Positions 1 to 64,000 of a stretch of 64,000 nt of DNA are shown here, piece after piece. The DNA is from a bacterium (GTDB lineage: Bacteria; Patescibacteriota; Minisyncoccia; Phycocordibacterales; Phycocordibacteraceae). The notes beneath the pieces were generated by a model. It saw nothing but the letters and a program-made list of their open reading frames with translations, had not been told where the DNA came from and searched no databases. The position numbers were made by a program, and so were the translations under genes. Numbering within the stretch: position 1 is the stretch's first letter; every line of letters begins with the position of its first letter. The stretch spans positions 21,136-85,135 of the forward strand of contig JAKBHL010000006.1 in NCBI GenBank assembly GCA_021836725.1, in the 5' to 3' direction.

Positions 1-1
1 G

Positions 2-247
2 CGCGCCGCTTTTGAAAAGATCGGCGGTTTCCGCGAGGATCTCGTCACGCGCGAGGACGGCGATTTTTTCTACCGGCTCTCGAAGGTCGGCCGCACGTAT
101 TTCGACCCGAAGCTCAAGGTCTACCACGGCGCTCGCCGCGCGCACCGCATCGGCTGGGCGCGGCTGTGGTTCATCTGGACCATAAACACGATCAGCGTGG
201 CGCTTTTCGACAAGGCCATCGCCAACGACTGGACGCCGATCCGTTGA
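2..247 (+). CDS. glycosyltransferase family 2, C-terminal fragment (5' end lies outside the window)
   Basis: Frame-2 translation RAAFEKIGGFREDLVTREDGDFFYRLSKVGRTYFDPKLKVYHGARRAH matches the conserved C-terminal region of GT2 enzymes. Stop TGA at 245-247. Confidence 0.5.
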   Translation, partial: RAAFEKIGGFREDLVTREDGDFFYRLSKVGRTYFDPKLKVYHGARRAHRIGWARLWFIWTINTISVALFDKAIANDWTPIR

Positions 248-397
248 CTCTCGTTTGGCGGCAAACTCCGGGGACGCCCCCTGTTTTCCAATCAACAGCT
301 TGCGTTCAAGCGAGGGAATCATTACGCCTACTTGACTTTTTTGGTTATTTTGATATGCTTTACCTCGGACCAACCAAACCTCAGAAGGAGGTAACCC

Positions 398-1009
398 GTG
401 TTCTCTGCAACGTTCCTGAAGGTTTTCGCCGCGGGCGAGGCGCTCGTCGTATTGCAAGCTCTGTTTTCCTGGTTCGACGGCATGCTTACTCCGACACAAA
501 TGCGTGCGTCCGGCTACGATAAAGGCCTGCCGTTCCTTGGTCACGGCGGCATGTGGAGCGACGTCGTCATCGTCTCTCCGCTTATCGCGGCGGCTGTTGC
601 GCTTTATGGTGCGACGTGGTCGCCGGATCACATTGTCGTGGCGGTTTTCGTCGGGCTCGTCTGTAGCATCCTCATGCACCTGACATATCTTGGCGCTAAG
701 TACCCTGAAGCGCACGTGCAGTTCGGTGAACTGACGACCGCAGGCATGGTACATGTCTTCTATATGGCCGTAGCGTTCGCCGTGCTTTTCTTGCTGTACT
801 TTGGCACTGTCCCTTTGCCGGCGTCATGGTTTCTGTGGATGACATCTGTGCTCCTCGTGATTCATATCGCGGTCGGTACGCACGTCGTCCTCGGTATCGT
901 GAAGCCGACGTGGTACGCGGGAGATCCGCTCCATAGCTGGGGCACATGGATACCCATCGCGGCCGCAGCCGTGTCCACGTTCGGATGGACCGCACACCTC
1001 GTTCTTTGA
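398..1009 (+). CDS. integral membrane protein, function unknown
   Basis: GTG start with AAGGAGG 8 nt upstream. Several hydrophobic helices. A hairpin plus T-run follows the stop. Confidence 0.55.
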   Translation: MFSATFLKVFAAGEALVVLQALFSWFDGMLTPTQMRASGYDKGLPFLGHGGMWSDVVIVSPLIAAAVALYGATWSPDHIVVAVFVGLVCSILMHLTYLGAKYPEAHVQFGELTTAGMVHVFYMAVAFAVLFLLYFGTVPLPASWFLWMTSVLLVIHIAVGTHVVLGIVKPTWYAGDPLHSWGTWIPIAAAAVSTFGWTAHLVL

Positions 1010-1033
1010 CCGGCGGATTGGGACCGCTTTCAG

Positions 1034-1066
1034 CCGCGCGAGCATCGCTCGCGCGGCTTTTTTTCT
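1034..1066 (+). terminator. rho-independent terminator
   Basis: GC-rich hairpin GCCGCGCGAGC/GCTCGCGCGGC followed by TTTTTTT. Confidence 0.6.
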
Positions 1067-1095
1067 TTGCCTTTTTATGCGATTATTGCCTGTGT

Positions 1096-1854
1096 ATGCG
1101 CATCAGCCTTGTTATTCCGGCATACAACGAGGAACAGCGATTACCCGCATGCCTCCGGGCGGTTGAGCGCGAATTGCGTCGTACGTCGTGCGACGCCGAA
1201 GTCATCGTCGTCAACAACGCGAGCACCGACCGCACAGGTGACTTAGCACGAAGTTTCTCGTGGGTGCGCGTGGTCGACGAGCCGAGGAAAGGGCTCGTGC
1301 GCGCCCGGGCCGCAGGGCTTGCCGCCTCCGTCGGCGAGCTCATTGCGAACGTCGATTCCGATACGATGCTGCCGGAGGGCTGGCTCGCCACCGTGCTCGC
1401 GGAGTTTGCGCGGGATGAAAAGCTCGCGGCGCTCAGCGGGCCGTTCATCTATTACGATTTGCCGCTGTTTCAGCGCGCGCTCGTGCGAATCTTTTATTTC
1501 TTCGGGTATCTGTCGCATCTGCTAAACCAGTACGTGTTCCATACGGGCGCGATGCTCCAGGGCGGTAATTTCATCGTGCACAGGACGTATCTCGAGCGCG
1601 CCGGCGGATTCGATACTTCGATCGAGTTTTATGGAGAGGATACCGACGTGGCGCGGCGCATCAGCAAAGTAGGGAAAGTGAAATGGACATTCCGGCTCCC
1701 GATGTACGCTTCCGGCCGCCGGCTCGCGAAAGAGGGCATCGTCACCATGGGCCTGCGCTATGCGGCGAATTATCTGCATACGCTTATGCGCGGCCGCCCG
1801 CTCACCGTGGCCTACACCGATATCCGTGATACCATCACCGTAAAGAAGGATTAG
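1096..1854 (+). CDS. glycosyltransferase family 2
   Basis: MRISLVIPAYNEEQRLPACL...VIVVNNASTDRT with a DSD(T) acidic motif, the classic GT2 N-terminal signature. ATG at 1096 chosen over the longer upstream ORF because the upstream part overlaps the terminator. Confidence 0.8.
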   Translation: MRISLVIPAYNEEQRLPACLRAVERELRRTSCDAEVIVVNNASTDRTGDLARSFSWVRVVDEPRKGLVRARAAGLAASVGELIANVDSDTMLPEGWLATVLAEFARDEKLAALSGPFIYYDLPLFQRALVRIFYFFGYLSHLLNQYVFHTGAMLQGGNFIVHRTYLERAGGFDTSIEFYGEDTDVARRISKVGKVKWTFRLPMYASGRRLAKEGIVTMGLRYAANYLHTLMRGRPLTVAYTDIRDTITVKKD

Positions 1855-1893
1855 TGTTTGCGGAGCGGCGCATTACCAATTCACATTGACGAT

Positions 1894-2283
1894 ATGAAAG
1901 GATTCCTGACGAACATCGAGCAAGCGACGAAAGAGAACACCGATTATCGGCGCGTCCTCTACACCGCCATGCACAGCCAGCTGGTGCTGATGAGTCTTAT
2001 GCCGGGCGAGGAAATAGGCGAAGAAGTGCACCATCTCGATCAATTCATCCGCTTTGAAGCGGGGCAAGGGAAAGTGGTGCTTGACGGCGTCGCACACGAG
2101 GTCAAAGCCGATGATGCGGTGGTGATACCGGAGGGCACGCGGCACAACGTCATCAATACGGGCGCGGGCGATCTGAAGCTCTACACGGTGTATGCGCCGC
2201 CCGAGCACAAGGACGGCACGGTGGAAGCGAGTAAGGCGGACGAGCACGAAGAGCATTTCGACGGAACCACAAGCGAGGGTTAG
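1894..2283 (+). CDS. cupin-domain protein
   Basis: GEEIGEEVHHLDQFIRFEAGQGKVVLDGVAHEVKADDAVVIPEGTRHNVINTG is the two-motif cupin (G(X)5HXH...G(X)5PXG(X)2H-like) pattern. Start taken at MKGF. Confidence 0.65.
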   Translation: MKGFLTNIEQATKENTDYRRVLYTAMHSQLVLMSLMPGEEIGEEVHHLDQFIRFEAGQGKVVLDGVAHEVKADDAVVIPEGTRHNVINTGAGDLKLYTVYAPPEHKDGTVEASKADEHEEHFDGTTSEG

Positions 2284-2300
2284 GAGCGAAAGACGAAATC

Positions 2301-2332
2301 AAAAAACGTCCCGCCGAGGCGGGACGTTTTTC
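2301..2332. terminator. bidirectional rho-independent terminator between the cupin gene and csp
   Basis: AAAAAACGTCCCGCC-GAG-GCGGGACGTTTTT is a perfect hairpin flanked by an A-run and a T-run. Confidence 0.7.
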
Positions 2333-2349
2333 CGCATTGATCCAATCGC

Positions 2350-2559
2350 TTAGATCTTGCTGACGTTGAGCGCGTTCGGGCCTTTCGGGCTGTCGCCGAC
2401 CTCAAACGAGACCTTGTCTCCTTCCTGGAGCTCGTCGAACGAAATGTTCTTGAGCTCGTTGGAATGGAAGAACAGGTCCTTAGAACCATCCGGTGCTCCG
2501 TCGACTTTGATGAAGCCGAAGCCCTTCTCGTTCTTCTTGATCACTGTGCCATTTTGCAT
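2350..2559 (-). CDS. csp: cold-shock protein (CspA family)
   Basis: MQNGTVIKKNEKGFGFIKVDGAPDGSKDLFFHSNEL carries the RNP1-like KGFGFI motif. Length 69 aa. Confidence 0.9.
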   Translation of the reverse strand: MQNGTVIKKNEKGFGFIKVDGAPDGSKDLFFHSNELKNISFDELQEGDKVSFEVGDSPKGPNALNVSKI

Positions 2560-2713
2560 GGTGCAGATAGATAGATTGTGTGACTAAGGTATCAAATCAG
2601 TAGCCGAAGATAGAAGCTCGATCCCACTTCTCTGGATCCAGCGCTGGTTGACGGATGTACAGTAGCAATTCTCCGGTTCGCTGTCAATACGTTGCGGGAT
2701 CGCGGGTGCAAAG

Positions 2714-2866
2714 AATTCATTTCAAAACTCTAGGCGACGCGAGGGGTATGCGGCAGAAAGAGGCTTACGGAGCGCGACGGTGCGAGTACGAGCCGCTTTT
2801 TGAGCACAAAAAGACGGCGTACTCCTTTCTGTCGCATACCCGAGCGGCGGGTTTTGAAACGGGTTC
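2714..2866. repeat. palindromic repeat element, copy 1 (same family as 5447, 10330, 38005, 48383, 60824)
   Basis: Shares the core GGTATGCGGCAGAAAGAGGCTTACGGAGCG...GAGTACGAGCCGCTTTTTGAGCACAAAAAGACGGCGTACTCCTTTCTGTCGCATACC and the outer CATTTCAAAAC/GTTTTGAAA arms. Confidence 0.75.
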
Positions 2867-2924
2867 TAAAACAGGAAACACATGCTACACTGATGCGTAT
2901 CAAACACTATAGACAATCATAGTT

Positions 2925-3626
2925 ATGGACGCATCTGACCAGACCCCCTTTACCTATAGGGATTTTTTGAAGAAAGACAAATTGTATTCGCTCCTCAGCG
3001 CTTTCCTGATGCTTGCCGTCGCATTCGCGTTCGAGCATGTCGCTTCCGTGTATGCGTATGCGTATCTGGCACGCTCCACCTCTGCGCCCGTGGGGGATAT
3101 CCTTCTCGACAATCTTCCGGTCGTCAATCTGAATTTCCTCATCATCGAGGGCGCGCTGATCTCTATCGTCCTCGGGACGCTGTTCGTGTTCTCGAAGCCG
3201 CGCTACATCCTTTTCACCCTCAAAGCCGTGGCGCTCTTTATCGCAACACGGGCCTTTTTCACCTCTCTGACACACGTAGGCATCTACCCGGGCGCCATAA
3301 ATCCCGGCGCAGGATTTTTCGACAGCATTTACATATACCTCGATTTCCAAACCGGCCTCTTTTTCTCAGGCCACACCGGTTTGCCGTTCCTCATGGCCCT
3401 TATTTTCTGGCGCGAGCCGTTCCCGCGCGCCGTGCTGCTGTCGCTTTCTTTCATCTTCGCCGTTGCCGTGCTTTTAGCGCACGTCCACTACTCGATCGAC
3501 GTATTCGCGGCGCCGTTCATGGCCTACGGCATATTTACGATCGCAAAGAAATTCTTCCCGCGCGATTACGCGCTCATCGATCCGGAGCCGCAACGTCCCG
3601 CCCCACTTCCCGCGCCAGCGCTTTAG
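2925..3626 (+). CDS. PAP2-superfamily / sphingomyelin-synthase-like membrane protein
   Basis: Multi-TM protein with FSGHTG (PSGH-like) and HYSIDVF (HxxxD) motifs characteristic of the PAP2/SMS phosphotransferase fold. Confidence 0.55.
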   Translation: MDASDQTPFTYRDFLKKDKLYSLLSAFLMLAVAFAFEHVASVYAYAYLARSTSAPVGDILLDNLPVVNLNFLIIEGALISIVLGTLFVFSKPRYILFTLKAVALFIATRAFFTSLTHVGIYPGAINPGAGFFDSIYIYLDFQTGLFFSGHTGLPFLMALIFWREPFPRAVLLSLSFIFAVAVLLAHVHYSIDVFAAPFMAYGIFTIAKKFFPRDYALIDPEPQRPAPLPAPAL

Positions 3627-3629
3627 CAG

Positions 3630-3660
3630 AAAAAGCTCCCATGCATGGCATGGGAGCTCA
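3630..3660 (-). terminator. terminator hairpin downstream of queC
   Basis: GCTCCCATGC-ATG-GCATGGGAGC hairpin with an A-run on the plus strand, which reads as a T-run for the minus-strand transcript. Confidence 0.5.
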
Positions 3661-3681
3661 TAGTGGTTTGTACGGTGAAAG

Positions 3682-4359
3682 TTACGCGCTGCGCCGGTTT
3701 TCCAATGGGAACAACGCCGCATCTCTCGCGAGGCATTGTCCGCACGCCCCGCAGGGTTGTCCGTCCCTCGGGTCAGAACAGCTGAAAGTCTCGTCCATAC
3801 TAATCCCGTACTCGGGAGCCAGCATGCAGACGATTTGCGGCTTGCTGTACCTGATGAGCGGCAGAATGATCTGCGGGCGTACCTGCGCCTGTAGTTCCGC
3901 GAGGTCTTGATGAAGCGTGATGAGCCGAAACACCTTGCGGCGCTGCGATTCGTCCGGCAGGTCGTCCTTATGGAGCGCCCATGCGACTTTCCCGATGCGG
4001 GCCGTGCACGCGTGCATCAACGCCATGGTAAGCATGATCGATACGCTCATCGGCGCGCCCTGCGTATTGCTGCCCGGGCAGTTATTGATAGACCCGCCAA
4101 ACGACAGACGCAGGTCCGGCGCATGCCGGATCAGCTCGTCGGCCGACGTCAAATCCACCTCGATATGCCGCGTCGCGAATCGCTTCGCAAGGGCTCGGGC
4201 GCACAAGACTTCAGGCATGTTGTTCAGGCGGGATTCCTGCCGGAACGAAAGCGTGGTCACTTCAAATCCTTGTCTCTGAAGCATCGCAAGGCAGACAGCC
4301 GAGTCAATACCGCCAGAGAGCATGAGAAGCGCTTTCTTGAATTGCGTGATATTTTCCAT
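3682..4359 (-). CDS. queC: 7-cyano-7-deazaguanine synthase QueC
   Basis: LSGGIDS PP-loop near the N-terminus and a C-terminal CGxCxxC zinc motif (CGACGQC). GGAGA RBS upstream of the MENITQF start. The longer upstream extension was rejected. Confidence 0.85.
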   Translation of the reverse strand: MENITQFKKALLMLSGGIDSAVCLAMLQRQGFEVTTLSFRQESRLNNMPEVLCARALAKRFATRHIEVDLTSADELIRHAPDLRLSFGGSINNCPGSNTQGAPMSVSIMLTMALMHACTARIGKVAWALHKDDLPDESQRRKVFRLITLHQDLAELQAQVRPQIILPLIRYSKPQIVCMLAPEYGISMDETFSCSDPRDGQPCGACGQCLARDAALFPLENRRSA

Positions 4360-4482
4360 CGATATTCTCCCAAAGAAAAAGAGCAGTGGGGCTTTGCGAC
4401 AGTGCATCCCCACGGGAATGAAAGTACTCCGAGTACAAATAATGTCAATCGCACCCGGAAGGGTTATCCGCGTTGGAACATA

Positions 4483-4520
4483 AAAAACACCCGCGAATTG
4501 ATCGCGGGTGTTTTTGTTTT
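4483..4520. terminator. bidirectional rho-independent terminator
   Basis: AAAAAACACCCGCG-AATTGAT-CGCGGGTGTTTTTGTTTT, immediately 3' of the minus-strand gene ending at 4530. Confidence 0.65.
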
Positions 4521-4529
4521 ATGAACGGA

Positions 4530-5339
4530 TTAATTCCCCTCAGAATGAGGTGTCGTCGTGGAAGACCACGTAGGACCGGTCGATCCTTCGCTATTCTGTA
4601 CGCAGGTACCGCCCTCATCGACAATCGGACCAAGCTGGCAGTGGAGCCCTTCGGCGCACTGCGGCGCATTCTGGATAAAGCCGCCGCAGTGTGCGCCTAC
4701 GCCCACTTTCGCGTGCTCTCCTCCGCTCACGTCACCGGTCGAAGAGGCCGTGGAGTCGGAAGACGAAGAAGAGGAATCTCCCATCTCGCATTCCACCTCC
4801 AATTCCTTGTTTATATCTTCACGGGTCAGCGGCCCGACATTCCCGTAGCCCGTGGATTCGGAATCGCCCGAGGAAACGATGCCCTGAGCGGCCTGCCAGC
4901 GCTGTACCGCCGCCAACGTCGACGAGCCGAAGTAACCGGTGACGGCGTCTTCGGGGTAGATGCTCTTATTTTTTCCGAGGAACGCTTGCAGACGGGACAC
5001 TTCGCCTTCCGTGGTCCGATCGGTGGACCCGATACTCATGTTAGTCGAGAGCAGAGCGCAATTACCATTGCCGCTTGAGGTCGGCGTAGTGCCGCTTGAA
5101 GGATTCGAGCCGTTTGATGTCGAGGTTTGCGTCGAAGTCGCCGTATTTTCGAGCGCCGCCTGCACGTTTGCGATCGTCGCCGTATCGGCGCCGAATGCCT
5201 GCAGGAGGTTGAGTATGGCCTGGATCTGAACCGTGCTCAGAGGCGCGGCCTGGGCAAGAGAAGCGCCACCCAAAACGCTGACGACGAACGCCGCGCCGGT
5301 CACTAGGGAAAGAAAACGATGATTTCTAAAGAAGTGCAT
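4530..5339 (-). CDS. secreted protein with a PG_binding_1-like peptidoglycan-binding domain and Ser/Thr-rich linkers
   Basis: Signal-peptide-like N-terminus (MHFFRNHRFLSLVTGAAFVVSVLGGASLAQA). TGYFGSSTLAAVQRWQAAQGIV matches the peptidoglycan-binding repeat. Long S/T/G-rich low-complexity tracts. Cys-rich C-terminus. Confidence 0.6.
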   Translation of the reverse strand: MHFFRNHRFLSLVTGAAFVVSVLGGASLAQAAPLSTVQIQAILNLLQAFGADTATIANVQAALENTATSTQTSTSNGSNPSSGTTPTSSGNGNCALLSTNMSIGSTDRTTEGEVSRLQAFLGKNKSIYPEDAVTGYFGSSTLAAVQRWQAAQGIVSSGDSESTGYGNVGPLTREDINKELEVECEMGDSSSSSSDSTASSTGDVSGGEHAKVGVGAHCGGFIQNAPQCAEGLHCQLGPIVDEGGTCVQNSEGSTGPTWSSTTTPHSEGN

Positions 5340-5446
5340 TGTTACGTAAGCTAGCCAGTAATAACTTAAGAGGCCCATTCATGGTAGCACGGCACGGGAA
5401 CCCCCGAAGGGCTTTTGGGGGAAAACTCCTCTAGCCCAATGACACT

Positions 5447-5604
5447 AGAACCCATTTCAAAACCCCACTCCCCGCGAGAGGTATGCGGCAGAAAGAGGCT
5501 TACGGAGCGCGACGGCGCGAGTACGAGCCGCTTTTTGAGCACAAAAAGACGGCGTACTCCTTTCTGTCGCATACCCGAGAGCGGGGGTTTTGAAATGGGT
5601 TCTA
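5447..5604. repeat. palindromic repeat element, copy 2 (best preserved; perfect 21-bp terminal inverted repeats TAGAACCCATTTCAAAACCCC / GGGGTTTTGAAATGGGTTCTA)
   Basis: About 158 bp with an imperfect internal palindrome. ORFs called inside it on both strands are judged spurious. Confidence 0.8.
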
Positions 5605-5718
5605 GCTCTTCGGTAGTGCATTTGTGTTTCTACACACACGTGGTATAACCCCTAACGGCCAGTCAAAGATTTTTGGCGGCCAGGGTACTTCTTTCACTTT
5701 GTTCCTGTGAGGTGAATT

Positions 5719-5892
5719 ATGAGCACGAATAAAAAACCGAAGTCAGACCCTTCCTCCGGACCCTACGCGGCGATCCGCGCCATGAATAAAGAAGCGGTGC
5801 AAACCTTCCTCAAGGGAGAGAGCACCGATCCCGCTCAACTCATCGAGCGGTTTGAAGAGCGAGCGGAACTTGAGAGCAGGGAAGAAGGATAA
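5719..5892 (+). CDS. small hypothetical protein (57 aa)
   Basis: ATG with GAGGTG RBS 6 nt upstream. MSTNKKPKSDPSSGPYAAIRAMNKEAVQTFLKGESTDPAQLIERFEERAELESREEG. A strong terminator follows. It is below the ORF-track length cutoff. Confidence 0.4.
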   Translation: MSTNKKPKSDPSSGPYAAIRAMNKEAVQTFLKGESTDPAQLIERFEERAELESREEG

Positions 5893-5916
5893 CAATAACA
5901 GCGGTTTTCTTCCGTC

Positions 5917-5950
5917 AAAAGGGTACCCACGGGTACCCTTTTTGTTTTTT
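5917..5950 (+). terminator. rho-independent terminator
   Basis: AAAAGGGTACCC-AC-GGGTACCCTTTTTGTTTTTT. Confidence 0.7.
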
Positions 5951-6009
5951 GTTGCCGTTGCGGTATAGTGCTGCCCAGCACGTTCCTTAGACAGACAGAG
6001 GACACAAAT

Positions 6010-6261
6010 ATGCGACCTGCCACCGTTCTGCAAACACTGCACTGGATGAAAAGAGACAGTCGATTCCAGACATCGACCCTCCTCAAGCTTTTCGATCTGG
6101 CATACTTCTACCAGCACAGGGAGCTGAACGACCTGCGGATAATCCAAGACGCGCGCCGTATGAGGCAGGACGGATATGTACCGCCGTACGTCGTTCTCTT
6201 CCTCCGCAAACGTGTGCATCCGAAAATGCTGATCGTGAATAACGACCGGCGTGATCAATAA
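6010..6261 (+). CDS. hypothetical protein (83 aa)
   Basis: ATG at 6010 preceded by AGAGGA RBS and a TATAGT -10-like box. A terminator follows. Confidence 0.5.
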   Translation: MRPATVLQTLHWMKRDSRFQTSTLLKLFDLAYFYQHRELNDLRIIQDARRMRQDGYVPPYVVLFLRKRVHPKMLIVNNDRRDQ

Positions 6262-6303
6262 CAAAGAGCTGCTGATGCCTCATCAGCAGCTCTTTTCTTT
6301 TTC
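6262..6303 (+). terminator. rho-independent terminator
   Basis: AAGAGCTGCTGATG-CCT-CATCAGCAGCTCTT followed by TTCTTTTTC. Confidence 0.7.
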
Positions 6304-6322
6304 TGTCCCGCAGCATCCGAAT

Positions 6323-7108
6323 CTAACTGCCGACCACGGGGCTCGGTACCGTAAACGGCCGTACCGTACCAATGGCGGTTATGGTAAAGCTACCTTCTAT
6401 ATTTTTATTCCCGCTTATCGCATTGCTGAGACCCGCGACCGACTGGAGCAATGCGCCGCTCTGATCCGCGATGCAAGCCGACATCGGCACGATGGTTTCG
6501 GCGCTCCCATTGGCGTTCACGATGGTCCATACGTGCCCGGCAGTGTTGGCAAAATTACAGGTGCCGTCCTCGCGCAAACGTACCGTCGGGTTTGTCGCCA
6601 TTCCCCAGAATTGTTGTGCAAATCCCGGCAAAGGAGGGGTAGCACTCCCTTGCGAGGCATACCACTTCCCGAGTTTTACGTAGGTATGGGTACCGATATA
6701 CCTTTCTACCCATGGGGTAGTCGTTTCCCAATTGTCCGCACTGTACACATTGCCGGAAATCGTCATTGAGCGCCCTCCGCCATTGGTAACTTGTGTGTAA
6801 CTGTAGTTTGTGAGAGATTCCAACCTGGCAAGCGAAATATTGCCCGGAAGAACCGCGGTGCTCGGCACAATGCCTGAGGATCCGTTTTGCACGCCGATCG
6901 CGCTCGTGCCGGGTTGCACAGCGTTCTGTGCGTTTTTAAGAGCGAGGCCCAGAAAGACGACAAATAAAATACCAAAAATGACCGACAAGGGCTGGCGCAC
7001 TGCCGTCCCAAATCCGGTCCCTCTGCGCATCTGGCTGACGAGCGTCACGATAAGCAACACCACAGATATCGCGCTCGCGGTAAGAAAGGAATAGTGCATG
7101 AATCGCAA
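6323..7108 (-). CDS. membrane-anchored or secreted hypothetical protein
   Basis: N-terminal hydrophobic helix, then a Gly/Ser/Thr/Asn-rich extracytoplasmic-looking region. No recognisable catalytic motif. Confidence 0.45.
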   Translation of the reverse strand: MRFMHYSFLTASAISVVLLIVTLVSQMRRGTGFGTAVRQPLSVIFGILFVVFLGLALKNAQNAVQPGTSAIGVQNGSSGIVPSTAVLPGNISLARLESLTNYSYTQVTNGGGRSMTISGNVYSADNWETTTPWVERYIGTHTYVKLGKWYASQGSATPPLPGFAQQFWGMATNPTVRLREDGTCNFANTAGHVWTIVNANGSAETIVPMSACIADQSGALLQSVAGLSNAISGNKNIEGSFTITAIGTVRPFTVPSPVVGS

Positions 7109-7192
7109 GAAGAATACGGCTAAGTCTCCAGTATATCAAAATCTCATTACTGACGGGTGGCCATAGTGAACAATCCGGAATACTATTGCGGC

Positions 7193-7444
7193 ATGGAGAT
7201 CATCATTTGGGCGGTCCTGGGCGCGCTCGTCGGGTGGGTAGCCACCATGCTTGTTGGAGGCGGAGGAGGATTATTCTGGGATGTCATCGTCGGCATTGCC
7301 GGAGCCGTCATCGGAGGATTTACCATGAACCTGATCGGGTATCACGGTATCGGCGGTCTGAACCTCCTCGTAACGCTTTCGGGCGCGCTCGCGCTTATCG
7401 CCACGGTACGAGCGGTGCGCAAGACGGGAAGCAGACTGAATTGA
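7193..7444 (+). CDS. GlsB/YeaQ/YmgE-family (transglycosylase-associated) small membrane protein
   Basis: MEIIIWAVLGALVGWVATMLVGGGGGLFWDVIVGIAGAVIGGF is the typical Gly-rich two-helix pattern of this family. An alternative GTG start exists at 7157. Confidence 0.6.
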   Translation: MEIIIWAVLGALVGWVATMLVGGGGGLFWDVIVGIAGAVIGGFTMNLIGYHGIGGLNLLVTLSGALALIATVRAVRKTGSRLN

Positions 7445-7458
7445 AGTTGAAATATATA

Positions 7459-7496
7459 AAAGCCCCGCAAGGAACCCTGCTTTTGCGGGGTTTCTT
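7459..7496 (+). terminator. rho-independent terminator
   Basis: CCCCGCAA...TTGCGGGG hairpin followed by TTTCTT. Confidence 0.55.
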
Positions 7497-7724
7497 GCGG
7501 GGCTTGCGTCTGATTGAGTCCCAAAGGGATCTCCAGCATTTTTGGCAAAGATCATGATTTTTGTCGGGAGTGCCACGCCATCCCTTGCGCCTCGACCTCA
7601 CTTTGATCCGTCGCCCGCATTCGCACCATTTGCTCATGGGAGCCTCCCAAGGAAGTATCCGTTTAGAACATACAACTTTCACTGCGGTAGTCAAACTCTC
7701 GCGCCCGGGCCGCCGCTCGCGTAA

Positions 7725-9176
7725 TCAGTCTCTGTTTTTATCCTGCGGCGGCGGCCGTTCTCTCCAGATAAAGGGCCCGAGATTCAGAAGTTCCGGCAGG
7801 CGGTTCAGATAGGGGATGTAGGGAAAGAGGATGAAGGTGAGCATGATGAATCCGAGGATGAACGCGGCATCCCGATCGCCGTACAAATTGTTCGGTAGAT
7901 TGAAAACGCTGTTGATCACGGCGAGCGGCAGAAGCCACCACGAGCCGGGCGGAAGCTTCCATACGCTTCCGGTCTCATCTTTGGTCATGCCCCACTGGAG
8001 GGTATCCATATTGAGCGTTGCGGCTTTCGCTTCCGGAATGCCCATGTCCACCAAAAAGCGCAAGCTATACGTGTTGTTGATGCTCGGATTTTCTTGATCG
8101 AGGAGCGACTCGTACAACCCGTTTCGCGCTATCGGCATAAGCGTATCGAGCATCGCGATGACAGGGTTCGTCGTGCTCGCGGAGAAATCCATGCTCGCGC
8201 CACGGACGTACTGCTGTGCTCCTTGGATATCGGCCTTTTGAAGAGCGGCCGGCGCTTCGGAAAACGCGGTCCACGCGTTTGGATTTTTGCCGTTTGTGAG
8301 GTACTGCTCGTAGGGCGTCACGACGTAGACCTGCCTGGTGTCGAAGGTGTAGGGATCAATGGAATCGAAATAAGTCGCGGTGTCCGAGGTGCGGGTAAAT
8401 TCTTGCAGAAGCGTCGTCGCGACAAGGCTCGGGTCTTGCCGGGCGATGTCCGCGATGCGCACTGCCGGCACGTACGGCGAGTGGAAGAAGAACGCGAGCG
8501 CGAGAATGAGCGCGACGAGCGCGCCGCCGCGGATGAAAAGGATGCGATGGTCCGCGGCAACCATCGTGTACGAAATATCTTTGCGGTAGGGGCGCGCGAT
8601 GCCGTAGGTGCGCTCAAGCGCGTAGTGGGCGAGGAAGAGCAGAAGTATCGTAAGCGGGATGATGGCGGTATGGATCACGAGCGTTTGCGTGTAGTTGAGC
8701 GGATTGAGCCAGTAGCCGAGATAGGCGCCGTTCCAGAAGTCCGCGCCGGAAACCGCGCGGAATTGTGAGGAAAAATCGCCGCGCAGGCCGTAGCCGAATT
8801 CAGTCTGGATGAGCACCAGGCAGAAAATGATCGCTCCAAAAACCCACACCATCCTGCGTGGCGCGCGGAATCCGCTCGTCGTAAACCCGACGAGAATGTG
8901 CAGTATGAGGATGAATATGAATGCCTGCACCGTCCACAGATGCACGCTCCGGAGGAAAATGCCCCAGGGATTCGTGAGCCACCACGTCTGGCCCATGAAC
9001 GCCATCGTAATGCCGGTGACCGCGAGCAGAAGCAGGCACGTGAGCGCCATGAAGCCGAGCGAATAGAATATTTTGTTGCCGTAGGAGGGCAGCCGGTGGA
9101 AATACACCTTGTCCCGAAGCGTTTTGAGAGCGTTGGTATGCGGGTCGTAGTGCGGAGACTCTGGTCCCTCGTCCAT
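7725..9176 (-). CDS. cytochrome-b-like di-haem membrane protein with a long C-terminal extension
   Basis: LRSVHLWTVQAFIFILILHIL carries two His 14 residues apart (helix B haem ligands) with R..H...A pattern. A second pair sits in VIHTAIIPLTILLLFLAHYAL. About 480 aa with further TM segments and a long C-terminal region. The exact start is uncertain. Confidence 0.5.
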   Translation of the reverse strand: MDEGPESPHYDPHTNALKTLRDKVYFHRLPSYGNKIFYSLGFMALTCLLLLAVTGITMAFMGQTWWLTNPWGIFLRSVHLWTVQAFIFILILHILVGFTTSGFRAPRRMVWVFGAIIFCLVLIQTEFGYGLRGDFSSQFRAVSGADFWNGAYLGYWLNPLNYTQTLVIHTAIIPLTILLLFLAHYALERTYGIARPYRKDISYTMVAADHRILFIRGGALVALILALAFFFHSPYVPAVRIADIARQDPSLVATTLLQEFTRTSDTATYFDSIDPYTFDTRQVYVVTPYEQYLTNGKNPNAWTAFSEAPAALQKADIQGAQQYVRGASMDFSASTTNPVIAMLDTLMPIARNGLYESLLDQENPSINNTYSLRFLVDMGIPEAKAATLNMDTLQWGMTKDETGSVWKLPPGSWWLLPLAVINSVFNLPNNLYGDRDAAFILGFIMLTFILFPYIPYLNRLPELLNLGPFIWRERPPPQDKNRD

Positions 9177-9216
9177 GGCTCTACCATAGCACGCGTGCCA
9201 AGAGCGGAGACGGTTC

Positions 9217-9996
9217 GTGATACACTATGCTCCGACACAACGATTGAAATCACTGCCACCGGCCATGATCCATCCGCATATCTACGTAAAAAAACTGGAT
9301 GAGCAGGATGGGTATACCGTCTGGCTCGTAAATGGCGCTATGGTCCGCAAGGAACTCGATGAGAACTTCGTCGAATATGACTACCACGGCCATTTTCGTT
9401 TCATTCCGGAAAAAGAATTCTGGATCGACGATGAAATGTCCGGAAAGGAATACGGTCTGTACATCAAACGCCTCCTCAAAGAGGTCTCTTTTCTGAAAGA
9501 GGGGATAACTGTCGCGGAAGCCGCCCACAAGGCCGACGCTTTTGAAGAAACGCTCCGGCAGAACGGAAAACGCATGCAAAAGATCCTCGCGTCCCAAAAC
9601 CAAGAGATGCTCCGCCGCACGCTCAAAAAAGAGAAGCTCGAAGAATACAGCAGCGCAGTAAGCGTGTGGCTCGTCGACGGTCCGCTCGTCAGGAGCGTGT
9701 ACATGCTCGGGTACGCCGAAGGGGGACACGACGTGGTGTATGCGTGGATTCCAAAAAATGAGATCTGGCTTGAAGAATCCCTCAAGGCGGAGGAGCGCGC
9801 TTTCATCGTCCTGCATGAACTGCACGAACGGTATCTCATGCTCTCGCAAAAGATGTCCTATGCGAACGCGCATCACGGAGCGACTATCATCGAAGATCAT
9901 TATCGAAAGAACAGGAAAGGGCTCGAAGAACGCATCCGTGAAGAAATAAAAAAGAATGATTCGGTTTCAGGCGATACGCCGCATAGCACGGTATAA
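9217..9996 (+). CDS. hypothetical protein with an internal tandem duplication
   Basis: Two related segments, VWLVNGAMVRKELDENFVEYDYHGHFRFIPEKEFWIDDE and VWLVDGPLVRSVYMLGYAEGGHDVVYAWIPKNEIWLEES. No known motif recognised. An alternative start exists at 9265. Confidence 0.4.
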   Translation: MIHYAPTQRLKSLPPAMIHPHIYVKKLDEQDGYTVWLVNGAMVRKELDENFVEYDYHGHFRFIPEKEFWIDDEMSGKEYGLYIKRLLKEVSFLKEGITVAEAAHKADAFEETLRQNGKRMQKILASQNQEMLRRTLKKEKLEEYSSAVSVWLVDGPLVRSVYMLGYAEGGHDVVYAWIPKNEIWLEESLKAEERAFIVLHELHERYLMLSQKMSYANAHHGATIIEDHYRKNRKGLEERIREEIKKNDSVSGDTPHSTV

Positions 9997-10041
9997 ACAA
10001 TAACGGGAGCTTTATGCTCCCGTTAGGAATGTACTTTTTTG

Positions 10042-10263
10042 TTATTTGAACTTGAAACTTAATTGTCGCGGCGGGCGCCTCGTTCCGCGGGATTTCCTGC
10101 CGCTCCGAAGCCCGCACTCCCGCAGAATACTCGTGCGGTGCGCGAGATATTCGTTTTTCCCGAGACTGTATTGCTTTAATACGTCATCAACGGCTTTCTG
10201 CATCGTCCCGCCGTTCTTGCGCCGCCGTTTGGCAGCTTCTGTCGCAAGCGCTTGAATGTCCAT
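10042..10263 (-). CDS. small basic hypothetical protein (73 aa)
   Basis: ATG (MDIQALATEAAKRRRK) preceded by GAGGAGG RBS. Confidence 0.4.
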   Translation of the reverse strand: MDIQALATEAAKRRRKNGGTMQKAVDDVLKQYSLGKNEYLAHRTSILRECGLRSGRKSRGTRRPPRQLSFKFK

Positions 10264-10329
10264 ACGAACCTCCTCACCAATGGGCACGCCGGATTATACC
10301 GTAGAAAATTGCGTTTGCCATGTGTCTCG

Positions 10330-10480
10330 GAACCCATTTCAAAACCCCACTCCCTGCGAGAGGTATGCGGCAGAAAGAGGCTTACGGAGCGTGACGACGC
10401 GAGTACGAGCTGCTTTTTCAGCAGAAAAAGACAGCGTACTCCTTTCTGTCGCATACCCGAGCGGGGGTTTTGAAATGAAC
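10330..10480. repeat. palindromic repeat element, copy 3 (right terminal repeat partly degenerate)
   Basis: GAACCCATTTCAAAACCCCACTCCCTGCGAGAGGTATGCGGCAGAAAGAGG...GGGGGTTTTGAAATGAAC. Confidence 0.75.
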
Positions 10481-10495
10481 TCCCCGAACAAGCGT

Positions 10496-11020
10496 TTAGC
10501 AGGTGACGCAGAGCCCTGCAGCGCGGCGCGCTGAAAAGTACAAGCCGATCGCCACGACAACGAGCATGGCCAGGACGATGTACGACTGATTTGCGGCGAC
10601 GAAGAGCGCGCCGCCGCCAAGGCCGAGCACGCCGAGCAGGATGCCGATACCGCACCCACACGAAGCGGCCGCGAGTACGCCGCCGGTGAACGAGGCGACG
10701 AGGCCGATGCCGCTTTCTCCGGCGGCGCGCAGGCTCCGCGTTCGGGAGCGTCGAAACGCAAAAAGCTCAAATGACAACAGCACGCCGGTCATAAGCGCAA
10801 GAGCGGCAAGCAAAGCATAGTTGAGCGCGGTCATCCGCGAGAGTTCGAGCGCGAGCGTGTTGCCCGGGACAAGCCACACGGGCACGAGAAGATACACGCT
10901 AAAAAACACAAGCGCGCTAGCTATTGAGATGATCCCGTACAAAGGTTTCCGAAACACACTCGCACCGGCGTGAAGCGTCGTGCGCATTTCAAGCCCGTAT
11001 TCTCTGTATTTCTCCAGCAT
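10496..11020 (-). CDS. integral membrane protein, unknown function
   Basis: Four to five hydrophobic helices and Gly-rich GxxxG-like stretches (LGVLGLGGGALF). Confidence 0.45.
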   Translation of the reverse strand: MLEKYREYGLEMRTTLHAGASVFRKPLYGIISIASALVFFSVYLLVPVWLVPGNTLALELSRMTALNYALLAALALMTGVLLSFELFAFRRSRTRSLRAAGESGIGLVASFTGGVLAAASCGCGIGILLGVLGLGGGALFVAANQSYIVLAMLVVVAIGLYFSARRAAGLCVTC

Positions 11021-11043
11021 AGGGCTATGCCCTCATTATATGC

Positions 11044-11652
11044 TCACCATACGAACAGGATAAGGTTCCATGTTTTTTTGGCGTATGCCGCGTAGGCGCT
11101 CCCGAAGCGTTTCTTCAAAGCGATTTCCTCGACGTGTATGCGCCAACGATACCCGATACATACGGTCGAGAGTATGAAAAGCAAGCCCATCCAATTTCCG
11201 AGCGCCAGACCCACGCCGAGAACGGAGATCATCGATCCGGTGTAAGACGGGTGGCGAAGGTACCGGTACGGTCCGGACGTGATGAGTTTATGGTCGTCTT
11301 GGATAAGGACAACGGTACGAAAATATTTTCCCAGTGTCTGAATTGACCAGAGGCGGAAGAGAATACCAACCCAGATCAAGATAATCCCCGAAGTGAAAAG
11401 CAAGGAATTCAAACTATCACTGTCGATACGGAATGCCGGCGCCAAGAAAGCAAAAGCAAAAGCAAGAAAAATCCCTGTGTACAGCATGGCCCAGAAAAAT
11501 AACGCGCTGTACCCGTCTGTATTATCGATGGTCGTTTTTGCGCGCACATCGCGCATGCTGACCCAGGTTTCAAAGACAAAGAACCACGAATAAAAACTGA
11601 CCCAGAAAAGGATTGCCCAAACGGGGTTATTGGTAATGGAGGATACGTTCAT
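11044..11652 (-). CDS. isoprenylcysteine carboxyl methyltransferase (ICMT/PEMT)-family membrane methyltransferase
   Basis: C-terminal RHPSYTG...EE..L...FG..Y..Y pattern typical of the ICMT / phospholipid methyltransferase family. Multi-TM. Confidence 0.65.
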   Translation of the reverse strand: MNVSSITNNPVWAILFWVSFYSWFFVFETWVSMRDVRAKTTIDNTDGYSALFFWAMLYTGIFLAFAFAFLAPAFRIDSDSLNSLLFTSGIILIWVGILFRLWSIQTLGKYFRTVVLIQDDHKLITSGPYRYLRHPSYTGSMISVLGVGLALGNWMGLLFILSTVCIGYRWRIHVEEIALKKRFGSAYAAYAKKTWNLILFVW

Positions 11653-11672
11653 GGCGGGTGCGCTACCGAGCA

Positions 11673-12389
11673 TCAGGAGAGGATCGGGACGGCATACGTT
11701 TTCCTAAAGAGGATGGAATAAATGGTTATGTCCGTGACCACGATGCACCAGATGATGAGTGCGAGCTGAGCGTATCCGAAAAATACCCCGAGGAATGCGA
11801 ATAAAGCGAGCAGTGCTTCCACGGTGGTTATTTTCAGTTTTCGGAAAACGACCGCTGGGTTTTGCATGGACGGGAGTCTCAGTGTGTAGGTAAGCATCTC
11901 AAAAAGGAGGAATGCCAGTATGAGGATGCTGAAATACCCGGGATGGGCGAAAGAGAACGCGAGAGAGAGGTGGAGGAAAAGCAAGACCGCATGGAGCATT
12001 TTTTGGATGATCGTGTGGGCAGGCAGGACTTTCGAGACGAATGAATGGGAAGCGTACTCTTTCCACACGAGCGTCCCGTAGATGATGACCAGGGGCCATA
12101 CGAGCATCAAGTTCTGCAGGGCAATAGCCACACCGATAACGCCGAACACAACGAATAAAGCGATTTTTGCCGCCGCCCTTTTTTGAGAACTCATAAAAAC
12201 GTATGACGCCAGTGTACCATGGAGTGTGGTCATGCTCGCATACCCAAGATGAAATCCGGATGAAGAAGCGCGGAATGCTCTCTTCTCTTCGGGTAATGGA
12301 ATAAAAAGAAAGAACGTCACAGAACCTAGGTTCTGTGACGTCCAATTTTGATACTCGAAGCGTTGCTTAAGCCATAAACACCAGGCCAT
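11673..12389 (-). CDS. integral membrane protein, unknown function (start uncertain)
   Basis: Mostly hydrophobic with six or more predicted helices. No motif recognised. Confidence 0.4.
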   Translation of the reverse strand: MAWCLWLKQRFEYQNWTSQNLGSVTFFLFIPLPEEKRAFRASSSGFHLGYASMTTLHGTLASYVFMSSQKRAAAKIALFVVFGVIGVAIALQNLMLVWPLVIIYGTLVWKEYASHSFVSKVLPAHTIIQKMLHAVLLFLHLSLAFSFAHPGYFSILILAFLLFEMLTYTLRLPSMQNPAVVFRKLKITTVEALLALFAFLGVFFGYAQLALIIWCIVVTDITIYSILFRKTYAVPILS

Positions 12390-12525
12390 ATCGTTCCATG
12401 TCGATTACGAAGCAAGCGGGGTTGATAGTTCCCCAATTGATTCGTTCATCACCAACAACGTAAGACACGTCCGGATGCATTTGGTCAAGCACTTTTGCTC
12501 CTACATGGAGATATGAAAGAATATA

Positions 12526-13197
12526 ATGATATACGAATCAATTTATATGAAGTTTCCCCAAAACCAAAAAGAGAATATAGTCGGTCTTCATTTCTTATAT
12601 TCCCTAGAGTTCGAGATTTCGTATGTGCAGAATCTCGTGAAGAAATTTGTATGGTATCTGGAACAGGGATATCCTTCCGAGCTCATCCTGCTTCCACAAG
12701 GGGTGACTCAGCACTCGACAGAGGAAGAGGTCACGCAGGCGTTACAAGTCGAATACGATGCTGCCGATTATGCAGCATGTGCCGCGAGCCTACAGGAAGA
12801 ATGGAGAGATATCTCTGGAGGTTTTGAGAAGATGTGCAAGGAGCCAGTATTTCGTCTTGGAGACGAGTACAGCGTCGTCTTGACGAAGTACGGTACGGGG
12901 GGTAATTACAACGTCACTATGAGCCGAGTGACTATCCGTATCAATGCTCAGTCCTCCAAGAAGATGGCGGCGACTGTTGTGCACGAGATTATCCACATGA
13001 CCATCCAATACCTCATCGATCAGTATCGTGTGCGGCATTGGCGCAAAGAACGTCTCGTTGACTTGCTTGTCGAACGTTATTTCCCGGGGTTGAAGAAGAT
13101 GCAGATGATCAAAGAGGATGTTTCGATGGTCGATTCGGCGTTCAGTGAATCGTTTCCGGATATTGAAGCGATAGTACGGTCGATCCGATCATCGTGA
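12526..13197 (+). CDS. hypothetical protein with an HExxH motif (possible zinc-metallopeptidase-like fold)
   Basis: AATVVHEIIHMTIQYLIDQY. AT-rich codon usage unlike the neighbouring core genes. Confidence 0.4.
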   Translation: MIYESIYMKFPQNQKENIVGLHFLYSLEFEISYVQNLVKKFVWYLEQGYPSELILLPQGVTQHSTEEEVTQALQVEYDAADYAACAASLQEEWRDISGGFEKMCKEPVFRLGDEYSVVLTKYGTGGNYNVTMSRVTIRINAQSSKKMAATVVHEIIHMTIQYLIDQYRVRHWRKERLVDLLVERYFPGLKKMQMIKEDVSMVDSAFSESFPDIEAIVRSIRSS

Positions 13198-13257
13198 ATA
13201 ACGCGTCTGGGCGCGAAGGCGCTATCATCGACGGAAACATCCGATGAAGTAATATCA

Positions 13258-13287
13258 GTGTTAACAAGGTTAAACCTTGTTCTGACA
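13258..13287. repeat. 30-bp direct repeat, copy A (GTGTTAACAAGGTTAAACCTTGTTCTGACA; contains an AACAAGGTT-A-AACCTTGTT palindrome)
   Basis: Identical 30-mer recurs at 14804-14833. Confidence 0.8.
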
Positions 13288-13321
13288 CAAAAATATATTT
13301 AATTTAGTATTAACTCACAGT

Positions 13322-13573
13322 TTGGCATACGCTATAATTAAAAGCCTGGCAGAAGTAGCTAGAAAAATGAAGGAAGAAAACTTTACATTTCCGAGGGGTA
13401 CTTTACATAAAGTTTGTTGGGATATCTATCAGAAAGATAAGAGTGGTCAATATGAATCTGACTATGGAGATTTTTCTGAAATCGAGATCGATCAAATGGA
13501 AGACGAAAAATTTATTACAACGTTGCAGGATGAAATTAATTATTTAGAAAATAAATATGGACAAGCTACATAA
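13322..13573 (+). CDS. small acidic hypothetical protein
   Basis: AT-rich 83-aa ORF with no recognisable motif. Its 3' end overlaps the next gene by 17 nt. Confidence 0.35.
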   Translation: MAYAIIKSLAEVARKMKEENFTFPRGTLHKVCWDIYQKDKSGQYESDYGDFSEIEIDQMEDEKFITTLQDEINYLENKYGQAT

Positions 13574-14540
13574 AAAACACGTTCACAAGACAAAATCTGG
13601 CGGTACCGTCTCCCAATTCATTGAATCAAAGAATTTACCGGCGGATATCCAAATCAGTTCGTTCATAAATTTTGTCCATTTTGGAAGCGAGGTAATTTTG
13701 ACGCCGGACGACGGTACGTCTTGGGGCCCGGTTTCCGGGGAAATAAAAGGGCAAGTGGACTGGAGAAAAGAACTGGTGCGCGAGACAGGTGAAAAGGCCG
13801 GAGTGTTGGTTGATGGTGTGGTCTTGTGCGGATATATTTCAAATGAAAGTAAGGTAGGCGATTCCGATTCCGTTACGACAATCTCTCCCATATGTTATTC
13901 CTATTGTCACGATATTAATCCCACGTGGACTCCGAAAGGAATAATGACGAGAGAACTTTTTTCTCATTCCAATGTTAAGGAACACCTAGCGAAGAGAAAC
14001 GACGAGGGTCAGATGTTAGAACTGTATCTGTATATACACGACCAGTTTAATAGGGATCTGCGCATCGAATTTTCTTTTTTACCCGACGAAATGCCGGATG
14101 TCATATTCGTGACATCGGCAATGGTTTTTTGCATCGATGATGACAATCGAATATGCCTTGTTAAAGACGGTGATGAGGATTTTTATAGTCTACCCGGAGG
14201 AGGTCGTAGGCTTCTCGAATCTCCACTGGAATGTGCAAAGCGGGAACTGCAAGAAGAGGCTCAGATTACCGCGAAGAACTTCAAAATCTTTGGAAGCATA
14301 ATCGTTAGCTTCTATTCAAACGACGTCTTGATCTCTAAGATGCAACAAGCCAGGTATATTTGCGACGTAGATGTTATGGGGGAATTCATTCCTTTCAAAG
14401 ACGGTTTCGAGACGGATGAAAGAATATTCGTTCAGGCGGATCAACTTCTAACACTTGGTAAACAGTTCAAAAATAATAACGGCATCCAAATCGTTGAGCA
14501 TTTAATAAAGATACAACTTGATCGAGAACACAACGCTTGA
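13557..14540 (+). CDS. two-domain protein: unknown N-terminal domain plus C-terminal Nudix hydrolase domain
   Basis: LPGGGRRLLESPLECAKRELQEEAQI matches the Nudix box GX5EX7REUXEEXGU. Confidence 0.6.
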   Translation: MDKLHKKHVHKTKSGGTVSQFIESKNLPADIQISSFINFVHFGSEVILTPDDGTSWGPVSGEIKGQVDWRKELVRETGEKAGVLVDGVVLCGYISNESKVGDSDSVTTISPICYSYCHDINPTWTPKGIMTRELFSHSNVKEHLAKRNDEGQMLELYLYIHDQFNRDLRIEFSFLPDEMPDVIFVTSAMVFCIDDDNRICLVKDGDEDFYSLPGGGRRLLESPLECAKRELQEEAQITAKNFKIFGSIIVSFYSNDVLISKMQQARYICDVDVMGEFIPFKDGFETDERIFVQADQLLTLGKQFKNNNGIQIVEHLIKIQLDREHNA

Positions 14541-14561
14541 TATTGAAGATCAGCTGTAGCT

Positions 14562-14813
14562 ATGCATGTGAAGAGAATCCCGCAGGAGATTATAGGCAAT
14601 CGAGATATTAGCACGGTCACTCTCGATATTGATGGAACGATGGTTAATGAGTACGTAGAAATGCCGGACGAGATTATCGATGCGGTTCGTCAGTTACTAG
14701 GCGCGAAAGTGCACATTGTGATTTGTACAGCTCGCAGTATTGAGAGTATTCTAAAACTTTTCAAGAAATTCTTTTCCGAAGAGGAGATGAGTCTATTTTC
14801 CACTCCGTGTTAA
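14562..14813 (+). pseudogene. truncated HAD-superfamily (Cof-like) hydrolase; only the N-terminal 83 aa remain
   Basis: VTLDIDGTMVN is HAD motif I (DxDGT). The reading frame runs straight into the second copy of the 30-bp repeat and stops there. Full-length members are about 270 aa. Confidence 0.5.
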
Positions 14814-14833
14814 CAAGGTTAAACCTTGTTCTG
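14804..14833. repeat. 30-bp direct repeat, copy B
   Basis: Identical to 13258-13287. Confidence 0.8.
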
Positions 14834-15157
14834 ACAGCAAAAAATGCGAACATCCATCAGCAAGGATCAGTCCCTTGGCGTCCCAAAATGGACCGAGCGG
14901 ATGATTGAGAAGTTCGGACCTGAACTCACCATGCGGCAGCGAGGGAGGCCAAGAAAAGGTATCTGACACCATTTCCACCATTTCCATCAATTTTGGAGGC
15001 CGCACATATGTGCGGTATGTTGCCTCAAAAGGAACGTTCTTGCTCAACAATATGTTAATCTCTATAAAACTGCTATTGACGCTTATCAGGCTGATAAGCA
15101 GTTTGAACCTTGGTCGCATTTAACAAGAACGCTTCAAGCCCAATTTAAATAGTCGCT

Positions 15158-16078
15158 ATGCAAGAAATCTCTGAAGCTTTAAAGGAATATGGCCTGTCTG
15201 CGAACTCGCCTATAAATCTTGTTCGCGAATCTGCGGACAATGTTGTGTATGTTATTGGTGAAGATGATAAGAAAATCTTAAGAATTAGCAAAAGACTTTC
15301 TGTTGAAGATGTTGCTTTCGAATATGAAGCAATAAAATACCTCGCACAAAATGGTGTACCTGTAGCGCACTGGCTAACGACGAAAGCGGGGAAGGAATAC
15401 TCGTTGGTAGATGGCCACGCCGCAGTTCTTTTTGATTTTTTGACTGGCCATCATATAAATGTTGATAAAGATAATCTCCCGACACAAGTTCAAGCTTATT
15501 CCGCCGGAGCAGAGTTGGGTCGTATGAGTAATGCCGCCAGTACGTTTACATCAAATGCTCCGAGAACGAGAACTATTTTTTCTGAGCTCGAGCGCGTGCT
15601 CTCCCTTGAAGAAATGTTTGTTAAGGATTTTGAAGGCGGTGAGGAATTCGTTAACCAAGTTAAAGAAGCACTAAAATTCGGTAGAGCACAAAACGAGATA
15701 ATTGGCTTTATTCACAATGACTATCGTCCAAGCAATGTATTTTTTGATGAGAACGATCAAGTGACGGGAATAATCGATTTCGATTGGAGCTGCATGGGCC
15801 CAGTAGTTAAAGACTTAGCTCTAGCACTCGTGGAATGGTCTTTCCCAGATGGAGCCACCGAAGCAAATATGGCGCTATTCCAAGGATTCCTAGATGGATA
15901 CAATTCTATTTCGAATAAGAAGTGGAAGAAGGACGACAAACTCTATTCTTGGATTAAATTCGCCACTCTTTCTGATGCATCAACATATTTTTGCGACTTG
16001 GCTGAAGACCTGACTTCAACTAAGCGAATCATTAAGTCGTATATGTATCGAAAGTTCACGTTCTTTTCACAAGCCTAG
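15158..16078 (+). CDS. phosphotransferase (APH / choline-kinase-like) family kinase
   Basis: IHNDYRPSNVFF (Brenner HxDxxxxN catalytic loop) and GIIDFDW (DFG-equivalent) motifs. Confidence 0.65.
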   Translation: MQEISEALKEYGLSANSPINLVRESADNVVYVIGEDDKKILRISKRLSVEDVAFEYEAIKYLAQNGVPVAHWLTTKAGKEYSLVDGHAAVLFDFLTGHHINVDKDNLPTQVQAYSAGAELGRMSNAASTFTSNAPRTRTIFSELERVLSLEEMFVKDFEGGEEFVNQVKEALKFGRAQNEIIGFIHNDYRPSNVFFDENDQVTGIIDFDWSCMGPVVKDLALALVEWSFPDGATEANMALFQGFLDGYNSISNKKWKKDDKLYSWIKFATLSDASTYFCDLAEDLTSTKRIIKSYMYRKFTFFSQA

Positions 16079-16183
16079 TCATGGAGCCATATCTTTATTT
16101 GCAGGGTTTAAAGAAGCTTGCCAAAGAGGCCCGTGGAGATGAAGTAATACATATCGGGATAAGACCTGTGCTATAGTCTTTGC

Positions 16184-17269
16184 ATGACGGCGGAAACTCG
16201 CCCGGTCATCCTCACAGGCAACAACGAGGTTGCCAAGCTTCGAGCGTCCCATCCGGAGCTCGTCGAAGTCGACGCGTTCGTGCGCCAGCTAAAGGAGCTT
16301 TTCTTCATCGACAATCATGCGTTCATCGGTACGCCGAAAGAAGAGGCCTATGCGACCGAAGATTTCAAGAAGTATGCGTCTTCGAAAGAAGGCGCATTTG
16401 TCTATGTATATTTCCCCTGGAACAATACGCTCGTGAAGACCGTCGATGCCGGGGATTACTACCGGCTCAAGACGAATCGCAACCAAGACCTTATCACTGC
16501 CGAAGAACAGAAGAAGCTGCGCGACTACAAAGTCGCGGTGCTCGGGATGAGCGTCGGCTCCAACGTCGCATTCGTGCTCACGCAAGCGGGGATTTCAAAT
16601 GACATCATCCTCGCCGATTTTGACGAGCTCGATACCACCAATCTCAATCGCATCCTTGCCGGCGTGCATGAGGTCGGCTTGAATAAGACCGTCATCGCGG
16701 CGCATCGCATTTATGAAGACAATCCGTTTGCAAACGTCACCCTGCTCCAAGAGGGGATACATGAGACCAATCTCGAAGAGCTCATCAAAGCCGGCAAGAT
16801 AAACTGTATTCTCGAAGAGATTGATGACTTGCCGTTCAAGATTCACGCGCGCCTGCTCGCGATGAAATATAAGATTCCTGTGGTGATGGTGACCGACAAC
16901 GGCGACGGTGTCGTGCTCCACGTCGAACGGTACGATCTCGGCCACGACATGATCTGGGGCAAGCCGCACGAATACTACGAGGAAAAGCTCGCCGACGGCC
17001 CTATGACCAAAGAAAAAGCGGGCGACATCATCATCCACGACATCGTCGGCGGCGTGCACAGGGTCGATCCGAAAATGATCGCAAGCGTGAAGCGCGTGCT
17101 TGCCAAAGAACTGGTGTCGTGGAGCCAGCTCGGCTCGGCGGCGATCCTCGGTGCGGTTGTCGCGACCTACGCGATAAAAGAAATCGCGCTTGGCAAGGGA
17201 ACCAAGAAAGATATTCGTGTATGGATCAGCCCGGAGCAGGTTGAACACGGCACGCACGCCGCCTCGTAA
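16184..17269 (+). CDS. ThiF/MoeB (E1-like) family adenylyltransferase with an approximately 110-aa N-terminal extension
   Basis: Rossmann motif KVAVLGMSVGSNVAFVLTQAGI (GxGxxG) followed by DFDELDTTNLNR. TATAGT box 13 nt upstream of the ATG with no obvious SD. Confidence 0.65.
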   Translation: MTAETRPVILTGNNEVAKLRASHPELVEVDAFVRQLKELFFIDNHAFIGTPKEEAYATEDFKKYASSKEGAFVYVYFPWNNTLVKTVDAGDYYRLKTNRNQDLITAEEQKKLRDYKVAVLGMSVGSNVAFVLTQAGISNDIILADFDELDTTNLNRILAGVHEVGLNKTVIAAHRIYEDNPFANVTLLQEGIHETNLEELIKAGKINCILEEIDDLPFKIHARLLAMKYKIPVVMVTDNGDGVVLHVERYDLGHDMIWGKPHEYYEEKLADGPMTKEKAGDIIIHDIVGGVHRVDPKMIASVKRVLAKELVSWSQLGSAAILGAVVATYAIKEIALGKGTKKDIRVWISPEQVEHGTHAAS

Positions 17270-17271
17270 TC

Positions 17272-18366
17272 ATGTTTGGATTCAACGCGAACTCAGCAAA
17301 CGGCGATGTAACGAAAATACGGGAACTTCCGGAATTCGATGATCACGCGCTCGTCTCTTTCGCCGAAGATGAAGCATCGGGCTTGCGCGCAATCATTGCA
17401 GTGCACCGTGCCAATCCCGACGTGCCGTCTTTCGGCGCCACGCGTTTCTGGCACTATGCTTCTGATTTGGAAGGGGTAAAAGACGCGCTCCGCCTCTCGC
17501 GCCTCATGTCCTACAAAGCGGCGCTTGCAGGGTTGAAGTGCGGCGGCGCCAAGGGCGTTATTCTGGCGCCAAAGACAAACGGTATCGTGCGCAAAAAGCT
17601 CATTGAAGCGTATGCCGCGCGCGTCAACATTCTCGGGGGGCGTTTTGTCACCGGCACCGACGTGGGTATTTCGCAAGAAGATCTCGATACCATGCGGAGA
17701 GTTTCCCGCAATATCATCGGCTTCAACGACAATTCGACCGAGTTCACTGCCATCGGCGTCTTTGAGAGCGTCAAGGCGGCGCTTCAGGAGGTGTTCGGAT
17801 CGCCGGATGTTGCCGGGCGGTCGTTCGCTATCCAGGGCCTCGGCAAGGTGGGCGGCGGTCTCCTCAGCCTCTTGTACGGGCCGGCAGGGCCCGAGGCAAA
17901 GATTTACGTGTCCGATATCGATCTGGAACGGGTAGAGAGGATCAAGGCGAAGTATCCGCGCGTGATTCCGGTCGCACCGGAGGCGATCGATGCGCAAGAA
18001 GTAGATGTTTTCTCCCCGTGCGCGCTCTCGGGTGCGATCAACAAAAAGAGCATCGAACGCATCAAAGCGAAGATCGTCGCGGGCGGCGCGAACAATCAGC
18101 TTACCGATGAGGCGTCCGGCGACGCACTCCACGCGCGCAAGATTCTCTATGTGCCGGATTACGTCGCAAACGCCGGCGGCCTCGTCGCCGTCTTTGATGA
18201 ATACCAGAACCCCTCGTACGACCGTGCCCGGGTGGCGCAGGCGGCGCAGCACATTCCCGAGACGCTCCGGAAGATTTTCGCCGAGAGCCGTGCGGAGAAC
18301 ATTACACCCTCCCGCATCGCGAACCGCATGGCTGAGCGTATCTTTAATGGATATCCCGTAGCCTAG
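17272..18366 (+). CDS. Glu/Leu/Phe/Val-type amino-acid dehydrogenase
   Basis: KCGGAKGVI (catalytic Lys region), NAD-binding AIQGLGKVGGGL and PCALSGAIN, typical of leucine/phenylalanine/valine dehydrogenases. Confidence 0.7.
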   Translation: MFGFNANSANGDVTKIRELPEFDDHALVSFAEDEASGLRAIIAVHRANPDVPSFGATRFWHYASDLEGVKDALRLSRLMSYKAALAGLKCGGAKGVILAPKTNGIVRKKLIEAYAARVNILGGRFVTGTDVGISQEDLDTMRRVSRNIIGFNDNSTEFTAIGVFESVKAALQEVFGSPDVAGRSFAIQGLGKVGGGLLSLLYGPAGPEAKIYVSDIDLERVERIKAKYPRVIPVAPEAIDAQEVDVFSPCALSGAINKKSIERIKAKIVAGGANNQLTDEASGDALHARKILYVPDYVANAGGLVAVFDEYQNPSYDRARVAQAAQHIPETLRKIFAESRAENITPSRIANRMAERIFNGYPVA

Positions 18367-18370
18367 TGCT

Positions 18371-19918
18371 ATGAAATCTACTCTTAAATCACTGCAATCG
18401 CTCGCACTGCCCGGCAATCTCGCGGATATCGAAAAACTATCACTCGCACTCACGAATGATCGCCCAGAACTGTGGGAGAAGCGGGGCGATATGCAAGCTC
18501 TTAAATTATTCCGCGCAACGGCAGAGCGTGTCCCGGCCTACAGAGATTTTCTAAGGCGGAATAAAATCAACCCGGATTCGATTCGCACTATACAAGATTT
18601 CAAACAACTTCCGCTTCTCGATAAGGAAAACTATCTGCGAGCCTATCCTTTTGAAGATCTTTGTTGGGATGGGAAATTCTCCGAACGTGCCTGGACTATT
18701 TGTACGACCTCCGGCTCAACCGGGAAACCGTTCTATTTCCCGCACGGTCTTCTCCAAGACGCGCAGTACGCTCTTTTTGCGGAACTATATCTGCGCACCA
18801 ATTTTGAAATTCACAAAAAACGAACACTCTATATAAATGGGTTTCCGATGGGTGCGTGGATTGGCGGCGTGTTTACCTACAAAGCTGTCACGATGATTGC
18901 AGAACGTGGTAACTATCCGCTCAGTATCATTAATCCGGGGATCAATAAGGATGAAATCATAAAAGCGGTTCGGACCTTGGGATCGCATTTCGATCAAGTA
19001 ATCATCGGAAGTTACGGTCCTTTTCTCAAAGATACGCTCGACGACGGGGTTCGTGAGGGAATTGATTGGAAGAAATACAATCTGGGTTTCATCTTTTCTG
19101 CTGAAGGCTTCTCGGAAGGATTCAGAGATTATGTGCTTGAGGTGGCAGGGAAGAAGGATGATATAGCGGCAACCCTGAATCACTACGGAACTGTTGACCT
19201 GGGAACGATGTCGTACGAAACACCCCTGGCGATTCTCGCTCGCCGGCATGCGGTCGAAGATAGCAATCTCTACAAAGATATTTTCGATGACTCCGTGCGC
19301 TTGCCAACGTTCACGCAGTTCTTCCCGAACCTTTTCTTCTTTGAAGAAGTTGATCGAACGCTCATTTGCTCAGCACCGGCTGGCCTGCCGTTGGTGCGCT
19401 ATAACCTCAAGGATACCGGCGGCGTTTATACGTATGGAAAGGTTATAGAACTATTTAGCCGCCACAATATTGATCTCAACAAAGAACTTGCCGGTCGCAA
19501 TCTTGCACGTACGCAGTGGAATCTGCCCTTTGTATATGTGTATGAACGGAATGATTTCTCGGTCAGTTTTTATGCTTTCCAAATTTATCCCGCTACAATC
19601 CGTCGTGCACTGGAGCACCCATCACTGCGCTCGAAAATCACCGGAAAATTCTCGATGCGAGTTGGTTATGACCGGAATCAGAACCAACGATTTGAAATTA
19701 ATCTTGAACTCAAGAGCGGGGTAAAACGAGATAAGCCTTTTGAGGCAAAAGTAGTGCGTTTGGTTGTGGAACAACTACTCAAAGAGAGCTCCGAGTATCA
19801 GGAGACCTATCGCGAAAAACGACGTCGAGCATTACCGCATATCTTCTTCTGGCCGTACGAACACGAGCGTTTCTTCCGCCCCGGCATCAAACAGAAGTGG
19901 GTAATGCGTCAGTCATAA
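18371..19918 (+). CDS. PaaK-family (phenylacetate-CoA ligase / F390-synthetase-like) adenylate-forming enzyme
   Basis: TTSGSTGKPF AMP-binding P-loop near residue 115. Length and architecture fit the PaaK/CapK family. Confidence 0.65.
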   Translation: MKSTLKSLQSLALPGNLADIEKLSLALTNDRPELWEKRGDMQALKLFRATAERVPAYRDFLRRNKINPDSIRTIQDFKQLPLLDKENYLRAYPFEDLCWDGKFSERAWTICTTSGSTGKPFYFPHGLLQDAQYALFAELYLRTNFEIHKKRTLYINGFPMGAWIGGVFTYKAVTMIAERGNYPLSIINPGINKDEIIKAVRTLGSHFDQVIIGSYGPFLKDTLDDGVREGIDWKKYNLGFIFSAEGFSEGFRDYVLEVAGKKDDIAATLNHYGTVDLGTMSYETPLAILARRHAVEDSNLYKDIFDDSVRLPTFTQFFPNLFFFEEVDRTLICSAPAGLPLVRYNLKDTGGVYTYGKVIELFSRHNIDLNKELAGRNLARTQWNLPFVYVYERNDFSVSFYAFQIYPATIRRALEHPSLRSKITGKFSMRVGYDRNQNQRFEINLELKSGVKRDKPFEAKVVRLVVEQLLKESSEYQETYREKRRRALPHIFFWPYEHERFFRPGIKQKWVMRQS

Positions 19919-19930
19919 AGCTGAATTAGT

Positions 19931-20719
19931 TCATTTCTCCTCTCTATTTTTTATCTTGTTGGTATTAAGCCGTCCGGCTTCTTCCCACGCAAGATTGAAG
20001 AGGCTCTTCATAACATCTGCAATATCCTGGCTTTGAATAATCACGCCGAATTCCTCGCTTGTTGAAATAAATACGATTTTGTCCGCATATATACGCAGTT
20101 CAGAAGAAAATGGATATATATCGGCTGGCACACATCGTACTCTTGAGGCGCCACTCTCATTTAATGATGAGCGCTCGACAGTTTTTTCGTAGGGGGAAAT
20201 GATCTCCGTTTTATATTTACGTTGTAAATTTTGATTCTTCCAAAAGGAAAATGATGAGCCAGAAATAACTCCTGCTGATACAGGTAAAAATGTGTACACT
20301 TGCGTCCCCTGCGGGTAGGCTAGCAGGTCATTACTAACAGTTTGTATTCCACCAACCCCTTCGTAAAACAATACATGTGGCTGGCTCTTTAGCTTCTTCG
20401 ATACCGAGAGAAGTTCGGAAAGCAATAAATTCATTTCATTTTCCTGTCGAGCTGAGCCCCGAGCCAACTTATCAGCTCGTTCCACAAGTTTTTCTGGGGA
20501 GACAGCGTAGTATTTAAGAATCCCGTTCTGCTGTGTTTTCTCGACAAATCCCTGCTTTACAAGTGTGGCAAGTAACATATAGGCCGACGACCGATTGAGT
20601 TTTGCTTCTCTTGCGGCCTCACGCGCGCTTGCCGGACCCATAGTAAGTAATCCCTGATAAAGTACAGCCGCTTTTTCCGAAAGTCCAAATTCTTGGAGAT
20701 GTGACAGTAGAGTATTCAT
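19931..20719 (-). CDS. TrmB-family transcriptional regulator
   Basis: N-terminal winged HTH LSEKAAVLYQGLLTMGPASAREAAREAKLNRSSAYMLLATLVKQGFVEK plus a C-terminal TrmB-like domain. Paralogous to the next gene. Confidence 0.6.
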   Translation of the reverse strand: MNTLLSHLQEFGLSEKAAVLYQGLLTMGPASAREAAREAKLNRSSAYMLLATLVKQGFVEKTQQNGILKYYAVSPEKLVERADKLARGSARQENEMNLLLSELLSVSKKLKSQPHVLFYEGVGGIQTVSNDLLAYPQGTQVYTFLPVSAGVISGSSFSFWKNQNLQRKYKTEIISPYEKTVERSSLNESGASRVRCVPADIYPFSSELRIYADKIVFISTSEEFGVIIQSQDIADVMKSLFNLAWEEAGRLNTNKIKNREEK

Positions 20720-21495
20720 GGAAATTCATCACCTATCCGTCGCGCTTCCCCGATCGCAAGGTCGAAAATTGTCTTCATCAATTCCGCAATTTCCTTACTC
20801 CTAATGAACGCTGTAAAAAGGAACGTGTGCGACATAAAAATCGTCTTATCATCGTAGACAGCAAAATCAGCAGGGAATCGATACTTGTCTTCCGAGATAA
20901 AGAAATGCGTATCCAAATCCTTAGACACGGGCATATTCTTAAATGCATTCATACTGCGAGGCTCTGCTGGATGAATCCCAACCATACCGATGTTTCTTTC
21001 CATCCGTTTTTGGACATAGGAAGGTAGATAATCGGGCAAGGTTCTAAAAATTTCAGGGCCGGAGGAAATGACCCGCATATATCCCTCTTTTAGAGAAAGG
21101 CTGTCATCAAATCCGTCTATTAACCCCTGCCGTCCTTCAAGTATAGTAACTTTGGGCCTGTAACGTGCCCCTCGATGTTTCGAGGAAAGTGCCGGAAGCA
21201 TGATCCGCAGATTTTTACTAAGTAGCTCGTGCCTTTCAGTCTTTTCTTTTGCTAGTTGCAGAAGATGTTCGGGTGGGGCAGCCACATATTTTCTGACCCC
21301 ATGAGTGGTTCCGATGCTTACGAGCCCTTGCTTGATAAGCCGTTCAAGGACCACATACATTGAACTACGATTGATACCTGTCTCCTTGCTAACCAGCTGA
21401 ACTGTGGCTCCGTCGAGAGACAAAAGCGCAAGATAAACCTGAGCATCCTTTTCAGGAAGTCCTAGTGCAGAAAGTCGTTTTGCGAGGGGTGTCAT
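20716..21495 (-). CDS. TrmB-family transcriptional regulator (paralog)
   Basis: LPEKDAQVYLALLSLDGATVQLVSKETGINRSSMYVVLERLIKQGLV. Its stop overlaps the downstream paralog's start by 4 nt. Confidence 0.6.
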   Translation of the reverse strand: MTPLAKRLSALGLPEKDAQVYLALLSLDGATVQLVSKETGINRSSMYVVLERLIKQGLVSIGTTHGVRKYVAAPPEHLLQLAKEKTERHELLSKNLRIMLPALSSKHRGARYRPKVTILEGRQGLIDGFDDSLSLKEGYMRVISSGPEIFRTLPDYLPSYVQKRMERNIGMVGIHPAEPRSMNAFKNMPVSKDLDTHFFISEDKYRFPADFAVYDDKTIFMSHTFLFTAFIRSKEIAELMKTIFDLAIGEARRIGDEFP

Positions 21496-21652
21496 ATAGG
21501 CACAACAGGCGGGAACTCACCTCGCCCATTTGTTGTCAGATATTAGCAACAATATGAAATATGGACAAGACAGCCACTTACTGAGATGGAGATAATCCAG
21601 GCCGATATTTTTGGTGTCATTTCGGACATCTTCAAAATAGAGTTGTTATAAA

Positions 21653-22045
21653 TTGACAACGATTATCTTTGAACCAAACATCTATCATATGGGTATTAAT
21701 CAGCCGTTCAGAAGAGATAAATTCTATCGTGATCGCGACAGTTACGCCGAATGGTGGACAATTGGGTGTTCTGCGTGTGCTCAAAAAGTGCTTCTCTATC
21801 AAAAAGATGGACACGGTAAATTATATCGTTGCTATCTAAATCGAATTTTTGCTCCATCAGACTATGCAAATCTTCAGTATGATTCAAGATTGACGGTAAA
21901 AAAACTACCCAATCTTGTTTGTGCACACTGTAAGAATCTTCTCGGAATCCCCATGCTTCATTGGGAAGGCAGGCTTGCGTTTCGACTAATCAAAGGACGT
22001 TGGGTAAGACGTAAAGCACAGCAATCCGATGAATGGAAAATCTAA
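21653..22045 (+). CDS. small protein with a four-Cys zinc-ribbon-like motif
   Basis: CSAC...CAHC Cys pairs. Overlaps the next gene by 17 nt. Confidence 0.4.
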   Translation: MTTIIFEPNIYHMGINQPFRRDKFYRDRDSYAEWWTIGCSACAQKVLLYQKDGHGKLYRCYLNRIFAPSDYANLQYDSRLTVKKLPNLVCAHCKNLLGIPMLHWEGRLAFRLIKGRWVRRKAQQSDEWKI

Positions 22046-22748
22046 AGATATAATACGGACTGTACGGAAAATCCTTATTCCAAAGGGGAAGAGGATACAA
22101 GTCGTTGAGTGCGGAGTAAAGAAGTATCTACTCGTCACACGAAAAGGCGTTGGCGCAATTCATACACCATATGGATATTTTTGGCAATATGATTTTCATG
22201 TTAATGATGAATGGGAGAAATATTCTGTCTTAGTACGCGCTTCGCTGAATGGGCAATTCAATCCAGTTTTTACTCGTAAAAACCTGTTGCTCCGCATAGA
22301 TTCTGGATGCGAGACGGGGCAACTCTTTCATGACAACACATGCGAATGTCGTGAACAATTGCATCTAGCATTACAAAGAATTGACGAATACGGAGAAGGG
22401 ATCATTGTGCACATCCCTTCTCAAGATGGGCGTGGTGGTGGGTTGGCTTTCAAGCTTGCAACACTGCTTCTCGAAAAGGATTTGGGGATGGATACGATAG
22501 AAGCCGCACGTGTTCTTACTGACGGGGGCGAAATAGATTTTCGAACCTATGGAGGTGTAGTTGGTATCTTGAAATTCTTCCGCGCCCAGAAAGAAGTATT
22601 TCTTATGACGAACAATCCGCTCAAGATCTCAGCTCTCACTGAAAATAAATATAAAATATCACGCCTAAATATCGTTGTCCCACCAACACGCTTCACTGCT
22701 AGACATTTGCGTGCCAAAGAGCAAGAGCTCGGACATATGCTTTCATGA
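22029..22748 (+). CDS. GTP cyclohydrolase II (RibA)-family protein
   Basis: RIDSGCETGQLFHDNTCECREQLHLALQRIDEYGEGIIVHIPSQDGRGGGLAFK...LMTNNPLKISALTE aligns with the RibA zinc motif CxxGxxxxxxxCxC and the C-terminal LTNNPxK region. Confidence 0.7.
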   Translation: MNGKSKDIIRTVRKILIPKGKRIQVVECGVKKYLLVTRKGVGAIHTPYGYFWQYDFHVNDEWEKYSVLVRASLNGQFNPVFTRKNLLLRIDSGCETGQLFHDNTCECREQLHLALQRIDEYGEGIIVHIPSQDGRGGGLAFKLATLLLEKDLGMDTIEAARVLTDGGEIDFRTYGGVVGILKFFRAQKEVFLMTNNPLKISALTENKYKISRLNIVVPPTRFTARHLRAKEQELGHMLS

Positions 22749-23545
22749 CGGAGCAGTTAACCATTTCGCTGCGGGGATTGTCTGCATCTGGGAAGGGCAC
22801 AATAGCGCCGATTCTTGCAAAAGAACTTAACGTACAGCATATAGATTGCGGACTATTGTTCAGAGCAATAGCGTTGTATATATGCGAACATCAAATTACG
22901 AGCAAACATCTTTTCCTAGAGAAAGTTCGTATTCGAATGATATGCGAAACGGTGTTCATTGTTGAAGAAAAAACATATCCTCGCGAGCAATTGCAAACTG
23001 AAAAGGTCGGATATCTTGCGGCTGAGTTGGCCAAAAGCCACAGCGAACAGCTTGTGTCATTAGTGAATGAACTGCTATCGAGTATGTCGCGAGTTGTCGT
23101 AGATGGGCGAAACGCAGGATTGAATATTCTCCCTAATCCGGACTTTTCTTTTTTCCTTCAAGCAAGTTTGAAGTCGCGTATCCAACGACGGTATGAGCAA
23201 GAAAGGTTTATTAATAAGGAAATAAAGAAATCAGAGATAAAATCTTCTCTCATCAAAAGAGACACTGTTGATCAAAAACGTGACAGAAAGCTCACAGAAC
23301 CCCAATTAAATGAGCACATCATCGTAACAGATGGGAAGACTCCATTACAATGCGCTAGAGAAATTGTCTCCGTAGTCAGAATTAAGACAAAAATGTTGGC
23401 ATGGACTGCAGTAGATAAACATGGAGATTTTTTCACTTATGAAGATGGAACAGTAGTTGTGGTAAGAAATAAGAGCCAGATACCTATCAGAGTGCGAGAA
23501 AGCGAGGAATATTCCGTGGTTAAAATAGAACTCAAGTTTGCGTAA
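22745..23545 (+). CDS. cytidylate-kinase-like P-loop nucleotide kinase with a C-terminal extension
   Basis: ISLRGLSASGKGTIAPILAKELNVQHIDCGLLFRAIAL resembles the Cmk N-terminus (P-loop plus the D.G..YR region). ATGA start/stop overlap with the upstream gene. Confidence 0.55.
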   Translation: MTEQLTISLRGLSASGKGTIAPILAKELNVQHIDCGLLFRAIALYICEHQITSKHLFLEKVRIRMICETVFIVEEKTYPREQLQTEKVGYLAAELAKSHSEQLVSLVNELLSSMSRVVVDGRNAGLNILPNPDFSFFLQASLKSRIQRRYEQERFINKEIKKSEIKSSLIKRDTVDQKRDRKLTEPQLNEHIIVTDGKTPLQCAREIVSVVRIKTKMLAWTAVDKHGDFFTYEDGTVVVVRNKSQIPIRVRESEEYSVVKIELKFA

Positions 23546-23666
23546 TTACCTCTATTGATAGAGACTTCAGTTGAGGGACATCTAGTTAGTCCCTCACCAC
23601 GACTGAGGTTGGCGTTTCTTAAATCGATTATAATGGAACTGTAGAGATTTTTTTAACCCCACGAAT

Positions 23667-24728
23667 ATGGTTCCCGATAACACAATTCTTCTTGAAATTC
23701 TGCGAGATGCTTGTCGAGCGCCTTCCGGCGATAATGTCCAGCCGTGGCGTTTTCGATGGGATGGTTCGACACTATCCCTCTACAACATCCCTGACATCCA
23801 CAACCCATACCTTGATTTTGAGGAACGCGGCGCATATATCGCACATGGTGCGCTCCTCGAGAACCTCGCGATTGCCGCCCCGCATTACGGCTATAACGCC
23901 TCGATAACACTCTTTCCGGATCTGGGGGTGCCCGATTTGGTCGCATGCATCGCCTTTGCACCTAGCGTTGCGTATGATGACCCGCTGTATACGGCGATAT
24001 CGAAGCGCGCAACGAATCGCCGCCCGTATGCATCACGCGCACTTACGTCCGATACACGCGTCGCGCTCAGAGACGTTGCGATGCCTAAAGATATAACACT
24101 CATTCTCATCGAAGACACCACAAAAAAAGAAGCGCTCGCACCGCACATAAGCGCAATGGAGCAACTCTTACTCGGTCATCCGGCTCTATCAAGTGCATTC
24201 TTCAGTCATATCGTATGGACGAAACGTGAAGAACGCGTAAGACGTAGCGGATTCTACATAAAGACCATGGAGTTCAATCCAGTGCAGGCATTCGTATTCA
24301 AGCTCGCAAGTAAACCCTGGCTTATGCGCGCGTTCCGCAAACTCGGGCTCCCCGCACTCATCGCGAATGAGAATGCCAAACTGTACAGGGGAGGCTCGGC
24401 ACTCGGGGGATTGCACGCGTCAGATTTTTCCAGAACTAGCGCAATTGCGCTAGGGCGTGCGCTCGAGCGCGTCTGGCTCACGGCTACGACGTTCGGACTC
24501 GCGTTCCAACCACTTTTTGGTACCACTATGATGGGGTACAAGTCGCGCCACGGCGAAGCGATGTTCCTCTCGGACGCGGAACGTACCGCCATTGAAGCAA
24601 ACGCGCGCTCTCTTGAGGCAACGTTCAAGAACACACATGATACGCCGACACTTATCTTCCGTGTTGGCTATGCTCAGGAGCCGAGTGCGTATACGTCTCG
24701 GAAGGAACCGAACATAGTTTATAATTAA
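23667..24728 (+). CDS. nitroreductase-family protein (tandem nitroreductase-like fold)
   Basis: CRAPSGDNVQPWRF N-terminal nitroreductase signature. The 353-aa length implies two nitroreductase-like halves. TATAAT at about 23630. Confidence 0.6.
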   Translation: MVPDNTILLEILRDACRAPSGDNVQPWRFRWDGSTLSLYNIPDIHNPYLDFEERGAYIAHGALLENLAIAAPHYGYNASITLFPDLGVPDLVACIAFAPSVAYDDPLYTAISKRATNRRPYASRALTSDTRVALRDVAMPKDITLILIEDTTKKEALAPHISAMEQLLLGHPALSSAFFSHIVWTKREERVRRSGFYIKTMEFNPVQAFVFKLASKPWLMRAFRKLGLPALIANENAKLYRGGSALGGLHASDFSRTSAIALGRALERVWLTATTFGLAFQPLFGTTMMGYKSRHGEAMFLSDAERTAIEANARSLEATFKNTHDTPTLIFRVGYAQEPSAYTSRKEPNIVYN

Positions 24729-24735
24729 AGCACCC

Positions 24736-26334
24736 ATGGGTGCTCTTGCGAATTTTGATCTCTTGTCGGTAGGCGTCGCCATCGCGGGCACGCTCGTGCT
24801 CGGGTTCGTCATTTATTTCACCGATCAGAAGAGTGGTACGAATCGCATCTTTTTCGCGTTCGCGTTCGTCACCGCGATATGGGGCTTGCTCAACTATCTC
24901 AGTTATCGCGTCGAGGATCTATCCGTCGCGTTTGCACTCCTACGTTTCGAACTTGCGCTCGCCGTGTGGCAAACGTTCATAATCTTTCGGCTTCTGCTCA
25001 TCTTCCCGGACCGCGACGATGTACTTCCACGGCGCTATCTGCTCGCGCTTGTCGTGTACGCGGGCGTCGTATCCGTGCTGTGCCTCACGCCATTCGTCTT
25101 TGAGCGCATCACTACAGTTACCGCCACGGGGTATATCAAAGACATAGCCGTCGGGCCGGCAATCGCGCTCTTCGGCGTCACGAGTATAGGGTTCGTCCTT
25201 GCAGGGTGGATAGTGTGCGCCCGGAAGACGTTCCGCCTCAGGGGCGCACAGCGTGCGCAAACGGGTTTCTTCCTGCTCGGGGCGATTGCGATGTTCTTGC
25301 CAATCATCATTCTGAACTTCATCTTTCCAGCATTCTTGCGGGATTCGAGATTCGTTCCGTATGGCGCGGTCTCAATATTCCCGTTCGTGCTGTTCACGTC
25401 TTACGCAATCCTGCGTTTCCATTTGTTCAACATCAAGGTCATTACGACGTCCATACTCGTATTCGTGCTTTCCATCGTTTCATTTGGGCAGATTCTTTTC
25501 TCGGGCACACTGCCTGCGATGCTGTTCCAAGCGAGCGTTTTCATGCTCGTGCTCGTATTCGGCATCAACCTGATCAGGAACGTTATCCGGGAAGTGGAGC
25601 AGCGGGAAAAGATACAGAAACTCGCGAAAGAATTGGAGGAGATCAATAAACGGCAGGAAACACTCATCCACTTCATCGGGCACGAGGTGAAGGGGTTCCT
25701 GACCAAGGCTGAGGGCGCATTCGCGTCGCTTACCGACGGTGATTTTGGCCAGTTGCCTGAGGAACTGAAGCCGTTCGTCGAGCGCTCATTCGCCGAGACC
25801 CGGCAAGGCGTTGGTTCGGTCGAGGACATCCTCAAGGCGTCGAACATCAAGAAGGGAACTGTGGCATACGCCAAAGAGCCATTCGATCTGAAAGCGCTCG
25901 TGACAGAAGCGGTCGAGAAGGCAAAGATGGCGGCCGCCCAGAAAGGTCTTGCGCTTACTCTCGTCGCAGACGACGCGTCGTATCAGATGACTGGCGACAG
26001 AGCGCAAATCAACGACCACGTCCTGCGCAACCTCATCGACAACGCTATCAACTACACGCCATCGGGTTCTATCGTGGTCTCGCTCGCGCACGAGAACGGC
26101 AAGGTCGTCTTCGCCGTGAAAGACAGCGGCATCGGCATCACCGACGAGGACAAACAGCGTCTTTTCACCGAGGGCGGCCACGGCAAGGACTCGCAGACGA
26201 TCAACGTGCACTCCACCGGCTACGGTCTCTACATCGCAAAACAGATTACCGAGGCGATGGGCGGCACGATCCGCGCCGAGTCCGAAGGCGCGGGGCGAGG
26301 GTCTACATTCATCGCGGAATTTCCTGCGGGATAG
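24736..26334 (+). CDS. sensor histidine kinase with multi-pass membrane N-terminal domain
   Basis: About 7 TM helices, H-box HFIGHEVKGF, and an HATPase_c C-terminus GYGLYIAKQITEAMGGTIRAESEGAGRGSTF. Confidence 0.8.
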   Translation: MGALANFDLLSVGVAIAGTLVLGFVIYFTDQKSGTNRIFFAFAFVTAIWGLLNYLSYRVEDLSVAFALLRFELALAVWQTFIIFRLLLIFPDRDDVLPRRYLLALVVYAGVVSVLCLTPFVFERITTVTATGYIKDIAVGPAIALFGVTSIGFVLAGWIVCARKTFRLRGAQRAQTGFFLLGAIAMFLPIIILNFIFPAFLRDSRFVPYGAVSIFPFVLFTSYAILRFHLFNIKVITTSILVFVLSIVSFGQILFSGTLPAMLFQASVFMLVLVFGINLIRNVIREVEQREKIQKLAKELEEINKRQETLIHFIGHEVKGFLTKAEGAFASLTDGDFGQLPEELKPFVERSFAETRQGVGSVEDILKASNIKKGTVAYAKEPFDLKALVTEAVEKAKMAAAQKGLALTLVADDASYQMTGDRAQINDHVLRNLIDNAINYTPSGSIVVSLAHENGKVVFAVKDSGIGITDEDKQRLFTEGGHGKDSQTINVHSTGYGLYIAKQITEAMGGTIRAESEGAGRGSTFIAEFPAG

Positions 26335-26362
26335 ATTCAAGAAATATGACATTCGTGATATA

Positions 26363-26599
26363 ATGAGCAGTATGAGAAATATTATGCAATTTCAGATTTC
26401 TGAAAGCGATGGAGGCTATGTCGCCGAGGGTGTAAGCGTGCCTATTGTTACCCAAGGAGAGACTCTTGATGAACTTGCTTCGAATATTCGCGAAGCAGTC
26501 GGGCTCTATGTAGAAGGTGAAAATCTCGCTGAGCTTGGTTTCGCACCGGCGCCTTCAGTGTTGGTAAATTTCGAGCTTCCCGCATCGGTGCATGCCTAA
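26363..26599 (+). CDS. hicB: HicB-family antitoxin (UPF0150)
   Basis: MQFQISESDGGYVAEGVSVPIVTQGETLDELASNIREAVGLYVEG. Overlaps hicA by 8 nt. Confidence 0.65.
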   Translation: MSSMRNIMQFQISESDGGYVAEGVSVPIVTQGETLDELASNIREAVGLYVEGENLAELGFAPAPSVLVNFELPASVHA

Positions 26600-26834
26600 A
26601 CCAAAGAGGCTTTCAGGGCCGGATATTATTCGGATCTTTGAGACGTTTGGTTTTACAATCGAGAACCAGCGAGGGAGTCACATAAAGCTCTCGCGTCTTG
26701 AATCTGACGAGAAACAAGTACTGCTCATCTCGAATCACAAAGAGCTAAAGACGGGAGCGGTCGTGGGGATATTTAAGCAGGCGACGCGATATGTGGCAGA
26801 ATCGGAACTTCGCGGACATTTCTACACTGAGTAA
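26592..26834 (+). CDS. hicA: HicA-family mRNA-interferase toxin
   Basis: IIRIFETFGFTIENQRGSHIKLSR...KELKTGAVVGIFKQA (YcfA/HicA GSH motif). Confidence 0.65.
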   Translation: MPKPKRLSGPDIIRIFETFGFTIENQRGSHIKLSRLESDEKQVLLISNHKELKTGAVVGIFKQATRYVAESELRGHFYTE

Positions 26835-26844
26835 CCCGTATTAA

Positions 26845-26925
26845 AGCGCACGGCGGCACGATCCGCGCCGAGTCCGAAGGGCAGGGGAAAGGTTCCACCT
26901 TCACCACAGAGTTTCCGGAGGTATA
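26845..26925 (+). repeat. degenerate copy of the histidine-kinase 3' end (second of three)
   Basis: Translates to HGGTIRAESEGQGKGSTFTTEFPEV*. Compare the real C-terminus GGTIRAESEGAGRGSTFIAEFPAG* at 26260-26334. Confidence 0.75.
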
Positions 26926-26960
26926 GAATCAACCCCAAAAGGAAACATCCTATCTGCGAT

Positions 26961-27437
26961 CTATGAAAGCGTTCTGTAGAACGACTCCACTTCACTAATG
27001 AGCATATTCTTCAAATAAAAAATCGGTATTTGCAATGATTCACCGGCATTATGCTCCCATTGACTCCCTATGCTTGTCTCCCACAACGGGAGAAAAACTA
27101 ATCCTGATATTTTCCCCGATTTTAAAATCGGATTGTAGAAGAAATCGAGCAGGGGGTAATCATACTCGTGGTGGTCTCTCAAAATATCGTCCAGTCGTTT
27201 TTCATATGAGACTTGATTGAACACAGATATCCCCCTTCTTTTTGCCGCTTGTATCATGGAATGCAAGCAATCTAGATTTTCTGTCACACTTCCGAGACCA
27301 CCTGTCGAAATCGGTCCGCAAAATTGAATGACCGGAGACTTAAGCCTTGATATTTCCAAGAGCGCTTCCTCCACTAGTTCGGTCAGTTCCTTTTTATACT
27401 TGCTTTCTGTATCTTCGCGTGATTTTTGACTATTCAT
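26961..27437 (-). CDS. hypothetical protein (possible nucleoside 2-deoxyribosyltransferase-like / DUF4406-like fold, low confidence)
   Basis: VIQFCGPISTGGLGS resembles the YLAGP-type motif of that fold. AT-rich. Divergent from the CYTH-domain gene. Confidence 0.4.
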   Translation of the reverse strand: MNSQKSREDTESKYKKELTELVEEALLEISRLKSPVIQFCGPISTGGLGSVTENLDCLHSMIQAAKRRGISVFNQVSYEKRLDDILRDHHEYDYPLLDFFYNPILKSGKISGLVFLPLWETSIGSQWEHNAGESLQIPIFYLKNMLISEVESFYRTLS

Positions 27438-27476
27438 AGCATTTACTATATAGTATACATTGTCCTAATAATATAT

Positions 27477-29078
27477 ATGCTTTCGCTCAAAGAACAGCAG
27501 CGTCGGCTCTCCGTTAACGTTATTAATTACTCACTTGAGGGGATGTGGAGTTCTCACCCACTCATTTCAGAACTCAGAAAAAGGGTTTCTGCTTTTCTGC
27601 CTAAAGAAGGGATTTATGACCCTCAGGATCTTGAACATCAAGCGTTATTCAGGCTAACGACGTTCGACCCAAAAGTCATAAATGACGAGCTCATTCAGTT
27701 TGTTGTCCAAGAGCAATACGAGGTGGTGAAGGATCGCCTGAATAAACTCGATTACGATACGGAGTATCTATTCAGAGGGCTTACGGGGAAATACCACGAC
27801 CTTAATGTAAACGACCGCCTCGAACTGCGATGGGAAAATGAACAACTCATCGCCAAAAATGATCGGCGATCGTTTAATGTCGAATTCCGGACCGTGCATG
27901 ACGAAAACATTGTTTCCCTATTTTCTAACGAACTCCACTATATTCACCAGGACCGGCCCAAGGGAGAGACTTTCGGATTTTATTTCGTCGGCGACACTAT
28001 ACCGTGGGCGATAGAGACAACAGAACCTTCTGCGATTGCAAAGCAGTACAAGAGAGATGCTCTGCTTGCAAATGGGATAGATCCGAACAAAGCCATCGAA
28101 CTCACCCGATTCTACACATTGCCGGGCGCACCAGTAAATGCTATCTCACTGATGGACGGATTGGTGGCAAGACACTACAAACAAAAAGGCATTGAAGCGC
28201 TCTATACAACCACCATGCCGATGTACTCGAAAACGAAAGGGACTACAATAGCGGGTGGCGTCAACAAACCATTACTCGTCAAAGATCTGCGACATAAATT
28301 CATCCCGGAAAAAATAGACGGTAGGATATTCTATCGACACGTGACAACAATCCCGGAAGATCACAAAGAAATCGAAGTTATAAAAACACATCCGAATTTC
28401 CCGACCATGCTTGTTGTCGAAGTCTTCCGCACGTTAAATGATCCAGGATTAAAACCGATTCCCATACTCGAAGACAAGTCAAAGGTTATCTATGTCATCC
28501 AAAGAGACGGCGCGAAGCTTGAAGAAGAGGTCAAGCTCGCCGTGCAAGATATCCCGGCGGTACTCGCGAAAATCCGTTCTGTAGCGAAGTATGTCCGGAC
28601 CGAATACGTACGGGATGTGATCTATGGCACGAAAGATGAGAAAAAGAAGATCCGTCTGCGGATACAGGATAACTTCGAGTTCCGTCTCGTCGACGCCACC
28701 TACAAATATCGTGTAGCGGTCGAAGACGGGGTTAAGAAAGAGATTGAAGAGACCCTCTATAAAGGAAACTCTTGCGAAGATGCTCTGAAATTCATCGCTT
28801 CACAAGGCGACTTCGTCGAGGAGAATTCATATGAAAAAATAAGAACCGTCTTCATCAGCCCTCACGGTACCGAGATTACGCTTGATATCTATCCTTATGG
28901 AGCGTGGGTTGAGATTGAGGGCGAAACCCGCAAGATTCATGACGTCGCGAAACAACTCGGCTTTACACAGAAAGATTACATTGACACGGGTGCGGACGAT
29001 CTTTATCTCGCTTGGATAAAGAAATATAATCTCTCCGAGATGTGGGATGTTCGCTTCGGCTTGAGCGGCAATAAATAG
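27477..29078 (+). CDS. large protein with a C-terminal CYTH-like (class IV adenylyl cyclase / triphosphate-tunnel) domain and an unknown N-terminal region of about 380 aa
   Basis: C-terminal RLRIQDNFEFRLVDATYKYRV...ISPHGTEITLDIYPYGAWVEIEGE fits the CYTH beta-barrel pattern (ExE...K...LD.v.glG.fvEiE). Start placed at the ATG downstream of a TATA-rich promoter-like stretch. Confidence 0.5.
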   Translation: MLSLKEQQRRLSVNVINYSLEGMWSSHPLISELRKRVSAFLPKEGIYDPQDLEHQALFRLTTFDPKVINDELIQFVVQEQYEVVKDRLNKLDYDTEYLFRGLTGKYHDLNVNDRLELRWENEQLIAKNDRRSFNVEFRTVHDENIVSLFSNELHYIHQDRPKGETFGFYFVGDTIPWAIETTEPSAIAKQYKRDALLANGIDPNKAIELTRFYTLPGAPVNAISLMDGLVARHYKQKGIEALYTTTMPMYSKTKGTTIAGGVNKPLLVKDLRHKFIPEKIDGRIFYRHVTTIPEDHKEIEVIKTHPNFPTMLVVEVFRTLNDPGLKPIPILEDKSKVIYVIQRDGAKLEEEVKLAVQDIPAVLAKIRSVAKYVRTEYVRDVIYGTKDEKKKIRLRIQDNFEFRLVDATYKYRVAVEDGVKKEIEETLYKGNSCEDALKFIASQGDFVEENSYEKIRTVFISPHGTEITLDIYPYGAWVEIEGETRKIHDVAKQLGFTQKDYIDTGADDLYLAWIKKYNLSEMWDVRFGLSGNK

Positions 29079-29086
29079 CCTTCGCG

Positions 29087-29160
29087 CACGGCGGCACGAT
29101 CCGCGCCGAGTCCGAAGGGCAGGGCAAGGGCTCGACGTTTATCGCAGAATTTCCTGCTTA
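29087..29160 (+). repeat. degenerate copy of the histidine-kinase 3' end (third of three)
   Basis: Translates to AHGGTIRAESEGQGKGSTFIAEFPA*. Confidence 0.75.
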
Positions 29161-29381
29161 ATTAAACCCATTTTGGCTATGAAATTTTAGAAGTAGAGTT
29201 AATAGATCCTGATTTATTCTTTAGATACATACCGATGTAACGAAAGCGGCGTCACAACAAGAGGGTCCGAGGACTTATTTTGACGCCGTAGTTGAGATAC
29301 CCGTTTCGGAACCGGCCCAAAATCCCAATGACTTGAGCGGGCTTTGCGGCAATCCGCAGAATTGACCACGTTTCCTATTCG

Positions 29382-29416
29382 CAAAACACCCGTCGAATGG
29401 CGGGTGTTTTGCTTTT
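29382..29416 (+). terminator. rho-independent terminator
   Basis: ACACCCG-TCGAATGG-CGGGTGTTTTGCTTTT. Confidence 0.6.
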
Positions 29417-29459
29417 AAGCACCTACCAAGCGTGCTGTCCCGGCGTTATACTTTGATGC

Positions 29460-29687
29460 ATGAATCGAGCGAAATATCGTGGTTCCACAGGTCTCACTGT
29501 GCTCATCATTGTGGCGCTTATCGTTCTCGCGTTCATCTTCTTCGGCCCCGGTTCCGGCTCCAGTTCGTCCTCGAGCCCAAGCAGCATTTCGACGTCGACT
29601 CAACAATTGGTAGGCACGAGCACCGTTTCAAAGGCGCTCCAATTTAGTAACTGGCTCGCAAAAGAGTACGCACCGGCCAAGCACTAG
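29460..29687 (+). CDS. small membrane protein with a Ser-rich tail
   Basis: One TM helix (LTVLIIVALIVLAFIFF) then SGSSSSSSPSS. TATACT box upstream. Confidence 0.35.
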   Translation: MNRAKYRGSTGLTVLIIVALIVLAFIFFGPGSGSSSSSSPSSISTSTQQLVGTSTVSKALQFSNWLAKEYAPAKH

Positions 29688-29750
29688 GGAAAGAAGCTAC
29701 TGCCGTAGCAGAGGAGAAAATCATAGGCGCATTGCGATATACTGCCGAGG

Positions 29751-30422
29751 ATGCAAACCGTCCTTATCACCGGTGCGACAAAAGGTATTGGGAAAGCGCT
29801 CGCGCAGAAGTTTCTGCGCGAAGGGTACCGCGTCTTCGCCACTTCGATGGAGGCTTTGGATTACGCGCATGAGGACCTGAAGGTATTTCCTCTTGATCTG
29901 CGTTCGCCAGAGAGCATCGCGGCATGCGCGTCCGAGATCGAGCAGACGCGCATGCCTGTCGACATCCTCATCAACAACGCGGGTGTGCTCCTCGACGAAG
30001 ATGAGACGATGCTCGTTCCGGAAAGGTTGCGCGCGACGCTCGAGGTGAACCTCATCGGAACCGCCGCATTCACCGAGGCGATCCTGCCGTTCGTGAGCGC
30101 GCAGGGAAGCATCGTTATGATCTCTTCGACCGCGGGCTCGCTCGCGCTCGTCGACCACCCCTCCTCCCACTACCCGCGCCACTACCCGGCGTACAAGATC
30201 TCGAAGGCCGCACTCAACATGTACATGCGCACCTTGGCACTGCGCCTCGGTGACACCGGCATCACCGTCTTCTCGGTTCACCCGGGGTGGGTCAGGACGG
30301 ATATGGGCGGCGAAGAGGCGGACCTCGCGCCCGAAGAGGCGGCGGAAGGCCTGTACGAGACGATCATCTCACGCCCGCAAACGGGCGGCTTCTACTTTAA
30401 AAAAGAACGGTTGCCGTGGTAG
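29751..30422 (+). CDS. short-chain dehydrogenase/reductase (SDR)
   Basis: TGATKGIGKA cofactor motif, NNAG, and catalytic YPAYKISK (YxxxK). Confidence 0.85.
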   Translation: MQTVLITGATKGIGKALAQKFLREGYRVFATSMEALDYAHEDLKVFPLDLRSPESIAACASEIEQTRMPVDILINNAGVLLDEDETMLVPERLRATLEVNLIGTAAFTEAILPFVSAQGSIVMISSTAGSLALVDHPSSHYPRHYPAYKISKAALNMYMRTLALRLGDTGITVFSVHPGWVRTDMGGEEADLAPEEAAEGLYETIISRPQTGGFYFKKERLPW

Positions 30423-30573
30423 CAAAATCCATCGGCTTTGCGCTGGTCAACACCGCGCAAGGGCTCTCACTTTTAGAAATGGTTAATTGTCCTACTGGGC
30501 TCCGCCGGATAGAGGATGTTCTAACTCGTGATGTATAAAACAATATCAAGATTTAATGTTATACTGCTGATCT

Positions 30574-30855
30574 ATGCACCAAGTTGACGTAAATTTGCCC
30601 GTGGTCTTTATTGGAGACAATGACAAAGTCGTTGCGTATACTCCTGCCCTTGATATTTCTACCGTAGGGAAAGACGAGACTGAAGCAAAGGCTCGATTTA
30701 GTGAGATGGTAAATATTTTTTTCGCAGATCTCGTAGAAAATAGCACTATTGATGATGTATTGTCTGAGCTTGGTTGGGTTAAAGAGCAGCAAAAGTGGAA
30801 TCCCCCGGCCATTTCTCAACAATCTATAAATGTAAAGATCTCTGCTTTCGCATAG
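30574..30855 (+). CDS. HicB-like (UPF0150) antitoxin-family protein, orphan
   Basis: VVFIGDNDKVVAYTPALDISTVGKDETEAKARFSEMVNIFF. AT-rich. No hicA partner adjacent. Confidence 0.45.
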   Translation: MHQVDVNLPVVFIGDNDKVVAYTPALDISTVGKDETEAKARFSEMVNIFFADLVENSTIDDVLSELGWVKEQQKWNPPAISQQSINVKISAFA

Positions 30856-31060
30856 TCCATACTTTATGGACAAGATCGGGAAAGTTGATTGGAAACGATT
30901 CGAGAAATTTCTTTTCAAAATTTGTTGAGATTATTAAGAGGCTCTAGCTCCGGGAGCAGGACCATGGGTACATTTCTCGAAGCTTACAGCTTCAGTACAC
31001 CTTGCGGATACATTCGTCGCAGACTCCTCAGTATGCTCGCAAGGTCTTCGAGTCCTGCAC

Positions 31061-31096
31061 GGAAGCGCCCCACGCTTCCTTCCCGTCGCAGTAACA
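31061..31096. repeat. 36-bp direct repeat, copy 1 (GGAAGCGCCCCACGCTTCCTTCCCGTCGCAGTAACA), followed by a terminator-like hairpin and CTGCTCC
   Basis: Identical 36-mer at 34287-34322 next to tRNA-Asn. Confidence 0.8.
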
Positions 31097-31369
31097 AAAA
31101 CACCCGAAAGGGTGTTTTTGTTACTGCTCCCTCTCTATATCGCAAATATACCAATCCTGTTGGATGTAAATATGCTTGCAGATCTCACACAGCGAAGACG
31201 GGTGGTGCGGGGCAGGTGAAAACAGGAACCGCTCAAGCAAACGCGGTGTCTGTTCGAGCGGCGGGCGAATCTTCCCGCGAGTTCGACGGAGACGAAGGGA
31301 CAGACGGTAGTGAATATATTCCAAGACAAAAGATAGAGCCGTCCGACAGAGCGAACGGCTCGCAACCTC

Positions 31370-32128
31370 CTAGTGATTTCCGCTGAAGAAGTCATAAATG
31401 GCGTCAGCAAACACTTCATGAGCTTTTGGCGTCTTTATGCCGTAGAGTCTCCTGAAATCGTGATCTGCCCCTGGTATGACGCGCGTGGACACCTGAGCCT
31501 TTCTGGCATGTGTGCAAATCGCAAAAGAAGATTCTCTTGGCACGACTGTGTCCTCGTCGCCATACAGCAAAAACAACTCGCCGACGAAACGACTCGCTGC
31601 GGCAAATATCGCCTCCGAATCCGACATCGTCGAGATAACAGACTGTTTCGAGCGACCCCGGTTCGAAGGCGGCGCACAGAGCGACAACCTCTGTATCTCC
31701 GGGAACTTCGCCGAAGCCATCAGCGCTACCGTACCGCCAATCGACATTCCGTGTACGTACAAGGCTAATTCCAGCGGGTTGATATTGAAACTCCCTTGAG
31801 CGCGATCTTTTACGTATCGGATGACAGCACATAGGTCATTCAACTCTTCGTCGAAGGTCTTACCCGCAAACGCCGCGGCTCGAGTCTCAAAACTGCTTCT
31901 CGGTGGGAACGAGAATGCGCGAGACGAATTGTAGAACACGACATGACTGACACTTCTTTCAATGAGCAAACCACCGAGCGTGCGAACGCCGCACGCATAC
32001 GCCGGGTCAAACACTCCGAATAATTCGTTACAAATAATCGTTACGGCCGGCGTATACCGCTCTGGAGCATACCAATAGACCTCTACCGGTCTTGGGCGGT
32101 ATGCGCCACCCAGCTGCACAATGTCCAT
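31370..32128 (-). CDS. alpha/beta hydrolase (dienelactone-hydrolase-like)
   Basis: Nucleophile elbow HGMSIGG (GxSxG) and C-terminal GADHDF His region. Confidence 0.6.
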   Translation of the reverse strand: MDIVQLGGAYRPRPVEVYWYAPERYTPAVTIICNELFGVFDPAYACGVRTLGGLLIERSVSHVVFYNSSRAFSFPPRSSFETRAAAFAGKTFDEELNDLCAVIRYVKDRAQGSFNINPLELALYVHGMSIGGTVALMASAKFPEIQRLSLCAPPSNRGRSKQSVISTMSDSEAIFAAASRFVGELFLLYGDEDTVVPRESSFAICTHARKAQVSTRVIPGADHDFRRLYGIKTPKAHEVFADAIYDFFSGNH

Positions 32129-32204
32129 AAGATATCACCTCCACAGTGATGAACCCATAGCGGAGGGTATCACTGCCGAAGAGATAGTCAATCAGATTTG
32201 CTCG

Positions 32205-32924
32205 CTATTTTCCCGTCAACGCAAGGAACCTGGCAAGGGGAGCAGCGCGATCGAATGGTCCGCCTCCTCCATCGATAAAAGCCAGGTTGTGGCTCGCCCC
32301 TGCGAATGTGCAAGTAATGAGCACTCGTGCCTGCTGCGCCGCTGCGATAATCTTATCTTGTGAGGATCGCGGGACTACCGCGTCTTTACCGCCACGGACG
32401 AATATAAACGCGCCCGTGAATCCCGCGAGGTTTTTGAGAAGCACTGCTTCTTCTGGAAGAGTTTGCAGGAGCGGCTTCTCAGTCGCGGGGCTCTTACCGC
32501 AACCGCTGCCGATCATGAGTATCGTCTCTGCACGACGTATGAGCTCGGGGACGCCAAGCACAGTTGTACCGCCGAATGAATTGCCGACGATAATCAGCCG
32601 ATCATCTTCCGTACATACGCCAAGCGCAATAAGCTCTGTATACGCCGCGTGCACATCCTCACATTCTTCGGCAAACGTCTTGCCAATAAATGCATCTGCT
32701 CCGTCCGCATCAGGTAAGCGTGCGGTATTTATGCAGACAATCGTATAAGTATCATTCATGTGCTCGGCCAAACCCGCCTCAAGAGAAGCGTTGTCTTGAG
32801 GATTGTGCACACTATAGAGTCCTTTCAGGAAAAGTATGGTGCCCTGCTTTCCCCCTGTTGCCGGGTAGATGAACAACTCAATGAGTAATTGCTTGAAGGA
32901 GGACTGCAGCGTATGCCTGCGCAT
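32205..32924 (-). CDS. alpha/beta hydrolase (paralog of the adjacent gene; start uncertain)
   Basis: GNSFGG nucleophile elbow and GASHNL. The longer ORF to 33152 would overlap the upstream gene by 170 nt. Confidence 0.5.
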   Translation of the reverse strand: MRRHTLQSSFKQLLIELFIYPATGGKQGTILFLKGLYSVHNPQDNASLEAGLAEHMNDTYTIVCINTARLPDADGADAFIGKTFAEECEDVHAAYTELIALGVCTEDDRLIIVGNSFGGTTVLGVPELIRRAETILMIGSGCGKSPATEKPLLQTLPEEAVLLKNLAGFTGAFIFVRGGKDAVVPRSSQDKIIAAAQQARVLITCTFAGASHNLAFIDGGGGPFDRAAPLARFLALTGK

Positions 32925-32979
32925 CGCGCATACTGTATCACAAAAACCCGGCCGATTGCTCGGCCGGGAATCATCCTGC

Positions 32980-34188
32980 TTAACGGAACTGAGGCACTTC
33001 ACCGCTATCAACCAAAGACACATCATTACCCAGCTGTTCTTGCGCGGATACCGCAAAACGATAAATCGTTTGCGGGAACCATGCGGTATCCCACCCACGG
33101 ATACCACGGTGATACTCACGGACTGCAGCCGCCACGTCGCCATACGTGTCACCGAAGTATCGGCAGAATGCTCTGACCATTCGTGAAAGAAGGTATCGGC
33201 CGATCATTCCGTCAAATACGTGACTGTACTGAGACGCGATTGTCGTACCCTCTTCCTCGCCTGCGATATGTTTATCAAACTCCGGCAGACCAAGTGATCG
33301 CCGAATTGCGCTATCACTGTACGTCCCTTGGAAGTCTCGATAGATCGCTCGACGGATGGTGAGGTCCGGTCCTATCTCTGCGAGTGTGTTCTGACCATGC
33401 AGCTCGGGAAGAATGCCCCGACGCGACATGAGCAGCACCCATGATTCAAGGATCGGTCCAACGATGTCTTTGACGAAGTAATCACGCGGACGACGAGGGG
33501 CATGCAGCTTAGTCATCTGCACTAGTAACGGTTCGTCCGCGGGCGCAAACGGATCTGGTGCGTACAACGAATGGTACGGCATGAGTATCCGTTGTTCCTG
33601 AATCTGAGGAAACGCAATTGTCTCGCGGAACAATACGCCAGATCCTTCATACGTCCCCTGACTCAATACTATGCCGAGCGATTCCGGTAAAAATCCGAAT
33701 CGAACTCCTGCCGGCAATGACACTGCAAAATCACGCAAGTCCGCACAGATGCCGATACTGTGCTCGACCGAACTCCGACGCAGGCGGCGAACGAAGCGAA
33801 AGTGCTTCTTGTCCAGATCCGTTTTGATGTATATGCGCGGTCTTTGTTCTGTGAGCACAGTACGCGTTGAACTCGTCGGTTGCGCCTTGACCGCGCCAGC
33901 AATCTTCAAACCAGGACGCTGTACGTCCGGATGCCAGAAAAACTTATACGACCCGGCAACCTCGACCCAGTTCAGGAGAAACTGTGGAGCTTGAGATTCA
34001 AATACCGCGCAGTTGTGCTTGGACACCAACGCGAATGGGAAAGATATCGTAGCGGTACTCCCTTGCGGATCGTACCTCGGATCCACCTCAGAATAGTCGC
34101 TGAAGTTTCCTTTAGTATCGTTCAGGTACCGTTCTCCATAGATAGTTCGCGTGAGCGGAGCGCCCACGATGATCTGTCGCAGTTCCAT
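32980..34188 (-). CDS. hypothetical protein, possibly IucA/IucC-family or FhuF-like (weak motif match)
   Basis: LPELHGQNTL resembles the HGQN motif of NIS synthetase / FhuF-like C-terminal domains. At 402 aa it is shorter than full IucA/IucC enzymes. Confidence 0.3.
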   Translation of the reverse strand: MELRQIIVGAPLTRTIYGERYLNDTKGNFSDYSEVDPRYDPQGSTATISFPFALVSKHNCAVFESQAPQFLLNWVEVAGSYKFFWHPDVQRPGLKIAGAVKAQPTSSTRTVLTEQRPRIYIKTDLDKKHFRFVRRLRRSSVEHSIGICADLRDFAVSLPAGVRFGFLPESLGIVLSQGTYEGSGVLFRETIAFPQIQEQRILMPYHSLYAPDPFAPADEPLLVQMTKLHAPRRPRDYFVKDIVGPILESWVLLMSRRGILPELHGQNTLAEIGPDLTIRRAIYRDFQGTYSDSAIRRSLGLPEFDKHIAGEEEGTTIASQYSHVFDGMIGRYLLSRMVRAFCRYFGDTYGDVAAAVREYHRGIRGWDTAWFPQTIYRFAVSAQEQLGNDVSLVDSGEVPQFR

Positions 34189-34286
34189 ATTCCTACCCTC
34201 ACAATGTGCTGTTGAAACTGAGGATATCTTTACTATTGTATCGGCGCAATGTCAACGGGTCGTACTGGTTCAGTGTCAGAAGAAAC

Positions 34287-34322
34287 GGAAGCGCCCCACG
34301 CTTCCTTCCCGTCGCAGTAACA
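34287..34322. repeat. 36-bp direct repeat, copy 2, immediately 3' of tRNA-Asn and its terminator hairpin
   Basis: Identical to 31061-31096. Confidence 0.8.
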
Positions 34323-34354
34323 TAAAACCGCCTCGTGGCGGTTTTAGCGTTCTG

Positions 34355-34426
34355 CTCCGGGAGCAGGACTCGAACCTGCAACCAACGCCTTAACAGGGCG
34401 CTGCTCTACCATTGAGCTATCCCGGA
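34355..34426 (-). tRNA. tRNA-Asn (anticodon GTT)
   Basis: Minus-strand cloverleaf TCCGGGA-TA-GCTC-AATGGTA-GAGC-A-GCGCC-CTGTTAA-GGCGT-TGGTT-GCAGG-TTCGAGT-CCTGC-TCCCGGA-G. CCA is not encoded. Confidence 0.85.
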
Positions 34427-34501
34427 ATGTGTCTCTAACGAACCTCCGCATTCTAGCGTAAACATCCTGTGCCGCAAAGTGGCATGAGGTATACTCTCCG
34501 A

Positions 34502-34981
34502 ATGGCCCTAACACTTACGAGCACTGCATTTGCGGATAATGAGAAGATTCCTGCAAAATATACCTGCGATGGCGAGCGTTTGCTCGCGCCGCCGCTCTCC
34601 ATTTCTGGCGTACCGGCGGGGACGAAATCGCTTGCGCTCATCATGGACGACCCCGACATCCCGACAGTAGCGAAAAAAGCACGCGGCATCGAAGAGCTCA
34701 ATCATTGGGTGCTCTATAACATTCCCGCTGCCACGATTGAAATTCCGGAAGGCGGCGCTTTGGGCGACACCGGCAAAAACGGTATCGGGACCGCCGCGTA
34801 CATAGGCCCTTGTCCGCCGCCCGAACACGAACCGTCCGAGCATCGCTACATTTTTACGCTCTATGCACTTTCGGGGACGGTTAGCTTTGCCACACCGCCA
34901 GCAAAAGCGGAGCTCGTCGCGGCGATCACGCCGCTTGTGATTGAGCAAGCGACACTCACCGGCCGTTACTCCCGAAAATAA
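34502..34981 (+). CDS. YbhB/YbcL-family PEBP (Raf-kinase-inhibitor-like) protein
   Basis: IMDDPDIP (DPDxP) and HRYIFTLYAL (HRYxFxLYAL) PEBP signatures. Confidence 0.75.
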   Translation: MALTLTSTAFADNEKIPAKYTCDGERLLAPPLSISGVPAGTKSLALIMDDPDIPTVAKKARGIEELNHWVLYNIPAATIEIPEGGALGDTGKNGIGTAAYIGPCPPPEHEPSEHRYIFTLYALSGTVSFATPPAKAELVAAITPLVIEQATLTGRYSRK

Positions 34982-34983
34982 TC

Positions 34984-35223
34984 ATGCTGATCCTCTACTC
35001 CCGGCCGACATGCCCGTTCTGCCACAGAGTGCTCGACACGGCCGGAGAACTCGGTCTCACCCTTGAGAAAAAAGATATTGCCGATCCGGCAATCGCCGCC
35101 GAACTCCTCGAACGAGGCGGCAAGCAGCAGGTGCCGTATCTCGTCGATACCGCGCGCGGCGTGGAGATGTATGAATCGATGGATATCGACGCCTATCTAC
35201 GCGCGCAGTACGCGAAATCCTGA
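34984..35223 (+). CDS. glutaredoxin-like protein
   Basis: LILYSRPTCPFCHRV carries the CPFC active site in a thioredoxin fold. 79 aa. Confidence 0.75.
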   Translation: MLILYSRPTCPFCHRVLDTAGELGLTLEKKDIADPAIAAELLERGGKQQVPYLVDTARGVEMYESMDIDAYLRAQYAKS

Positions 35224-35438
35224 TGTACCTCAAGGTATTCGTCACGCCGGGCGCCAAACGCGAACGCGTCGAAGAAAAAGGAGAGACGCTCGTGATCTCA
35301 GTGCGGGAGGCGGCGCAAGGGAATCAGGCGAACGCGCGGGTGCGCGCGATCGTCGCCGCGCGATTTGACGTACCGTTCGGGAAAGTACGAGTTCTCGCCG
35401 GTCACCGCTCGCGTTCGAAGATGCTCAGCATCGGCTAA
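35223..35438 (+). CDS. DUF167 (YggU-like, UPF0235) protein
   Basis: LKVFVTPGAKRERVEEKGETLVISVREAAQGNQANARVRAIVAARFDVPFGKVRVLAGHRSRSK fits the DUF167 pattern. ATG overlaps the glutaredoxin stop. Confidence 0.6.
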   Translation: MYLKVFVTPGAKRERVEEKGETLVISVREAAQGNQANARVRAIVAARFDVPFGKVRVLAGHRSRSKMLSIG

Positions 35439-35440
35439 TG

Positions 35441-35476
35441 AAAGAAACCGCCGCAGCTTTGCTACGGCGGTTTTCT
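35441..35476. terminator. bidirectional terminator hairpin
   Basis: AAACCGCCG-CAGCTTTGCTA-CGGCGGTTTTCTC. The convergent peroxiredoxin stop codon lies inside it. Confidence 0.6.
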
Positions 35477-36043
35477 CATGCTTTCTTTCCGCTGCTGCGC
35501 GCTGCCCTTGAGGTACGCGAGTAGCGTATCCGCGTCCGACACCTCGAAAGGATCATCAGGACAATCATCGGAGAATCCCGGCTCGCTGAAAAGCTTCTTG
35601 ATGATGCCGTCCTCTACGAACATGCTGTAGCGCCAGGAGCGCTCGCCGAAACCGAGATTTTCTTTTTTCACGAGCATACCCATGCCGCGCGCAAACTCGC
35701 CGTTGCCGTCAGGGAGCATCTTCACTTTCTTCACGCCGAGCTTGTCAGCCCACTGCTTCATGACGAATGCGTCATTTACCGAGAGGCAATAGACCTCGTC
35801 GATGCCGAGCATTTTGAATTCGTCATATTTCGCTTCGAAGCCGGGAAGATGCGTCGACGAGCAGGTCGGCGTAAAAGCGCCCGGGAGCCCGAAGACGACG
35901 ATCTTTTTACCGTTAAAGATTTCACTCGAGGAAACGTCCTGCCAGCGATAGGGATTGTCGCCGCCGACAGACTCGTCGCGCACGCGGGTCTTGAAAGTCA
36001 CTTCCGGCACTCGCACGCCTTCTTTGCGCAGTTCATGAGCCAT
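35462..36043 (-). CDS. peroxiredoxin (Prx5-type, AhpC/TSA family)
   Basis: VVFGLPGAFTPTCSSTHLPGF carries the Prx5 peroxidatic-Cys motif. Confidence 0.85.
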   Translation of the reverse strand: MAHELRKEGVRVPEVTFKTRVRDESVGGDNPYRWQDVSSSEIFNGKKIVVFGLPGAFTPTCSSTHLPGFEAKYDEFKMLGIDEVYCLSVNDAFVMKQWADKLGVKKVKMLPDGNGEFARGMGMLVKKENLGFGERSWRYSMFVEDGIIKKLFSEPGFSDDCPDDPFEVSDADTLLAYLKGSAQQRKESMRKPP

Positions 36044-36179
36044 AAGTCAGATAAGGTTACATCGGTCGCAATTGGTAAAAGTTGTGCACGTAGCATAGCA
36101 AAAGCTCCGAGTGAGGCAAGATTCTTACCCCGGGCGGCGTACTAATGCGTGATACCATTGAGTCGTAACAGAACCTGCC

Positions 36180-36542
36180 ATGAACACCATCATCAAATCG
36201 GCCAAGTATGAACTCACCTCCGAGACAGAAGCGCTCCTGAAAGAAAAGCTCGAAGCTCCGCTCCGGCTTCTTGGAGAAGAGGCTGACAGAGCATTGCTCG
36301 AGATAGAAATAGAACATGCGCCGCCGGAAGGGCGTTCGGCCGAACCGACGCGTCTTGTCGCGCGGCTGAGCGCCGCCGGAAAAGTCTTTCACGCCGAAGC
36401 GGTGAAGCCGACGCCCGAAAGCGCGGCCGACAGGGTGCGGAGCGAACTTGAAGCGGAAATACGCCGGTCGCGCGGCCGCGCGCGCCGCCTGGTGCGCGCG
36501 GGGAGCGCGAGGATAAAAAAGATGCTGCGTTTTGAACGCTAA
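36180..36542 (+). CDS. hpf: ribosome hibernation promoting factor / RaiA-family protein (short form)
   Basis: 120 aa with the charged EAEIRRSRGRARR tail and overall HPF pattern. Medium confidence. Confidence 0.6.
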   Translation: MNTIIKSAKYELTSETEALLKEKLEAPLRLLGEEADRALLEIEIEHAPPEGRSAEPTRLVARLSAAGKVFHAEAVKPTPESAADRVRSELEAEIRRSRGRARRLVRAGSARIKKMLRFER

Positions 36543-37369
36543 GCGCCCTTCAGGTAAGGCATCTCGCGTCTGCCCTCGGGAATGACGCGTTCGATGAGGA
36601 ACCGTCCGTCCCTGAAAGACGCTTTCGTTATCTTTATGCGTTTCCCATCCGCAAAGAAATATGTGCCGATGGTGTCGGCATAGGCGCGATACTTGTTCCA
36701 GTTCTCCTCTGCCGATGCATCGAGCGAAAGCAATCCGTCCTCTTTCTTCCGTTTCGGCGCGCGCGTAGCGCGCGCCGCCTCCTGCGGAGTGAGTGTGATC
36801 TCGCCCTGCAGGAATGCGGGAAGGGTATCGGCGAGCATCTGCGCGCCCAGGGTGATAAGCCGCGGGCGAAGCTCGCGCGCCGTCTCCTCAGGCGCTATAG
36901 CCGTCTCTTTTTGCGTGAGGATGGCGCCGGCATCGAGCTCTTGCGCCATCTTTTGGATGGTGACGCCGGTCATCGCGTCGCCCGCAAGAAGCGCCGCTTC
37001 AAGCGGCGCCGCGCCGCGGTACTTCGGCAAAAGCGAGTAATGGATGTTCAGCACGCCCTTGGGGAAAGCGGCTATGAGCGCTTCGGGGAATATCTTGCCG
37101 TACGCGACGACGACCGCGTAGTCGCACTCGAGCGCGCGGATTGCCGCGACCGCCGCGTCATCGAGCTTCTCCGGCGTCATCACGGGGATGTTCCGCTCCC
37201 GCGCCGCCGTCTTTACCGGCGAGGGCGTGAGCGCGAGGCCGCGCCCTTGCAGTGCGTCCGGAGAAGTCACCACGGCACGGGGAACGAAGCCGCGCTCGAT
37301 GAGAATCGCGAGCGTGTCGCGCGCGACTTCCGGCGTGCCGAAATAGATAAAATTATGCGTCGGGTTCAT
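36539..37369 (-). CDS. fmt: methionyl-tRNA formyltransferase
   Basis: IYFGTPEVARDTLAILIERGF, VVTSPDALQGRG, LNIHYSLLPKYRGAAP (formyltransferase SLLP motif). Confidence 0.85.
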   Translation of the reverse strand: MNPTHNFIYFGTPEVARDTLAILIERGFVPRAVVTSPDALQGRGLALTPSPVKTAARERNIPVMTPEKLDDAAVAAIRALECDYAVVVAYGKIFPEALIAAFPKGVLNIHYSLLPKYRGAAPLEAALLAGDAMTGVTIQKMAQELDAGAILTQKETAIAPEETARELRPRLITLGAQMLADTLPAFLQGEITLTPQEAARATRAPKRKKEDGLLSLDASAEENWNKYRAYADTIGTYFFADGKRIKITKASFRDGRFLIERVIPEGRREMPYLKGA

Positions 37370-37973
37370 GGGGGATGTGGACGAGGTTTTCGGCGTGATC
37401 GATGAAGAGGATACCGTTCAAATGATCCATTTCGTGCTCGAATATCTGTGCCATGAGGCCGCCCGCGCCGCGCTCAAACGAAGATCCGTCCGGGCGCCGC
37501 GCGCGCACGGTGACGCGTTCATGCCGGCGCGTCGTGCCGTACACTCCGCGGACCGAGAGGCATCCTTCCTCGGCTTGCGCGCGCTTGCGCGAAGTCTTTA
37601 TTATTTTCGGATTGATGTACACCGCTACCTCCGCAGTGAGGCGGGGAGAGGACTCGCTCGTTTGGACGGGGGAGGGAAGCGAGCGATCGTTGCGTACGAT
37701 GAAAAGACGATAGGAAACTCCAATTTGCGGGGCGGCGAGCGCAACGCCCTCGGGTTCGTGGTCGAGAGATTCTTCCATAGAGGCGATAAGGCGCATGAGC
37801 TCCGCGCTGCCGAAGAGCTCCTCCGGCACCGGCGCAGCCGTTTCGCGCAGCACCGGCGCTCCGTCCTGCACGATTTCTTCCGTACGGTCGCGCGGGACCA
37901 TGCTTCGCGATTCTCCCGTGTCCGCTGAGACGCGACTTCCTTCCGAATCATTCATGATGCGCCTATCATACAC
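37353..37973 (-). CDS. def: peptide deformylase (N-terminal start uncertain; may begin at the MVPRD codon at about 37901)
   Basis: EGCLSV and QIFEHEMDHLNG (HExxH) deformylase motifs. Overlaps fmt by 17 nt in a def-fmt operon. Confidence 0.8.
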   Translation of the reverse strand: MYDRRIMNDSEGSRVSADTGESRSMVPRDRTEEIVQDGAPVLRETAAPVPEELFGSAELMRLIASMEESLDHEPEGVALAAPQIGVSYRLFIVRNDRSLPSPVQTSESSPRLTAEVAVYINPKIIKTSRKRAQAEEGCLSVRGVYGTTRRHERVTVRARRPDGSSFERGAGGLMAQIFEHEMDHLNGILFIDHAENLVHIPHEPDA

Positions 37974-38004
37974 TCCGGGAAGGGTTTCGCGCGATTAGGA
38001 TCCC

Positions 38005-38120
38005 CCCGCGAGGGGTGTGCGACGGAAAGGAGTACGCCGTCTTTTTCTGCTCTAAAAGCGGCTCGTACTCGCCCCGTCGGGCTCCGTAAGCCTCTTTCAA
38101 CCGCACACCCCTCGCGGGGC
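38005..38120. repeat. palindromic repeat element, copy 4 (inner palindrome only, reverse orientation, outer arms missing)
   Basis: CCCGCGAGGGGTGTGCGACGGAAAGGAGTACGCCGTCTTTTTCTGCTCTAAAAGCGGCTCGTACTCGCC...CTCTTTCAACCGCACACCCCTCGCGGGG. Confidence 0.65.
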
Positions 38121-38187
38121 CGGTCAAATCTCCTAAGATGTCATCTTGAAGATGCTATCTTGGGAGATTTGGGAGATTGAGGGGATT

Positions 38188-38481
38188 CTAGTGTTTTTTC
38201 GGGTCAAGCTCCCACCAGAACTTTTTGCTGAAATTTTTTGCCTGGCTGCACACGCTCTTGAGGTAATAGAGATCCGCGGTCGGGATGCCCTCGATTTCTG
38301 CGCCGAGGCGCGCCATCGTAAGCGGAACGAGGCCGTCCTGTTTGCGGGAATAGTTCAGATGACGGAGGAAAAAACGCATCAGTTCTCCGCGCTCCGTCTC
38401 GCGTTTCCGTCCCTTCGGCGCCGCCGCCGCTCTTTTCTCGATATCGGGAAGAATATCGCGGATGGGTTTCATCCCGTTCAT
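38188..38481 (-). CDS. hypothetical protein downstream of murA
   Basis: 97-aa ORF, GC-rich and co-directional with murA. No motif recognised. Confidence 0.35.
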   Translation of the reverse strand: MNGMKPIRDILPDIEKRAAAAPKGRKRETERGELMRFFLRHLNYSRKQDGLVPLTMARLGAEIEGIPTADLYYLKSVCSQAKNFSKKFWWELDPKKH

Positions 38482-38511
38482 TCTAAACCAGGCGCGCCGC
38501 CGCCGCGACGG

Positions 38512-39831
38512 TCAGTCCGTGTGCGCTTCGATGGACGCGCCGAGGCGTTGGAGGCGCAGGACGATGTCCTCATAGCCCCGGTTGATGCTGTATACGTTCC
38601 GGAGCGTCGAGCGGCCTTTTGCGGCGAGCATCGCGACGAGGATAATGGTCGCGGGCCGCAGCGCCGGCGGGCAGATGACTTCGGCGGCCTTGAGACGGGA
38701 CGGGCCCTCAATCGAGATGCGGTGCGGGTCGTGGAGGATGGTCGTCGCGCCAAGCCGGTCAAGCTCGGTGTAATAAATCGCACGTTTTTCGTACACCCAG
38801 TCGTGGATGAGCGTCATGCCTTTGGCTTGCGTGGCGATGACCGCAAAGAAGGGAAGATTGTCGATATTGAGGCCCGGGTACGGCCGCGCATGGATCTTTT
38901 CGGGGAACGCGATGAGCACGGATGGTTCAACAGTTATGTCGACAAGCTTCGTGATCCCGTTTTCAGAAACGCGCCGATTGGACAGCGAGAACGCAAGACC
39001 CATTTTCTCAAGTACGAGCAATTCGACTTCGAGAAACTCGATCGGCGCGGCGGCGATGGTGATGGCGGAACCGGTCACCGCCGCCGCCGCGAGAAAGAAC
39101 ATCGCATCGGTCGGATCCTCGGCAACGCTGTAGGAGACATCGCGGTCGATAGTGGCGACGCCCTCGATGCGGAGCGTCGTCGAACCGACGCCCTCGACTT
39201 TGACGCCGAGCGCGCGCAAAAAGCCGCACACTTCCTGCACCTGGTAATTTGCCGAGGCATACTTAATGACGCTCGCGCCCTCAATGCGTGCGGCGGCAAA
39301 AATCGCATTGATAGTCGCCGTGTCGCTCGATTCGTACAGAATAACCTCTGCCGGGCGGAGTCCCTCGTACGTGACATGATAATTATCCGAACGCGCTTCT
39401 ATCGCGACGCCGAATTTCTCAAGCGCCATGAGGTGCGGGCGCACGGAACGCAGCCCGAGCGTGCAGCCGCCCGATTGCGGCAATTCAAACTCTTTCAGAG
39501 CGTGGAGTAGGGGACCGATGAACATCAGGATGCTGCGCGTCTTCATCGCGGCGGCGCGGTCGATCGTCTCGAGTGAGAATTTCTGCGGCGGCTCCAGAGA
39601 GACGCTCGTTCCCTGCCATGTCACCGTGACGCCGATGGAACGGAGGACTTCGATGAGACGGTTGACCTCTTCGATTTTCGGCACATGGTCGAGGATCGTC
39701 TGTCCGCGGTTGAGCAGAGAAGCGGCTAGAAGCGCGACCGCGCCGTTTTTCGAGCGGCTCGTCTCCACGCGGCCGTGCAGCTTTTGTCCGCCCTCGATGA
39801 TGAAGTTCATCCCTTCCTGCATGCGGGACAT
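38512..39831 (-). CDS. murA: UDP-N-acetylglucosamine 1-carboxyvinyltransferase MurA
   Basis: MNFIIEGGQKLHGRVETS..., GGCTLGLRSVRPHLMALEKFG (catalytic Cys loop), INRGYEDIVLRLQRLGASIE C-terminus. AAGGTGG RBS before the MSRMQEG start. The longer N-terminal extension in the ORF track was rejected. Confidence 0.85.
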   Translation of the reverse strand: MSRMQEGMNFIIEGGQKLHGRVETSRSKNGAVALLAASLLNRGQTILDHVPKIEEVNRLIEVLRSIGVTVTWQGTSVSLEPPQKFSLETIDRAAAMKTRSILMFIGPLLHALKEFELPQSGGCTLGLRSVRPHLMALEKFGVAIEARSDNYHVTYEGLRPAEVILYESSDTATINAIFAAARIEGASVIKYASANYQVQEVCGFLRALGVKVEGVGSTTLRIEGVATIDRDVSYSVAEDPTDAMFFLAAAAVTGSAITIAAAPIEFLEVELLVLEKMGLAFSLSNRRVSENGITKLVDITVEPSVLIAFPEKIHARPYPGLNIDNLPFFAVIATQAKGMTLIHDWVYEKRAIYYTELDRLGATTILHDPHRISIEGPSRLKAAEVICPPALRPATIILVAMLAAKGRSTLRNVYSINRGYEDIVLRLQRLGASIEAHTD

Positions 39832-39889
39832 AGTACCACCTTGCACCGGGGCTTTGCGCGAGTGCGGAGGGCGCGATACTATACGCACA

Positions 39890-40915
39890 ATGCCTTTCTT
39901 TTCTCCGAAGCTCGGTATCGATCTCGGGACGACCAATGTCCTCGTATTCGTGCCGGGCAAGGGCGTCGTGATAAACGAGCCCTCGGTTGTCGCGGTGAGC
40001 AAGGCGCACGGCAAGCACGGCGGCAACAAGATCCTTGCCATCGGTGCGGAAGCGAAACGGATGGTGGGCCGCACGCCCGACGACATCATCGCGTATCGTC
40101 CCATGAAAGACGGCGTCATCGCCGATTACCGCGTGACCGAGGCGATGTTGCGCTACTTCATGCGCAAAGCGCTCGGAAAAAATCCGTTCAAACCGACCGT
40201 GCTCGTTTCGGTCCCGGCGGGCGTGTCTTCGACCGAGAAGCGCGCCGTCATCGAAGCGGCGATGAAAGCGGGCGCAAAGAACGCGTTCGTGGTGAAAGAG
40301 CCGATACTCGCGGCTATCGGCGCGGGCATCCCCATCCATGAACCTATGGGGCGAATGGTCGTGGACATCGGCGGCGGCACGATCGACGTCGCGGTGATCT
40401 CGCTCGGCGGCATCGTCGCTTCGACTTCCGTAAAGTGCGCCGGCGATCGCCTCGACCGCGCGATCACCGATCACGTCAAAAAGCAATACAATCTCGCCAT
40501 CGGCGACAAAACCGCGGAAGAGATGAAGATAAAAGTCGGTGCGGCGGTGCCGCTAAACGAAGAACTCACGCTTGCGGTCAAGGGGCGCGATCTCATTTCC
40601 GGCTTGCCGCGCACTGTCGATGTCTCAACCAACGATCTCGTGCAGGCGATGGCGCGGGAACTGCGCGAAATGACGCAGGCGATACGCAAGGTGCTCCAGG
40701 ATACGCCGCCGGAACTCGCCGCCGATATCATCGATAACGGCATCATCCTTACCGGCGGCTCCTCGCAGCTACGCCAGATGCCGGAACTCGTGTACCGCCG
40801 CACGGGTGTCGTCGCCAAACTCGCGCAGGATCCCTACTACTGCGTCGCTCGCGGCACCGGTATCGCGCTCAAGCATCTGGATACGTATCAGAAAAGCATT
40901 TTGGCAAAAAAATAG
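39890..40915 (+). CDS. mreB: rod shape-determining protein MreB (copy 1)
   Basis: LGIDLGTTNVLVFV, DIGGGT, and actin-fold phosphate motifs. Divergent from murA across a 58-bp spacer. The upstream 154 codons of the track ORF were rejected. Confidence 0.85.
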   Translation: MPFFSPKLGIDLGTTNVLVFVPGKGVVINEPSVVAVSKAHGKHGGNKILAIGAEAKRMVGRTPDDIIAYRPMKDGVIADYRVTEAMLRYFMRKALGKNPFKPTVLVSVPAGVSSTEKRAVIEAAMKAGAKNAFVVKEPILAAIGAGIPIHEPMGRMVVDIGGGTIDVAVISLGGIVASTSVKCAGDRLDRAITDHVKKQYNLAIGDKTAEEMKIKVGAAVPLNEELTLAVKGRDLISGLPRTVDVSTNDLVQAMARELREMTQAIRKVLQDTPPELAADIIDNGIILTGGSSQLRQMPELVYRRTGVVAKLAQDPYYCVARGTGIALKHLDTYQKSILAKK

Positions 40916-40938
40916 GCGCGGCGCGGTACACTAACCCC

Positions 40939-41619
40939 ATGCGGCACCATGCATTCGTTGTCGAAGCGGGAGCGGAGGAGGGGATAGCTATCGCACAGGA
41001 ATGGGCGGCGCGAGAGCTCGGGATGCAGACGCGGGGGAACCCGGACATCGTCGCCCTGCGCCACGGCCTCCTTTCGGTTGAAGATGCGCGGCGCGTCACG
41101 GAGCTTGCCGCGTCCGCGCCGTTTGCGGGCGAGTCCAAGGTGCTCATCGTGAGCGCAAGCCGCGCCTACCACGAGGCACAGAACGCGCTCCTGAAGCTTT
41201 TTGAAGAACCGCCGGAAGGCACCTACCTTTTCCTCATTCTGCCGAACGCGGGCGGGCTTCTGCCAACACTGCGTTCCCGCGTGCATGTCCTTGGCGCCCC
41301 CGCGGCATCTCCGGCGACCCGCCAGGCGGAAGCCGCGGCGTTCATGAAAGCCGGGAAAGAGGCGCGCAGCGCGCTCATCAAAAGACTTGCAAGCGGAAAG
41401 GACGAAGAGACGCGGCGCGCGAATCGCGACGAAGCCCTGCGCATCGTAAACGGCATGGAGGCTGCCGCTTATGCCGCGCTGAAGGAGTCCGGCGGCGCGT
41501 CCGTTACCGCGTTTCTCTCGGATATCGCGACGGTACGCGGATACCTCTACGACCGGAGCGCCCCCGTGCGCATGATCCTGGAACATCTTTCGCTCGTCAT
41601 GCCGAAGAATTTGCTATGA
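40939..41619 (+). CDS. holB: DNA polymerase III delta/delta-prime-like subunit, short form lacking an N-terminal P-loop
   Basis: LLKLFEEPP clamp-loader motif. 226 aa. No GxxxxGK(S/T) at the N-terminus. Confidence 0.55.
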   Translation: MRHHAFVVEAGAEEGIAIAQEWAARELGMQTRGNPDIVALRHGLLSVEDARRVTELAASAPFAGESKVLIVSASRAYHEAQNALLKLFEEPPEGTYLFLILPNAGGLLPTLRSRVHVLGAPAASPATRQAEAAAFMKAGKEARSALIKRLASGKDEETRRANRDEALRIVNGMEAAAYAALKESGGASVTAFLSDIATVRGYLYDRSAPVRMILEHLSLVMPKNLL

Positions 41620-41626
41620 TGCGCCT

Positions 41627-42178
41627 ATGGCATACGATTTCTCCGCGCTGAAGAATGACATCAAAGAGACCGAAGAGTGGCTGGTGCGCGAGCTCTCCGG
41701 AGTTCGCACCGGCCGCGCGACGCCGGCCCTGCTTGATGGCGTGAAAGTCGAGGCATACGGTGCGCGCACGCCGCTTGCGCAACTCGCTTCCGTTTCGATC
41801 GAGGATGCGCGCACGCTCCGCGTCATCTCCTGGGACAGCGCGCTTTTGAAAGCGATTGAGAAAGGCATTACGGAAGCGGATCTCGGCGTCGGCGTCGCGA
41901 CCGATGATCAGGGCCTGCGGATATCGTTCCCCGAACTCACGAGCGAACGGCGCGTACAGCTTTTGAAGATCGCGGGCGATAAAACCGAACAAGCGAAAGT
42001 GACGTTACGCTCGCATCGCACCGATGCGCTCCGGGCGCTCGACGCGCTCTTAAAAGACGGAGGGACCGGCAAGGACGAGATCACGCGGCTGCGGAACGAG
42101 GTTCAAAAACTCATCGACGCGGGCACCGATACGCTCGGCGAGGCCCTCAAGAAAAAAGAGGCCGAAATCGCCCGCTAG
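41627..42178 (+). CDS. frr: ribosome recycling factor
   Basis: 183 aa. LSGVRTGRATPALLDGVKVEAYG and ISFPELTSERR RRF signatures. Confidence 0.85.
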   Translation: MAYDFSALKNDIKETEEWLVRELSGVRTGRATPALLDGVKVEAYGARTPLAQLASVSIEDARTLRVISWDSALLKAIEKGITEADLGVGVATDDQGLRISFPELTSERRVQLLKIAGDKTEQAKVTLRSHRTDALRALDALLKDGGTGKDEITRLRNEVQKLIDAGTDTLGEALKKKEAEIAR

Positions 42179-42182
42179 CTCG

Positions 42183-43271
42183 ATGGAGGTACTTATTTTC
42201 ATCGCCGTCATCGTCGCACTCATCGTGGTGCACGAATTCGGACACTTCATCGTCGCGAAACTTTCGGGGATGCGCGTCGATGAATTCGGACTCGGTTACC
42301 CCCCCCGCGCCGCGGTCATCGGGAGGATAGGCGAGACCGCGTACACGCTCAACTGGCTTCCGTTCGGCGGTTTTGTAAAGATTTACGGCGAAGACGGCGG
42401 CGAGAGCGGCGCACGCGCATTCTCCGCGCGCCCGCGCGTACTGCAGGCATTGGTACTGGTCGCCGGCATCGCGATGAACCTCCTTTTCGCATATGTGCTT
42501 ATCACCGGCGCGCTTGTGTCCGGGACCCCCCGCGCGCTCTCCGCAAGCGAAGTCGCGGGCGCGCGGGACGTCTCGCTCGCGGTGGCGGATGTACTTTCCG
42601 GCACGCCCGCCGCGAGCGCGGGACTTCTTCCCGGCGATTCCATCTTAAGCGCGAAAGATGCCGAGGGAGAATGGCACGCCGCGGACCCCGCGAGCTTTTC
42701 GGCGTTTATCGCCGCAAGCGGCGGGGAGAAAGTCACGCTATCGGTAAGCCGCGCCGGCAAGGATTTCTCCGTTGCCGCGTCGCCCTTACACGGTATCGTC
42801 CCGAGCGATCCCGCGCGCTACGCGCTCGGCGTCGAAGTCGCCACCATCGGTACGGTACCGCTTTCTTTTGGCAAGGCGATCACGCAAGGCGCTTCGCTTA
42901 CCTGGGGCGCGACCGTCCTCACTGCGCAGGGACTGTGGCATTTTTTCTACGGAATCTTTACGTTCCGGGCGAATCTCTCGCAAGTGGCGGGTCCTATCGG
43001 CATCGCTGGCGCGGTCGGCTCCGCATCGGCGCAGGGGCTCGGCGATCTCCTTTCGCTCATGGCGATCATCTCGATCAATCTCGCGCTCATAAATCTCATC
43101 CCCATCCCCGCCCTTGATGGCGGGCGGCTGCTTTTCGTTCTCATCGAAAGCGTCATCCGCCGGCCCATCAAACCGAGCGTCGCGCGCACGGTGAATGCGA
43201 TCGGTTTTGTGTTCCTCATCCTGCTTATGGTCGTCGTGAGCGCCCACGATATCTTCCGGATCGTCGGCTAG
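42183..43271 (+). CDS. rseP: RseP-type site-2 zinc metalloprotease
   Basis: VHEFGHFIVAK (HExxH) in TM1, a PDZ-like middle region, LNLLPIPALDGG near the C-terminus. Confidence 0.8.
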   Translation: MEVLIFIAVIVALIVVHEFGHFIVAKLSGMRVDEFGLGYPPRAAVIGRIGETAYTLNWLPFGGFVKIYGEDGGESGARAFSARPRVLQALVLVAGIAMNLLFAYVLITGALVSGTPRALSASEVAGARDVSLAVADVLSGTPAASAGLLPGDSILSAKDAEGEWHAADPASFSAFIAASGGEKVTLSVSRAGKDFSVAASPLHGIVPSDPARYALGVEVATIGTVPLSFGKAITQGASLTWGATVLTAQGLWHFFYGIFTFRANLSQVAGPIGIAGAVGSASAQGLGDLLSLMAIISINLALINLIPIPALDGGRLLFVLIESVIRRPIKPSVARTVNAIGFVFLILLMVVVSAHDIFRIVG

Positions 43272-43322
43272 CGAAACGGCTCTTTTGCGCTTGCTGCACG
43301 GGCAGCATATACTGCTCTCTAT

Positions 43323-44573
43323 ATGCGCCAGTCGAAACTCTTTACCAGGACGCGCCGCGAGGCGCCCGCCGGCGAGGTCGCGAAGAATGCACAGCTTCTC
43401 GTGCGCGCGGGCTACATCCATAAGGAGATGGCGGGCGTGTATTCTTATCTCCCGCTCGGCCGCCGGGTCCTCACGCGCATCGAAAACATCGTGCGCGAAG
43501 AAATGGACGCTATCGGGGGACAGGAAATCCGCATGGCGACACTGCACCCCTCGGAAAACTGGAAGACGACCGGCGGGTGGGATGGCGTGGACGTGCTCTT
43601 CAAGATCCAGAGCCGTACCGAAAAAGAGTACGCGCTCGGCCAGAGCGAGGAAGAAATCGTGACGCCCATCGCGCAGGAATTCGTCACCTCCTATAAGGAT
43701 CTGCCCGTCGCGCTGTACCAGATAGGACAGAAGTATCGCGATGAGTTGCGCGCGAAGTCCGGCATCATGCGCGGCCGGGAGTTCGGCATGAAAGACATGT
43801 ACAGTTTCCATGAGACGCAAGAGGACTTCGAGCGTTTCTACCGGATCGTAAAAGACGCGTATTTCAGGATTTACGAGCGCTGCGGACTGACCGCGAAGGC
43901 GACCGAAGCATCGGGAGGCAATTTCAGCGAGAAAATCTCATACGAATTTATGGTGCTCACCGACGCGGGCGAGGATGATATCGTCTTCTGCGATGCGTGC
44001 GAATTCTGTGCGAACGCCGAAGTCGCGCAGGTGAAGGCGGGCGACGTCTGCCCGCGCTGCGGAAAAGGGAGGGTGCAGGCGGCGCGCGCGGTCGAGGCGG
44101 GCAACGTGTTCGATCTCGGGCAGAAATATCCGAAAGCGTTCGGATTCACATACAAAGACAAGGAGGGGAAGGCTCAGACGCCTATCATGGGCTGTTACGG
44201 GCTTGGCACCACGCGGCTTATGGGCACCCTCGTGGAGGTTTTTGCGGATGAGAAGGGTATCGTGTGGCCGGAGAACGTGGCGCCGTTTTCTGTGCATCTG
44301 GTCTCTCTCGGCCAGCCGGGGGATGAGGTATCGAAGACCGCGGACACCCTCTATGAGGATCTGACGAAGGCCGGGGTCGAGGTTCTCTACGACGATCGCG
44401 ACCTGCGCGCCGGAGAAAAATTCGCGGAAAGCGACCTGCTCGGCATCCCGCAGCGCATCGTCGTGGGGAAAGACGCGGCGGCAACCGGAGTCTTTGAAGT
44501 GGTGTCTCGCGCGACCGGTGTAGCGACGAAGATGCCGCGCGCCGAGCTCCTTGCTTCGCATATAAAAAAATAA
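43323..44573 (+). CDS. proS: prolyl-tRNA synthetase, short form without an editing insertion
   Basis: MRQSKLFTRTRREAPAGEVAKNAQLLVRAGYI (class II motif 1 region), FGMKDMYSFH, and a C-terminal anticodon-binding domain. 416 aa. Confidence 0.8.
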   Translation: MRQSKLFTRTRREAPAGEVAKNAQLLVRAGYIHKEMAGVYSYLPLGRRVLTRIENIVREEMDAIGGQEIRMATLHPSENWKTTGGWDGVDVLFKIQSRTEKEYALGQSEEEIVTPIAQEFVTSYKDLPVALYQIGQKYRDELRAKSGIMRGREFGMKDMYSFHETQEDFERFYRIVKDAYFRIYERCGLTAKATEASGGNFSEKISYEFMVLTDAGEDDIVFCDACEFCANAEVAQVKAGDVCPRCGKGRVQAARAVEAGNVFDLGQKYPKAFGFTYKDKEGKAQTPIMGCYGLGTTRLMGTLVEVFADEKGIVWPENVAPFSVHLVSLGQPGDEVSKTADTLYEDLTKAGVEVLYDDRDLRAGEKFAESDLLGIPQRIVVGKDAAATGVFEVVSRATGVATKMPRAELLASHIKK

Positions 44574-44574
44574 T

Positions 44575-45627
44575 ATGGCACGATTTTCAAAAAATTCGCT
44601 CTTCAGCAGTGACATCGCGATTGATCTCGGGACGGCGAATACGCTGGTATACGTACGCGGACGCGGCGTGGTCATAAACGAGCCGTCGGTGGTCGCGGTC
44701 AACGACAAGACTAACCAGGTCGTCGCGGTGGGGAAGGAGGCGAAAACAATGCTCGGCAAAACGCCCTCCCACATCCGCACCGTGCGTCCGTTGCTGCACG
44801 GGGTCATCTCCGACTTTGAGGTCACCGAGGAGCTGCTCACGTATTTCATCAATAAAGCGCACGGCGGCCATGCGCGGCTGTTTGGTCCGCGGGTCGTTAT
44901 CGGCGTGCCGACGGGAGTGACCAACGTGCAAAGCCGCGCCGTACGCGATGCGGCAAGGAATGCCGGCGCGCGCGAGGCGATTATCATTGAAGAAACGGTT
45001 GCAGGCGCCATCGGCGCAAAGCTGCCGGTCGCCGAGGCGACCGGCACGATGGTGCTTGATATCGGCGGCGGCACCACCGACATCGCTGTTATCGCGCTCG
45101 GCGGCACGGTCGCGAGCAAGAGTTCACAGGTTGCGGGCGACAAGCTGAATGAGAACATCATCGATTTCGTGCGCAGCGAGTTCAAGCTCGGCATCGGCGA
45201 ACGAACCGCCGAGGATATAAAAATAGCCATCGGCGCGGTCACGCCGCTTACGGAAACCCTTACCAAGAGCGTGCGCGGACGCGACTACGCGACGGGACTT
45301 CCGCGCGAGGTGACACTCACCGACGTACATATCCGCGAGGCCATTGCGCCTTCCCTCGATGCGCTCATGGACACGATAAAAGAAGTGATCGAAGCGACGC
45401 CGCCCGAGCTCCTTTCCGATGTCCTCCAACACGGCGTCACTGTCTTTGGCGGCGGCGCGCTCCTGCGCGGTTTGCCGCAGATACTCGCAAAGATGCTCGG
45501 CGTGCCGGTAAAAGTCACCCCCGATCCTTTGACCACGGTCGTGCGCGGCGCAGGCATCGTGACCGAAAATCCGATGCCCTATGCGGATTTTTTCATCGAT
45601 GAAGAAGACATTCTCAGCGAAGCGTAA
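44575..45627 (+). CDS. mreB: rod shape-determining protein MreB (copy 2, heads the mreCD-mrdA cluster)
   Basis: IAIDLGTANTLVYV, DIGGGTTD. Paralogous to 39890-40915. Confidence 0.8.
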   Translation: MARFSKNSLFSSDIAIDLGTANTLVYVRGRGVVINEPSVVAVNDKTNQVVAVGKEAKTMLGKTPSHIRTVRPLLHGVISDFEVTEELLTYFINKAHGGHARLFGPRVVIGVPTGVTNVQSRAVRDAARNAGAREAIIIEETVAGAIGAKLPVAEATGTMVLDIGGGTTDIAVIALGGTVASKSSQVAGDKLNENIIDFVRSEFKLGIGERTAEDIKIAIGAVTPLTETLTKSVRGRDYATGLPREVTLTDVHIREAIAPSLDALMDTIKEVIEATPPELLSDVLQHGVTVFGGGALLRGLPQILAKMLGVPVKVTPDPLTTVVRGAGIVTENPMPYADFFIDEEDILSEA

Positions 45628-46438
45628 CGCGCTCCTGTCGTCCGCGACGGTCTCGTGGGGCGGCGGCGCCCTCGCGTTCGTCCTCATCGTCCTTCTCGTG
45701 CGGTTGGCCGCGCCGAATATCTTTTGGCGTGCCTTCGCGCCGGTATTCCGCGCGGCAGACACCCTCGCTCTCGCGAGCCATACCTTTACCGCGAGCTTCG
45801 GTACTGCCGCGACGCTTACCCTTCAGAATGAACGGCTGACGAGCGAAAACGCCGCTCTCGCAAGCGAGAACCAAGCGCTTTCCCAGAAAATACTGAGCAT
45901 TTCCGCGCTTTCCGGTTTTTCCGTTCCGCAACAACATGCTTCCGGAATTTTGGCCGGCGTTCTCGCCCATCCGCCCGTGAGCCCGTACGACACGCTCGTG
46001 CTTTCCGCCGGCTCAGGAGCGGGAGTGCGCAAAGGCATGGAAGTCTTCGGGGAGGGCGGCGTGCCGCTCGGCGTCGTCGAAACGGTTCTCGCCGACTTTT
46101 CGCGCGCGGTGCTTTTTTCGGCGCCCGGCATGTCGACCTACGGCTGGGTCGGGAAGGCAAGCAGCCCGGTCACGCTCGTGGGCGAAGGAGCGGGCACCAT
46201 GAGCGCGGTAATGCCGCGTTCCGCGCACATCATCGTCGGCGACAGCGTTTTTGTCCCCGGCCCGGGCATGCTCCCCATCGGAAGCGTCGTGCGCATCGAC
46301 GATGAGCCCTCGGCGCCTTCGGTGACGCTGCGCATCATGCTTTCGCAAAATATTTTTTCGATTCCCTGGGTGCTCGCGCGCGATAGCGGTACGGCGCTTC
46401 AGGGTCCGCTCTTTTCGGCGACTTCGACACTGCCATGA
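45599..46438 (+). CDS. mreC: rod shape-determining protein MreC
   Basis: TM anchor, coiled-coil LQNERLTSENAALASENQALSQK, then beta-barrel region GDSVFVPGPGMLPIGSV. The start overlaps the mreB end (alternative 45581). Confidence 0.65.
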   Translation: MKKTFSAKRNALLSSATVSWGGGALAFVLIVLLVRLAAPNIFWRAFAPVFRAADTLALASHTFTASFGTAATLTLQNERLTSENAALASENQALSQKILSISALSGFSVPQQHASGILAGVLAHPPVSPYDTLVLSAGSGAGVRKGMEVFGEGGVPLGVVETVLADFSRAVLFSAPGMSTYGWVGKASSPVTLVGEGAGTMSAVMPRSAHIIVGDSVFVPGPGMLPIGSVVRIDDEPSAPSVTLRIMLSQNIFSIPWVLARDSGTALQGPLFSATSTLP

Positions 46439-46689
46439 TACGTGGCGCGCTCACACTCGTCGCGCTCGCTTCAGTCATATTTTTCCCCTGGCCGCTCACG
46501 GCCGTCCTCATGCTCGTCTCTTCCTCCCTCGAGCCGCTCGTACCGCTCGCCGCCGGAATTTTTGCCGATACGCTTTATTACACGCCGAAAGCCGGAGTAC
46601 TGCCGTTCTTCACCCTTTTCGGGGCGTTGACGACCGTTGTGGCGCTTCTCGTGCGTAGTCGGCTTCGAACGGGTATCATCGGGGGATGA
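46435..46689 (+). CDS. mreD: MreD-like small membrane protein (by position and hydrophobicity only)
   Basis: 84-aa two-helix membrane protein between mreC and mrdA. Confidence 0.4.
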   Translation: MIRGALTLVALASVIFFPWPLTAVLMLVSSSLEPLVPLAAGIFADTLYYTPKAGVLPFFTLFGALTTVVALLVRSRLRTGIIGG

Positions 46690-48380
46690 AATGGCGGCGT
46701 ACGCGGCGGCAGGATCCCGAGATCGCTCCCGATGAGATATTCCTCGACGCATCGAATGCGCCGGATTTTGACCGCGCGCGCTTTGAGGGGCGGCTCGAGA
46801 AACCGCTTTCGCGCGGGACGTTTCTGACGCTCTCGTTCACGCTCGTGCTTCTGCTTGGCATCCTTATCCTCCGCTCATGGAATCTTGAAATCACCAACGG
46901 CGCCGCTTTCGCCGCCGAGAGCGCTCATAACAGCCTTGAAGTGACGACGCTGTTCGCGTCGCGCGGCGTCATCACCGATCGTTACGGGAACGTACTTGCC
47001 GACAACGTCGCAAAAGCGGACGGCAGCACGATACGTAATTACCCGGTGCCTTCTCTTGGTCAGATCATCGGGTATGTCTCATATCCGAAAAAAGATTCAC
47101 ATGGCGTGTATTACGACACGCGCGAGACCGGTATTGCCGGACTTGAAGCGGAATACGATTCATTCCTCGCCGGCACAAACGGCCACATCCTCACCGAGCG
47201 GGACGCGTTCGGCAATATCCGTTCAGAGGGAGGCATCATTCCCGCAAAAGACGGAGGGACGCTCAAGCTCTCGATCGACGGGCCGCTCGAACAGCTGTTT
47301 GCCCGAGCCATTACGGATGTCGCGCGCAAACAGCACTTCATGGCCGGTGCCGGCGTCATCATGGACGTGCACTCCGGTGCCATACGCGCCATTTTTTCCT
47401 ATCCGAGCTACGACCCGAATGTGATGGCGAACGGCGGCCCCGCGGCTGCCATCAACGCCTACAACACCGATCAGGGCTATCCTTTCCTCGATCATGCGGT
47501 GCAGGGCGTGTACGCGCCCGGTTCCATCGTGAAGCCGTTTATCGCTTCCGGAGCGCTCACCGACGGGATCATTACGCCGAGCACCACCATCGACGACCCG
47601 GGCTTCCTTTCGTTGCCCGATCCTTACCATCCCGGCAAGACATTCATCTATAAAGGATGGAAAGCGCTCGGCATAGTCGACGTGAGAAAGGCGATTGCCT
47701 GGTCCTCGGACGTTTTCTTCTACACGGTCGGCGGCGGCTTCGGAAAGCAAAAAGGCCTCGGCATCGACCGGCTCGACTACTGGTACCGGCAATTCGGTTT
47801 CGGGCGGCCGACCGGCATCGATTTGCCGGAAGAAGCGAGCGGGCTGGTCCCGAGTCCCGCATGGAAGGAAAGAACGCTCGGCGAACCGTGGTACCTCGGC
47901 GATACGTACTTCACGGCGATCGGGCAATACTCGATGCAAGTAACGCCGCTCCAGATAGCGCGCGCCACCGCCGCGATAGCCAATGACGGGAAGCTCTATA
48001 CCCCGACTTTGCTCGCCGGGCAGACGCCCTCGTATGTGACCGTGCCGGTCGCCACGTCGACGTTTGCCGTTGTGCGCCAGGGGATGCGCGAGGGTGTAAC
48101 CGGCGCGCTCGCGCAGGCGATCAACCTCCCATATCTGAGCGTGGCGGCAAAGACCGGTACCGCGCAAACAGGCGTACACAACCAGTATGACAATGCGTGG
48201 GTCGAAGGATTTTTCCCGTACCACAATCCGCAATACGCTTTTTCAGTCGTGCTTGAACGGGGACCAAACGGCGCGGGCGAACAGGCGGTGAATGTCATGC
48301 GGGAACTTTTCGACGCTCTTCATGCCGCGAACTCGCCCTACGTCGGCGGAACCGCAACCACCACAGCACTCATACACTAA
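46686..48380 (+). CDS. mrdA: penicillin-binding protein 2 (peptidoglycan D,D-transpeptidase MrdA)
   Basis: N-terminal TM, dimerisation domain, transpeptidase motifs GSIVKP (SxxK), SSD (SxN-like), KTGTAQ (KTG). Confidence 0.8.
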   Translation: MKWRRTRRQDPEIAPDEIFLDASNAPDFDRARFEGRLEKPLSRGTFLTLSFTLVLLLGILILRSWNLEITNGAAFAAESAHNSLEVTTLFASRGVITDRYGNVLADNVAKADGSTIRNYPVPSLGQIIGYVSYPKKDSHGVYYDTRETGIAGLEAEYDSFLAGTNGHILTERDAFGNIRSEGGIIPAKDGGTLKLSIDGPLEQLFARAITDVARKQHFMAGAGVIMDVHSGAIRAIFSYPSYDPNVMANGGPAAAINAYNTDQGYPFLDHAVQGVYAPGSIVKPFIASGALTDGIITPSTTIDDPGFLSLPDPYHPGKTFIYKGWKALGIVDVRKAIAWSSDVFFYTVGGGFGKQKGLGIDRLDYWYRQFGFGRPTGIDLPEEASGLVPSPAWKERTLGEPWYLGDTYFTAIGQYSMQVTPLQIARATAAIANDGKLYTPTLLAGQTPSYVTVPVATSTFAVVRQGMREGVTGALAQAINLPYLSVAAKTGTAQTGVHNQYDNAWVEGFFPYHNPQYAFSVVLERGPNGAGEQAVNVMRELFDALHAANSPYVGGTATTTALIH

Positions 48381-48382
48381 AA

Positions 48383-48527
48383 TCCATCTCAAACCCCCTG
48401 CTCGGGTATGCGGCAGAAAGGAGTACGCCGTCTTTTTGTGCTCAAAAAGCGGCTCGTACTCGCGTCGTCACGCTCCGTAAGCCTCTTTCTGCCGCATACC
48501 CGAGCGGTGGTTTTTGAATGGGTCCTC
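48383..48527. repeat. palindromic repeat element, copy 5 (reverse orientation relative to copies 1-3; perfect GCGGCAG/CTGCCGC arms)
   Basis: ATCCATCTCAAACCCCCTGCTCGGGTATGCGGCAGAAAGGAGTACGCCGTCTTTTTGTGCTCAAAAAGCGGCTCGTACTCGCG...CTTTCTGCCGCATACCCGAGCGGTGGTTTTTGAATGGGTCC. Confidence 0.75.
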
Positions 48528-48590
48528 AAATTATTGCCTTGCGCTCCGGGCGCCCTCGCGTACAATGTGCGCACCGAACCCACCTAACCT

Positions 48591-49064
48591 ATGGCAGATG
48601 CACAAGATTCCGTCGTCTCACGGGAGAAATTCGATGAGATGGTAAAAGAACTCGAACACCTCAAGACGGTGCGTCGCACCGAGATCGCGAAAAATCTTGA
48701 GTATGCCCGCGCGCTCGGCGATCTTTCGGAAAACGCGGAGTACCAAGAAGCGCGCGACCTGCAGGCCGCAACCGAAGAGCGCATCAAGAAGCTTGAAGAG
48801 TTGGTGAAGTACACGAAGATCGTCACCGAAGGAAAAAAGAAAAGCGAAGTCGGTTTCGGCTCGAAAGTATCGATTAAAAAGGAGGGCAGCACGGAAACGC
48901 ACGAATACACCATCGTCGGGAGCGAAGAAGTCGATATGCGCGTAAAAAAGCTTTCGCATATTTCGCCCTTGGGCGCCGCGCTGATGGGAAAGAAAAAAGG
49001 CGACGTGTTCACGTTCCAAACCCCCGCCGGCAAGCAGACCTATATCATTGAGAAAGTGGGTTAG
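48591..49064 (+). CDS. greA: transcription elongation factor GreA
   Basis: KFDEMVKELEHLKTVRRTEIAKNLEYARALGDLSENAEYQEARDLQA is the canonical GreA N-terminal coiled coil. 157 aa. Confidence 0.85.
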   Translation: MADAQDSVVSREKFDEMVKELEHLKTVRRTEIAKNLEYARALGDLSENAEYQEARDLQAATEERIKKLEELVKYTKIVTEGKKKSEVGFGSKVSIKKEGSTETHEYTIVGSEEVDMRVKKLSHISPLGAALMGKKKGDVFTFQTPAGKQTYIIEKVG

Positions 49065-49097
49065 GATTTTTTGCCGGCAAGGCCGGATGCTATAGTG

Positions 49098-50558
49098 ATG
49101 CGTATGGCCTTGCTTGAAACGGTGCGCGCCGAAAGGATCGCAAAGATAGGCCGCCTTAAAGCGGCGGGCATGGACGCATATCCGGCTCGCACGCTCCGCA
49201 CGCACGCGATACGCCAGTTTCTCGAGCAGCACGGGGCACTGGAGAAGGACGGCGAGCAAGTTACGCTTGCCGGACGCGTGCTATCGATACGCGAGCACGG
49301 AGGATCGCTCTTCATCGATCTTTTTGACGGGACAAAAGGGCAGTGTTACGTGCAGCGCGATAAGCTCGGAGATTTTGCTTACGACCTTTTCGGCGGTACG
49401 GTCGATACCGGCGACATCATCGAGTGCACGGGGATCGCGTTCACGACGAAACGCGGCATGCCGTCTTTGGACGCGACCGGATGGCGCATGCTCGCGAAAT
49501 CGCTCCGGCCTCTGCCGGACGAGTGGTACGGCATCAAGGACGAAGACGAGCGCTATCGGAAACGCTATCTCGATATTTTGCTGTCAAAAGATTTGGCAGA
49601 CCGCTTCCGCCGGCGTTCCGCGTTCTGGAACACCATCCGTTCGTACCTTCTCGAGAGGGATTTCGTCGAAGTGGAAACACCGGTGCTCGAAACGACCACC
49701 GGCGGCGCCGAAGCGCGCCCGTTTGTCACGCACCACAACGCGCTTGATCTGGATGTCTACTTGCGCATCTCGGTCGGAGAACTGTGGCAGAAACGGCTCA
49801 TGGTCGCGGGCCTTCCGAAGACCTTCGAGATAGGCCGCGTGTTCCGCAACGAAGGAATGTCGGCCGAACATGCTCAGGATTACACGGCGGTCGAGTTCTA
49901 TGAAGCGTTCAAAGATTATGAGGCGGGTATGGCCATGATCGTCGACCTGTACCGTACGATCGCCGATACGGTGTACGGCACGCAGGTTTTTTCAATCAAG
50001 GATTTCACTATCGACTTGAGCAAAGAGTGGGAGAAGTATGATTTCTGCGCGCTTTTGCGGAAAGAGTACGGCCTTGATCCGCTCGATGAAGACGCGGATT
50101 GGGCTTCGGTTCTTGCGCAAAAGGGCATCCCGTTTGAGAAGGGCGTCGAGAAGGGACGATTGGTCGATACCGCATGGAAACAGATCCGGAAGACCCTCGC
50201 CGGCCCCGGGTTCCTCGTAAACGTACCGGTCTACATGGAGCCGCTCGCAAAAAGGAGCTCGAAAGACCCGCGCATCGTGGAGCGTTTCCAAGTCGTGCTC
50301 GCCGGAAGCGAAAATGGCAAGGGGTTCAGCGAACTGAACGATCCGGTCGATCAGGCGGAACGTTTTGCGCGCCAACAGAGACTGCGCGAAGCGGGAGATG
50401 AAGAGGCGCAAATGCCGGATGCCGAATTCGTCGAGGCGCTTGAATACGGCATGCCGCCGGCATTCGGCTTCGGCGTGTCCGAACGCCTCTTAAGCTTCCT
50501 CGAGGGGGTGTCGATACGGGAAGGACAGCTGTTTCCTCTTTTGCGGCCCCGACAATAA
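49098..50558 (+). CDS. lysS: lysyl-tRNA synthetase (class II)
   Basis: N-terminal OB anticodon-binding region, class II motifs (FVEVETPVLE; FRNEGMSAEH), C-terminal GMPPAFGFGVSERL. Start chosen at MRMALLE. The track uses an upstream TTG. Confidence 0.85.
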   Translation: MRMALLETVRAERIAKIGRLKAAGMDAYPARTLRTHAIRQFLEQHGALEKDGEQVTLAGRVLSIREHGGSLFIDLFDGTKGQCYVQRDKLGDFAYDLFGGTVDTGDIIECTGIAFTTKRGMPSLDATGWRMLAKSLRPLPDEWYGIKDEDERYRKRYLDILLSKDLADRFRRRSAFWNTIRSYLLERDFVEVETPVLETTTGGAEARPFVTHHNALDLDVYLRISVGELWQKRLMVAGLPKTFEIGRVFRNEGMSAEHAQDYTAVEFYEAFKDYEAGMAMIVDLYRTIADTVYGTQVFSIKDFTIDLSKEWEKYDFCALLRKEYGLDPLDEDADWASVLAQKGIPFEKGVEKGRLVDTAWKQIRKTLAGPGFLVNVPVYMEPLAKRSSKDPRIVERFQVVLAGSENGKGFSELNDPVDQAERFARQQRLREAGDEEAQMPDAEFVEALEYGMPPAFGFGVSERLLSFLEGVSIREGQLFPLLRPRQ

Positions 50559-50573
50559 GCCGTTCTCTCACTA

Positions 50574-50603
50574 CGGCGCGGGCTTTGCCCGCGCCGTTTT
50601 CCG
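50574..50603 (+). terminator. rho-independent terminator after lysS
   Basis: GGCGCGGGC-TTTG-CCCGCGCCGTTTTCC. Confidence 0.65.
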
Positions 50604-50761
50604 TATAAAAGCCAGACTCTACCTGGCCGCCTGCTGTGGGCGATATGGGGATAACTTAAATATGGGAAGTGGGGGAAAGTGGTATATAATCCACTAATGG
50701 TTAGCAGAGTGGGAAACGGGAGTGGTGGCCTGTTTTCTCCTCACGCAACCTGACCCACACC

Positions 50762-51196
50762 ATGTTTCTCGGAGAATACCTTCACACTTTCGATTCCAAG
50801 AATAGGATTTCGATCCCTTCGAAATTCCGAAAGGATCTGGGCCGCGTCGTCGTCGTGACGCGCGGCCTCGATCATTGTTTGTACGTCTATTCTCGCAAAG
50901 CGTGGGAAAAAGAAGCGCGGACGTATGCGGAGGCGGTGAACGGGAGCGCTGCGCGCCGCGGCCTCGCCCGCCTTTTCCTCGCCGGTTCCTCCGAAGCCGA
51001 GGTCGATAAGTCGGGCCGCGTGCTGATCCCCGAACACCTAAAATCGTTCGCCTCCCTGCGGGAGATGGCAGTCATCGCCGGCGTTGCCGATCGGGTCGAG
51101 ATCTGGGAAGAGAACGCATGGAAAAAGTACACGGCCGCCATCGAACGAGACGCCGATGCTTTCGCGGAAACGCTCGGCGCAAGCGTCCGAAACTGA
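50762..51196 (+). CDS. mraZ: transcriptional regulator MraZ
   Basis: MFLGEYLHTFDSKNRISIPSKFR...VVVTRGLDHCLYVY (two DXXXR-like repeats). 144 aa. Confidence 0.85.
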   Translation: MFLGEYLHTFDSKNRISIPSKFRKDLGRVVVVTRGLDHCLYVYSRKAWEKEARTYAEAVNGSAARRGLARLFLAGSSEAEVDKSGRVLIPEHLKSFASLREMAVIAGVADRVEIWEENAWKKYTAAIERDADAFAETLGASVRN

Positions 51197-51197
51197 T

Positions 51198-52154
51198 ATG
51201 GAGGCCCGCCATGACAGCGTACTCATGAGGGAGGTGCTAGAAGCGCTCGCGGTGCATCCTGGCGAGACGGTCGTCGATGCGACGCTCGGCGGAGCGGGGC
51301 ACTTCGCCGCGCTTCTTGGCGCGCTTGGAGCGGGCGGCGTCATCGTCGGTATTGATGCCGATCCGGCGGCGGTCGAACGCGCCCGCGCGGCATACGCGCT
51401 TGATCGCCGCAGCGACCGCCCGATTGCGCATCTGGTGAATGACAATTTCCGTAACCTCTCGCGCATACTCGAACGGCTTCGCATCGCTCCGGTCGACAAG
51501 ATCCTTTTTGATCTCGGCTGGAGCGGGTATCAGATTGCCGCGCCGCGCGGATTCTCTTTCGGGGGCGACGAGCCGCTCCTTATGAATTATGACGAAAACG
51601 GCGAGACAGCGGCTGACATCGTCAATACGTATACCGAAGAAGCGCTCGCCGACCTCATATTCACGTACGGCGAAGAACGTTTCGCGCGCGGCATCGCACA
51701 CGCCATCGTCAAAGCGCGTTCCAAAGAGCGGATACTCACCACTGGCGCGCTTGTCAGGGCGGTGCGCGCCGGGACGCCGGCCTGGTATCAAACACGGAAA
51801 ATCCATCCGGCCACGAAAACGTTCCAGGCGCTGCGCATCGCCGTCAATGACGAGCTCCAGAGCTTGCGCGAGGGGCTCGGGGCCGCGCTCGATGCGCTCG
51901 CGCCGAAAGGCCGCCTGGCGATTATCTCTTTCCACAGCATCGAAGACCGTATCGTGAAAAGCATGCTGCGTGATGCGGTGCACGCGGGGTTCGGTTCGCT
52001 TTCGCCGAAAAAGCCCATCGTGCCGACGCGCGCGGAAATTCTTTCGAACCGACGAGCGCGAAGCGCGAAGCTTCGCGTTTTTGAACGGGTTGCGGCGGCG
52101 ATACCCGTCGAATCCGTCCCGTCCCACACCTCTTCTTTTTCTTATGCCCAGTAA
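51198..52154 (+). CDS. rsmH: 16S rRNA (cytosine1402-N4)-methyltransferase RsmH/MraW
   Basis: HDSVLMREVLEAL...VDATLGGAGHF...FDLGWSGYQI are RsmH signatures. ATG immediately after the mraZ stop. The upstream 38 codons of the track ORF were rejected. Confidence 0.85.
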   Translation: MEARHDSVLMREVLEALAVHPGETVVDATLGGAGHFAALLGALGAGGVIVGIDADPAAVERARAAYALDRRSDRPIAHLVNDNFRNLSRILERLRIAPVDKILFDLGWSGYQIAAPRGFSFGGDEPLLMNYDENGETAADIVNTYTEEALADLIFTYGEERFARGIAHAIVKARSKERILTTGALVRAVRAGTPAWYQTRKIHPATKTFQALRIAVNDELQSLREGLGAALDALAPKGRLAIISFHSIEDRIVKSMLRDAVHAGFGSLSPKKPIVPTRAEILSNRRARSAKLRVFERVAAAIPVESVPSHTSSFSYAQ

Positions 52155-52488
52155 CACGATCGCGCAAAAGCGTCCTCTTCACGCACGCCGCAGCGCTGAC
52201 GCGTTTCGTTTCCGTCTCCCGTTTTCTCCGGTATCGCTCTGTTTTGGGGCGGTTGCGGTCCTTGCCATCACCTATATCGGCCTCATCGCGGTCGTCATGA
52301 GCTATGCGGTACTCACCGTTGAATTTTCTCAATCGGTGAGGAATGACGAAGCAACGGTTGCCACGCTCGAGTCGCAGTATCTTACGGCCGTCGCACAGAT
52401 TACGGATACGAATTACGTTGCGGCAGGTTACGCGAAACCGATCGCGAAAATCTTCGTACCGACGCAGAGTGCGACCGCATTGCGCTAG
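52144..52488 (+). CDS. ftsL: FtsL-like cell-division protein (small bitopic membrane protein)
   Basis: 114 aa with a single TM (SLCFGAVAVLAITYIGLIAVVM). Sits between rsmH and ftsI. Overlaps the rsmH stop by 11 nt. Confidence 0.45.
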   Translation: MPSNTIAQKRPLHARRSADAFRFRLPFSPVSLCFGAVAVLAITYIGLIAVVMSYAVLTVEFSQSVRNDEATVATLESQYLTAVAQITDTNYVAAGYAKPIAKIFVPTQSATALR

Positions 52489-52494
52489 TACTTC

Positions 52495-54252
52495 ATGCGA
52501 GCGCAGTTCCGCATCCGCATCCGTCTCGTCCTTGCTTTCGTCGTCTTCATCGCTTTTCTCATCCTGGCGCGCCTTTATTTCATCCAGATAGTGCAGGGGC
52601 AAGACTATGCGCAAAAGGCGGACCAGCAATTCGCTTCAAACGGCAGCGGGCTTTTCGATAGGGGTTCGATCTATTTCACGCGCAAGGACGGCACGCTCAT
52701 TTCCGCGGCAACGCTCGCGAGCGGTTACCTCGTGGCGATAAATCCGCAAACGCTCGTTGATCCCGAGGCCGCCTATGCCGCGATAACTTCCGTCGCCTCT
52801 TCTTCGCTTTCGCTTACGCATGCGGCGTTTCTTGCCGCCGCCGCAAAGAAGACCCAGGTCTATATCGAAGTCGCGCACCATCTTTCAGATGCGGAGGGGA
52901 CGGCGCTCGCTGCCATGGGAGTCCCCGGCGTGCAAGTGCTGCGCGAGCGCTGGCGGTATTATCCCGGCAATACGCTTGCCGCGCAGACGATCGGCATCGT
53001 TTCGTACGGTTCCGGCGCCACGCTCACCGGCCAAACCGGCCTTGAGGCGACCTATGACAGCACGCTCTCGCGTTCGGGGGATGTATTATATAAAAACTTT
53101 TTTGCCGAACTCTTCTCGAACGTCGGCCGGCTTCTGGTGAATACGCAAGACGCGCACCAGGGCGATATCGTAACGACAATCGAACCGGAGGTGGAGATGC
53201 GGCTCGCCGCCGATCTTGCAAAAGTGAATACGAAGTATTCGAGCATAGGTTCCGGCGGCATCATCATGGATACGAAAACCGGCGCCATACTCGCCCTCGC
53301 AAGCTATCCGACTTTTAACGAGAACGACCTCCAGAACATCAACCCGCAGATTCTGAGCAATCCGTTGGTTGAGCACGTCTTCGAATACGGTTCAATCATG
53401 AAGCCCATAACGATGGCTTCGGCGCTTACCGCCGGCGTCGTAACACCGCAGACGACGTATAACGACACCGGGTGTATTCACGTCGACGGCAATCGCATCT
53501 GCAACTGGAATTATAGATCGCACGGGGCGTACGGCATCATTCCCATGCAAACGATCATCGAACAGTCGCTCAACGTGGGCGCCTCGTGGGTGGCGGAGCA
53601 GCTCGGCCAACAAAAATTCAGGGACTATTTCACGAAAATCTTCGGACAAAAGACCGGTATCGATCTCCCGCATGAGACCGATGCGCTCATCGGGAACCTT
53701 TATAAACCTCAGCAGATCTATTACGATACGGCTGCGTTCGGGGAAGGGATCGCAGTGACGCCGGTACAGATGATCCGTGCCCTCGGCGCGATCGCCAATC
53801 ATGGCGTGATGATGACCCCGCACCTCGTGAGCGCGATACGGCTCAATTCAGGCGTCGTCCAAAAGTTGGACTGGGGCCCGGGTACTCGGGTTTTTTCCGC
53901 CGCAGCCGCGCGCGAGACAACCGTCATGATGGATGCGCTTTGGGACAAGGCGCTCATCGTCAACGGCGTATCGGCGCGGATCCCGACCATGTCCGTTGCG
54001 GCAAAAACCGGTACCGCGCAATTGCCGACGCCGACCGGCGGGTATTACAACGATAAGTTTTTCAACTCCGAAGTCGCCTTTTTCCCGTCGTTTGATCCGC
54101 GCTTCATCATCCTCCTCTATACCGATGACCCCAAGCACGTCATCTACGCGGAGCAATCGCTCTCGACATCGCTGCTTGACCTCGTGCATTTTCTTATAAA
54201 TTATTATAACGTGCCACCTGATCGCGGCTTTGCGACCACGACATCCCCATGA
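52495..54252 (+). CDS. ftsI: peptidoglycan D,D-transpeptidase FtsI (PBP3-type)
   Basis: N-terminal TM, transpeptidase motifs GSIMKP (SxxK), SLN (SxN), KTGTAQ (KTG). Confidence 0.8.
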   Translation: MRAQFRIRIRLVLAFVVFIAFLILARLYFIQIVQGQDYAQKADQQFASNGSGLFDRGSIYFTRKDGTLISAATLASGYLVAINPQTLVDPEAAYAAITSVASSSLSLTHAAFLAAAAKKTQVYIEVAHHLSDAEGTALAAMGVPGVQVLRERWRYYPGNTLAAQTIGIVSYGSGATLTGQTGLEATYDSTLSRSGDVLYKNFFAELFSNVGRLLVNTQDAHQGDIVTTIEPEVEMRLAADLAKVNTKYSSIGSGGIIMDTKTGAILALASYPTFNENDLQNINPQILSNPLVEHVFEYGSIMKPITMASALTAGVVTPQTTYNDTGCIHVDGNRICNWNYRSHGAYGIIPMQTIIEQSLNVGASWVAEQLGQQKFRDYFTKIFGQKTGIDLPHETDALIGNLYKPQQIYYDTAAFGEGIAVTPVQMIRALGAIANHGVMMTPHLVSAIRLNSGVVQKLDWGPGTRVFSAAAARETTVMMDALWDKALIVNGVSARIPTMSVAAKTGTAQLPTPTGGYYNDKFFNSEVAFFPSFDPRFIILLYTDDPKHVIYAEQSLSTSLLDLVHFLINYYNVPPDRGFATTTSP

Positions 54253-55523
54253 AAAATTTCTTCAAATCCATCGTTGCAATCGTGCTCTGGCTCTTCGCAC
54301 GCGCCGTGGTGCGCCGCTACCGGCCGCATATCGTGATGGTTACCGGTTCGGTGGGGAAGACGTCGACCAAAGACGCCGTTGCGGCGGTTCTGTCCGCGCG
54401 CTTTTTTGTTCGCAAAAGCGAAAAGAGTTTCAATAGCGAATTCGGCGTCCCGTTCACCATCCTCGGGGTGGGGAATCCATGGGGTAACCCGTTCGCGTGG
54501 ATAGCGCTCGTAAAGAGCGCTATCGCGCTTCTCATTTTGCCGAATCATTACCCGAACATGCTCGTGCTTGAAACGGGCGCGGATCGCTCCGGCGATCTCG
54601 CCCGGATATTGCGCATCGCAACGCCGGACACGGTCGTCGTAACGCGTTTGCCCGAGATACCGGTGCACGTCGAGGCGTATGCTTCGCCCGAAGCCGTGCG
54701 GGAAGAGGAGTTTTCTCCCGCATACGCGCTTCCTCCCGCGGCACCGCTTATCATTCCGGCCGATGATCCCTATGCGTCCGACATGGCGATGCGCACCCAG
54801 GCGCGCGTCATCTCCTACGGCGTCGCGGATAGTGCCACCGTGCGCATCAGCAACGCCGATTTCTACGACCATGAAGGAAACGTCGCCGGCATGAGCGCGG
54901 ACGTCGTCGCAGGGGATGAGCACGGCAGCCTTCGCGTACGCGGTTCGGTCGGGAAAACGCAGCTGCTTCCGGCCGCCGCCGCGCTCGCGGTTGCGCGCGC
55001 ATTCCTCATACCGCTTTCGGAGGCATTGGGCGCGCTCGAAAGTTACGAACCCCCGCCGGGCCGCGGCCGGCTTCTTGCGGGGAAGAACGATTCGATCATC
55101 ATCGATGATTCCTATAACGCATCGCCGGCGGCGGTTGAGGAAGCGCTCGCCACCCTGAAGGCGTTTCCGCGCGCTCGCCGGCGCATCGCCGTGCTCGGCG
55201 ACATGCTTGAGCTCGGGCGCTATTCGGTGATGGAACACGAACACATCGGCGCGGTGGCCGGTGCCGCGGCCGACATGATCATCGCGGTCGGTATCCGTGC
55301 GCGCGCATTCGCCCACGCTTCCGGAGACTCGAAAGTGTTATCGTTCGATAATTCCCGCGCCGCCTCGCTCGCCCTTGCTGATATCGTTCGTGCCGGCGAT
55401 GTTGTTCTCGTGAAAGGTTCCCAATCTATCCGCACCGAACGCATCGTGGAGGCGCTTCTCGCAAATTCCGCCGATGCTTCGCGCCTCGTCCGTCAGGAGA
55501 AAAAATGGAAGCAAAAAGCGTGA
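54249..55523 (+). CDS. murF: Mur ligase, MurF-like (UDP-MurNAc-pentapeptide synthetase)
   Basis: VTGSVGKTSTK P-loop and IIDDSYNASP. Overlaps the ftsI stop by 4 nt. MurE versus MurF cannot be fully resolved from motifs. Confidence 0.7.
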   Translation: MKNFFKSIVAIVLWLFARAVVRRYRPHIVMVTGSVGKTSTKDAVAAVLSARFFVRKSEKSFNSEFGVPFTILGVGNPWGNPFAWIALVKSAIALLILPNHYPNMLVLETGADRSGDLARILRIATPDTVVVTRLPEIPVHVEAYASPEAVREEEFSPAYALPPAAPLIIPADDPYASDMAMRTQARVISYGVADSATVRISNADFYDHEGNVAGMSADVVAGDEHGSLRVRGSVGKTQLLPAAAALAVARAFLIPLSEALGALESYEPPPGRGRLLAGKNDSIIIDDSYNASPAAVEEALATLKAFPRARRRIAVLGDMLELGRYSVMEHEHIGAVAGAAADMIIAVGIRARAFAHASGDSKVLSFDNSRAASLALADIVRAGDVVLVKGSQSIRTERIVEALLANSADASRLVRQEKKWKQKA

Positions 55524-55553
55524 CCAGTTTGCGCCCGTATTTTTACGTGAAGC

Positions 55554-56102
55554 TCAGTTGGGCACCGTGCACGTCCCGCCAAAAGAGATAGCAAAAGCAT
55601 AGTCATCACCAAGCCCGTTATAGATGGTGTCGGGCGACGAGATTCCAGATCCGGCACCGCTATTGATATTGCCGTCAAGGATACCATCCGGTCCAGCGGA
55701 GTACACCATGTCATAGCGGCACGGTTCGGCTGGAATCTCACCTTCATTTTCATCCAGGGTGTAGGGATTGCCCCACGGGTCAACCGGCGGCGTTTTAAAC
55801 CCAATTTTCGCCCAGCTGGAAGCATTTGTTGCCAATGCCGCCGTTTGCGATTTCATCGTTTGGGTCGTATTAAAAGCGCAATCGGTACACCAATTGCCAG
55901 TAAGAGTCCCGAGCGTGGTGACTCGAGTCATATCTATCTGTATTTCTATGCTATGTGCGTCCGCCTGCAATTTAGCAATCTGTCCTTTTTGTCGAGCGGT
56001 GTTCAATGCAGCAAGCACTACCGAAGATAGCAGGCCGATGATGGCGATGACAACGAGGAGCTCGATGAGAGTAAATCCTTTCGTAATCGAAAAACGCGTC
56101 AT
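55554..56102 (-). CDS. type IV pilin / pseudopilin with prepilin N-methylation motif
   Basis: MTRFSITKGFTLIELLVVIAIIGLLSSVVLAAL carries a class III signal (G/FTLIE). Confidence 0.75.
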   Translation of the reverse strand: MTRFSITKGFTLIELLVVIAIIGLLSSVVLAALNTARQKGQIAKLQADAHSIEIQIDMTRVTTLGTLTGNWCTDCAFNTTQTMKSQTAALATNASSWAKIGFKTPPVDPWGNPYTLDENEGEIPAEPCRYDMVYSAGPDGILDGNINSGAGSGISSPDTIYNGLGDDYAFAISFGGTCTVPN

Positions 56103-56109
56103 AAGAACG

Positions 56110-56364
56110 TTAGTTCTGAGAACCGGGCAATGTTAATTTTTGAGGCACATTTTTCGGTATATGTATCTGTGAGCCGCTCATAAACAGAGGGAGTATGAAA
56201 GCAAGAATTACCATGAACGCCGCACTGCCCAACAAAACATACTCCGCTTGTTTCTTGGTAGAAACCACGCCGGTGGCTAACACGAGCCGGATAAAAGGCG
56301 AGGCATCCGCAGGATGCTCGCGCTGCGGGTATTGAGGCTCTTCGTCAAATTGAATGCCTGCCAT
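56110..56364 (-). CDS. small membrane protein, hypothetical
   Basis: 84 aa with one hydrophobic helix, directly downstream of the pilin gene. Confidence 0.35.
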   Translation of the reverse strand: MAGIQFDEEPQYPQREHPADASPFIRLVLATGVVSTKKQAEYVLLGSAAFMVILAFILPLFMSGSQIHIPKNVPQKLTLPGSQN

Positions 56365-56480
56365 AGCAATATAGTAGGATCATACTCGAGCATATTCTAA
56401 CATCCGTTCCGCCCATTGTGCGTAACGCATTAACTCCCCGCATTGCTTTCGGAAGCGTTAAGAATAAGCATTCCTATTAC

Positions 56481-56555
56481 TGGTGACCCTACAGAGAATC
56501 GAACTCTGATTTGATCCTTGAGAAGGATCCGTCCTAGCCGTTAGACGATAGGGCC
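56481..56555 (-). tRNA. tRNA-Glu (anticodon CTC), CCA encoded
   Basis: Minus-strand GGCCCTA-TC-GTCT-AACGGCTA-GGAC-G-GATCC-TTCTCAA-GGATC-AAAT-CAGAG-TTCGATT-CTCTG-TAGGGTC-A-CCA. The D-arm TCGTCTAACGGCTAGGAC resembles other tRNA-Glu sequences. Confidence 0.8.
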
Positions 56556-56656
56556 GCAGGCGCACATGTATCACCGAGTGCACCGGTGTGCGTTTTATAA
56601 CAGAAAAAGACGGAGGAGGGAAGCATGAAATGCGCGAGCGGCTGACCGCTCGCGCA

Positions 56657-56947
56657 TCACTGCAGCGACTTCGGGTCGGGCGGGAGAATGTCTCCTTCTT
56701 CCGATTCGCTATACAGGGTTTCGGCGGTCTCCACGGCGGCTTTCTTCGCGTCCTCCGCGAGCATCTCCGCCCGCAACGCGTCCTCTTGCTGCTGCTGGTT
56801 TCGTTTCAGGCGGTTTGATTCCGCCGCCGCCGCGCCGCCCTTACGGGACATGTTCCGGTGCCGCCGTATGGCGTCGGGGTTGTCTCTCGCGGTTTCCTGT
56901 ATAAGCCTCTGAACCGCCGCCGGCCTTCTTTCTGCTGGATTTTTCAT
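56657..56947 (-). CDS. small basic hypothetical protein
   Basis: 96 aa. GAGGAA RBS before the ATG. Lys/Arg/Gln/Ala-rich. Confidence 0.4.
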   Translation of the reverse strand: MKNPAERRPAAVQRLIQETARDNPDAIRRHRNMSRKGGAAAAESNRLKRNQQQQEDALRAEMLAEDAKKAAVETAETLYSESEEGDILPPDPKSLQ

Positions 56948-56993
56948 ACGGGTTCCTCGCGCTTACGTCCGTCTCAATTACACACCCATCCCG

Positions 56994-57449
56994 CTAAGAA
57001 AGCAAACTGTCCACGACCGCTTTCACTTCGCTACCTTCGGCTTTGCCTTTGAGCTCTTTCATGAGGCCGCCGATGAAGGCGCCCGCCTCGGCTTTCGACG
57101 TGGCGCCGCGTTCCGCCATCTTTGCCTGCACGAATGCCATAATCTCTTCGCGGCTCATCTGGGCGGGAAGATAGGTTTCAAGCAGGGCGAGCTCGGCTTT
57201 TTCCGGTCCGGCAAGGTCGACGCGCCCCGCCTTTTCGAACTGCTCGATAGAGTCCTTGCGCTGGTTTGTCGCGCGCTTGATGACGATGATCGCTTCTTCA
57301 TCGGTCAGGAACTCTTCGGGTTTGCGTTTTTTAGCGACCACTTCATTGGTCATTGCGGTGACGAGCGAACGCAGCGTCCGGAGGCGCACCTCGTCCCGGG
57401 CGCGAAGCGCCTCGGGAATCGAACGTTTCAGATTTTCGTGGATAGTCAT
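56994..57449 (-). CDS. GatB/YqeY-domain protein
   Basis: MTIHENLKRSIPEALRARDEVRLRTLRSLVTAMTNEVVAKKRK...AVVDSLLS matches YqeY family length and pattern. Confidence 0.8.
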   Translation of the reverse strand: MTIHENLKRSIPEALRARDEVRLRTLRSLVTAMTNEVVAKKRKPEEFLTDEEAIIVIKRATNQRKDSIEQFEKAGRVDLAGPEKAELALLETYLPAQMSREEIMAFVQAKMAERGATSKAEAGAFIGGLMKELKGKAEGSEVKAVVDSLLS

Positions 57450-57470
57450 ACGACAGAGTATACTATACGC

Positions 57471-58529
57471 ATGAATCCGCTCGAGATAGCCCTCGTCATC
57501 CTCGCCCTGCTGTTTCTGCAGGGTGTCGGCCTGTATGTGATACTGCGCCGCCGCGAGCTCCCGCAGGACGCGGGCGGCATGGTGCTTCTCCAGCAGCAGA
57601 TGCAGGAGCTCGCGCGCACGCTTGATGCGCGCGTTTCGGAATCCTCACGAGCGATGCAGGAGAATTCCCACCGCCAATTTTCCGAGTCCGCGCGGCTCAT
57701 TAAAGAAATCACCCAGGAAGTAACTTCAGTGAAAGAAATCGGCCGGCAGACGCAGGGATTCGCCGAGCAGCTGCAGAATCTCCAGGACATTCTAAAGAAT
57801 CCGAAACAGCGCGGCATCCTCGGCGAGTACTATCTCGAAACCGTACTGAAGAATGTCTTGCCGCCCGGCATGTACCGGATGCAATACCCGTTCAAAAATG
57901 GCGAGGTCGTCGATGCGGCGGTTTTCGTGAGCGATAAGATTGTCCCTATCGACTCCAAGTTCTCACTCGATAACTACAATCGCATGGTGCATGCGTCCGA
58001 AGCCGAACGCTCCGTTCTCGAAAAAGCGTTCATAAACGACCTCAAGCTGCGCATCCAGGAAACCGCGAAATACATCCGTCCCGAAGAGGGGACTATGGAC
58101 TTCGCTTTCATGTTCATTCCTTCTGAAGGCATTTATTACGATCTTCTGACCAATCAGGTCGGGGGCGCGCAGGGATCGGACGGCGAGGAGAATCTTATTC
58201 AACGAGCAGCGAGCAAGCACAAAGTCATCATCGTCTCGCCCACGTCGTTTCTCGCGTATCTCCAGACGGTCATGCAGGGCTTGAAGGCGCTCCAGATAGA
58301 ACAAAAAGCGGTCGAGATCGGGCAGCGGGTCGGAGAATTGGGGAAGCATATAGGCGCGTATGAGGAACTCTATCGCAAACTCGGCGTTTCGCTCACGACT
58401 TCCATAAACCACTACAATAACGGCTACAAAGAGCTCGGAAAGATAGACAAAGACGTCTACCGTATCACGGAAACAAAAACAGGCATCGAACCGGAGCTTC
58501 TCGAAAAGCCGCTCGCAGGTATTGACTAA
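57471..58529 (+). CDS. rmuC: DNA recombination protein RmuC
   Basis: N-terminal TM, long coiled coil, C-terminal VDAAVFVSDKIVPIDSKFSLDNY...FMFIPSEGIYYDL RmuC nuclease-like region. TATACT box upstream. Confidence 0.75.
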   Translation: MNPLEIALVILALLFLQGVGLYVILRRRELPQDAGGMVLLQQQMQELARTLDARVSESSRAMQENSHRQFSESARLIKEITQEVTSVKEIGRQTQGFAEQLQNLQDILKNPKQRGILGEYYLETVLKNVLPPGMYRMQYPFKNGEVVDAAVFVSDKIVPIDSKFSLDNYNRMVHASEAERSVLEKAFINDLKLRIQETAKYIRPEEGTMDFAFMFIPSEGIYYDLLTNQVGGAQGSDGEENLIQRAASKHKVIIVSPTSFLAYLQTVMQGLKALQIEQKAVEIGQRVGELGKHIGAYEELYRKLGVSLTTSINHYNNGYKELGKIDKDVYRITETKTGIEPELLEKPLAGID

Positions 58530-58568
58530 AATAGCTTATCATGCTATAAGAGACGAGGAAGGGATCTC

Positions 58569-59030
58569 GTGGTGAGATCCTTGTCAATCGCGGGAGAAAG
58601 TGAAATGAATCTGAGTTTCCACAACCTCATTGCCCTTGTTGGGCTTCCAATCCTCGGATTGGTTTGCTTGTGGGTATCCGCTTCGAAGGATCGCGACAAA
58701 GAGGAGAGGGTAGCGAGTCTCGTCATCGCCCTGTTTTGCTTCGGAGCATTCGCGTTCACTTGCGTATATGCAGGGAACGGGTACCTCCAGGATAGAACCG
58801 AGACCCTTTCAGGCCTGCTCTCAAACGGGCACGCCTACGAGCTCGTCACGGTCCGCCAGGATGGAAAAGACAAAGTGCTGACCATCATGGGTAAAAAGGA
58901 AAACGCCAACGGCACGCACAACTTCTACATCCTGCGCGTACGGGGGCCGGTACCGCCGAAGTATTTCCAGATGGACCGCGGGGAACCGGTAGCCTATCTG
59001 CCTGGTGCCCAATCGCAATGGCCGCAGTGA
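58569..59030 (+). CDS. membrane protein, hypothetical
   Basis: Two TM helices then a soluble domain. A terminator follows. Confidence 0.4.
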   Translation: MVRSLSIAGESEMNLSFHNLIALVGLPILGLVCLWVSASKDRDKEERVASLVIALFCFGAFAFTCVYAGNGYLQDRTETLSGLLSNGHAYELVTVRQDGKDKVLTIMGKKENANGTHNFYILRVRGPVPPKYFQMDRGEPVAYLPGAQSQWPQ

Positions 59031-59045
59031 ATCGTAATGTACTTT

Positions 59046-59080
59046 CAGGCCGCGCTCTTACAGCGCGGCCTTGTCTTTTG
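59046..59080 (+). terminator. rho-independent terminator
   Basis: GGCCGCGCT-CTTACA-GCGCGGCC then TTGTCTTTTG. Confidence 0.6.
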
Positions 59081-59108
59081 CGGCCGTAAATGCTAAAGTG
59101 GGAAGACT

Positions 59109-59426
59109 ATGGAAGTGGCCGTAATCAAGACCGGCGGGAAGCAATATGTCGTCTCAAAAGGCGACACTATTTCGATAGAAAAGCTCCCGGGCGATTTGAA
59201 AAAAGGCGATACGGTTGTCTTCGGCGAGGTGCTCCTCGTTGACAACGGCTCGGACACGACCATCGGTGCGCCCTTTATCACGGGTGCAGAGGTCAAGGGC
59301 ACCGTTGTTCTCGCCGGGAAGGCGAAGAAAGTCGAGGTAGTGAAGTACAAGCCGAAGAGCCGCTACTACAAACGCCGCGGACATCGTCAGCCGCTTCTCA
59401 AAGTGAAAATCGACTCGATTTCTTAG
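59109..59426 (+). CDS. rplU: 50S ribosomal protein L21
   Basis: MEVAVIKTGGKQYVVSKGDTISIEKL...KPKSRYYKRRGHRQPLLKVKI is the canonical L21. Confidence 0.9.
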   Translation: MEVAVIKTGGKQYVVSKGDTISIEKLPGDLKKGDTVVFGEVLLVDNGSDTTIGAPFITGAEVKGTVVLAGKAKKVEVVKYKPKSRYYKRRGHRQPLLKVKIDSIS

Positions 59427-59464
59427 GCCGCTCAATTCCCCGGAGCGAGCTTCTTCGAGAGCTT

Positions 59465-60823
59465 TTGCTCTCTTTGTCTTATTTATTTGTCCTAGCAAAT
59501 TACTCTATGCAAGTAGGGCGTTGGAATCATCAATCGACAGGCGGGCATGCGCCAAGCGGCGGACGTGCGTATTCGCCGCGCCCTTCAAGGCAGGGCGGGC
59601 CGAGCGGACCGCGCCGTTTCGATACTCACGGCGGTTTCGGCCGCGGCGGCTACGGCAATCGCGGTCGTGCTCCCGTGCGGCGCAAGAAGGGCTTCGGCTC
59701 TTTCGGCGAAACGGAGTCTGAGATCTCGAAGTTCATGAATAAAACGGTCGTCACGACCGAGGAGCCGGTATTCGTCCCCGAACACACATTCTCGGATTTC
59801 GCGGTGCATGAAAAATTGCAGAAGAACATAGCCGCAAAGGGCTACGATCTCCCGACGCCCATCCAAGATAAAGCAATTCCGCATGCACTTTTGGGTCAGG
59901 ATGTCGTCGGCCTTGCCGAAACCGGAACCGGAAAGACGGCGGCTTTCCTCATCCCGCTTATCGATAAGGTTATGAAGCAAAAAGGTGAGCGCGTTCTCGT
60001 CATGGCGCCTACCCGCGAGCTTGCGGTGCAGATTGAAAAAGAGCTCGCCGGTTTCGCGAAAGGTCTCGGGTTTCGCGGCATGGTCGCGGTCGGCGGCGCG
60101 AATATCGGGCCTCAGATTTCGATGCTCCGATATGATCCGGCATTCGTCATCGGTACTCCCGGGCGCCTGAAGGACCTCATGGAACGCCGCGCGCTCGATC
60201 TTTCCGGTTTCGGCACGGTCGTACTCGACGAGGCGGATCGCATGCTTGATATGGGTTTCATCGACGATATGCGCGCCATCCTCGGGATGATGCGTAAAGA
60301 ACGCCACACGCTCTTTTTCTCCGCAACGATGTCGAAAGATATCGAACGGCTTATCGGCGATTTCCTTTCAAGTCCGGTCATCATCTCGGTGAAAAGGCGC
60401 GACACTCCTTCAAGCGTCGACCAAGATGTCGTCCGCATCCCGCGCGGAAAAGACAAGTTCGACGTACTTGTCGAGCTTCTTAAAAATCCCGACTTCAGCC
60501 GCGTGCTCGTCTTCGGCCGCACCAAGTTCGGCGTGGAGAAGCTCGCCAAGGCGCTCTCGCGCCTCCACATCCATGCGGAGAGCATCCACGGCAACAAGAC
60601 GCAGGGCGCGCGCCAGAGAGCGCTCGACGCTTTCAAGGCGGGGAAGGTGAGCGTGCTTGTCGCGACCGACGTCGCGGCGCGCGGTATCGATATCCCCGCC
60701 GTCTCGCACGTCATCAACTACGACCTTCCCTCGACCTACGAGGATTACGTGCACCGCATCGGCCGCACCGGCCGCGCCGACAAGAAAGGGAAAGCACTAA
60801 CCTTTGTCCAGGAGCGCTACTAG
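59465..60823 (+). CDS. DEAD-box ATP-dependent RNA helicase with an Arg/Gly-rich N-terminal extension (start uncertain: 59465, 59507 or 59736)
   Basis: Q motif (F...GY..PTPIQ), AETGTGKT, VLDEADRMLDMGF (DEAD), SAT, HRIGRTGRA. Upstream in-frame GGFGRGGYGNRGR tract. Confidence 0.8.
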   Translation: MLSLSYLFVLANYSMQVGRWNHQSTGGHAPSGGRAYSPRPSRQGGPSGPRRFDTHGGFGRGGYGNRGRAPVRRKKGFGSFGETESEISKFMNKTVVTTEEPVFVPEHTFSDFAVHEKLQKNIAAKGYDLPTPIQDKAIPHALLGQDVVGLAETGTGKTAAFLIPLIDKVMKQKGERVLVMAPTRELAVQIEKELAGFAKGLGFRGMVAVGGANIGPQISMLRYDPAFVIGTPGRLKDLMERRALDLSGFGTVVLDEADRMLDMGFIDDMRAILGMMRKERHTLFFSATMSKDIERLIGDFLSSPVIISVKRRDTPSSVDQDVVRIPRGKDKFDVLVELLKNPDFSRVLVFGRTKFGVEKLAKALSRLHIHAESIHGNKTQGARQRALDAFKAGKVSVLVATDVAARGIDIPAVSHVINYDLPSTYEDYVHRIGRTGRADKKGKALTFVQERY

Positions 60824-61000
60824 CTCATTTCAAACTCCCGCTCGGGTATGCGGCAGAGCGGAGAGCGGCAAGCAGTTTTGGAGCGTCCGGAGCACGACGG
60901 TGCGAGGCAGAGCAAATTTTCAGCAGAAAATTATGCGGCTCCAAAACTGCTTGCCGCTCGAAGCCCTGACGTTACCCGTGCATAAGGAGTACGCCGCGCG
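60824..61000. repeat. palindromic repeat element, copy 6 (composite: family left arm, then an unrelated perfect 22-bp inverted repeat, family right arm truncated by the recR 3' end)
   Basis: CTCATTTCAAACTCCCGCTCGGGTATGCGGCAG then GAGCGGCAAGCAGTTTTGGAGC(60862-60883)...GCTCCAAAACTGCTTGCCGCTC(60938-60959) then ...AAGGAGTACGCCG. Confidence 0.7.
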
Positions 61001-61004
61001 GCGG

Positions 61005-61607
61005 CTAGGTTTCTTTGCGGTTGGTGAGTGCCGCGCGAAGCGTCTCGGCATCGGAGTATTCCAGTTCGCTGCCAGTCGCAAGGCCGCGACCGAGCTCTGA
61101 GACCTTCACGTGATCGCGATAGGGCTGCAGAAGCGCCCGCACGTGATCAGCCGTGTGTTCGCCCTCGCTCGTTGCTGAAAGCGCGAGCACGACCTCTTTC
61201 AATCCCGTTTTCAAACGCTTTTCAACGCTCCGCACGAGCTCTTTTTCCCGGATGCCGCCTTTCCCGGAGAGAGTGAGTACGCCGCCGAGCACGAAATAAC
61301 GGCCCTTATAGGTGCCTGCGCGCTCTACGGCAGCAAGGTCCTGGTCTTTTTCTACGAGCATCAAAAGCGAATCGTCACGCCTCCCCTCACCACAGTAGTC
61401 GCAGACGGCCGCCGCCGTGCCGTTGTAGAAGCGCAGGCACTCGGGGCACTGGCGCACGTTTTTACCGAGCGACACGATGAGTTCGGCGAGTTTCGCGCGC
61501 TCCGCAGGAGGCGCCGCAAGCAGGTAAAAGACGAAACGCTTGCCCTGGCGCGGCCCGATCCCCGGAAGGCGGGAAAGCGCTTGTGCGAGTTCGTCAATCT
61601 TGTCCAT
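61005..61607 (-). CDS. recR: recombination protein RecR
   Basis: LSRLPGIGPRQGKRFVFYLL (HhH), C4 zinc finger CPECLRFYNGTAAAVCDYC, Toprim domain. Confidence 0.85.
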   Translation of the reverse strand: MDKIDELAQALSRLPGIGPRQGKRFVFYLLAAPPAERAKLAELIVSLGKNVRQCPECLRFYNGTAAAVCDYCGEGRRDDSLLMLVEKDQDLAAVERAGTYKGRYFVLGGVLTLSGKGGIREKELVRSVEKRLKTGLKEVVLALSATSEGEHTADHVRALLQPYRDHVKVSELGRGLATGSELEYSDAETLRAALTNRKET

Positions 61608-61618
61608 AACCTAACAGC

Positions 61619-61762
61619 GAATGCGTAATTTTGGAACACGCGTCGGCTCGCCCAGCCGCTTGCCGCGCTCACTCTCGCCGCTGCAAATTTCGGCGCAGCC
61701 TCCCTTCGGCGCCGAAATTGCCATGCTGCAGCGGCTCCGAGAGTTTCCAAAATTACGCATTC
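61619..61762. other. 144-bp structured element filling the dnaB-recR intergenic space (perfect 18-bp terminal inverted repeats plus an internal near-perfect 13-14-bp hairpin)
   Basis: GAATGCGTAATTTTGGAA...GCAAATTTCGGCGC-AGCCTCCCTTCG-GCGCCGAAATTGC...TTCCAAAATTACGCATTC. Ends 12 nt from the recR start codon. Confidence 0.6.
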
Positions 61763-61777
61763 GCTGTGTCGTCATGA

Positions 61778-63154
61778 TTAAAACTCCGCCGCGAGTTCGC
61801 CGTATCCCGACTTATCGACCGGCTGGAACGTGGCGCGTTTCTCGTCGAAATACAGTTCGGTCATGCCGGTCGGGCCGTTCCGGTGCTTCTCGACGAGTAT
61901 TTCCGCGATATTCGGGCGATCGCTCTCGGGATTGCGCTTGTCTTCGCGATGGATGAAAAGGACGACGTCTGCGTCCTGTTCGATGGAACCGGAGTCACGC
62001 AAATCGCTCAGACGCGGCTTCCCGCCGCGCTGTTCCACCGCGCGGGAGAGCTGCGAGAGCGCGATGACCGGCACGGAAAGCTCGCGCGCGAGCGATTTGA
62101 GCGAGCGGGAAATCTCGGTTACCTGCTGGACGAGCGAGTCGGAGGCTTTGGTCGACGTCGGAGCCATGAGCTGGAGATAATCGACGATGATAAGCCCGAT
62201 GCCGCGTTCCCGTTTGAGCCTTCGCGCGACCGCGCGCATCGAGAGGATATTGTTCCCCGGCTTGTCATCGATGAAAATGGGCGCTTTTGAGAGCGATTCA
62301 AGCGCGTCGCGGATACGGCCGAAATCTTCTTCTTCTTTCACTTGTCCGGTGCGCAATTTCCACGAGTTGACGAAAGATTCCGCGGCGAGCATGCGGTCGA
62401 TGAGCTGCTCGGAACTCATTTCAAGCGAGAAGATGCCGACGGGGACGTTATGACGCACGGCGGCGTTGCGCGCGATGTCAAGGGCGAGCGATGTTTTTCC
62501 CATCGAGGGCCGCGCGGCGATGATAACGAGGTCGGAAGGATGGAAGCCCGAAAGGAGGTTGTCGAGGGCGGGGAAACCCGATGGAACTCCGCGTATGCCG
62601 TCCTCTTTCTTCGAGAGCGCCTCGATGCGGTCCCACGCTTCATGGATTTTATCGCCGATCGCGGTGAATTTATGCGCAGCGGACGCATTGCCGATGGCAT
62701 ATATGCTTTTCTCGGCTTCATCGAGGACTTCCATCGTCTCGCGCGCATCATCATAGGCGGATTCGGTAATGTTATATGCCGCATCGATCAGGGAACGCAT
62801 CAGGAACTTGCGCGAGACAAGCTCGGCATAATAAGAGAAATTTCCCGGCGCCGGCGCGGAACCGGCAAGCTCAGCGAGATAACTGCGCCCTCCCGCGCGC
62901 TCCAGAGTGCCCTGGTTCTGCATGCGCTCAGAGAGCGACAGGAGATCGATCGGCTCGCCGCGCTCCGCGAGTTCGCGCATGGAGCCGAATATAAGGCGGT
63001 GTTTTTCCGCATAGAAGGAATCGGGACGGATGAGATCTGAAACGTCATGAATAGCCTCGGGTTTCAGGAGCAGGGCGCCTAAAAGCGCGCGCTCGGACTC
63101 GAGAGATTGGGGCGGGATGCGGTCAGCGGCGGCCATTGCGGCCAATTGTATCAA
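61778..63154 (-). CDS. dnaB: replicative DNA helicase DnaB
   Basis: N-terminal DnaB domain (PPQSLESERALLGALLL), Walker A AARPSMGKTSLAL, LIIVDYLQLM. Confidence 0.85.
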   Translation of the reverse strand: MIQLAAMAAADRIPPQSLESERALLGALLLKPEAIHDVSDLIRPDSFYAEKHRLIFGSMRELAERGEPIDLLSLSERMQNQGTLERAGGRSYLAELAGSAPAPGNFSYYAELVSRKFLMRSLIDAAYNITESAYDDARETMEVLDEAEKSIYAIGNASAAHKFTAIGDKIHEAWDRIEALSKKEDGIRGVPSGFPALDNLLSGFHPSDLVIIAARPSMGKTSLALDIARNAAVRHNVPVGIFSLEMSSEQLIDRMLAAESFVNSWKLRTGQVKEEEDFGRIRDALESLSKAPIFIDDKPGNNILSMRAVARRLKRERGIGLIIVDYLQLMAPTSTKASDSLVQQVTEISRSLKSLARELSVPVIALSQLSRAVEQRGGKPRLSDLRDSGSIEQDADVVLFIHREDKRNPESDRPNIAEILVEKHRNGPTGMTELYFDEKRATFQPVDKSGYGELAAEF

Positions 63155-64000
63155 AAAGAGGCCCGAGTCAACACCGGCCCCTGAGGCCCGTCATCCACAC
63201 GATATCCCCTGTGCGAAATGGCATCCCGGATGCGGTCGGCTTCCGCGAAGTTTCCGGACGCGCGCGAGGCCTCGCGCCGGACGAGCATTTCCCGGATGTC
63301 TTCCGGCGCATCCGTCTTCGCCACCGCCTCCGGCAAGGGCGGCGCAAGGAGCGAGAGACCGAGGTGCGCCTCGGCGTCCTCCAGGAGCCCCCATTTTTCC
63401 TCCGGCGCGTATTCTTCGCTCCGGAGCGTATCCCACAGGATGCTGAGAGCCTGCGGCGTCGCGAGATCGTCGCGCATCGCGGCTAGGAAACGCTCACGCG
63501 CTTCCGATCGCGCGCTGCGGTGTTTCGATTCGTGCGCGATATCGTTTGCGAGTTTCCACAGCCGCTCAAGCGCGCTTGAAGCGCCCGCAAGCGCCTCAAA
63601 GGAAAAGGAAAGAGGCGTCCGATAATGCGCCTGGAGGAAAAAGTAGCGCACGGCAAGCGGAGAGAACCCCTTTTCGATAACCTCTGATAGGTAGACGACA
63701 TTCCCCAATGACTTCGAGGCCTTGTCACCTCCCATCAGAAGGAAAGCGCCGTGCATCCAGTAGCGGACGAACGGCCGCCCGTTTGCCGCCTCCGATTGGG
63801 CGATTTCATTGTTGTGATGGATGCTGATGTGGTCTTCGCCGCCGGTGTGGATGTCTATCTCTTGCCCGAGGAGAGCGCGGATCATCGCCGAGCACTCGAT
63901 ATGCCAGCCGGGGTTGCCGCGCCCCCACGGGCTGTCCCATTGCTGAAGATCTCCCCTCCGTGCGGTGCGCCAGAGGACGAAATCGGCAGGGGAGCGCTTC
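63151..64000 (-). CDS. cysS: cysteinyl-tRNA synthetase (3' portion; 5' end beyond the window)
   Basis: KASKSLGN (KMSKS-type) and, in frame beyond the track [22 protein letters not shown]...[23 protein letters not shown]. The stop overlaps the dnaB start by 4 nt. Confidence 0.8.

Follow-up and report, generated by a model that had tools for sequence, protein, structure and literature searches.

How does the end of one bacterial gene come to stand three times in succession, with genes unrelated to it in between? In the 64,000-nt stretch of DNA analysed here (the window), from a patescibacterial contig (JAKBHL010000006.1), a gene for a sensor histidine kinase (HK), orthologues of which are present across Paceibacterota, is followed by two further copies of its own last ~75 nt. 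In this ultra-small CPR/Paceibacteria host, cassettes that are mostly toxin-antitoxin (TA) pairs have been added repeatedly behind one sensor-kinase gene without a visible integrase, a short orphan of the previous gene end staying behind at every addition.

Three copies of a kinase gene end

The initial annotation had described three HK 3' ends bracketing two cassettes, and its description holds: a repeat search returns a single 81-nt family in three direct copies (c1-c3, Table 1), two of them 80% and 75% identical to the one taken as reference, the translations quoted for them are the same as those recomputed, and the alignment it had suggested yields a 29-nt exact core common to all three, GGCGGCACGATCCGCGCCGAGTCCGAAGG, which occurs exactly three times versus never in 100 shuffles. 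The coding parts are 26254-26334, 26846-26925 and 29084-29160, similarity extending to 26340, 26932 and, by comparison with the closest relative (L001), to ~29175. Over 75 coding nt, c1 matches c2 at 58 and c3 at 59, while c2 and c3 match at 63; the latter two are identical for their first 41 nt and all 12 of their mismatches fall within the last 34 nt (P = 2e-5), where c2 is divergent. Codon differences are 8 synonymous to 3 nonsynonymous both between c2 and c3 (P = 0.0002, with six consecutive wobble changes) and between c1 and c3 (P < 0.0002). The starts of the two orphans coincide to the nucleotide (GCGCAC, 75 nt ahead of the stop codon), the L001 orphan beginning at most 3 nt away. Those in the window have no start codon and are preceded by an in-frame stop 12-18 nt upstream, and are therefore untranslated relics.

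Might the orphans be what is left of tandem HK paralogues, now mostly deleted, or a mis-assembly of paralogous HK genes? In favour, the synonymous-biased differences show that each copy had once been in a functional HK. However, a second full-length HK is absent from every related locus, as are HK fragments of more than about 120 nt, the intervening genes are different in every lineage, and the orphans abut unrelated cassettes. As to assembly, all three copies are covered, at 99.9-100% identity, by contigs of independent k141 assemblies, at least 8 different samples being represented, and exact repeats do not exceed 41 nt, which disposes of the artefact that the initial annotation had allowed for. 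Taken together these possibilities are barely credible. The tandem-paralogue candidate was ruled out on the ground that no relative carries full-length HKs upstream of its orphans.

Table 1. Features at the HK locus and at the tRNA-Asn insert, in window coordinates
Feature	Position	Strand	Description
Sensor histidine kinase gene	24736..26334	+	532 aa, 7TM sensor + HATPase_c; Pfam HisKA_7TM, HATPase_c
Homologous-recombination breakpoint within HK	25500..25560		transmembrane/cytoplasmic boundary
Copy 1 (c1)	26254..26340	+	genuine gene end; functional HK 3' end AMGGTIRAESEGAGRGSTFIAEFPAG and stop, + 6 nt
hicB-like antitoxin gene	26363..26599	+	first in cassette 1; 75-78 aa; HicB_lk_antitox, E 0.014
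hicA toxin gene	26592..26834	+	80 aa; Pfam HicA_toxin, E 4.9e-12
Copy 2 (c2)	26846..26932	+	orphan HK end, untranslated, AHGGTIRAESEGQGKGSTFTTEFPEV and stop
158-aa protein gene	26961..27437	-	opens cassette 2; weak match to DUF4406, E 0.12
533-aa protein gene	27477..29078	+	predicted C-terminal CYTH/triphosphate-tunnel metalloenzyme (TTM) domain; AlphaFold, Foldseek
Copy 3 (c3)	29084..29175	+	probably the oldest orphan HK end, AHGGTIRAESEGQGKGSTFIAEFPA and stop
Cassette X remnant	29234..29336	+	3' end of ChaN/Tiki-like gene; L001 13291-13393, 85%
Duplicated tRNA-Asn flank	31059..31130	+	42-nt repeat, hairpin, first 7 nt of tRNA 3' end
Second flank copy and intact tRNA-Asn	34285..34426	-	direct repeat; flank 34285-34353, tRNA-Asn 34354-34426

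The hicB-hicA pair assigned to the space between c1 and c2 is borne out, with a firm match for HicA and a weak one for HicB; the genes overlap by 8 nt and the hicA stop lies 11 nt ahead of c2. HicA has 82 homologues, largely in Patescibacteria, and homologous pairs occur in L079-L085. The divergent genes of the second cassette are always paired in L062-L064, the nucleotide homology of L062 covering 26962-29077, exactly stop-to-stop, and the 533-aa gene ends 5 nt ahead of c3. This pair is widely conserved in Parcubacteria, elsewhere without HK-end flanks. Beyond an uncharacterised N-terminal region of ~350 aa, the CYTH-like C-terminus proposed for the larger protein gave no match in a Pfam search, yet an AlphaFold model (pLDDT 87) confirms the predicted CYTH/triphosphate-tunnel fold, as do Foldseek matches to TTM/CyaB structures (E 8e-9 to 1e-5), among them 7ns9 (E 8e-9, TM 0.76) and the class IV adenylate cyclase 2fjt; there are >150 homologues in Parcubacteria, some annotated as adenylate cyclase class IV or CYTH. 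Both inserts are, as had been claimed, AT-richer than the HK gene (GC 0.47-0.50 for hicBA and 0.40-0.48 for the second cassette versus 0.55-0.60). Of the TA and defence cargo that the initial annotation had associated with such hotspots, TA is dominant in the relatives; PADLOC recognised no defence system in the 158/533 pair.

Related loci and the origin of the repeated ends

What do related loci show? L001, whose HK has 87% amino acid identity, has neither hicBA nor the 158/533 pair; between two HK-end copies, 64/64 identical, it carries another cassette (ATP-grasp + ChaN-like). Five more distant Paceibacteria (L026, L032, L033, L037 and L005) have one or two orphan HK ends around other cassettes again: HicAB, MNT/HepT, AbiE-like, a peptidase and sugar genes. 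From the HK stop to tRNA-Met the distance is 12-117 nt in L006-L009 and L035, versus 1.4-4.3 kb in occupied loci, and the short gaps are empty sites. These loci show, as initially proposed, insertion at least twice in succession, and on comparative grounds the HK 3' end is an insertion hotspot and not paralogue debris.

Traces of an older occupant lie beyond c3. Cassette X, which L001 has whole, with an HK-end copy on either side, is reduced in the window to a remnant joined directly to the end of a 96-aa gene homologue (L001 14122-14468 matches window 29336-29686). The c3 type of end is linked to cassette X in both: L001 11519-11612 matches c3 at 89%, and against the functional HK end of L001 c3 has just 4 mismatches in 75 positions, every one synonymous, with the 3' flank also in common, whereas the 3' half of the window's present HK is only ~76% identical to that of L001. 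Each right-hand end thus travels with the cassette after it. The orphan of L001 matches the final codons and 3' flank of c1 (GCGGGATAGATTCAA; L001 13701-13780 versus window 26261-26340, 87.7% identity).

Could each repeat be the recipient's own sequence, 35-120 nt being copied on both sides of a staggered break and diverging later? Such true insertion with long target duplication would suit the identical or near-identical repeats of L001, L026 (97/99) and L084 (95%), the absence of mobility genes, and lengths as variable as those reported for restriction-modification (RM) genes (PMC2853133). However, in the window, L033, L032 and L037 the differences are mainly synonymous and in blocks, which neutral decay of an orphan cannot give: in L033 they are 7 synonymous to 2 nonsynonymous (P = 0.0004), the bias recurs in L032 (P = 0.002) and L037 (P = 0.016), and the block-wise mismatches of L033 are like those of c2-c3, with L037 reversed. 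Furthermore, c3 is nearer to the L001 functional end than to the window's own, and past the duplicated block the codons and flank of c1 and c2 are HK-end-like, those of c1 being those of the L001 orphan end; the incoming DNA therefore did carry HK-derived sequence. Simple target duplication is, on this showing, improbable. Instead, every copy was formerly a functional HK end, from diverged alleles, and the copies are mosaics; as the differences among them are mostly synonymous, each orphan represents an HK allele that once functioned and whose end was displaced. The initial proposal that each incoming unit brought its own copy of the gene end fares well, with the addition that the copy was a functional version.

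The case for and against a dedicated recombinase

That proposal had gone further, to a site-specific integrative element with attL/attR-like duplication, while observing that no integrase is present. The latter is correct: neither the 64-kb window nor the HK loci yielded a tyrosine or serine recombinase or a transposase, and there was no recombinase in or near about 10 cassettes from 7 lineages and no integrase-bearing element at the HK 3' end among 20 HK loci; viral, phage and plasmid collections gave no match. Could integrase-less cassettes, CIME- or integron-like, be mobilised in trans, as had also been suggested, by a recombinase whose gene is elsewhere, with the HK 3' end as attB and an attP-like copy on each cassette? 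There are direct repeats around every cassette, an exact block of 29-41 nt is common to copies within a genome, the left boundaries of c2 and c3 coincide with that of L001 close by, the packing is tight, stop-to-stop, and the mosaic copies resemble attL/attR hybrids. A 671-nt contig (L079) has hicBA, then only GCGCACCGCGGCACGA, then unrelated DNA, and looks cut at a defined point.

The boundaries at large speak otherwise. Though 9 of 9 orphans terminate at the stop codon, they start at profile positions 8, 15, 28, 33, about 56-62 (n=3) and 77 (n=2), i.e., counted back from the stop, the left boundary varies between lineages over about 35-120 nt, common within a clade and different between clades, and two orphans do not have the 29-nt core. 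No conserved nucleotide motif beyond coding need was found in the HK ends, and no attC-like fold of the repeats on either strand (z-scores -0.9 to +0.6). The breakpoint within HK and the hicBA homologues in a duplication of an unrelated gene's 5' end (both below) also count against attL/attR, the latter being unexpected from an HK-specific enzyme. With these and the missing recombinase, the attL/attR interpretation is not upheld, and mobilisation in trans is rather unlikely, though it deserves to be kept in mind, as the DNA inspected was 64 kb of the genome and a trans-acting recombinase may lie elsewhere.

Tandem elements at a gene 3' end are well known from the CIMEs beside ICESt1/ICESt3 at fda and the psi-SCC/SCCmec composites at rlmH (orfX), each bounded by a direct repeat of the gene end and some without a recombinase. 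The repeats there measure only 15-27 bp, their crossover point is fixed, and related strains have cognate elements with an integrase or Ccr at that very site; in contrast, neither a fixed short crossover nor a cognate recombinase element was found behind HK. Integron arrays are alike in their compact one- or two-gene cassettes, rich in TA, with the latest arrival closest to the fixed end and every cassette followed by a repeat, but no intI adjoins the HK array, the HK repeats are direct copies of coding sequence with no significant single-strand fold, not imperfect palindromes, and the cassettes have their own promoters and include divergent genes.

A proposed homology-anchored displacement

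The HK gene is itself chimeric. By sliding identity it is L001-like until about 25,500 and like variant B (L076) from about 25,550: identity drops from 92-96% to 65-88% against L001 and rises from 40-67% to 98-100% against variant B, and megablast identity of 99.9% begins at 25549. HK is thus a recombination substrate, with a breakpoint at 25.50-25.56 kb that does not itself give the direction of import.

We consider it somewhat more probable than its negation that the locus is a recombination-anchored gene-gain site, at which homology-anchored serial displacement has gone through three rounds in the window. DNA from related Paceibacteria would pair with the conserved HK coding sequence, and the left crossover could therefore be anywhere in HK; the incoming DNA would bring its own functional HK 3' end and the genes just downstream (hicBA, or the 158/533 pair). 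The right join would fall within the final 35-120 nt of the HK already in place, whose end would therefore be kept, displaced downstream as an untranslated orphan. Accordingly ordered, hicBA, adjoining HK, would be newest, then the 158/533 pair, then the older cassette X remnant. An orphan behind a cassette may then serve as a portable right-hand homology arm, cassettes being gained, swapped or lost by ordinary homologous recombination, either from linear DNA of relatives or by loop-out circles re-entering through a single crossover. The right join would be illegitimate at first and homologous later, and homologous spread of a founder orphan would explain boundaries that are alike within a clade and unlike between clades. 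Uptake may be via natural transformation. TA addiction would make repeat-mediated deletion costly, and so the arrays may persist, stabilised by their cargo.

Several observations sit less easily with displacement. If the joins were independent and illegitimate, the identical start of c2 and c3 would be coincidence; propagation of a founder orphan by homologous recombination is an added assumption, and a fixed site-specific crossover is the simpler account of the common boundary within this clade. In 5 of 8 cases the orphan begins only 5-20 nt after the previous stop, a closeness that suits cassettes better than random joins. For the right crossover the blocks of homology are short, at 29-64 nt, and close to the minimum that RecA-dependent recombination needs.

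In its elements the proposal resembles, by analogy, two known processes. One is the insertion of RM genes with long, variable duplications (~100 bp) and without mobility genes, for the most part in species with natural competence (PMC2853133; PMC3874152). There too (Nobusato et al. 2000, Gene 259:99; Furuta, Abe & Kobayashi 2010, PMC2853133) a small addiction unit without transposase or integrase lies between long direct repeats of tens to hundreds of bp; in genomes with an empty site both repeats correspond to one single-copy target, and they often overlap a gene 3' end. The HK array departs from this in several ways: TA modules and other genes take the place of RM as cargo, the host belongs to the CPR, insertion at one gene terminus is repeated into an array recurring across many lineages, and at several loci the repeats are different functional alleles, not the recipient's own copies. 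The other is the displacement array of rhs, cdiA and T6SS loci (Jackson 2009; Koskiniemi 2014; Kirchberger 2017, PMC5361080), where a conserved main gene provides the homology for anchoring, each arriving module supplies a fresh 3' end with the genes behind it, the old end and its partners are moved distally, and 'orphan' 3' fragments result without an integrase; for T6SS effector-immunity arrays the explanation given is homology-facilitated illegitimate recombination and displacement (PMC5361080). The displaced HK ends differ in not being polymorphic toxin domains: the peptides that they specify are nearly identical, and there is therefore no sign of selected diversification of the main protein, they are 12-40 codons and untranslated, and the cargo is unrelated to the function of the anchor gene. 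For the circular route there is also precedent, a circle with short homology giving 109-950-bp duplications by single crossover (PMC3240628).

Is the geometry peculiar to HK? In L081/L082/L080 and L084, a 97-aa gene has its 5' end directly duplicated over 101-102 nt (85-95% identity), with hicBA homologues between the two copies; the window has the empty site for this, at 38481/38512. Within the window, a 3.2-kb insert at tRNA-Asn is bordered by a ~70-nt duplicated flank, the left copy being that at 31059..31130 (direct repeat 31059-31100 / 34285-34326, 98%), and in L001 this flank is single-copy. The 'long duplication' geometry is thus independent of the target gene.

The histidine-kinase terminus and the copies behind it

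The 3′ end of the sensor histidine-kinase gene (HK), whose product terminates in ...AMGGTIRAESEGAGRGSTFIAEFPAG, is present three times in the window. The first copy, c1, is the functional end, and the others, c2 and c3, repeat its last ~75 nt (repeat length 75–81 nt) downstream. Pairwise the three are 77–84% identical over 75 coding nt, and an alignment of them, proposed in the initial annotation as a route to a common core, gives an exact 29-nt block found in all three and 0 times in 100 shuffles. As c2 and c3 are each without a start codon and are preceded, 12–18 nt upstream, by an in-frame stop, they are untranslated orphans, stranded without the rest of the gene. The cassettes between the copies have a GC content of 0.40–0.50, that of HK being 0.55–0.60. 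Nucleotide conservation of the repeat among related loci does not exceed the coding requirement, and Rfam, across 20–40 kb of the window, gives tRNA only.

Could this be an artefact of assembly, or the relics of tandem HK paralogues? The entire c1 to c3 structure was recovered at 99.9–100% identity in contigs of at least eight samples (one study), which excludes mis-assembly, and the related loci are all without another full-length HK or any piece of HK above ~120 nt, which refutes the relic alternative. Relics or artefact, both of which the initial annotation had considered, are scarcely credible explanations, and its account of three gene ends bracketing two cassettes holds in every detail. 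The orphan ends do break short-read assemblies, and the 41-nt identity of c2 and c3 is the exact break point in k = 31 public assemblies. Two public Logan contigs, L060 and L061 (4–5 samples each), end at that repeat; their ends overlap by 30 nt, and an excised circle was considered and rejected since a k = 31 assembler at a 41-nt repeat yields the same.

Within the first cassette hicB lies upstream of hicA and overlaps it, and the pair is kept in the related contigs L079–L085. HicA matches Pfam HicA_toxin (E 4.9e-12) and the 78-aa HicB weakly matches HicB_lk_antitox (E 0.014); with a HicA domain adjoining a small HicB-type gene, the cassette is a predicted HicAB type II toxin–antitoxin (TA). 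The second is a divergent pair, termed 158/533 for the lengths of its products. The AlphaFold model of the 533-aa protein (pLDDT 87; best Foldseek match E 8e-9, TM 0.76) matches triphosphate tunnel metalloenzyme and CyaB structures over residues ~345–533 (TM 0.72–0.77, E 8e-9 to 6e-6), and its modelled C-terminus has the CYTH/triphosphate tunnel metalloenzyme fold; the Pfam sequence model for CYTH has no match in it. The pair occurs in >150 Parcubacteria at 42–85% identity, with ~100 invariant positions in the family, most of them within the N-terminal 350 aa, an uncharacterised region. PADLOC gave no match for five cargo proteins, and the pair has the look of a functional module common to the whole lineage, not of a defence system. 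In the contig L062, where it stands in another genomic context with HK-end flanks absent, it is 85% (aa) and 73% (nt) identical to that of the window, the homology running exactly from stop to stop. Among viral contigs the 533-aa family has one distant match (34%), which is uninformative.

Coordinates of features of the window and of related loci
Feature	Sequence	Position	Remark
HK	window	24736–26334	532 aa; 7TM sensor + HATPase_c (Pfam)
c2	window	26846–26932	repeat of last ~75 nt of HK
c3	window	29084–29175	repeat of last ~75 nt of HK
hicB–hicA	window	between c1 and c2	
158-aa gene	window	between c2 and c3	minus strand
533-aa gene	window	between c2 and c3	C-terminal CYTH-type fold (model)
158/533 pair	window	26961–29078	
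158/533 pair	L062	9496–11602	
L060 + L061	window	26846/26857–29113	
Remnant of last gene of cassette X	window	29234–29336	directly after c3
Low-GC islet	window	21650–23600	
Extra 1.26 kb relative to L001	window	29690–30946	
Short-chain dehydrogenase	window	29751–30422	
93-aa ORF	window	30574–30855	low GC
Last 16 nt of tRNA-Asn, two copies	window	30947–30962, 34354–34369	
Duplicate of tRNA-Asn end	L001	14483–14500	
tRNA-Asn insert	window	31131–34284	3.2 kb
Flanks of tRNA-Asn insert	window	31059–31130, 34285–34353	~70 nt
Alternatives beyond tRNA-Asn	L053	16932–21602	
	L068	12721–17599	
	L067	13454–17599	
gene97	window	38188–38481	
Empty gene97 site	window	38481–38512	
EPSP synthase	window	38512–40119	
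hicBA in gene97 duplication	L081	990–1693	
hicBA in gene97 duplication	L084	5652–6358	
Orphan + DUF6922/AbiEii	L032	12841–13883	
Orphan + DUF6922/AbiEii	L037	2752–3793	
Pilin-like gene	window	55554–56102	

Occupied and empty sites

The HK relatives are all from Paceibacterota/Kaiserbacteria-type CPR MAGs. Orphan HK ends, nine altogether, occur in 7 of 20 lineages, these being distinct HK orthologues with usable downstream sequence. The cargo, as identified by Pfam, is hicBA and then the 158/533 pair in the window, an ATP-grasp-like and a ChaN/Tiki-like gene (cassette X) in the closest relative, L001, an MA-type peptidase in L026, UPF0150/HicA and then DUF6922/AbiEii in L032, a CMP-sugar synthetase, HAD hydrolase and citrate-synthase-like gene in L033, MNT/HepT in L037 and a decayed AbiEii fragment in L005. 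More TA pairs (DUF6922/AbiEii, MazEF) lie downstream of the last orphan. The distance from the HK stop to a conserved tRNA-Met/Asp/Thr cluster is 1.4–4.3 kb in occupied loci and 12–117 nt, to tRNA-Met, in insert-free relatives (L006–L009, L035). With such empty sites, and different cassettes behind HK in relatives, the original reading of the locus as an insertion hotspot was right. A 55-nt BLAST match in L005, L006 and L008 was rejected as tRNA-Asn synteny, ARAGORN giving the tRNA-Met/Asp/Thr cluster. The orphan plus DUF6922/AbiEii units of L032 and L037 are 77% identical, their HK genes 73%, from which it follows that units of orphan plus cassette survive, or are renewed, across wide evolutionary distances; the open HK-like frame kept by this orphan is a hint that gene conversion from the functional end continues.

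L001 (JAJYCP010000001), whose HK protein is 87% identical to that of the window, has neither hicBA nor the 158/533 pair; two HK-end copies, identical at 64/64 nt, surround cassette X. In the window, c3 is followed by a remnant of that cassette's last gene, c3 with its 3′ flank is homologous to L001's functional HK end, and the last codons of c1 with their flank match L001's orphan. On these three matches, the right-hand end stays linked to the cassette behind it, the linkage of a c3-type end with cassette X being kept in both genomes. The differences between c3 and L001's functional end, at 4 of 75 positions, are all synonymous. c3 was once the functional end of an allele like that of L001.

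Is the geometry specific to HK? Homologues of the window's hicBA, with 76% nt identity confined to the coding region, are present in Hainich groundwater contigs (L080–L082) and a Kaiserbacteria MAG (L084) inside a 101–102-nt direct duplication (85–95% identical) of the 5′ end of gene97, a conserved gene for a 97-aa protein with EPSP synthase on one side and def/fmt on the other. On the left the copy retains its native promoter or its overlap with the upstream gene, breaks off after 34 codons and is called as a 34-aa ORF; the right copy is full length and begins exactly at the ATG. In the window EPSP synthase directly adjoins gene97, an empty site. Two further hicBA homologues (L083, L085) are plainly intergenic without repeats. 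To judge from the gene97 sequences, then, the duplication geometry is not specific to HK. An insert by tRNA-Asn, with two alpha/beta-hydrolase genes and an IucA/IucC-like gene, likewise has a duplicated flank, of which L001 has one copy.

The tRNA-Asn hotspot faces that of HK. The last 16 nt of the tRNA gene are duplicated 3.4 kb apart, and the duplicate is also in L001; between a 75-aa membrane-protein gene and this fragment the window has, relative to L001, an extra segment with a short-chain dehydrogenase and a 93-aa ORF without a family match. Beyond tRNA-Asn, strains of the window and L001 lineages have three alternatives: window-type housekeeping genes, a 382-aa protein with type I RM, and AlwI-type RM with two methyltransferases. 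An integrase was suspected in the 382-aa protein (L053, L068), which has no Pfam match and no PDB sequence match. A third variable spot in 15 kb is a low-GC islet (0.37–0.44) upstream, comprising a 130-aa ORF, a GTP cyclohydrolase II-like and a cytidylate-kinase-like gene, replaced by UCP032817-like and peptidase S15/S9 genes in L001 and in variant B, a co-occurring strain (L052/L076).

Divergence of the copies and the mode of insertion

The 12 nt differences between c2 and c3 amount to 8 synonymous and 3 nonsynonymous codons (P = 0.0002 vs random mutation), six third-position changes occurring in a row within GKGSTF, and 8 synonymous and 3 nonsynonymous codons likewise separate c1 from c3 (P < 0.0002); the synonymous bias is found again in L033 (P = 0.0004), L032 (P = 0.002) and L037 (P = 0.016). 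Since the differences are mainly synonymous, the orphans diverged while within working HK genes: by this test they stem from different alleles, whose ends were displaced, and are not decayed duplicates; the early proposal that incoming DNA brings a gene end of its own is upheld. The bias tells against a staggered cut that was simply filled in, and makes strict target duplication quite improbable. Both repeats as near-identical copies of the recipient target, the pattern of insertion with long target duplication (Furuta 2010), are seen in L001, L026 and L084, whereas the window, L032, L033 and L037 have diverged functional alleles. That repeats can be different functional alleles is a constraint on mechanism, implying recombination with a donor copy.

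The copies are also mosaic. All c2–c3 mismatches are within the last 34 of the 75 nt (P = 2e-5), L033 is likewise and L037 reversed, so that crossovers or conversion tracts end inside the repeat. Comparable exchange is seen within HK itself. Compared to L001, the window's HK is 92–96% identical up to ~25,500 and then only 65–88%; compared to variant B, it is 40–67% upstream and 98–100% from ~25,550 across the whole array to at least 39 kb. These opposite switches at 25,500–25,560 imply a homologous crossover inside HK, of which either side may be the import. Over 1–12.3 kb and 25.5–39 kb the window and variant B share 99.5% identity; at 18.3–25.5 kb variant B has a divergent allele block of ~7 kb. 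Either side of the array the backbone is 85–92% identical to L001, and the HK 3′ half, at ~76%, is more foreign than it; c3, at 95%, is backbone-like.

What of a recombinase? The initial annotation saw no integrase, and none was found on wider search: the 64-kb window, ~10 cassettes and 20 HK loci have no tyrosine or serine recombinase or transposase by motif screen, precomputed Pfam for 0–39 kb, Pfam on ORFs of 40–64 kb, and inspection of the cassettes and neighbourhoods of related loci. The regex screen (crude; ORFs ≥120 aa, window plus first 51 loci) had one match, in the unrelated distant L051. Viral contigs gave 0 exact or near-exact matches to the core pattern, and phage and plasmid collections no match to the cassette region. 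Upstream of HK are a nitroreductase-like gene, cytidylate kinase, GTP cyclohydrolase II and TrmB regulators, and the remaining window genes are housekeeping (MreB/C, penicillin-binding proteins, Mur ligase, aminoacyl-tRNA synthetases, DnaB, RecR, RmuC). An integron has intI and attI beside its array, and attC palindromes that fold as single strands; here neither intI nor attI adjoins the array, and as single-stranded DNA c1–c3 do not fold significantly on either strand (z-scores −0.91 to +0.61), attC-like or terminator-like structure in the repeat being unsupported.

A site-specific system acting in trans, its recombinase elsewhere in the genome, is possible though rather doubtful. CIMEs and other site-specific elements have a cognate integrase-bearing element at the same att site, with a fixed core and constant boundary. 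Within the window/L001 clade the left boundary of the orphans is indeed constant to within 3 nt; across lineages it is not, and no cognate element was found in the 20 HK loci, the window or ~10 cassettes. The stop codon is the right-hand limit of all nine orphans, and their starts are at positions 8, 15, 28, 33, ~56–62 (three) and 77 (two) of the HK-end profile, ~35–120 nt before the stop, two of them without the 29-nt core. The att/integrase mechanism of the initial annotation is not supported, and a process anchored in homology agrees better with the evidence than an integrase specific to HK.

Recombinase-free, homology-anchored displacement is the reading we favour, with modest confidence. 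Donor DNA would pair with the conserved HK and deliver its own 3′ end together with the adjacent cassette; the right-hand join would fall inside the last 35–120 nt of the resident HK, leaving the resident end as an orphan, and repeated rounds would stack cassettes, the newest nearest HK. One rare illegitimate join may have made a founder orphan, which later served as right-hand homology arm for exchanges, and propagation of such a founder would best explain the common boundary of c2, c3 and the L001 orphan. Later exchanges might involve linear DNA, through unequal double crossovers, or circles that loop out and re-enter by a single crossover, and either route would give identical 29–64-nt blocks and mosaic copies. 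TA cargo would penalise repeat-mediated deletion. The natural competence of CPR bacteria is assumed, the only competence-related hint in the window being a pilin-like gene. What restrains confidence in displacement is that both window orphans share an identical boundary, which looks cassette-like, as does their tight packing 5–20 nt past the preceding stop codon; that in the contig L079 hicBA is followed by just the first 16–17 nt of the orphan and then unrelated DNA; that, for RecA-dependent recombination, the blocks of homology are short; and the 64-kb scope of the search. A speculative extension, which we think unlikely, is that orphan ends function in a platform for cassette exchange that has no recombinase, or an unknown one, and form paired homology arms with the conserved terminus, by which ultra-small CPR bacteria, with few conventional mobile elements and dependent on DNA uptake, could capture, stack and swap TA and accessory cassettes: an ‘integron without an integrase’, and a general mechanism of insertion with long target duplication.

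Relation to known insertions and arrays

Insertion of restriction-modification genes with long target duplication was reportedly described in 2000. RM units of this type have long variable repeats of ~100 bp, lack mobility genes and have mostly naturally competent hosts, the mechanism being unknown (PMC2853133; PMC3874152). As in Furuta 2010, there are empty sites in related genomes (L001, L006–L009, L035, gene97), repeats of >30 bp aligning to a single-copy target (35–120 nt in relatives, 101–102 nt at gene97), and inserts without mobility genes and below 20 kb (0.5–3 kb here). A difference is that the inserts carry, in place of both R and M genes, HicAB, MNT/HepT, AbiE-like, MazEF-adjacent, CYTH-pair, ATP-grasp and peptidase cargo. 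A circle with short homology, integrating by single crossover, gives 109–950 bp duplications (PMC3240628). The displacement arrays of Rhs, CdiA and T6SS proteins have, as here, a conserved main gene followed by orphan 3′ fragments, each with a retained piece of the conserved region and its own downstream genes, and a displacement model was proposed for T6SS effector–immunity and Rhs arrays (PMC5361080). In those arrays, however, the tips are polymorphic toxin domains with immunity genes, whereas here the HATPase_c C-terminal peptide is nearly the same throughout and the cargo is unrelated to HK.

The architecture combines long-target-duplication insertion with a C-terminal displacement array, linking the two, in a new setting, where a housekeeping sensor kinase is followed by TA and other cassettes, and it recurs across CPR lineages; insertion with long target duplication is so extended to TA modules and a new phylum. 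Gene gain in CPR/Patescibacteria, with their tiny genomes and few recognisable transposons, integrases or plasmids, is poorly understood. Empty, single, double and decayed sites in at least seven lineages and several co-occurring strains form a natural series in which accessory genes are stacked behind a conserved gene with no sign of a mobility enzyme, and its main value is for resolving this still-unexplained mechanism of gene gain.

There is also a practical aspect, as orphan ends are liable to be miscalled as small ORFs or fused to neighbouring genes. In L079 (671 nt, same study), whose hicBA is 92% identical to the window's, a degenerate HK-like end upstream of hicBA has lost its stop codon, and the HicB call is thereby lengthened to 111 aa. 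Perfect GC-rich hairpins, CACTTGGAAG-TTCA-GCTTCCAAGTG and CGGTGGAAGT-CCG-ACTTCCACCG, are present at the two ends of that contig.

Follow-up and report, generated by a model that had tools for sequence, protein, structure and literature searches.

In a 64,000-nucleotide stretch of patescibacterial DNA (the window), a divergently transcribed gene pair encodes a large protein in which an N-terminal module related by homology to the phage DNA-modifying enzyme Mom is fused to a C-terminal CYTH domain, and a small protein that resembles the nucleoside-deoxyribosyltransferase-like (NDT-like) group. The Mom-type GNAT–CYTH fusion is a previously undescribed architecture; we did not find it described in the literature on Mom-like proteins with CYTH, Mom with Ham1, or DUF4406. 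The two genes travel together as a unit between genomes, and the copy in the window is a recently inserted, low-G+C cassette. Our preferred reading, which we hold tentatively, is that the pair forms a mobile cassette of two enzymes whose substrates are free nucleotides, not DNA.

Locus layout and the domains of the large protein

Both open reading frames (ORFs) of the initial annotation are real and lie where it had placed them, and the peptides quoted there (RLRIQDNFEFRLVDATYKYRV, ISPHGTEITLDIYPYGAWVEIEGE and FCGPISTGGLG) were all found. The genes and their control region are:

26961-27437, minus strand: small gene, a 158-aa ORF
27477-29078, plus strand: large gene, a 533-aa ORF from ATG
27426-27476, no strand: divergent control region including the spacer (sequence and consensus scan)

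The two start codons are separated by 39 bp (27438-27476) with about 79% A+T. An alternative TTG start at 27426 would extend the large ORF to 550 aa; the homologues begin at the ATG. On the plus strand, a sigma-70-like TTGACT-17-TATAGT element (27426-27454) matched 10 of 12 consensus positions, which is weak evidence given that the consensus scan returned five sites in the region against 3.5 expected. The large protein is conserved over its full length, at 42-85% identity in more than 150 proteins, and its AF2 model has a pLDDT of 89. It divides as follows:

27477-27866, plus strand: residues 1-130, N-terminal region (invariant columns, AF2 secondary structure)
27867-28268, plus strand: residues 131-264, Mom-type GNAT core (hhalign, Pfam, fold matches)
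28269-28511, plus strand: residues 265-345, beta-rich module tail (AF2 secondary structure)
28512-29078, plus strand: residues 346-533 and the stop codon, CYTH/triphosphate-tunnel metalloenzyme domain (Foldseek, conservation)

Direct scans of the large protein against Pfam, NCBIfam and PADLOC returned nothing, and a PDB-sequence profile search with the family alignments returned nothing useful. The first ~380 residues had been considered unrecognisable; profile comparison and bridging relatives instead place a Mom-type GNAT acyl/aminoacyl-transferase module there by homology, spanning residues 1-345 with its core at 131-264, so that the domain boundary falls near residue 345 rather than 380. 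When an alignment of 139 family sequences was compared with one of 13 phage Mom sequences using hhalign, residues 131-264 aligned with Mom 26-156 over 128 columns (probability 97.5%, E 6.2e-12); only this profile-profile comparison was significant, and that against a single Mom sequence was not. The Pfam Mom family (PF25680) matched 24 of 67 homologues, all below threshold (best E 3.1e-4; 13.7-20.8 bits in the ten homologues inspected, against a gathering score of 27.1 bits), and did not match the large protein itself in the Pfam scan. Two relatives bridge the families: P0293 and P0297 match the profile of the N-terminal module (E 7e-10 and 8e-9) and also exceed the Pfam Mom threshold, with 34.9 and 30 bits, respectively. 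The GNAT core also gave fold matches to viral NAT_SF.

Mom of phage Mu (PF25680; PDB 8bv8) is a Gly-tRNA(Gly)-dependent GNAT that modifies the N6 position of adenine in DNA. Residues H154-Y155, R211 and S224 of the large protein, invariant in 67 sequences, align with H58-Y59, R111 and S124 of Mu Mom, which are catalytic (PMC13219725). Both proteins have the Ser 13 residues after the Arg and, as read from the alignment, carry a P-x-N-x-x-S loop instead of the canonical R/Q-x-x-G-x-G/A CoA loop of GNATs. Two further residues essential in Mom, D149 and R151 (PMC13219725), correspond to M247 and M249 (local TTTMPMYSKTK against SFADERCG in Mom), and the chemistry or the substrate may thus differ substantially. 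Mom also requires for DNA modification a helix-turn-helix-like insertion at residues about 175-209 (PMC13219725). The hhalign alignment stops short of this insertion, and no counterpart was found in the AF2 model, where only strands lie between residue 264 and the CYTH domain (264-289, 312-319 and 336-340 in the module tail). Beyond these differences and its sub-threshold Pfam score, the large protein departs from Mu Mom in its additional N-terminal region of 130 aa, its beta-rich tail and its CYTH fusion, and in being cellular (CPR) rather than phage-borne, with partners that point to free-nucleotide acceptors. The N-terminal region is family-specific and mainly helical (AF2), carries the invariant motif D48-PQDLEHQxLFRLTT-62 and has no family match; other architectures combine it again with the GNAT core (profile positions 17-67) and also keep the tail (profile positions to about 332).

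A CYTH-like segment at the C-terminus had been recognised in the initial annotation, and fold matches and residue conservation agree with it: the C-terminal domain is a CYTH domain with a full predicted catalytic set. A Foldseek search of the PDB matched SaTTM (7ns9; E 1.7e-8, target TM 0.76), class IV adenylate cyclase 2fjt (E 1.7e-6) and, in total, more than 25 CYTH structures besides 7ns9. The ExExK motif is formed by E349 (47 of 67 homologues), E351 (67 of 67) and K353 (K or R in all 67), and the query also carries the tunnel residues R393, R395, K410, E453, K454, R456, D470, E479 and E481, the first five being invariant or nearly so among the 67 homologues and the catalytic set as a whole mostly invariant. 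These features, together with a common fold (target TM 0.71-0.78) and basic/acidic tunnel residues, are shared with SaTTM 7ns9, PH1819 (2een), CyaB (2fjt) and ThTPase. In contrast to known CYTH/triphosphate-tunnel enzymes, the domain is here the C-terminal part of a 533-aa fusion, and the query does not match Pfam CYTH (PF01928) at E ≤ 1; the model matches eight of the 67 homologues, one of which (P0058) lies above threshold with 24.1 bits against a cut-off of 23.2.

The small partner and gene linkage across relatives

The small protein is a divergent DUF4406/NDT-like protein, as judged from its family, with weak scores for the query's own sequence. The initial annotation had guessed at such a fold from FCGPISTGG, a reading that family matches now substantiate. 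The GPISTGG loop occupies residues 41-47, with P42-I-S-x-G-G47 invariant, and a second invariant motif follows at S122-x-G124-x-x-W127-E128 (SxGxxWE). Some of its 63 homologues carry PF14359 (DUF4406), which matches 35 of 37 aligned family members (best E 7.8e-8) and scores 13.2 bits (E 0.12) for the small protein itself, below the gathering cut-off of 22 bits. The AF2 model (pLDDT 91) found its best PDB fold match in the DUF1937 structure 1t1j, with a probability of 1.0, a weak E of 0.018 and a TM of 0.55-0.69 (Foldseek); matches to BlsM, Rcl and DNPH1 were weaker (E 0.2-0.8). Phrog_355, annotated as 'nucleoside 2-deoxyribosyltransferase', matches at E 1.3e-3. The predicted alpha/beta fold may be the three-layer fold of the superfamily of DUF4406, DUF1937, Rcl/DNPH1 and BlsM, from which the small protein differs by an additional 30-residue N-terminal helix and its sub-threshold DUF4406 score. 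Features of the superfamily are a catalytic Glu within an S/D-x-G-x-x-x-E motif and, near the N-terminus, a Gly-rich loop for phosphate/ribose. By inspection, the FCGPISTGG loop of the small protein resembles YFCGSIRGG of DNPH1, and SxGxxWE is spaced like SLGVGYE; as a profile-level relative DNPH1 was rejected, the hhalign result being non-significant (E 0.023 over 14 columns).

Conservation of the two genes as neighbours, a check suggested in the initial annotation, holds within the clade: among 32 loci at 59% identity or more, 25 have the NDT-like gene next to the large gene, in two gene orders, and none of 40 more distant loci does. Elsewhere, fusions join the same module of roughly 330 aa with AAA_17/18 or cytidylate-kinase domains and with Ham1. 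Operons of kinase, module and Ham1 were found at L035, L037, L038 and further loci, close to NDK and NUDIX genes. At L008, a Ham1 gene adjoining the CYTH fusion matches the fused Ham1 of P0206 and P0209 (E 5e-57). At L036, the module is split, CYTH is a separate gene and an NDT-like gene lies about 0.5 kb upstream. The L036 contig is phage-like by gene layout alone (many short same-strand ORFs); a PHROGs search of it matched nucleotide-metabolism families and no structural phage gene. At eleven loci of 50-57% identity, partners of both kinds are missing, which suggests that the large protein can function by itself.

No kinase or Ham1 gene stands next to the pair in the window clade. A cytidylate kinase gene 4 kb upstream (22745-23545) was considered as a part of the system and left out, since it matches none of the module-fused kinases. 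Relatives are located among ribosomal-protein, tRNA-synthetase, FtsK and pilus genes; the tRNA-synthetase neighbours at several loci were judged, from reading of translated sequences and Pfam, to be compatible with chance in small CPR genomes. In a pattern-based scan of limited sensitivity, the genomes that represent 185,579 GTDB species yielded 12 loci; by this measure the family is far from universal in Patescibacteria. No relative was found in the IMG/VR viral contigs scanned.

Repeats and the insertion of the cassette

At 41-46%, the G+C content of the pair lies below that of the window (54.6%) and of the flanking genes (53-61%). Three copies of the end of a neighbouring histidine-kinase gene punctuate the region, in the order c1, hicBA, c2, gene pair, c3:

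26260-26340, plus strand: repeat c1, the in-use tail of the HisKA_7TM histidine-kinase gene (24736-26334)
26363-26834, plus strand: HicB/HicA toxin-antitoxin cassette, bracketed by c1 and c2 (context, outside the pair)
26852-26932, plus strand: left repeat c2 (repeat family D1), a spare histidine-kinase 3' tail with its own stop, between hicA and the small gene
29090-29170, plus strand: right repeat c3, a spare histidine-kinase tail starting 11 nt past the stop of the large gene

The translation of c2 reads GGTIRAESEGQGKGSTFTTEFPEV, followed by the stop codon. A perfect 41-nt core is shared by c2 and c3 (26846-26886 and 29084-29124), that of c3 starting 5 nt past the stop of the large gene. 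HicA matched PF07927 well (E 4.9e-12, 46.2 bits against a cut-off of 27) and HicB_lk_antitox was weak (E 0.014); with the direct repeats, this bears out the earlier view of an insertion hotspot beside HicAB. A relative of 87% identity (L053/L039) lacks HicAB in the interval from the kinase gene to the pair. The histidine kinase was examined as a functional partner and set aside: the adjacency is confined to the closest relatives and is a mark of where the cassette inserted rather than a link that holds across the family.

In four lineages, that of the window and three others, the pair lies between direct repeats of 40-81 nt copied from the end of a neighbouring gene. Across these lineages three different target genes are involved, and the repeats are weakest in the Zambryskibacteria lineage. 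Integrase-less elements that are flanked by att sites and accreted in tandem are known as CIME-type, cis-mobilisable elements. The tandem cassettes in the window (hicBA and the pair), bounded and separated by three direct copies of a target tail, resemble them. They differ in that no integrase was identified and in that the repeats copy different target genes in different lineages, which a single att specificity fails to explain.

Proposed function and competing explanations

In the reading that we tentatively prefer, the CYTH tunnel would bind, and probably hydrolyse, the triphosphate of an NTP or dNTP, and the Mom-like site (H154/Y155, R211, S224) would transfer an acyl group to an exocyclic amine of the base. 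The acyl donor would be an aminoacyl-tRNA by analogy with Mom, or else acyl-CoA; donor and acceptor are what we infer here. The small partner would cleave or exchange the N-glycosidic bond of a nucleoside monophosphate, either removing the unmodified competitor or releasing the modified base. Distant relatives have, instead of CYTH and/or the partner, a P-loop nucleotide kinase together with a dedicated Ham1-like NTP pyrophosphatase, and this triad of kinase, module and Ham1 follows the logic of phage pre-replication nucleotide modification. Possible roles are the modification of DNA or RNA, the making of a modified-base product, and pool editing in phage/host conflict. CYTH domains also include cyclases and enzymes for non-nucleotide triphosphates, which counts against this reading, as do the replacement of Mom's D149 and R151, the lack of a neighbouring kinase or Ham1 gene in the window clade, the eleven loci without partners and the weak scores of the small protein itself.

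Pre-replication modification in phage T4 involves the gp56 dCTPase, the gp42 dCMP hydroxymethylase, the gp1 dNMP kinase and the host NDK. A pyrophosphatase (Ham1-like or CYTH), a base-modifying enzyme, an NMP kinase and sometimes NDK recur likewise among the relatives studied here. In contrast to the T4-type pathways, the modifying enzyme is a Mom-type GNAT rather than thymidylate-synthase-like, the genes are mainly chromosomal in CPR, and the window clade has the NDT-like partner in place of kinase and Ham1. In its fullest form, the proposal holds that this is the first Mom-type aminoacyl-tRNA-dependent transferase to acylate free nucleotides, at work in a modified-nucleotide or modified-base pathway of CPR and phages in which CYTH or Ham1, kinase and NDT-like glycosidase are interchangeable, and carried by a two-gene cassette that duplicates 40-80 nt of a target-gene end by an insertion unlike that of known elements; as a whole, we regard this as doubtful.

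An anti-phage defence module, which would sense infection and deplete, poison or use nucleotides as a signal (for example, through a toxic or signalling nucleotide made by the Mom-like/CYTH enzyme and an NDT-like effector or immunity factor), is an unlikely alternative with several features in its favour. Both folds are known from nucleotide-based immunity, the pair is mobile, atypical in composition, bracketed by repeats and shares its hotspot with the HicAB cassette, and its distribution is sporadic in the limited-sensitivity scan of GTDB species; in a strain variant (L002), a type I restriction-modification system lies about 6.5 kb downstream of the large gene. The initial annotation had taken the surroundings for a defence context. 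However, PADLOC-DB 2.0 models match neither protein at E ≤ 1, a sensor or effector domain is absent, there was no match in IMG/VR or in defence-island-type neighbourhoods elsewhere, and in the wider family the partners (kinases, Ham1, NDK, NUDIX) point to metabolism and often stand among housekeeping genes.

Those housekeeping contexts of many relatives, together with the high full-length conservation of the large protein, would fit salvage or sanitation of the nucleotide pool in reduced CPR genomes. The fusion and its partners would then handle or detoxify non-canonical nucleotides that the cell has scavenged, the NDT-like protein in the manner of DNPH1 and Ham1 in that of ITPase. Ham1, NUDIX and the DNPH1-like fold are classical pool sanitisers, DNPH1 being named '5-hydroxymethyl-dUMP N-hydrolase' in the PDB. 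We rate such a housekeeping function a little lower still, as the family was found at few loci among the GTDB species representatives and is far from universal, the window copy is a recent low-G+C insertion, and a Mom-type site with conserved Ser and Arg suggests that a modification is made, not removed.

The homology of the GNAT core and the retention of three of Mom's catalytic positions raise the further prospect that the large protein is a genuine Mom-type enzyme. It would modify adenine in double-stranded DNA once this has been replicated, in the service of self-protection or anti-restriction, and CYTH and the small protein would be accessories. Mom family members are widespread in phages and bacteria, and the split version of the module described here sits on a contig that is phage-like in gene layout. 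We nevertheless think this improbable: D149 and R151 are unconserved, the AF2 model lacks the helix-turn-helix-like insertion on which Mom depends, the query falls below the Pfam Mom threshold, and the recurrent fusions and neighbours all act on free nucleotides, not on DNA. Finally, a signalling enzyme of the CyaB-like class IV adenylate cyclase type, regulated through its N-terminal domain, in line with the 'adenylate cyclase class IV' label of homologues and the fold matches to Yersinia CyaB (2fjt and 3n0z, E about 1e-6), is very improbable, since the best fold matches are triphosphatases (SaTTM 7ns9, PH1819), the N-terminal module is larger, more conserved and has its own catalytic motif set, and the label was assigned automatically from the CYTH domain alone.

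The use of charged tRNA by Mom in DNA modification was shown only in 2026 (PMC13219725), and the family described here presents a cellular relative of Mom that is wired to nucleotide-handling domains (CYTH, NMP kinase, Ham1 and NDT-like). If the free-nucleotide reading is true, tRNA-dependent, or at least GNAT-type, acylation would be extended from DNA to the nucleotide pool, and the database label of the large-protein family as 'adenylate cyclase class IV' would be corrected. The target-tail duplications around the pair and HicAB point to an uncharacterised process of cassette insertion in CPR genomes. For the little-studied Patescibacteria, the same reading, if true, would offer a concrete and testable entry into unknown nucleotide chemistry.

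A Mom-type module fused to a CYTH domain

The pair consists of two divergent open reading frames (ORFs), encoding the large protein and its nucleoside 2-deoxyribosyltransferase-like (NDT-like) small partner, whose start codons are separated by a 39-bp spacer of ~79% A+T. The peptides cited in the initial annotation are all present in the window.

26961-27437, minus strand: small-protein ORF, 158 aa (ORF reading)
27477-29078, plus strand: large-protein ORF, 533 aa, from the ATG at 27477 (ORF reading)
27426-27454: sigma-70-like TTGACT-17-TATAGT site (consensus scan; weak, with 5 sites in the region against 3.5 expected)

Scanned directly against Pfam, NCBIfam and PADLOC, the large protein gave no match; its full-length homologues nevertheless number more than 150, at 42–85% identity. 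The homologues come from Parcubacteria/Patescibacteria MAGs (e.g., Zambryskibacteria, Minisyncoccia), and the window is therefore DNA of a CPR bacterium. In a Foldseek search against the PDB with an AlphaFold2 (AF2) model built from 67 homologues (pLDDT 89), residues ~346–533 match triphosphate-tunnel (CYTH) enzymes, the best being the Sulfolobus TTM 7ns9 (E 1.7e-8, target TM 0.76), with Pyrococcus PH1819 and the class IV adenylate cyclase 2fjt (E 1.7e-6) as further matches. The catalytic residue set is complete, since both the ExExK motif (E349, E351, K353) and the tunnel residues R393, R395, K410, E453, K454, R456, D470, E479 and E481 are kept, invariant or nearly so across the family. The C-terminal CYTH domain of the initial annotation is thus correct, with its boundary shifted from residue 380 to ~345.

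The region ahead of this domain, previously thought to match nothing recognizable, is a Mom-type module. Pfam Mom (PF25680) is matched sub-threshold by 24 of the 67 alignment members, always at residues ~135–240. A profile of residues 1–345, searched in 1.84 billion representative proteins, has 174 relatives, and two distant ones, P0293 and P0297, score above the Pfam Mom cut-off of 27.1 bits, at 34.9 and 30 bits. When a 139-sequence module alignment was compared with a Mom alignment of 13 sequences taken from phage genomes, hhalign placed residues 131–264 on Mu Mom 26–156 (probability 97.5%, E 6.2e-12). N-acetyltransferase-superfamily phage proteins also appear among the CYTH matches when the large protein is searched with Foldseek against viral models.

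Mom moves glycine from Gly-tRNA(Gly) onto N6 of adenine in dsDNA, and its activity requires H58, Y59, R111, S124, D149 and R151 together with a helix-turn-helix-like insertion (2026 study, PMC13219725). H154/Y155, R211 and S224 of the large protein are invariant in the family and align with Mom H58, Y59, R111 and S124, with an Arg-to-Ser spacing of 13 residues in both proteins, whereas M247 and M249 stand in place of Mom D149 and R151, and the AF2 model has beta strands only where Mom carries the insertion. Because the first four residues are kept while the last two and the insertion are replaced, the module is a Mom-type GNAT and not a Mom orthologue.

In a large set of proteins of ~600 aa (P0192, P0199, P0202, P0207, P0212 and others) the module is C-terminal and is preceded by 200–340 aa with neither a family match nor a Walker motif; one member, P0195 (1037 aa), has an additional long C-terminal extension. 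In Microbacterium phage Appa (L025), a Mom-like “acetyltransferase” gene (395–1128) adjoins the phage tRNA-Gly(CCC) gene, which is consistent with the report that Mom takes its glycine from Gly-tRNA(Gly).

The small partner and mobility of the pair

The proposed likeness of the small protein to nucleoside deoxyribosyltransferases stands at the family level, as 35 of 37 family members match DUF4406 (best E 7.8e-8), although the small protein itself scores weakly (13.2 bits). Its AF2 model (pLDDT 91) best matches 1t1j (DUF1937, deoxyribosyltransferase-like fold; E 0.018, TM 0.55–0.69), followed with weaker scores by BlsM and Rcl/DNPH1, and the PHROG family “nucleoside 2-deoxyribosyltransferase” matches it at E 1.3e-3. 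Its invariant residues make up two motifs, the loop GPISTGG and S122-x-G-x-x-W-E128, which by inspection (against the checked DNPH1 sequence) resemble the GSIRGG loop and the catalytic motif SLGVGYE of DNPH1, although the similarity of the small-protein profile to DNPH1 is not significant. Judged by sequence and model, the small protein probably belongs to the NDT-like superfamily, and we infer any activity it may have.

The pair has a G+C content of 41–46%, against 54.6% for the window and 53–61% for the flanking kinase and dehydrogenase genes, and HicB/HicA genes lie directly upstream (HicA PF07927, E 5e-12). An 81-nt direct repeat occurs in three copies (75–80% identical, with a perfect 29–41-nt core), giving the gene order kinase-c1-hicBA-c2-pair-c3.

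26260-26340: c1, the genuine 3' tail of the HisKA_7TM histidine-kinase gene
26852-26932: c2, between hicA and the small gene
29090-29170: c3, beginning 11 nt past the stop codon of the large gene

All three copies still encode GGTIRAESEG.G.GSTF..EFP and a stop codon, a perfect 41-nt core is common to c2 and c3, and the arrangement of hicBA and the pair resembles that of two cassettes inserted one behind the other at a single site. Repeats also flank the pair elsewhere. The 87%-identical relative (L053/L039) lacks hicBA and has a perfect 68-nt copy of its own kinase tail on either side of the pair; at L078, where the pair separates two transketolase genes, the repeat is perfect over at least 39 nt (~60 nt by eye); and at L005, of the Zambryskibacteria lineage, the pair and one extra gene lie between copies of a 74-nt repeat that are 85% identical. 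This last example is the weakest, since its flanking genes are paralogues, which could by itself account for the repeat.

L053, 3410-3477 and 5623-5690: perfect 68-nt repeats, histidine-kinase tail
L078, 1263-1301 and 3425-3463: repeats, tail of the transketolase N-subunit gene
L005, 5033-5106 and 7798-7865: repeats, 5' start of two paralogous lipoprotein genes

These duplications copy the end of whichever gene the pair adjoins, at three different targets, and they exceed the length of ordinary transposase target duplications. No recombinase was identified at the repeat-flanked cassettes, and the nearest known analogy to those of the window is with att-flanked, integrase-less elements, which can accrete in tandem. 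Because flanking repeats bracket it both in the window and in other lineages, the pair moves as a unit, which gives independent support for functional coupling.

Two further low-GC patches occur in the window. At 22029–23545 (41–43% G+C), genes for GTP cyclohydrolase II (PF00925) and cytidylate kinase (PF02224) overlap, the kinase having a C-terminal extension of ~55 aa; this operon is found in the strain variants L002 and L003 and is missing from L001 and L004. The kinase was rejected as a member of the system, because it is not related to those with which the Mom-like module forms fusions. The patch at 12000–16100 (43% G+C) encodes a 327-aa NUDIX-domain protein (13557–14540) and an APH-type phosphotransferase (15158–16078). 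The strain variants L001 and L002 of the window locus have an identical core (nitroreductase-like gene, kinase, hicBA, pair, SDR) and different flanks. Upstream, L001 has UCP032817-like and peptidase S15 genes; in L002, TrmB, GTP cyclohydrolase II and cytidylate kinase precede the core and a type I restriction-modification system follows it.

Partner genes across the family

Exact-protein look-ups, a representative-genome scan and a metagenome scan gave 72 distinct loci after near-duplicate removal.

Partner genes by identity to the window protein and by architecture
At least 59% identity: 32 loci; NDT-like partner adjacent in 25
Below 59% identity, all: 40 loci; NDT-like partner in 0
50–57% identity, CYTH fusion: 11 loci; neither partner kind
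41–49% identity, CYTH fusion: 7 loci; P-loop (guanylate-kinase-like) gene and a particular Ham1-like gene downstream, 7/7
Module alone (~350 aa): 7 loci; P-loop kinase upstream, same Ham1-like gene downstream
Kinase fused to module: 2 loci; Ham1-like gene adjacent
Split module and separate CYTH gene: 2 loci (L036, L086); NDT-like gene ~0.5 kb upstream in L036

A lack of conserved neighbourhood, named earlier as grounds against the proposed module, is thus not seen within the clade. The partner lies divergently upstream at 21 of the 25 loci and downstream on the same strand, overlapping, at the other 4, while 3 of the closer loci lack it despite good flanks. Of the 40 loci below 59%, 29 fall into the five architecture classes, and the remainder are partial or otherwise unclassified. 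In P0206 and P0209, Ham1 is itself fused to the module and matches the free Ham1 of L008 (E 5e-57). None of the 72 loci has both the NDT-like partner and Ham1, and NDK and NUDIX genes are found repeatedly near module loci; the wider family is consistently accompanied by free-nucleotide enzymes.

L036 (GCA_041643095.1, contig JBGGHE010000065.1) is a split form of the window's system. Over 3254–6606, a Metallophos/SbcD-like gene is followed by an NDT-like DUF7768 gene (DUF7768/DUF1937/DUF4406; phrog_355, E 2e-12), then by a Mom-like module standing on its own (348 aa) and finally by a separate CYTH gene (194 aa) that matches the window's CYTH profile at E 2e-64. Its layout is phage-like, with many short same-strand ORFs, and no structural phage gene was matched there among the PHROGs. 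A degenerate or split copy at L022/L110 (7875–8982; a 123-aa N-terminal fragment and a 170-aa CYTH ORF) is surrounded by densely clustered genes of nucleotide metabolism. Pfam confirms a P-loop kinase among them, while reading of the sequences alone suggests two NUDIX genes, a deaminase, an NDK-like gene and a histidine phosphatase.

A candidate role in nucleotide editing

Both folds and the chemistry of Mom are already known; the Mom-like/CYTH fusion, the alternative partner sets, the inferred substrate class and the cassette behaviour are new. Our literature searches returned no account of a Mom-like/CYTH, Mom-like/kinase or Mom-like/Ham1 architecture, nor of the DUF4406 partner. The acceptor may be not DNA but a free (d)NTP or (d)NMP, because the module is without Mom's DNA-binding insertion and two active-site residues, and because its recurrent fusion partners or neighbours are a triphosphate binder, NMP kinases, an NTP pyrophosphatase, NDK, NUDIX and an NMP-glycosidase-like protein. 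A nucleotide-editing cassette is the reading we tentatively put forward. The kinase-modifier-pyrophosphatase triad of the relatives resembles T4 gp1/gp42/gp56, a phage pathway that modifies nucleotides ahead of replication. In jumbo phages, a review assigns MazG-like and CYTH triphosphatases to the removal of unmodified NTPs (PMC7824862).

A defence system would suit the mobility and hotspot context of the pair, but the partners are metabolic and PADLOC gave no matches, which leaves this reading unlikely. Housekeeping salvage or sanitation is a little less probable again, and with D149, R151 and the insertion replaced we consider true Mom-type modification of DNA improbable. The family's only database labels are “CYTH domain-containing protein”, “adenylate cyclase class IV” and “hypothetical”, and an actual class IV adenylate cyclase seems very improbable. 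If the nucleotide-editing cassette is the right reading, the donor would be an aminoacyl-tRNA, as for Mom, or an acyl-CoA, and the outcome may be a nucleic acid that carries the modification, a modified base in free form or poisoning of the nucleotide pool in conflict.
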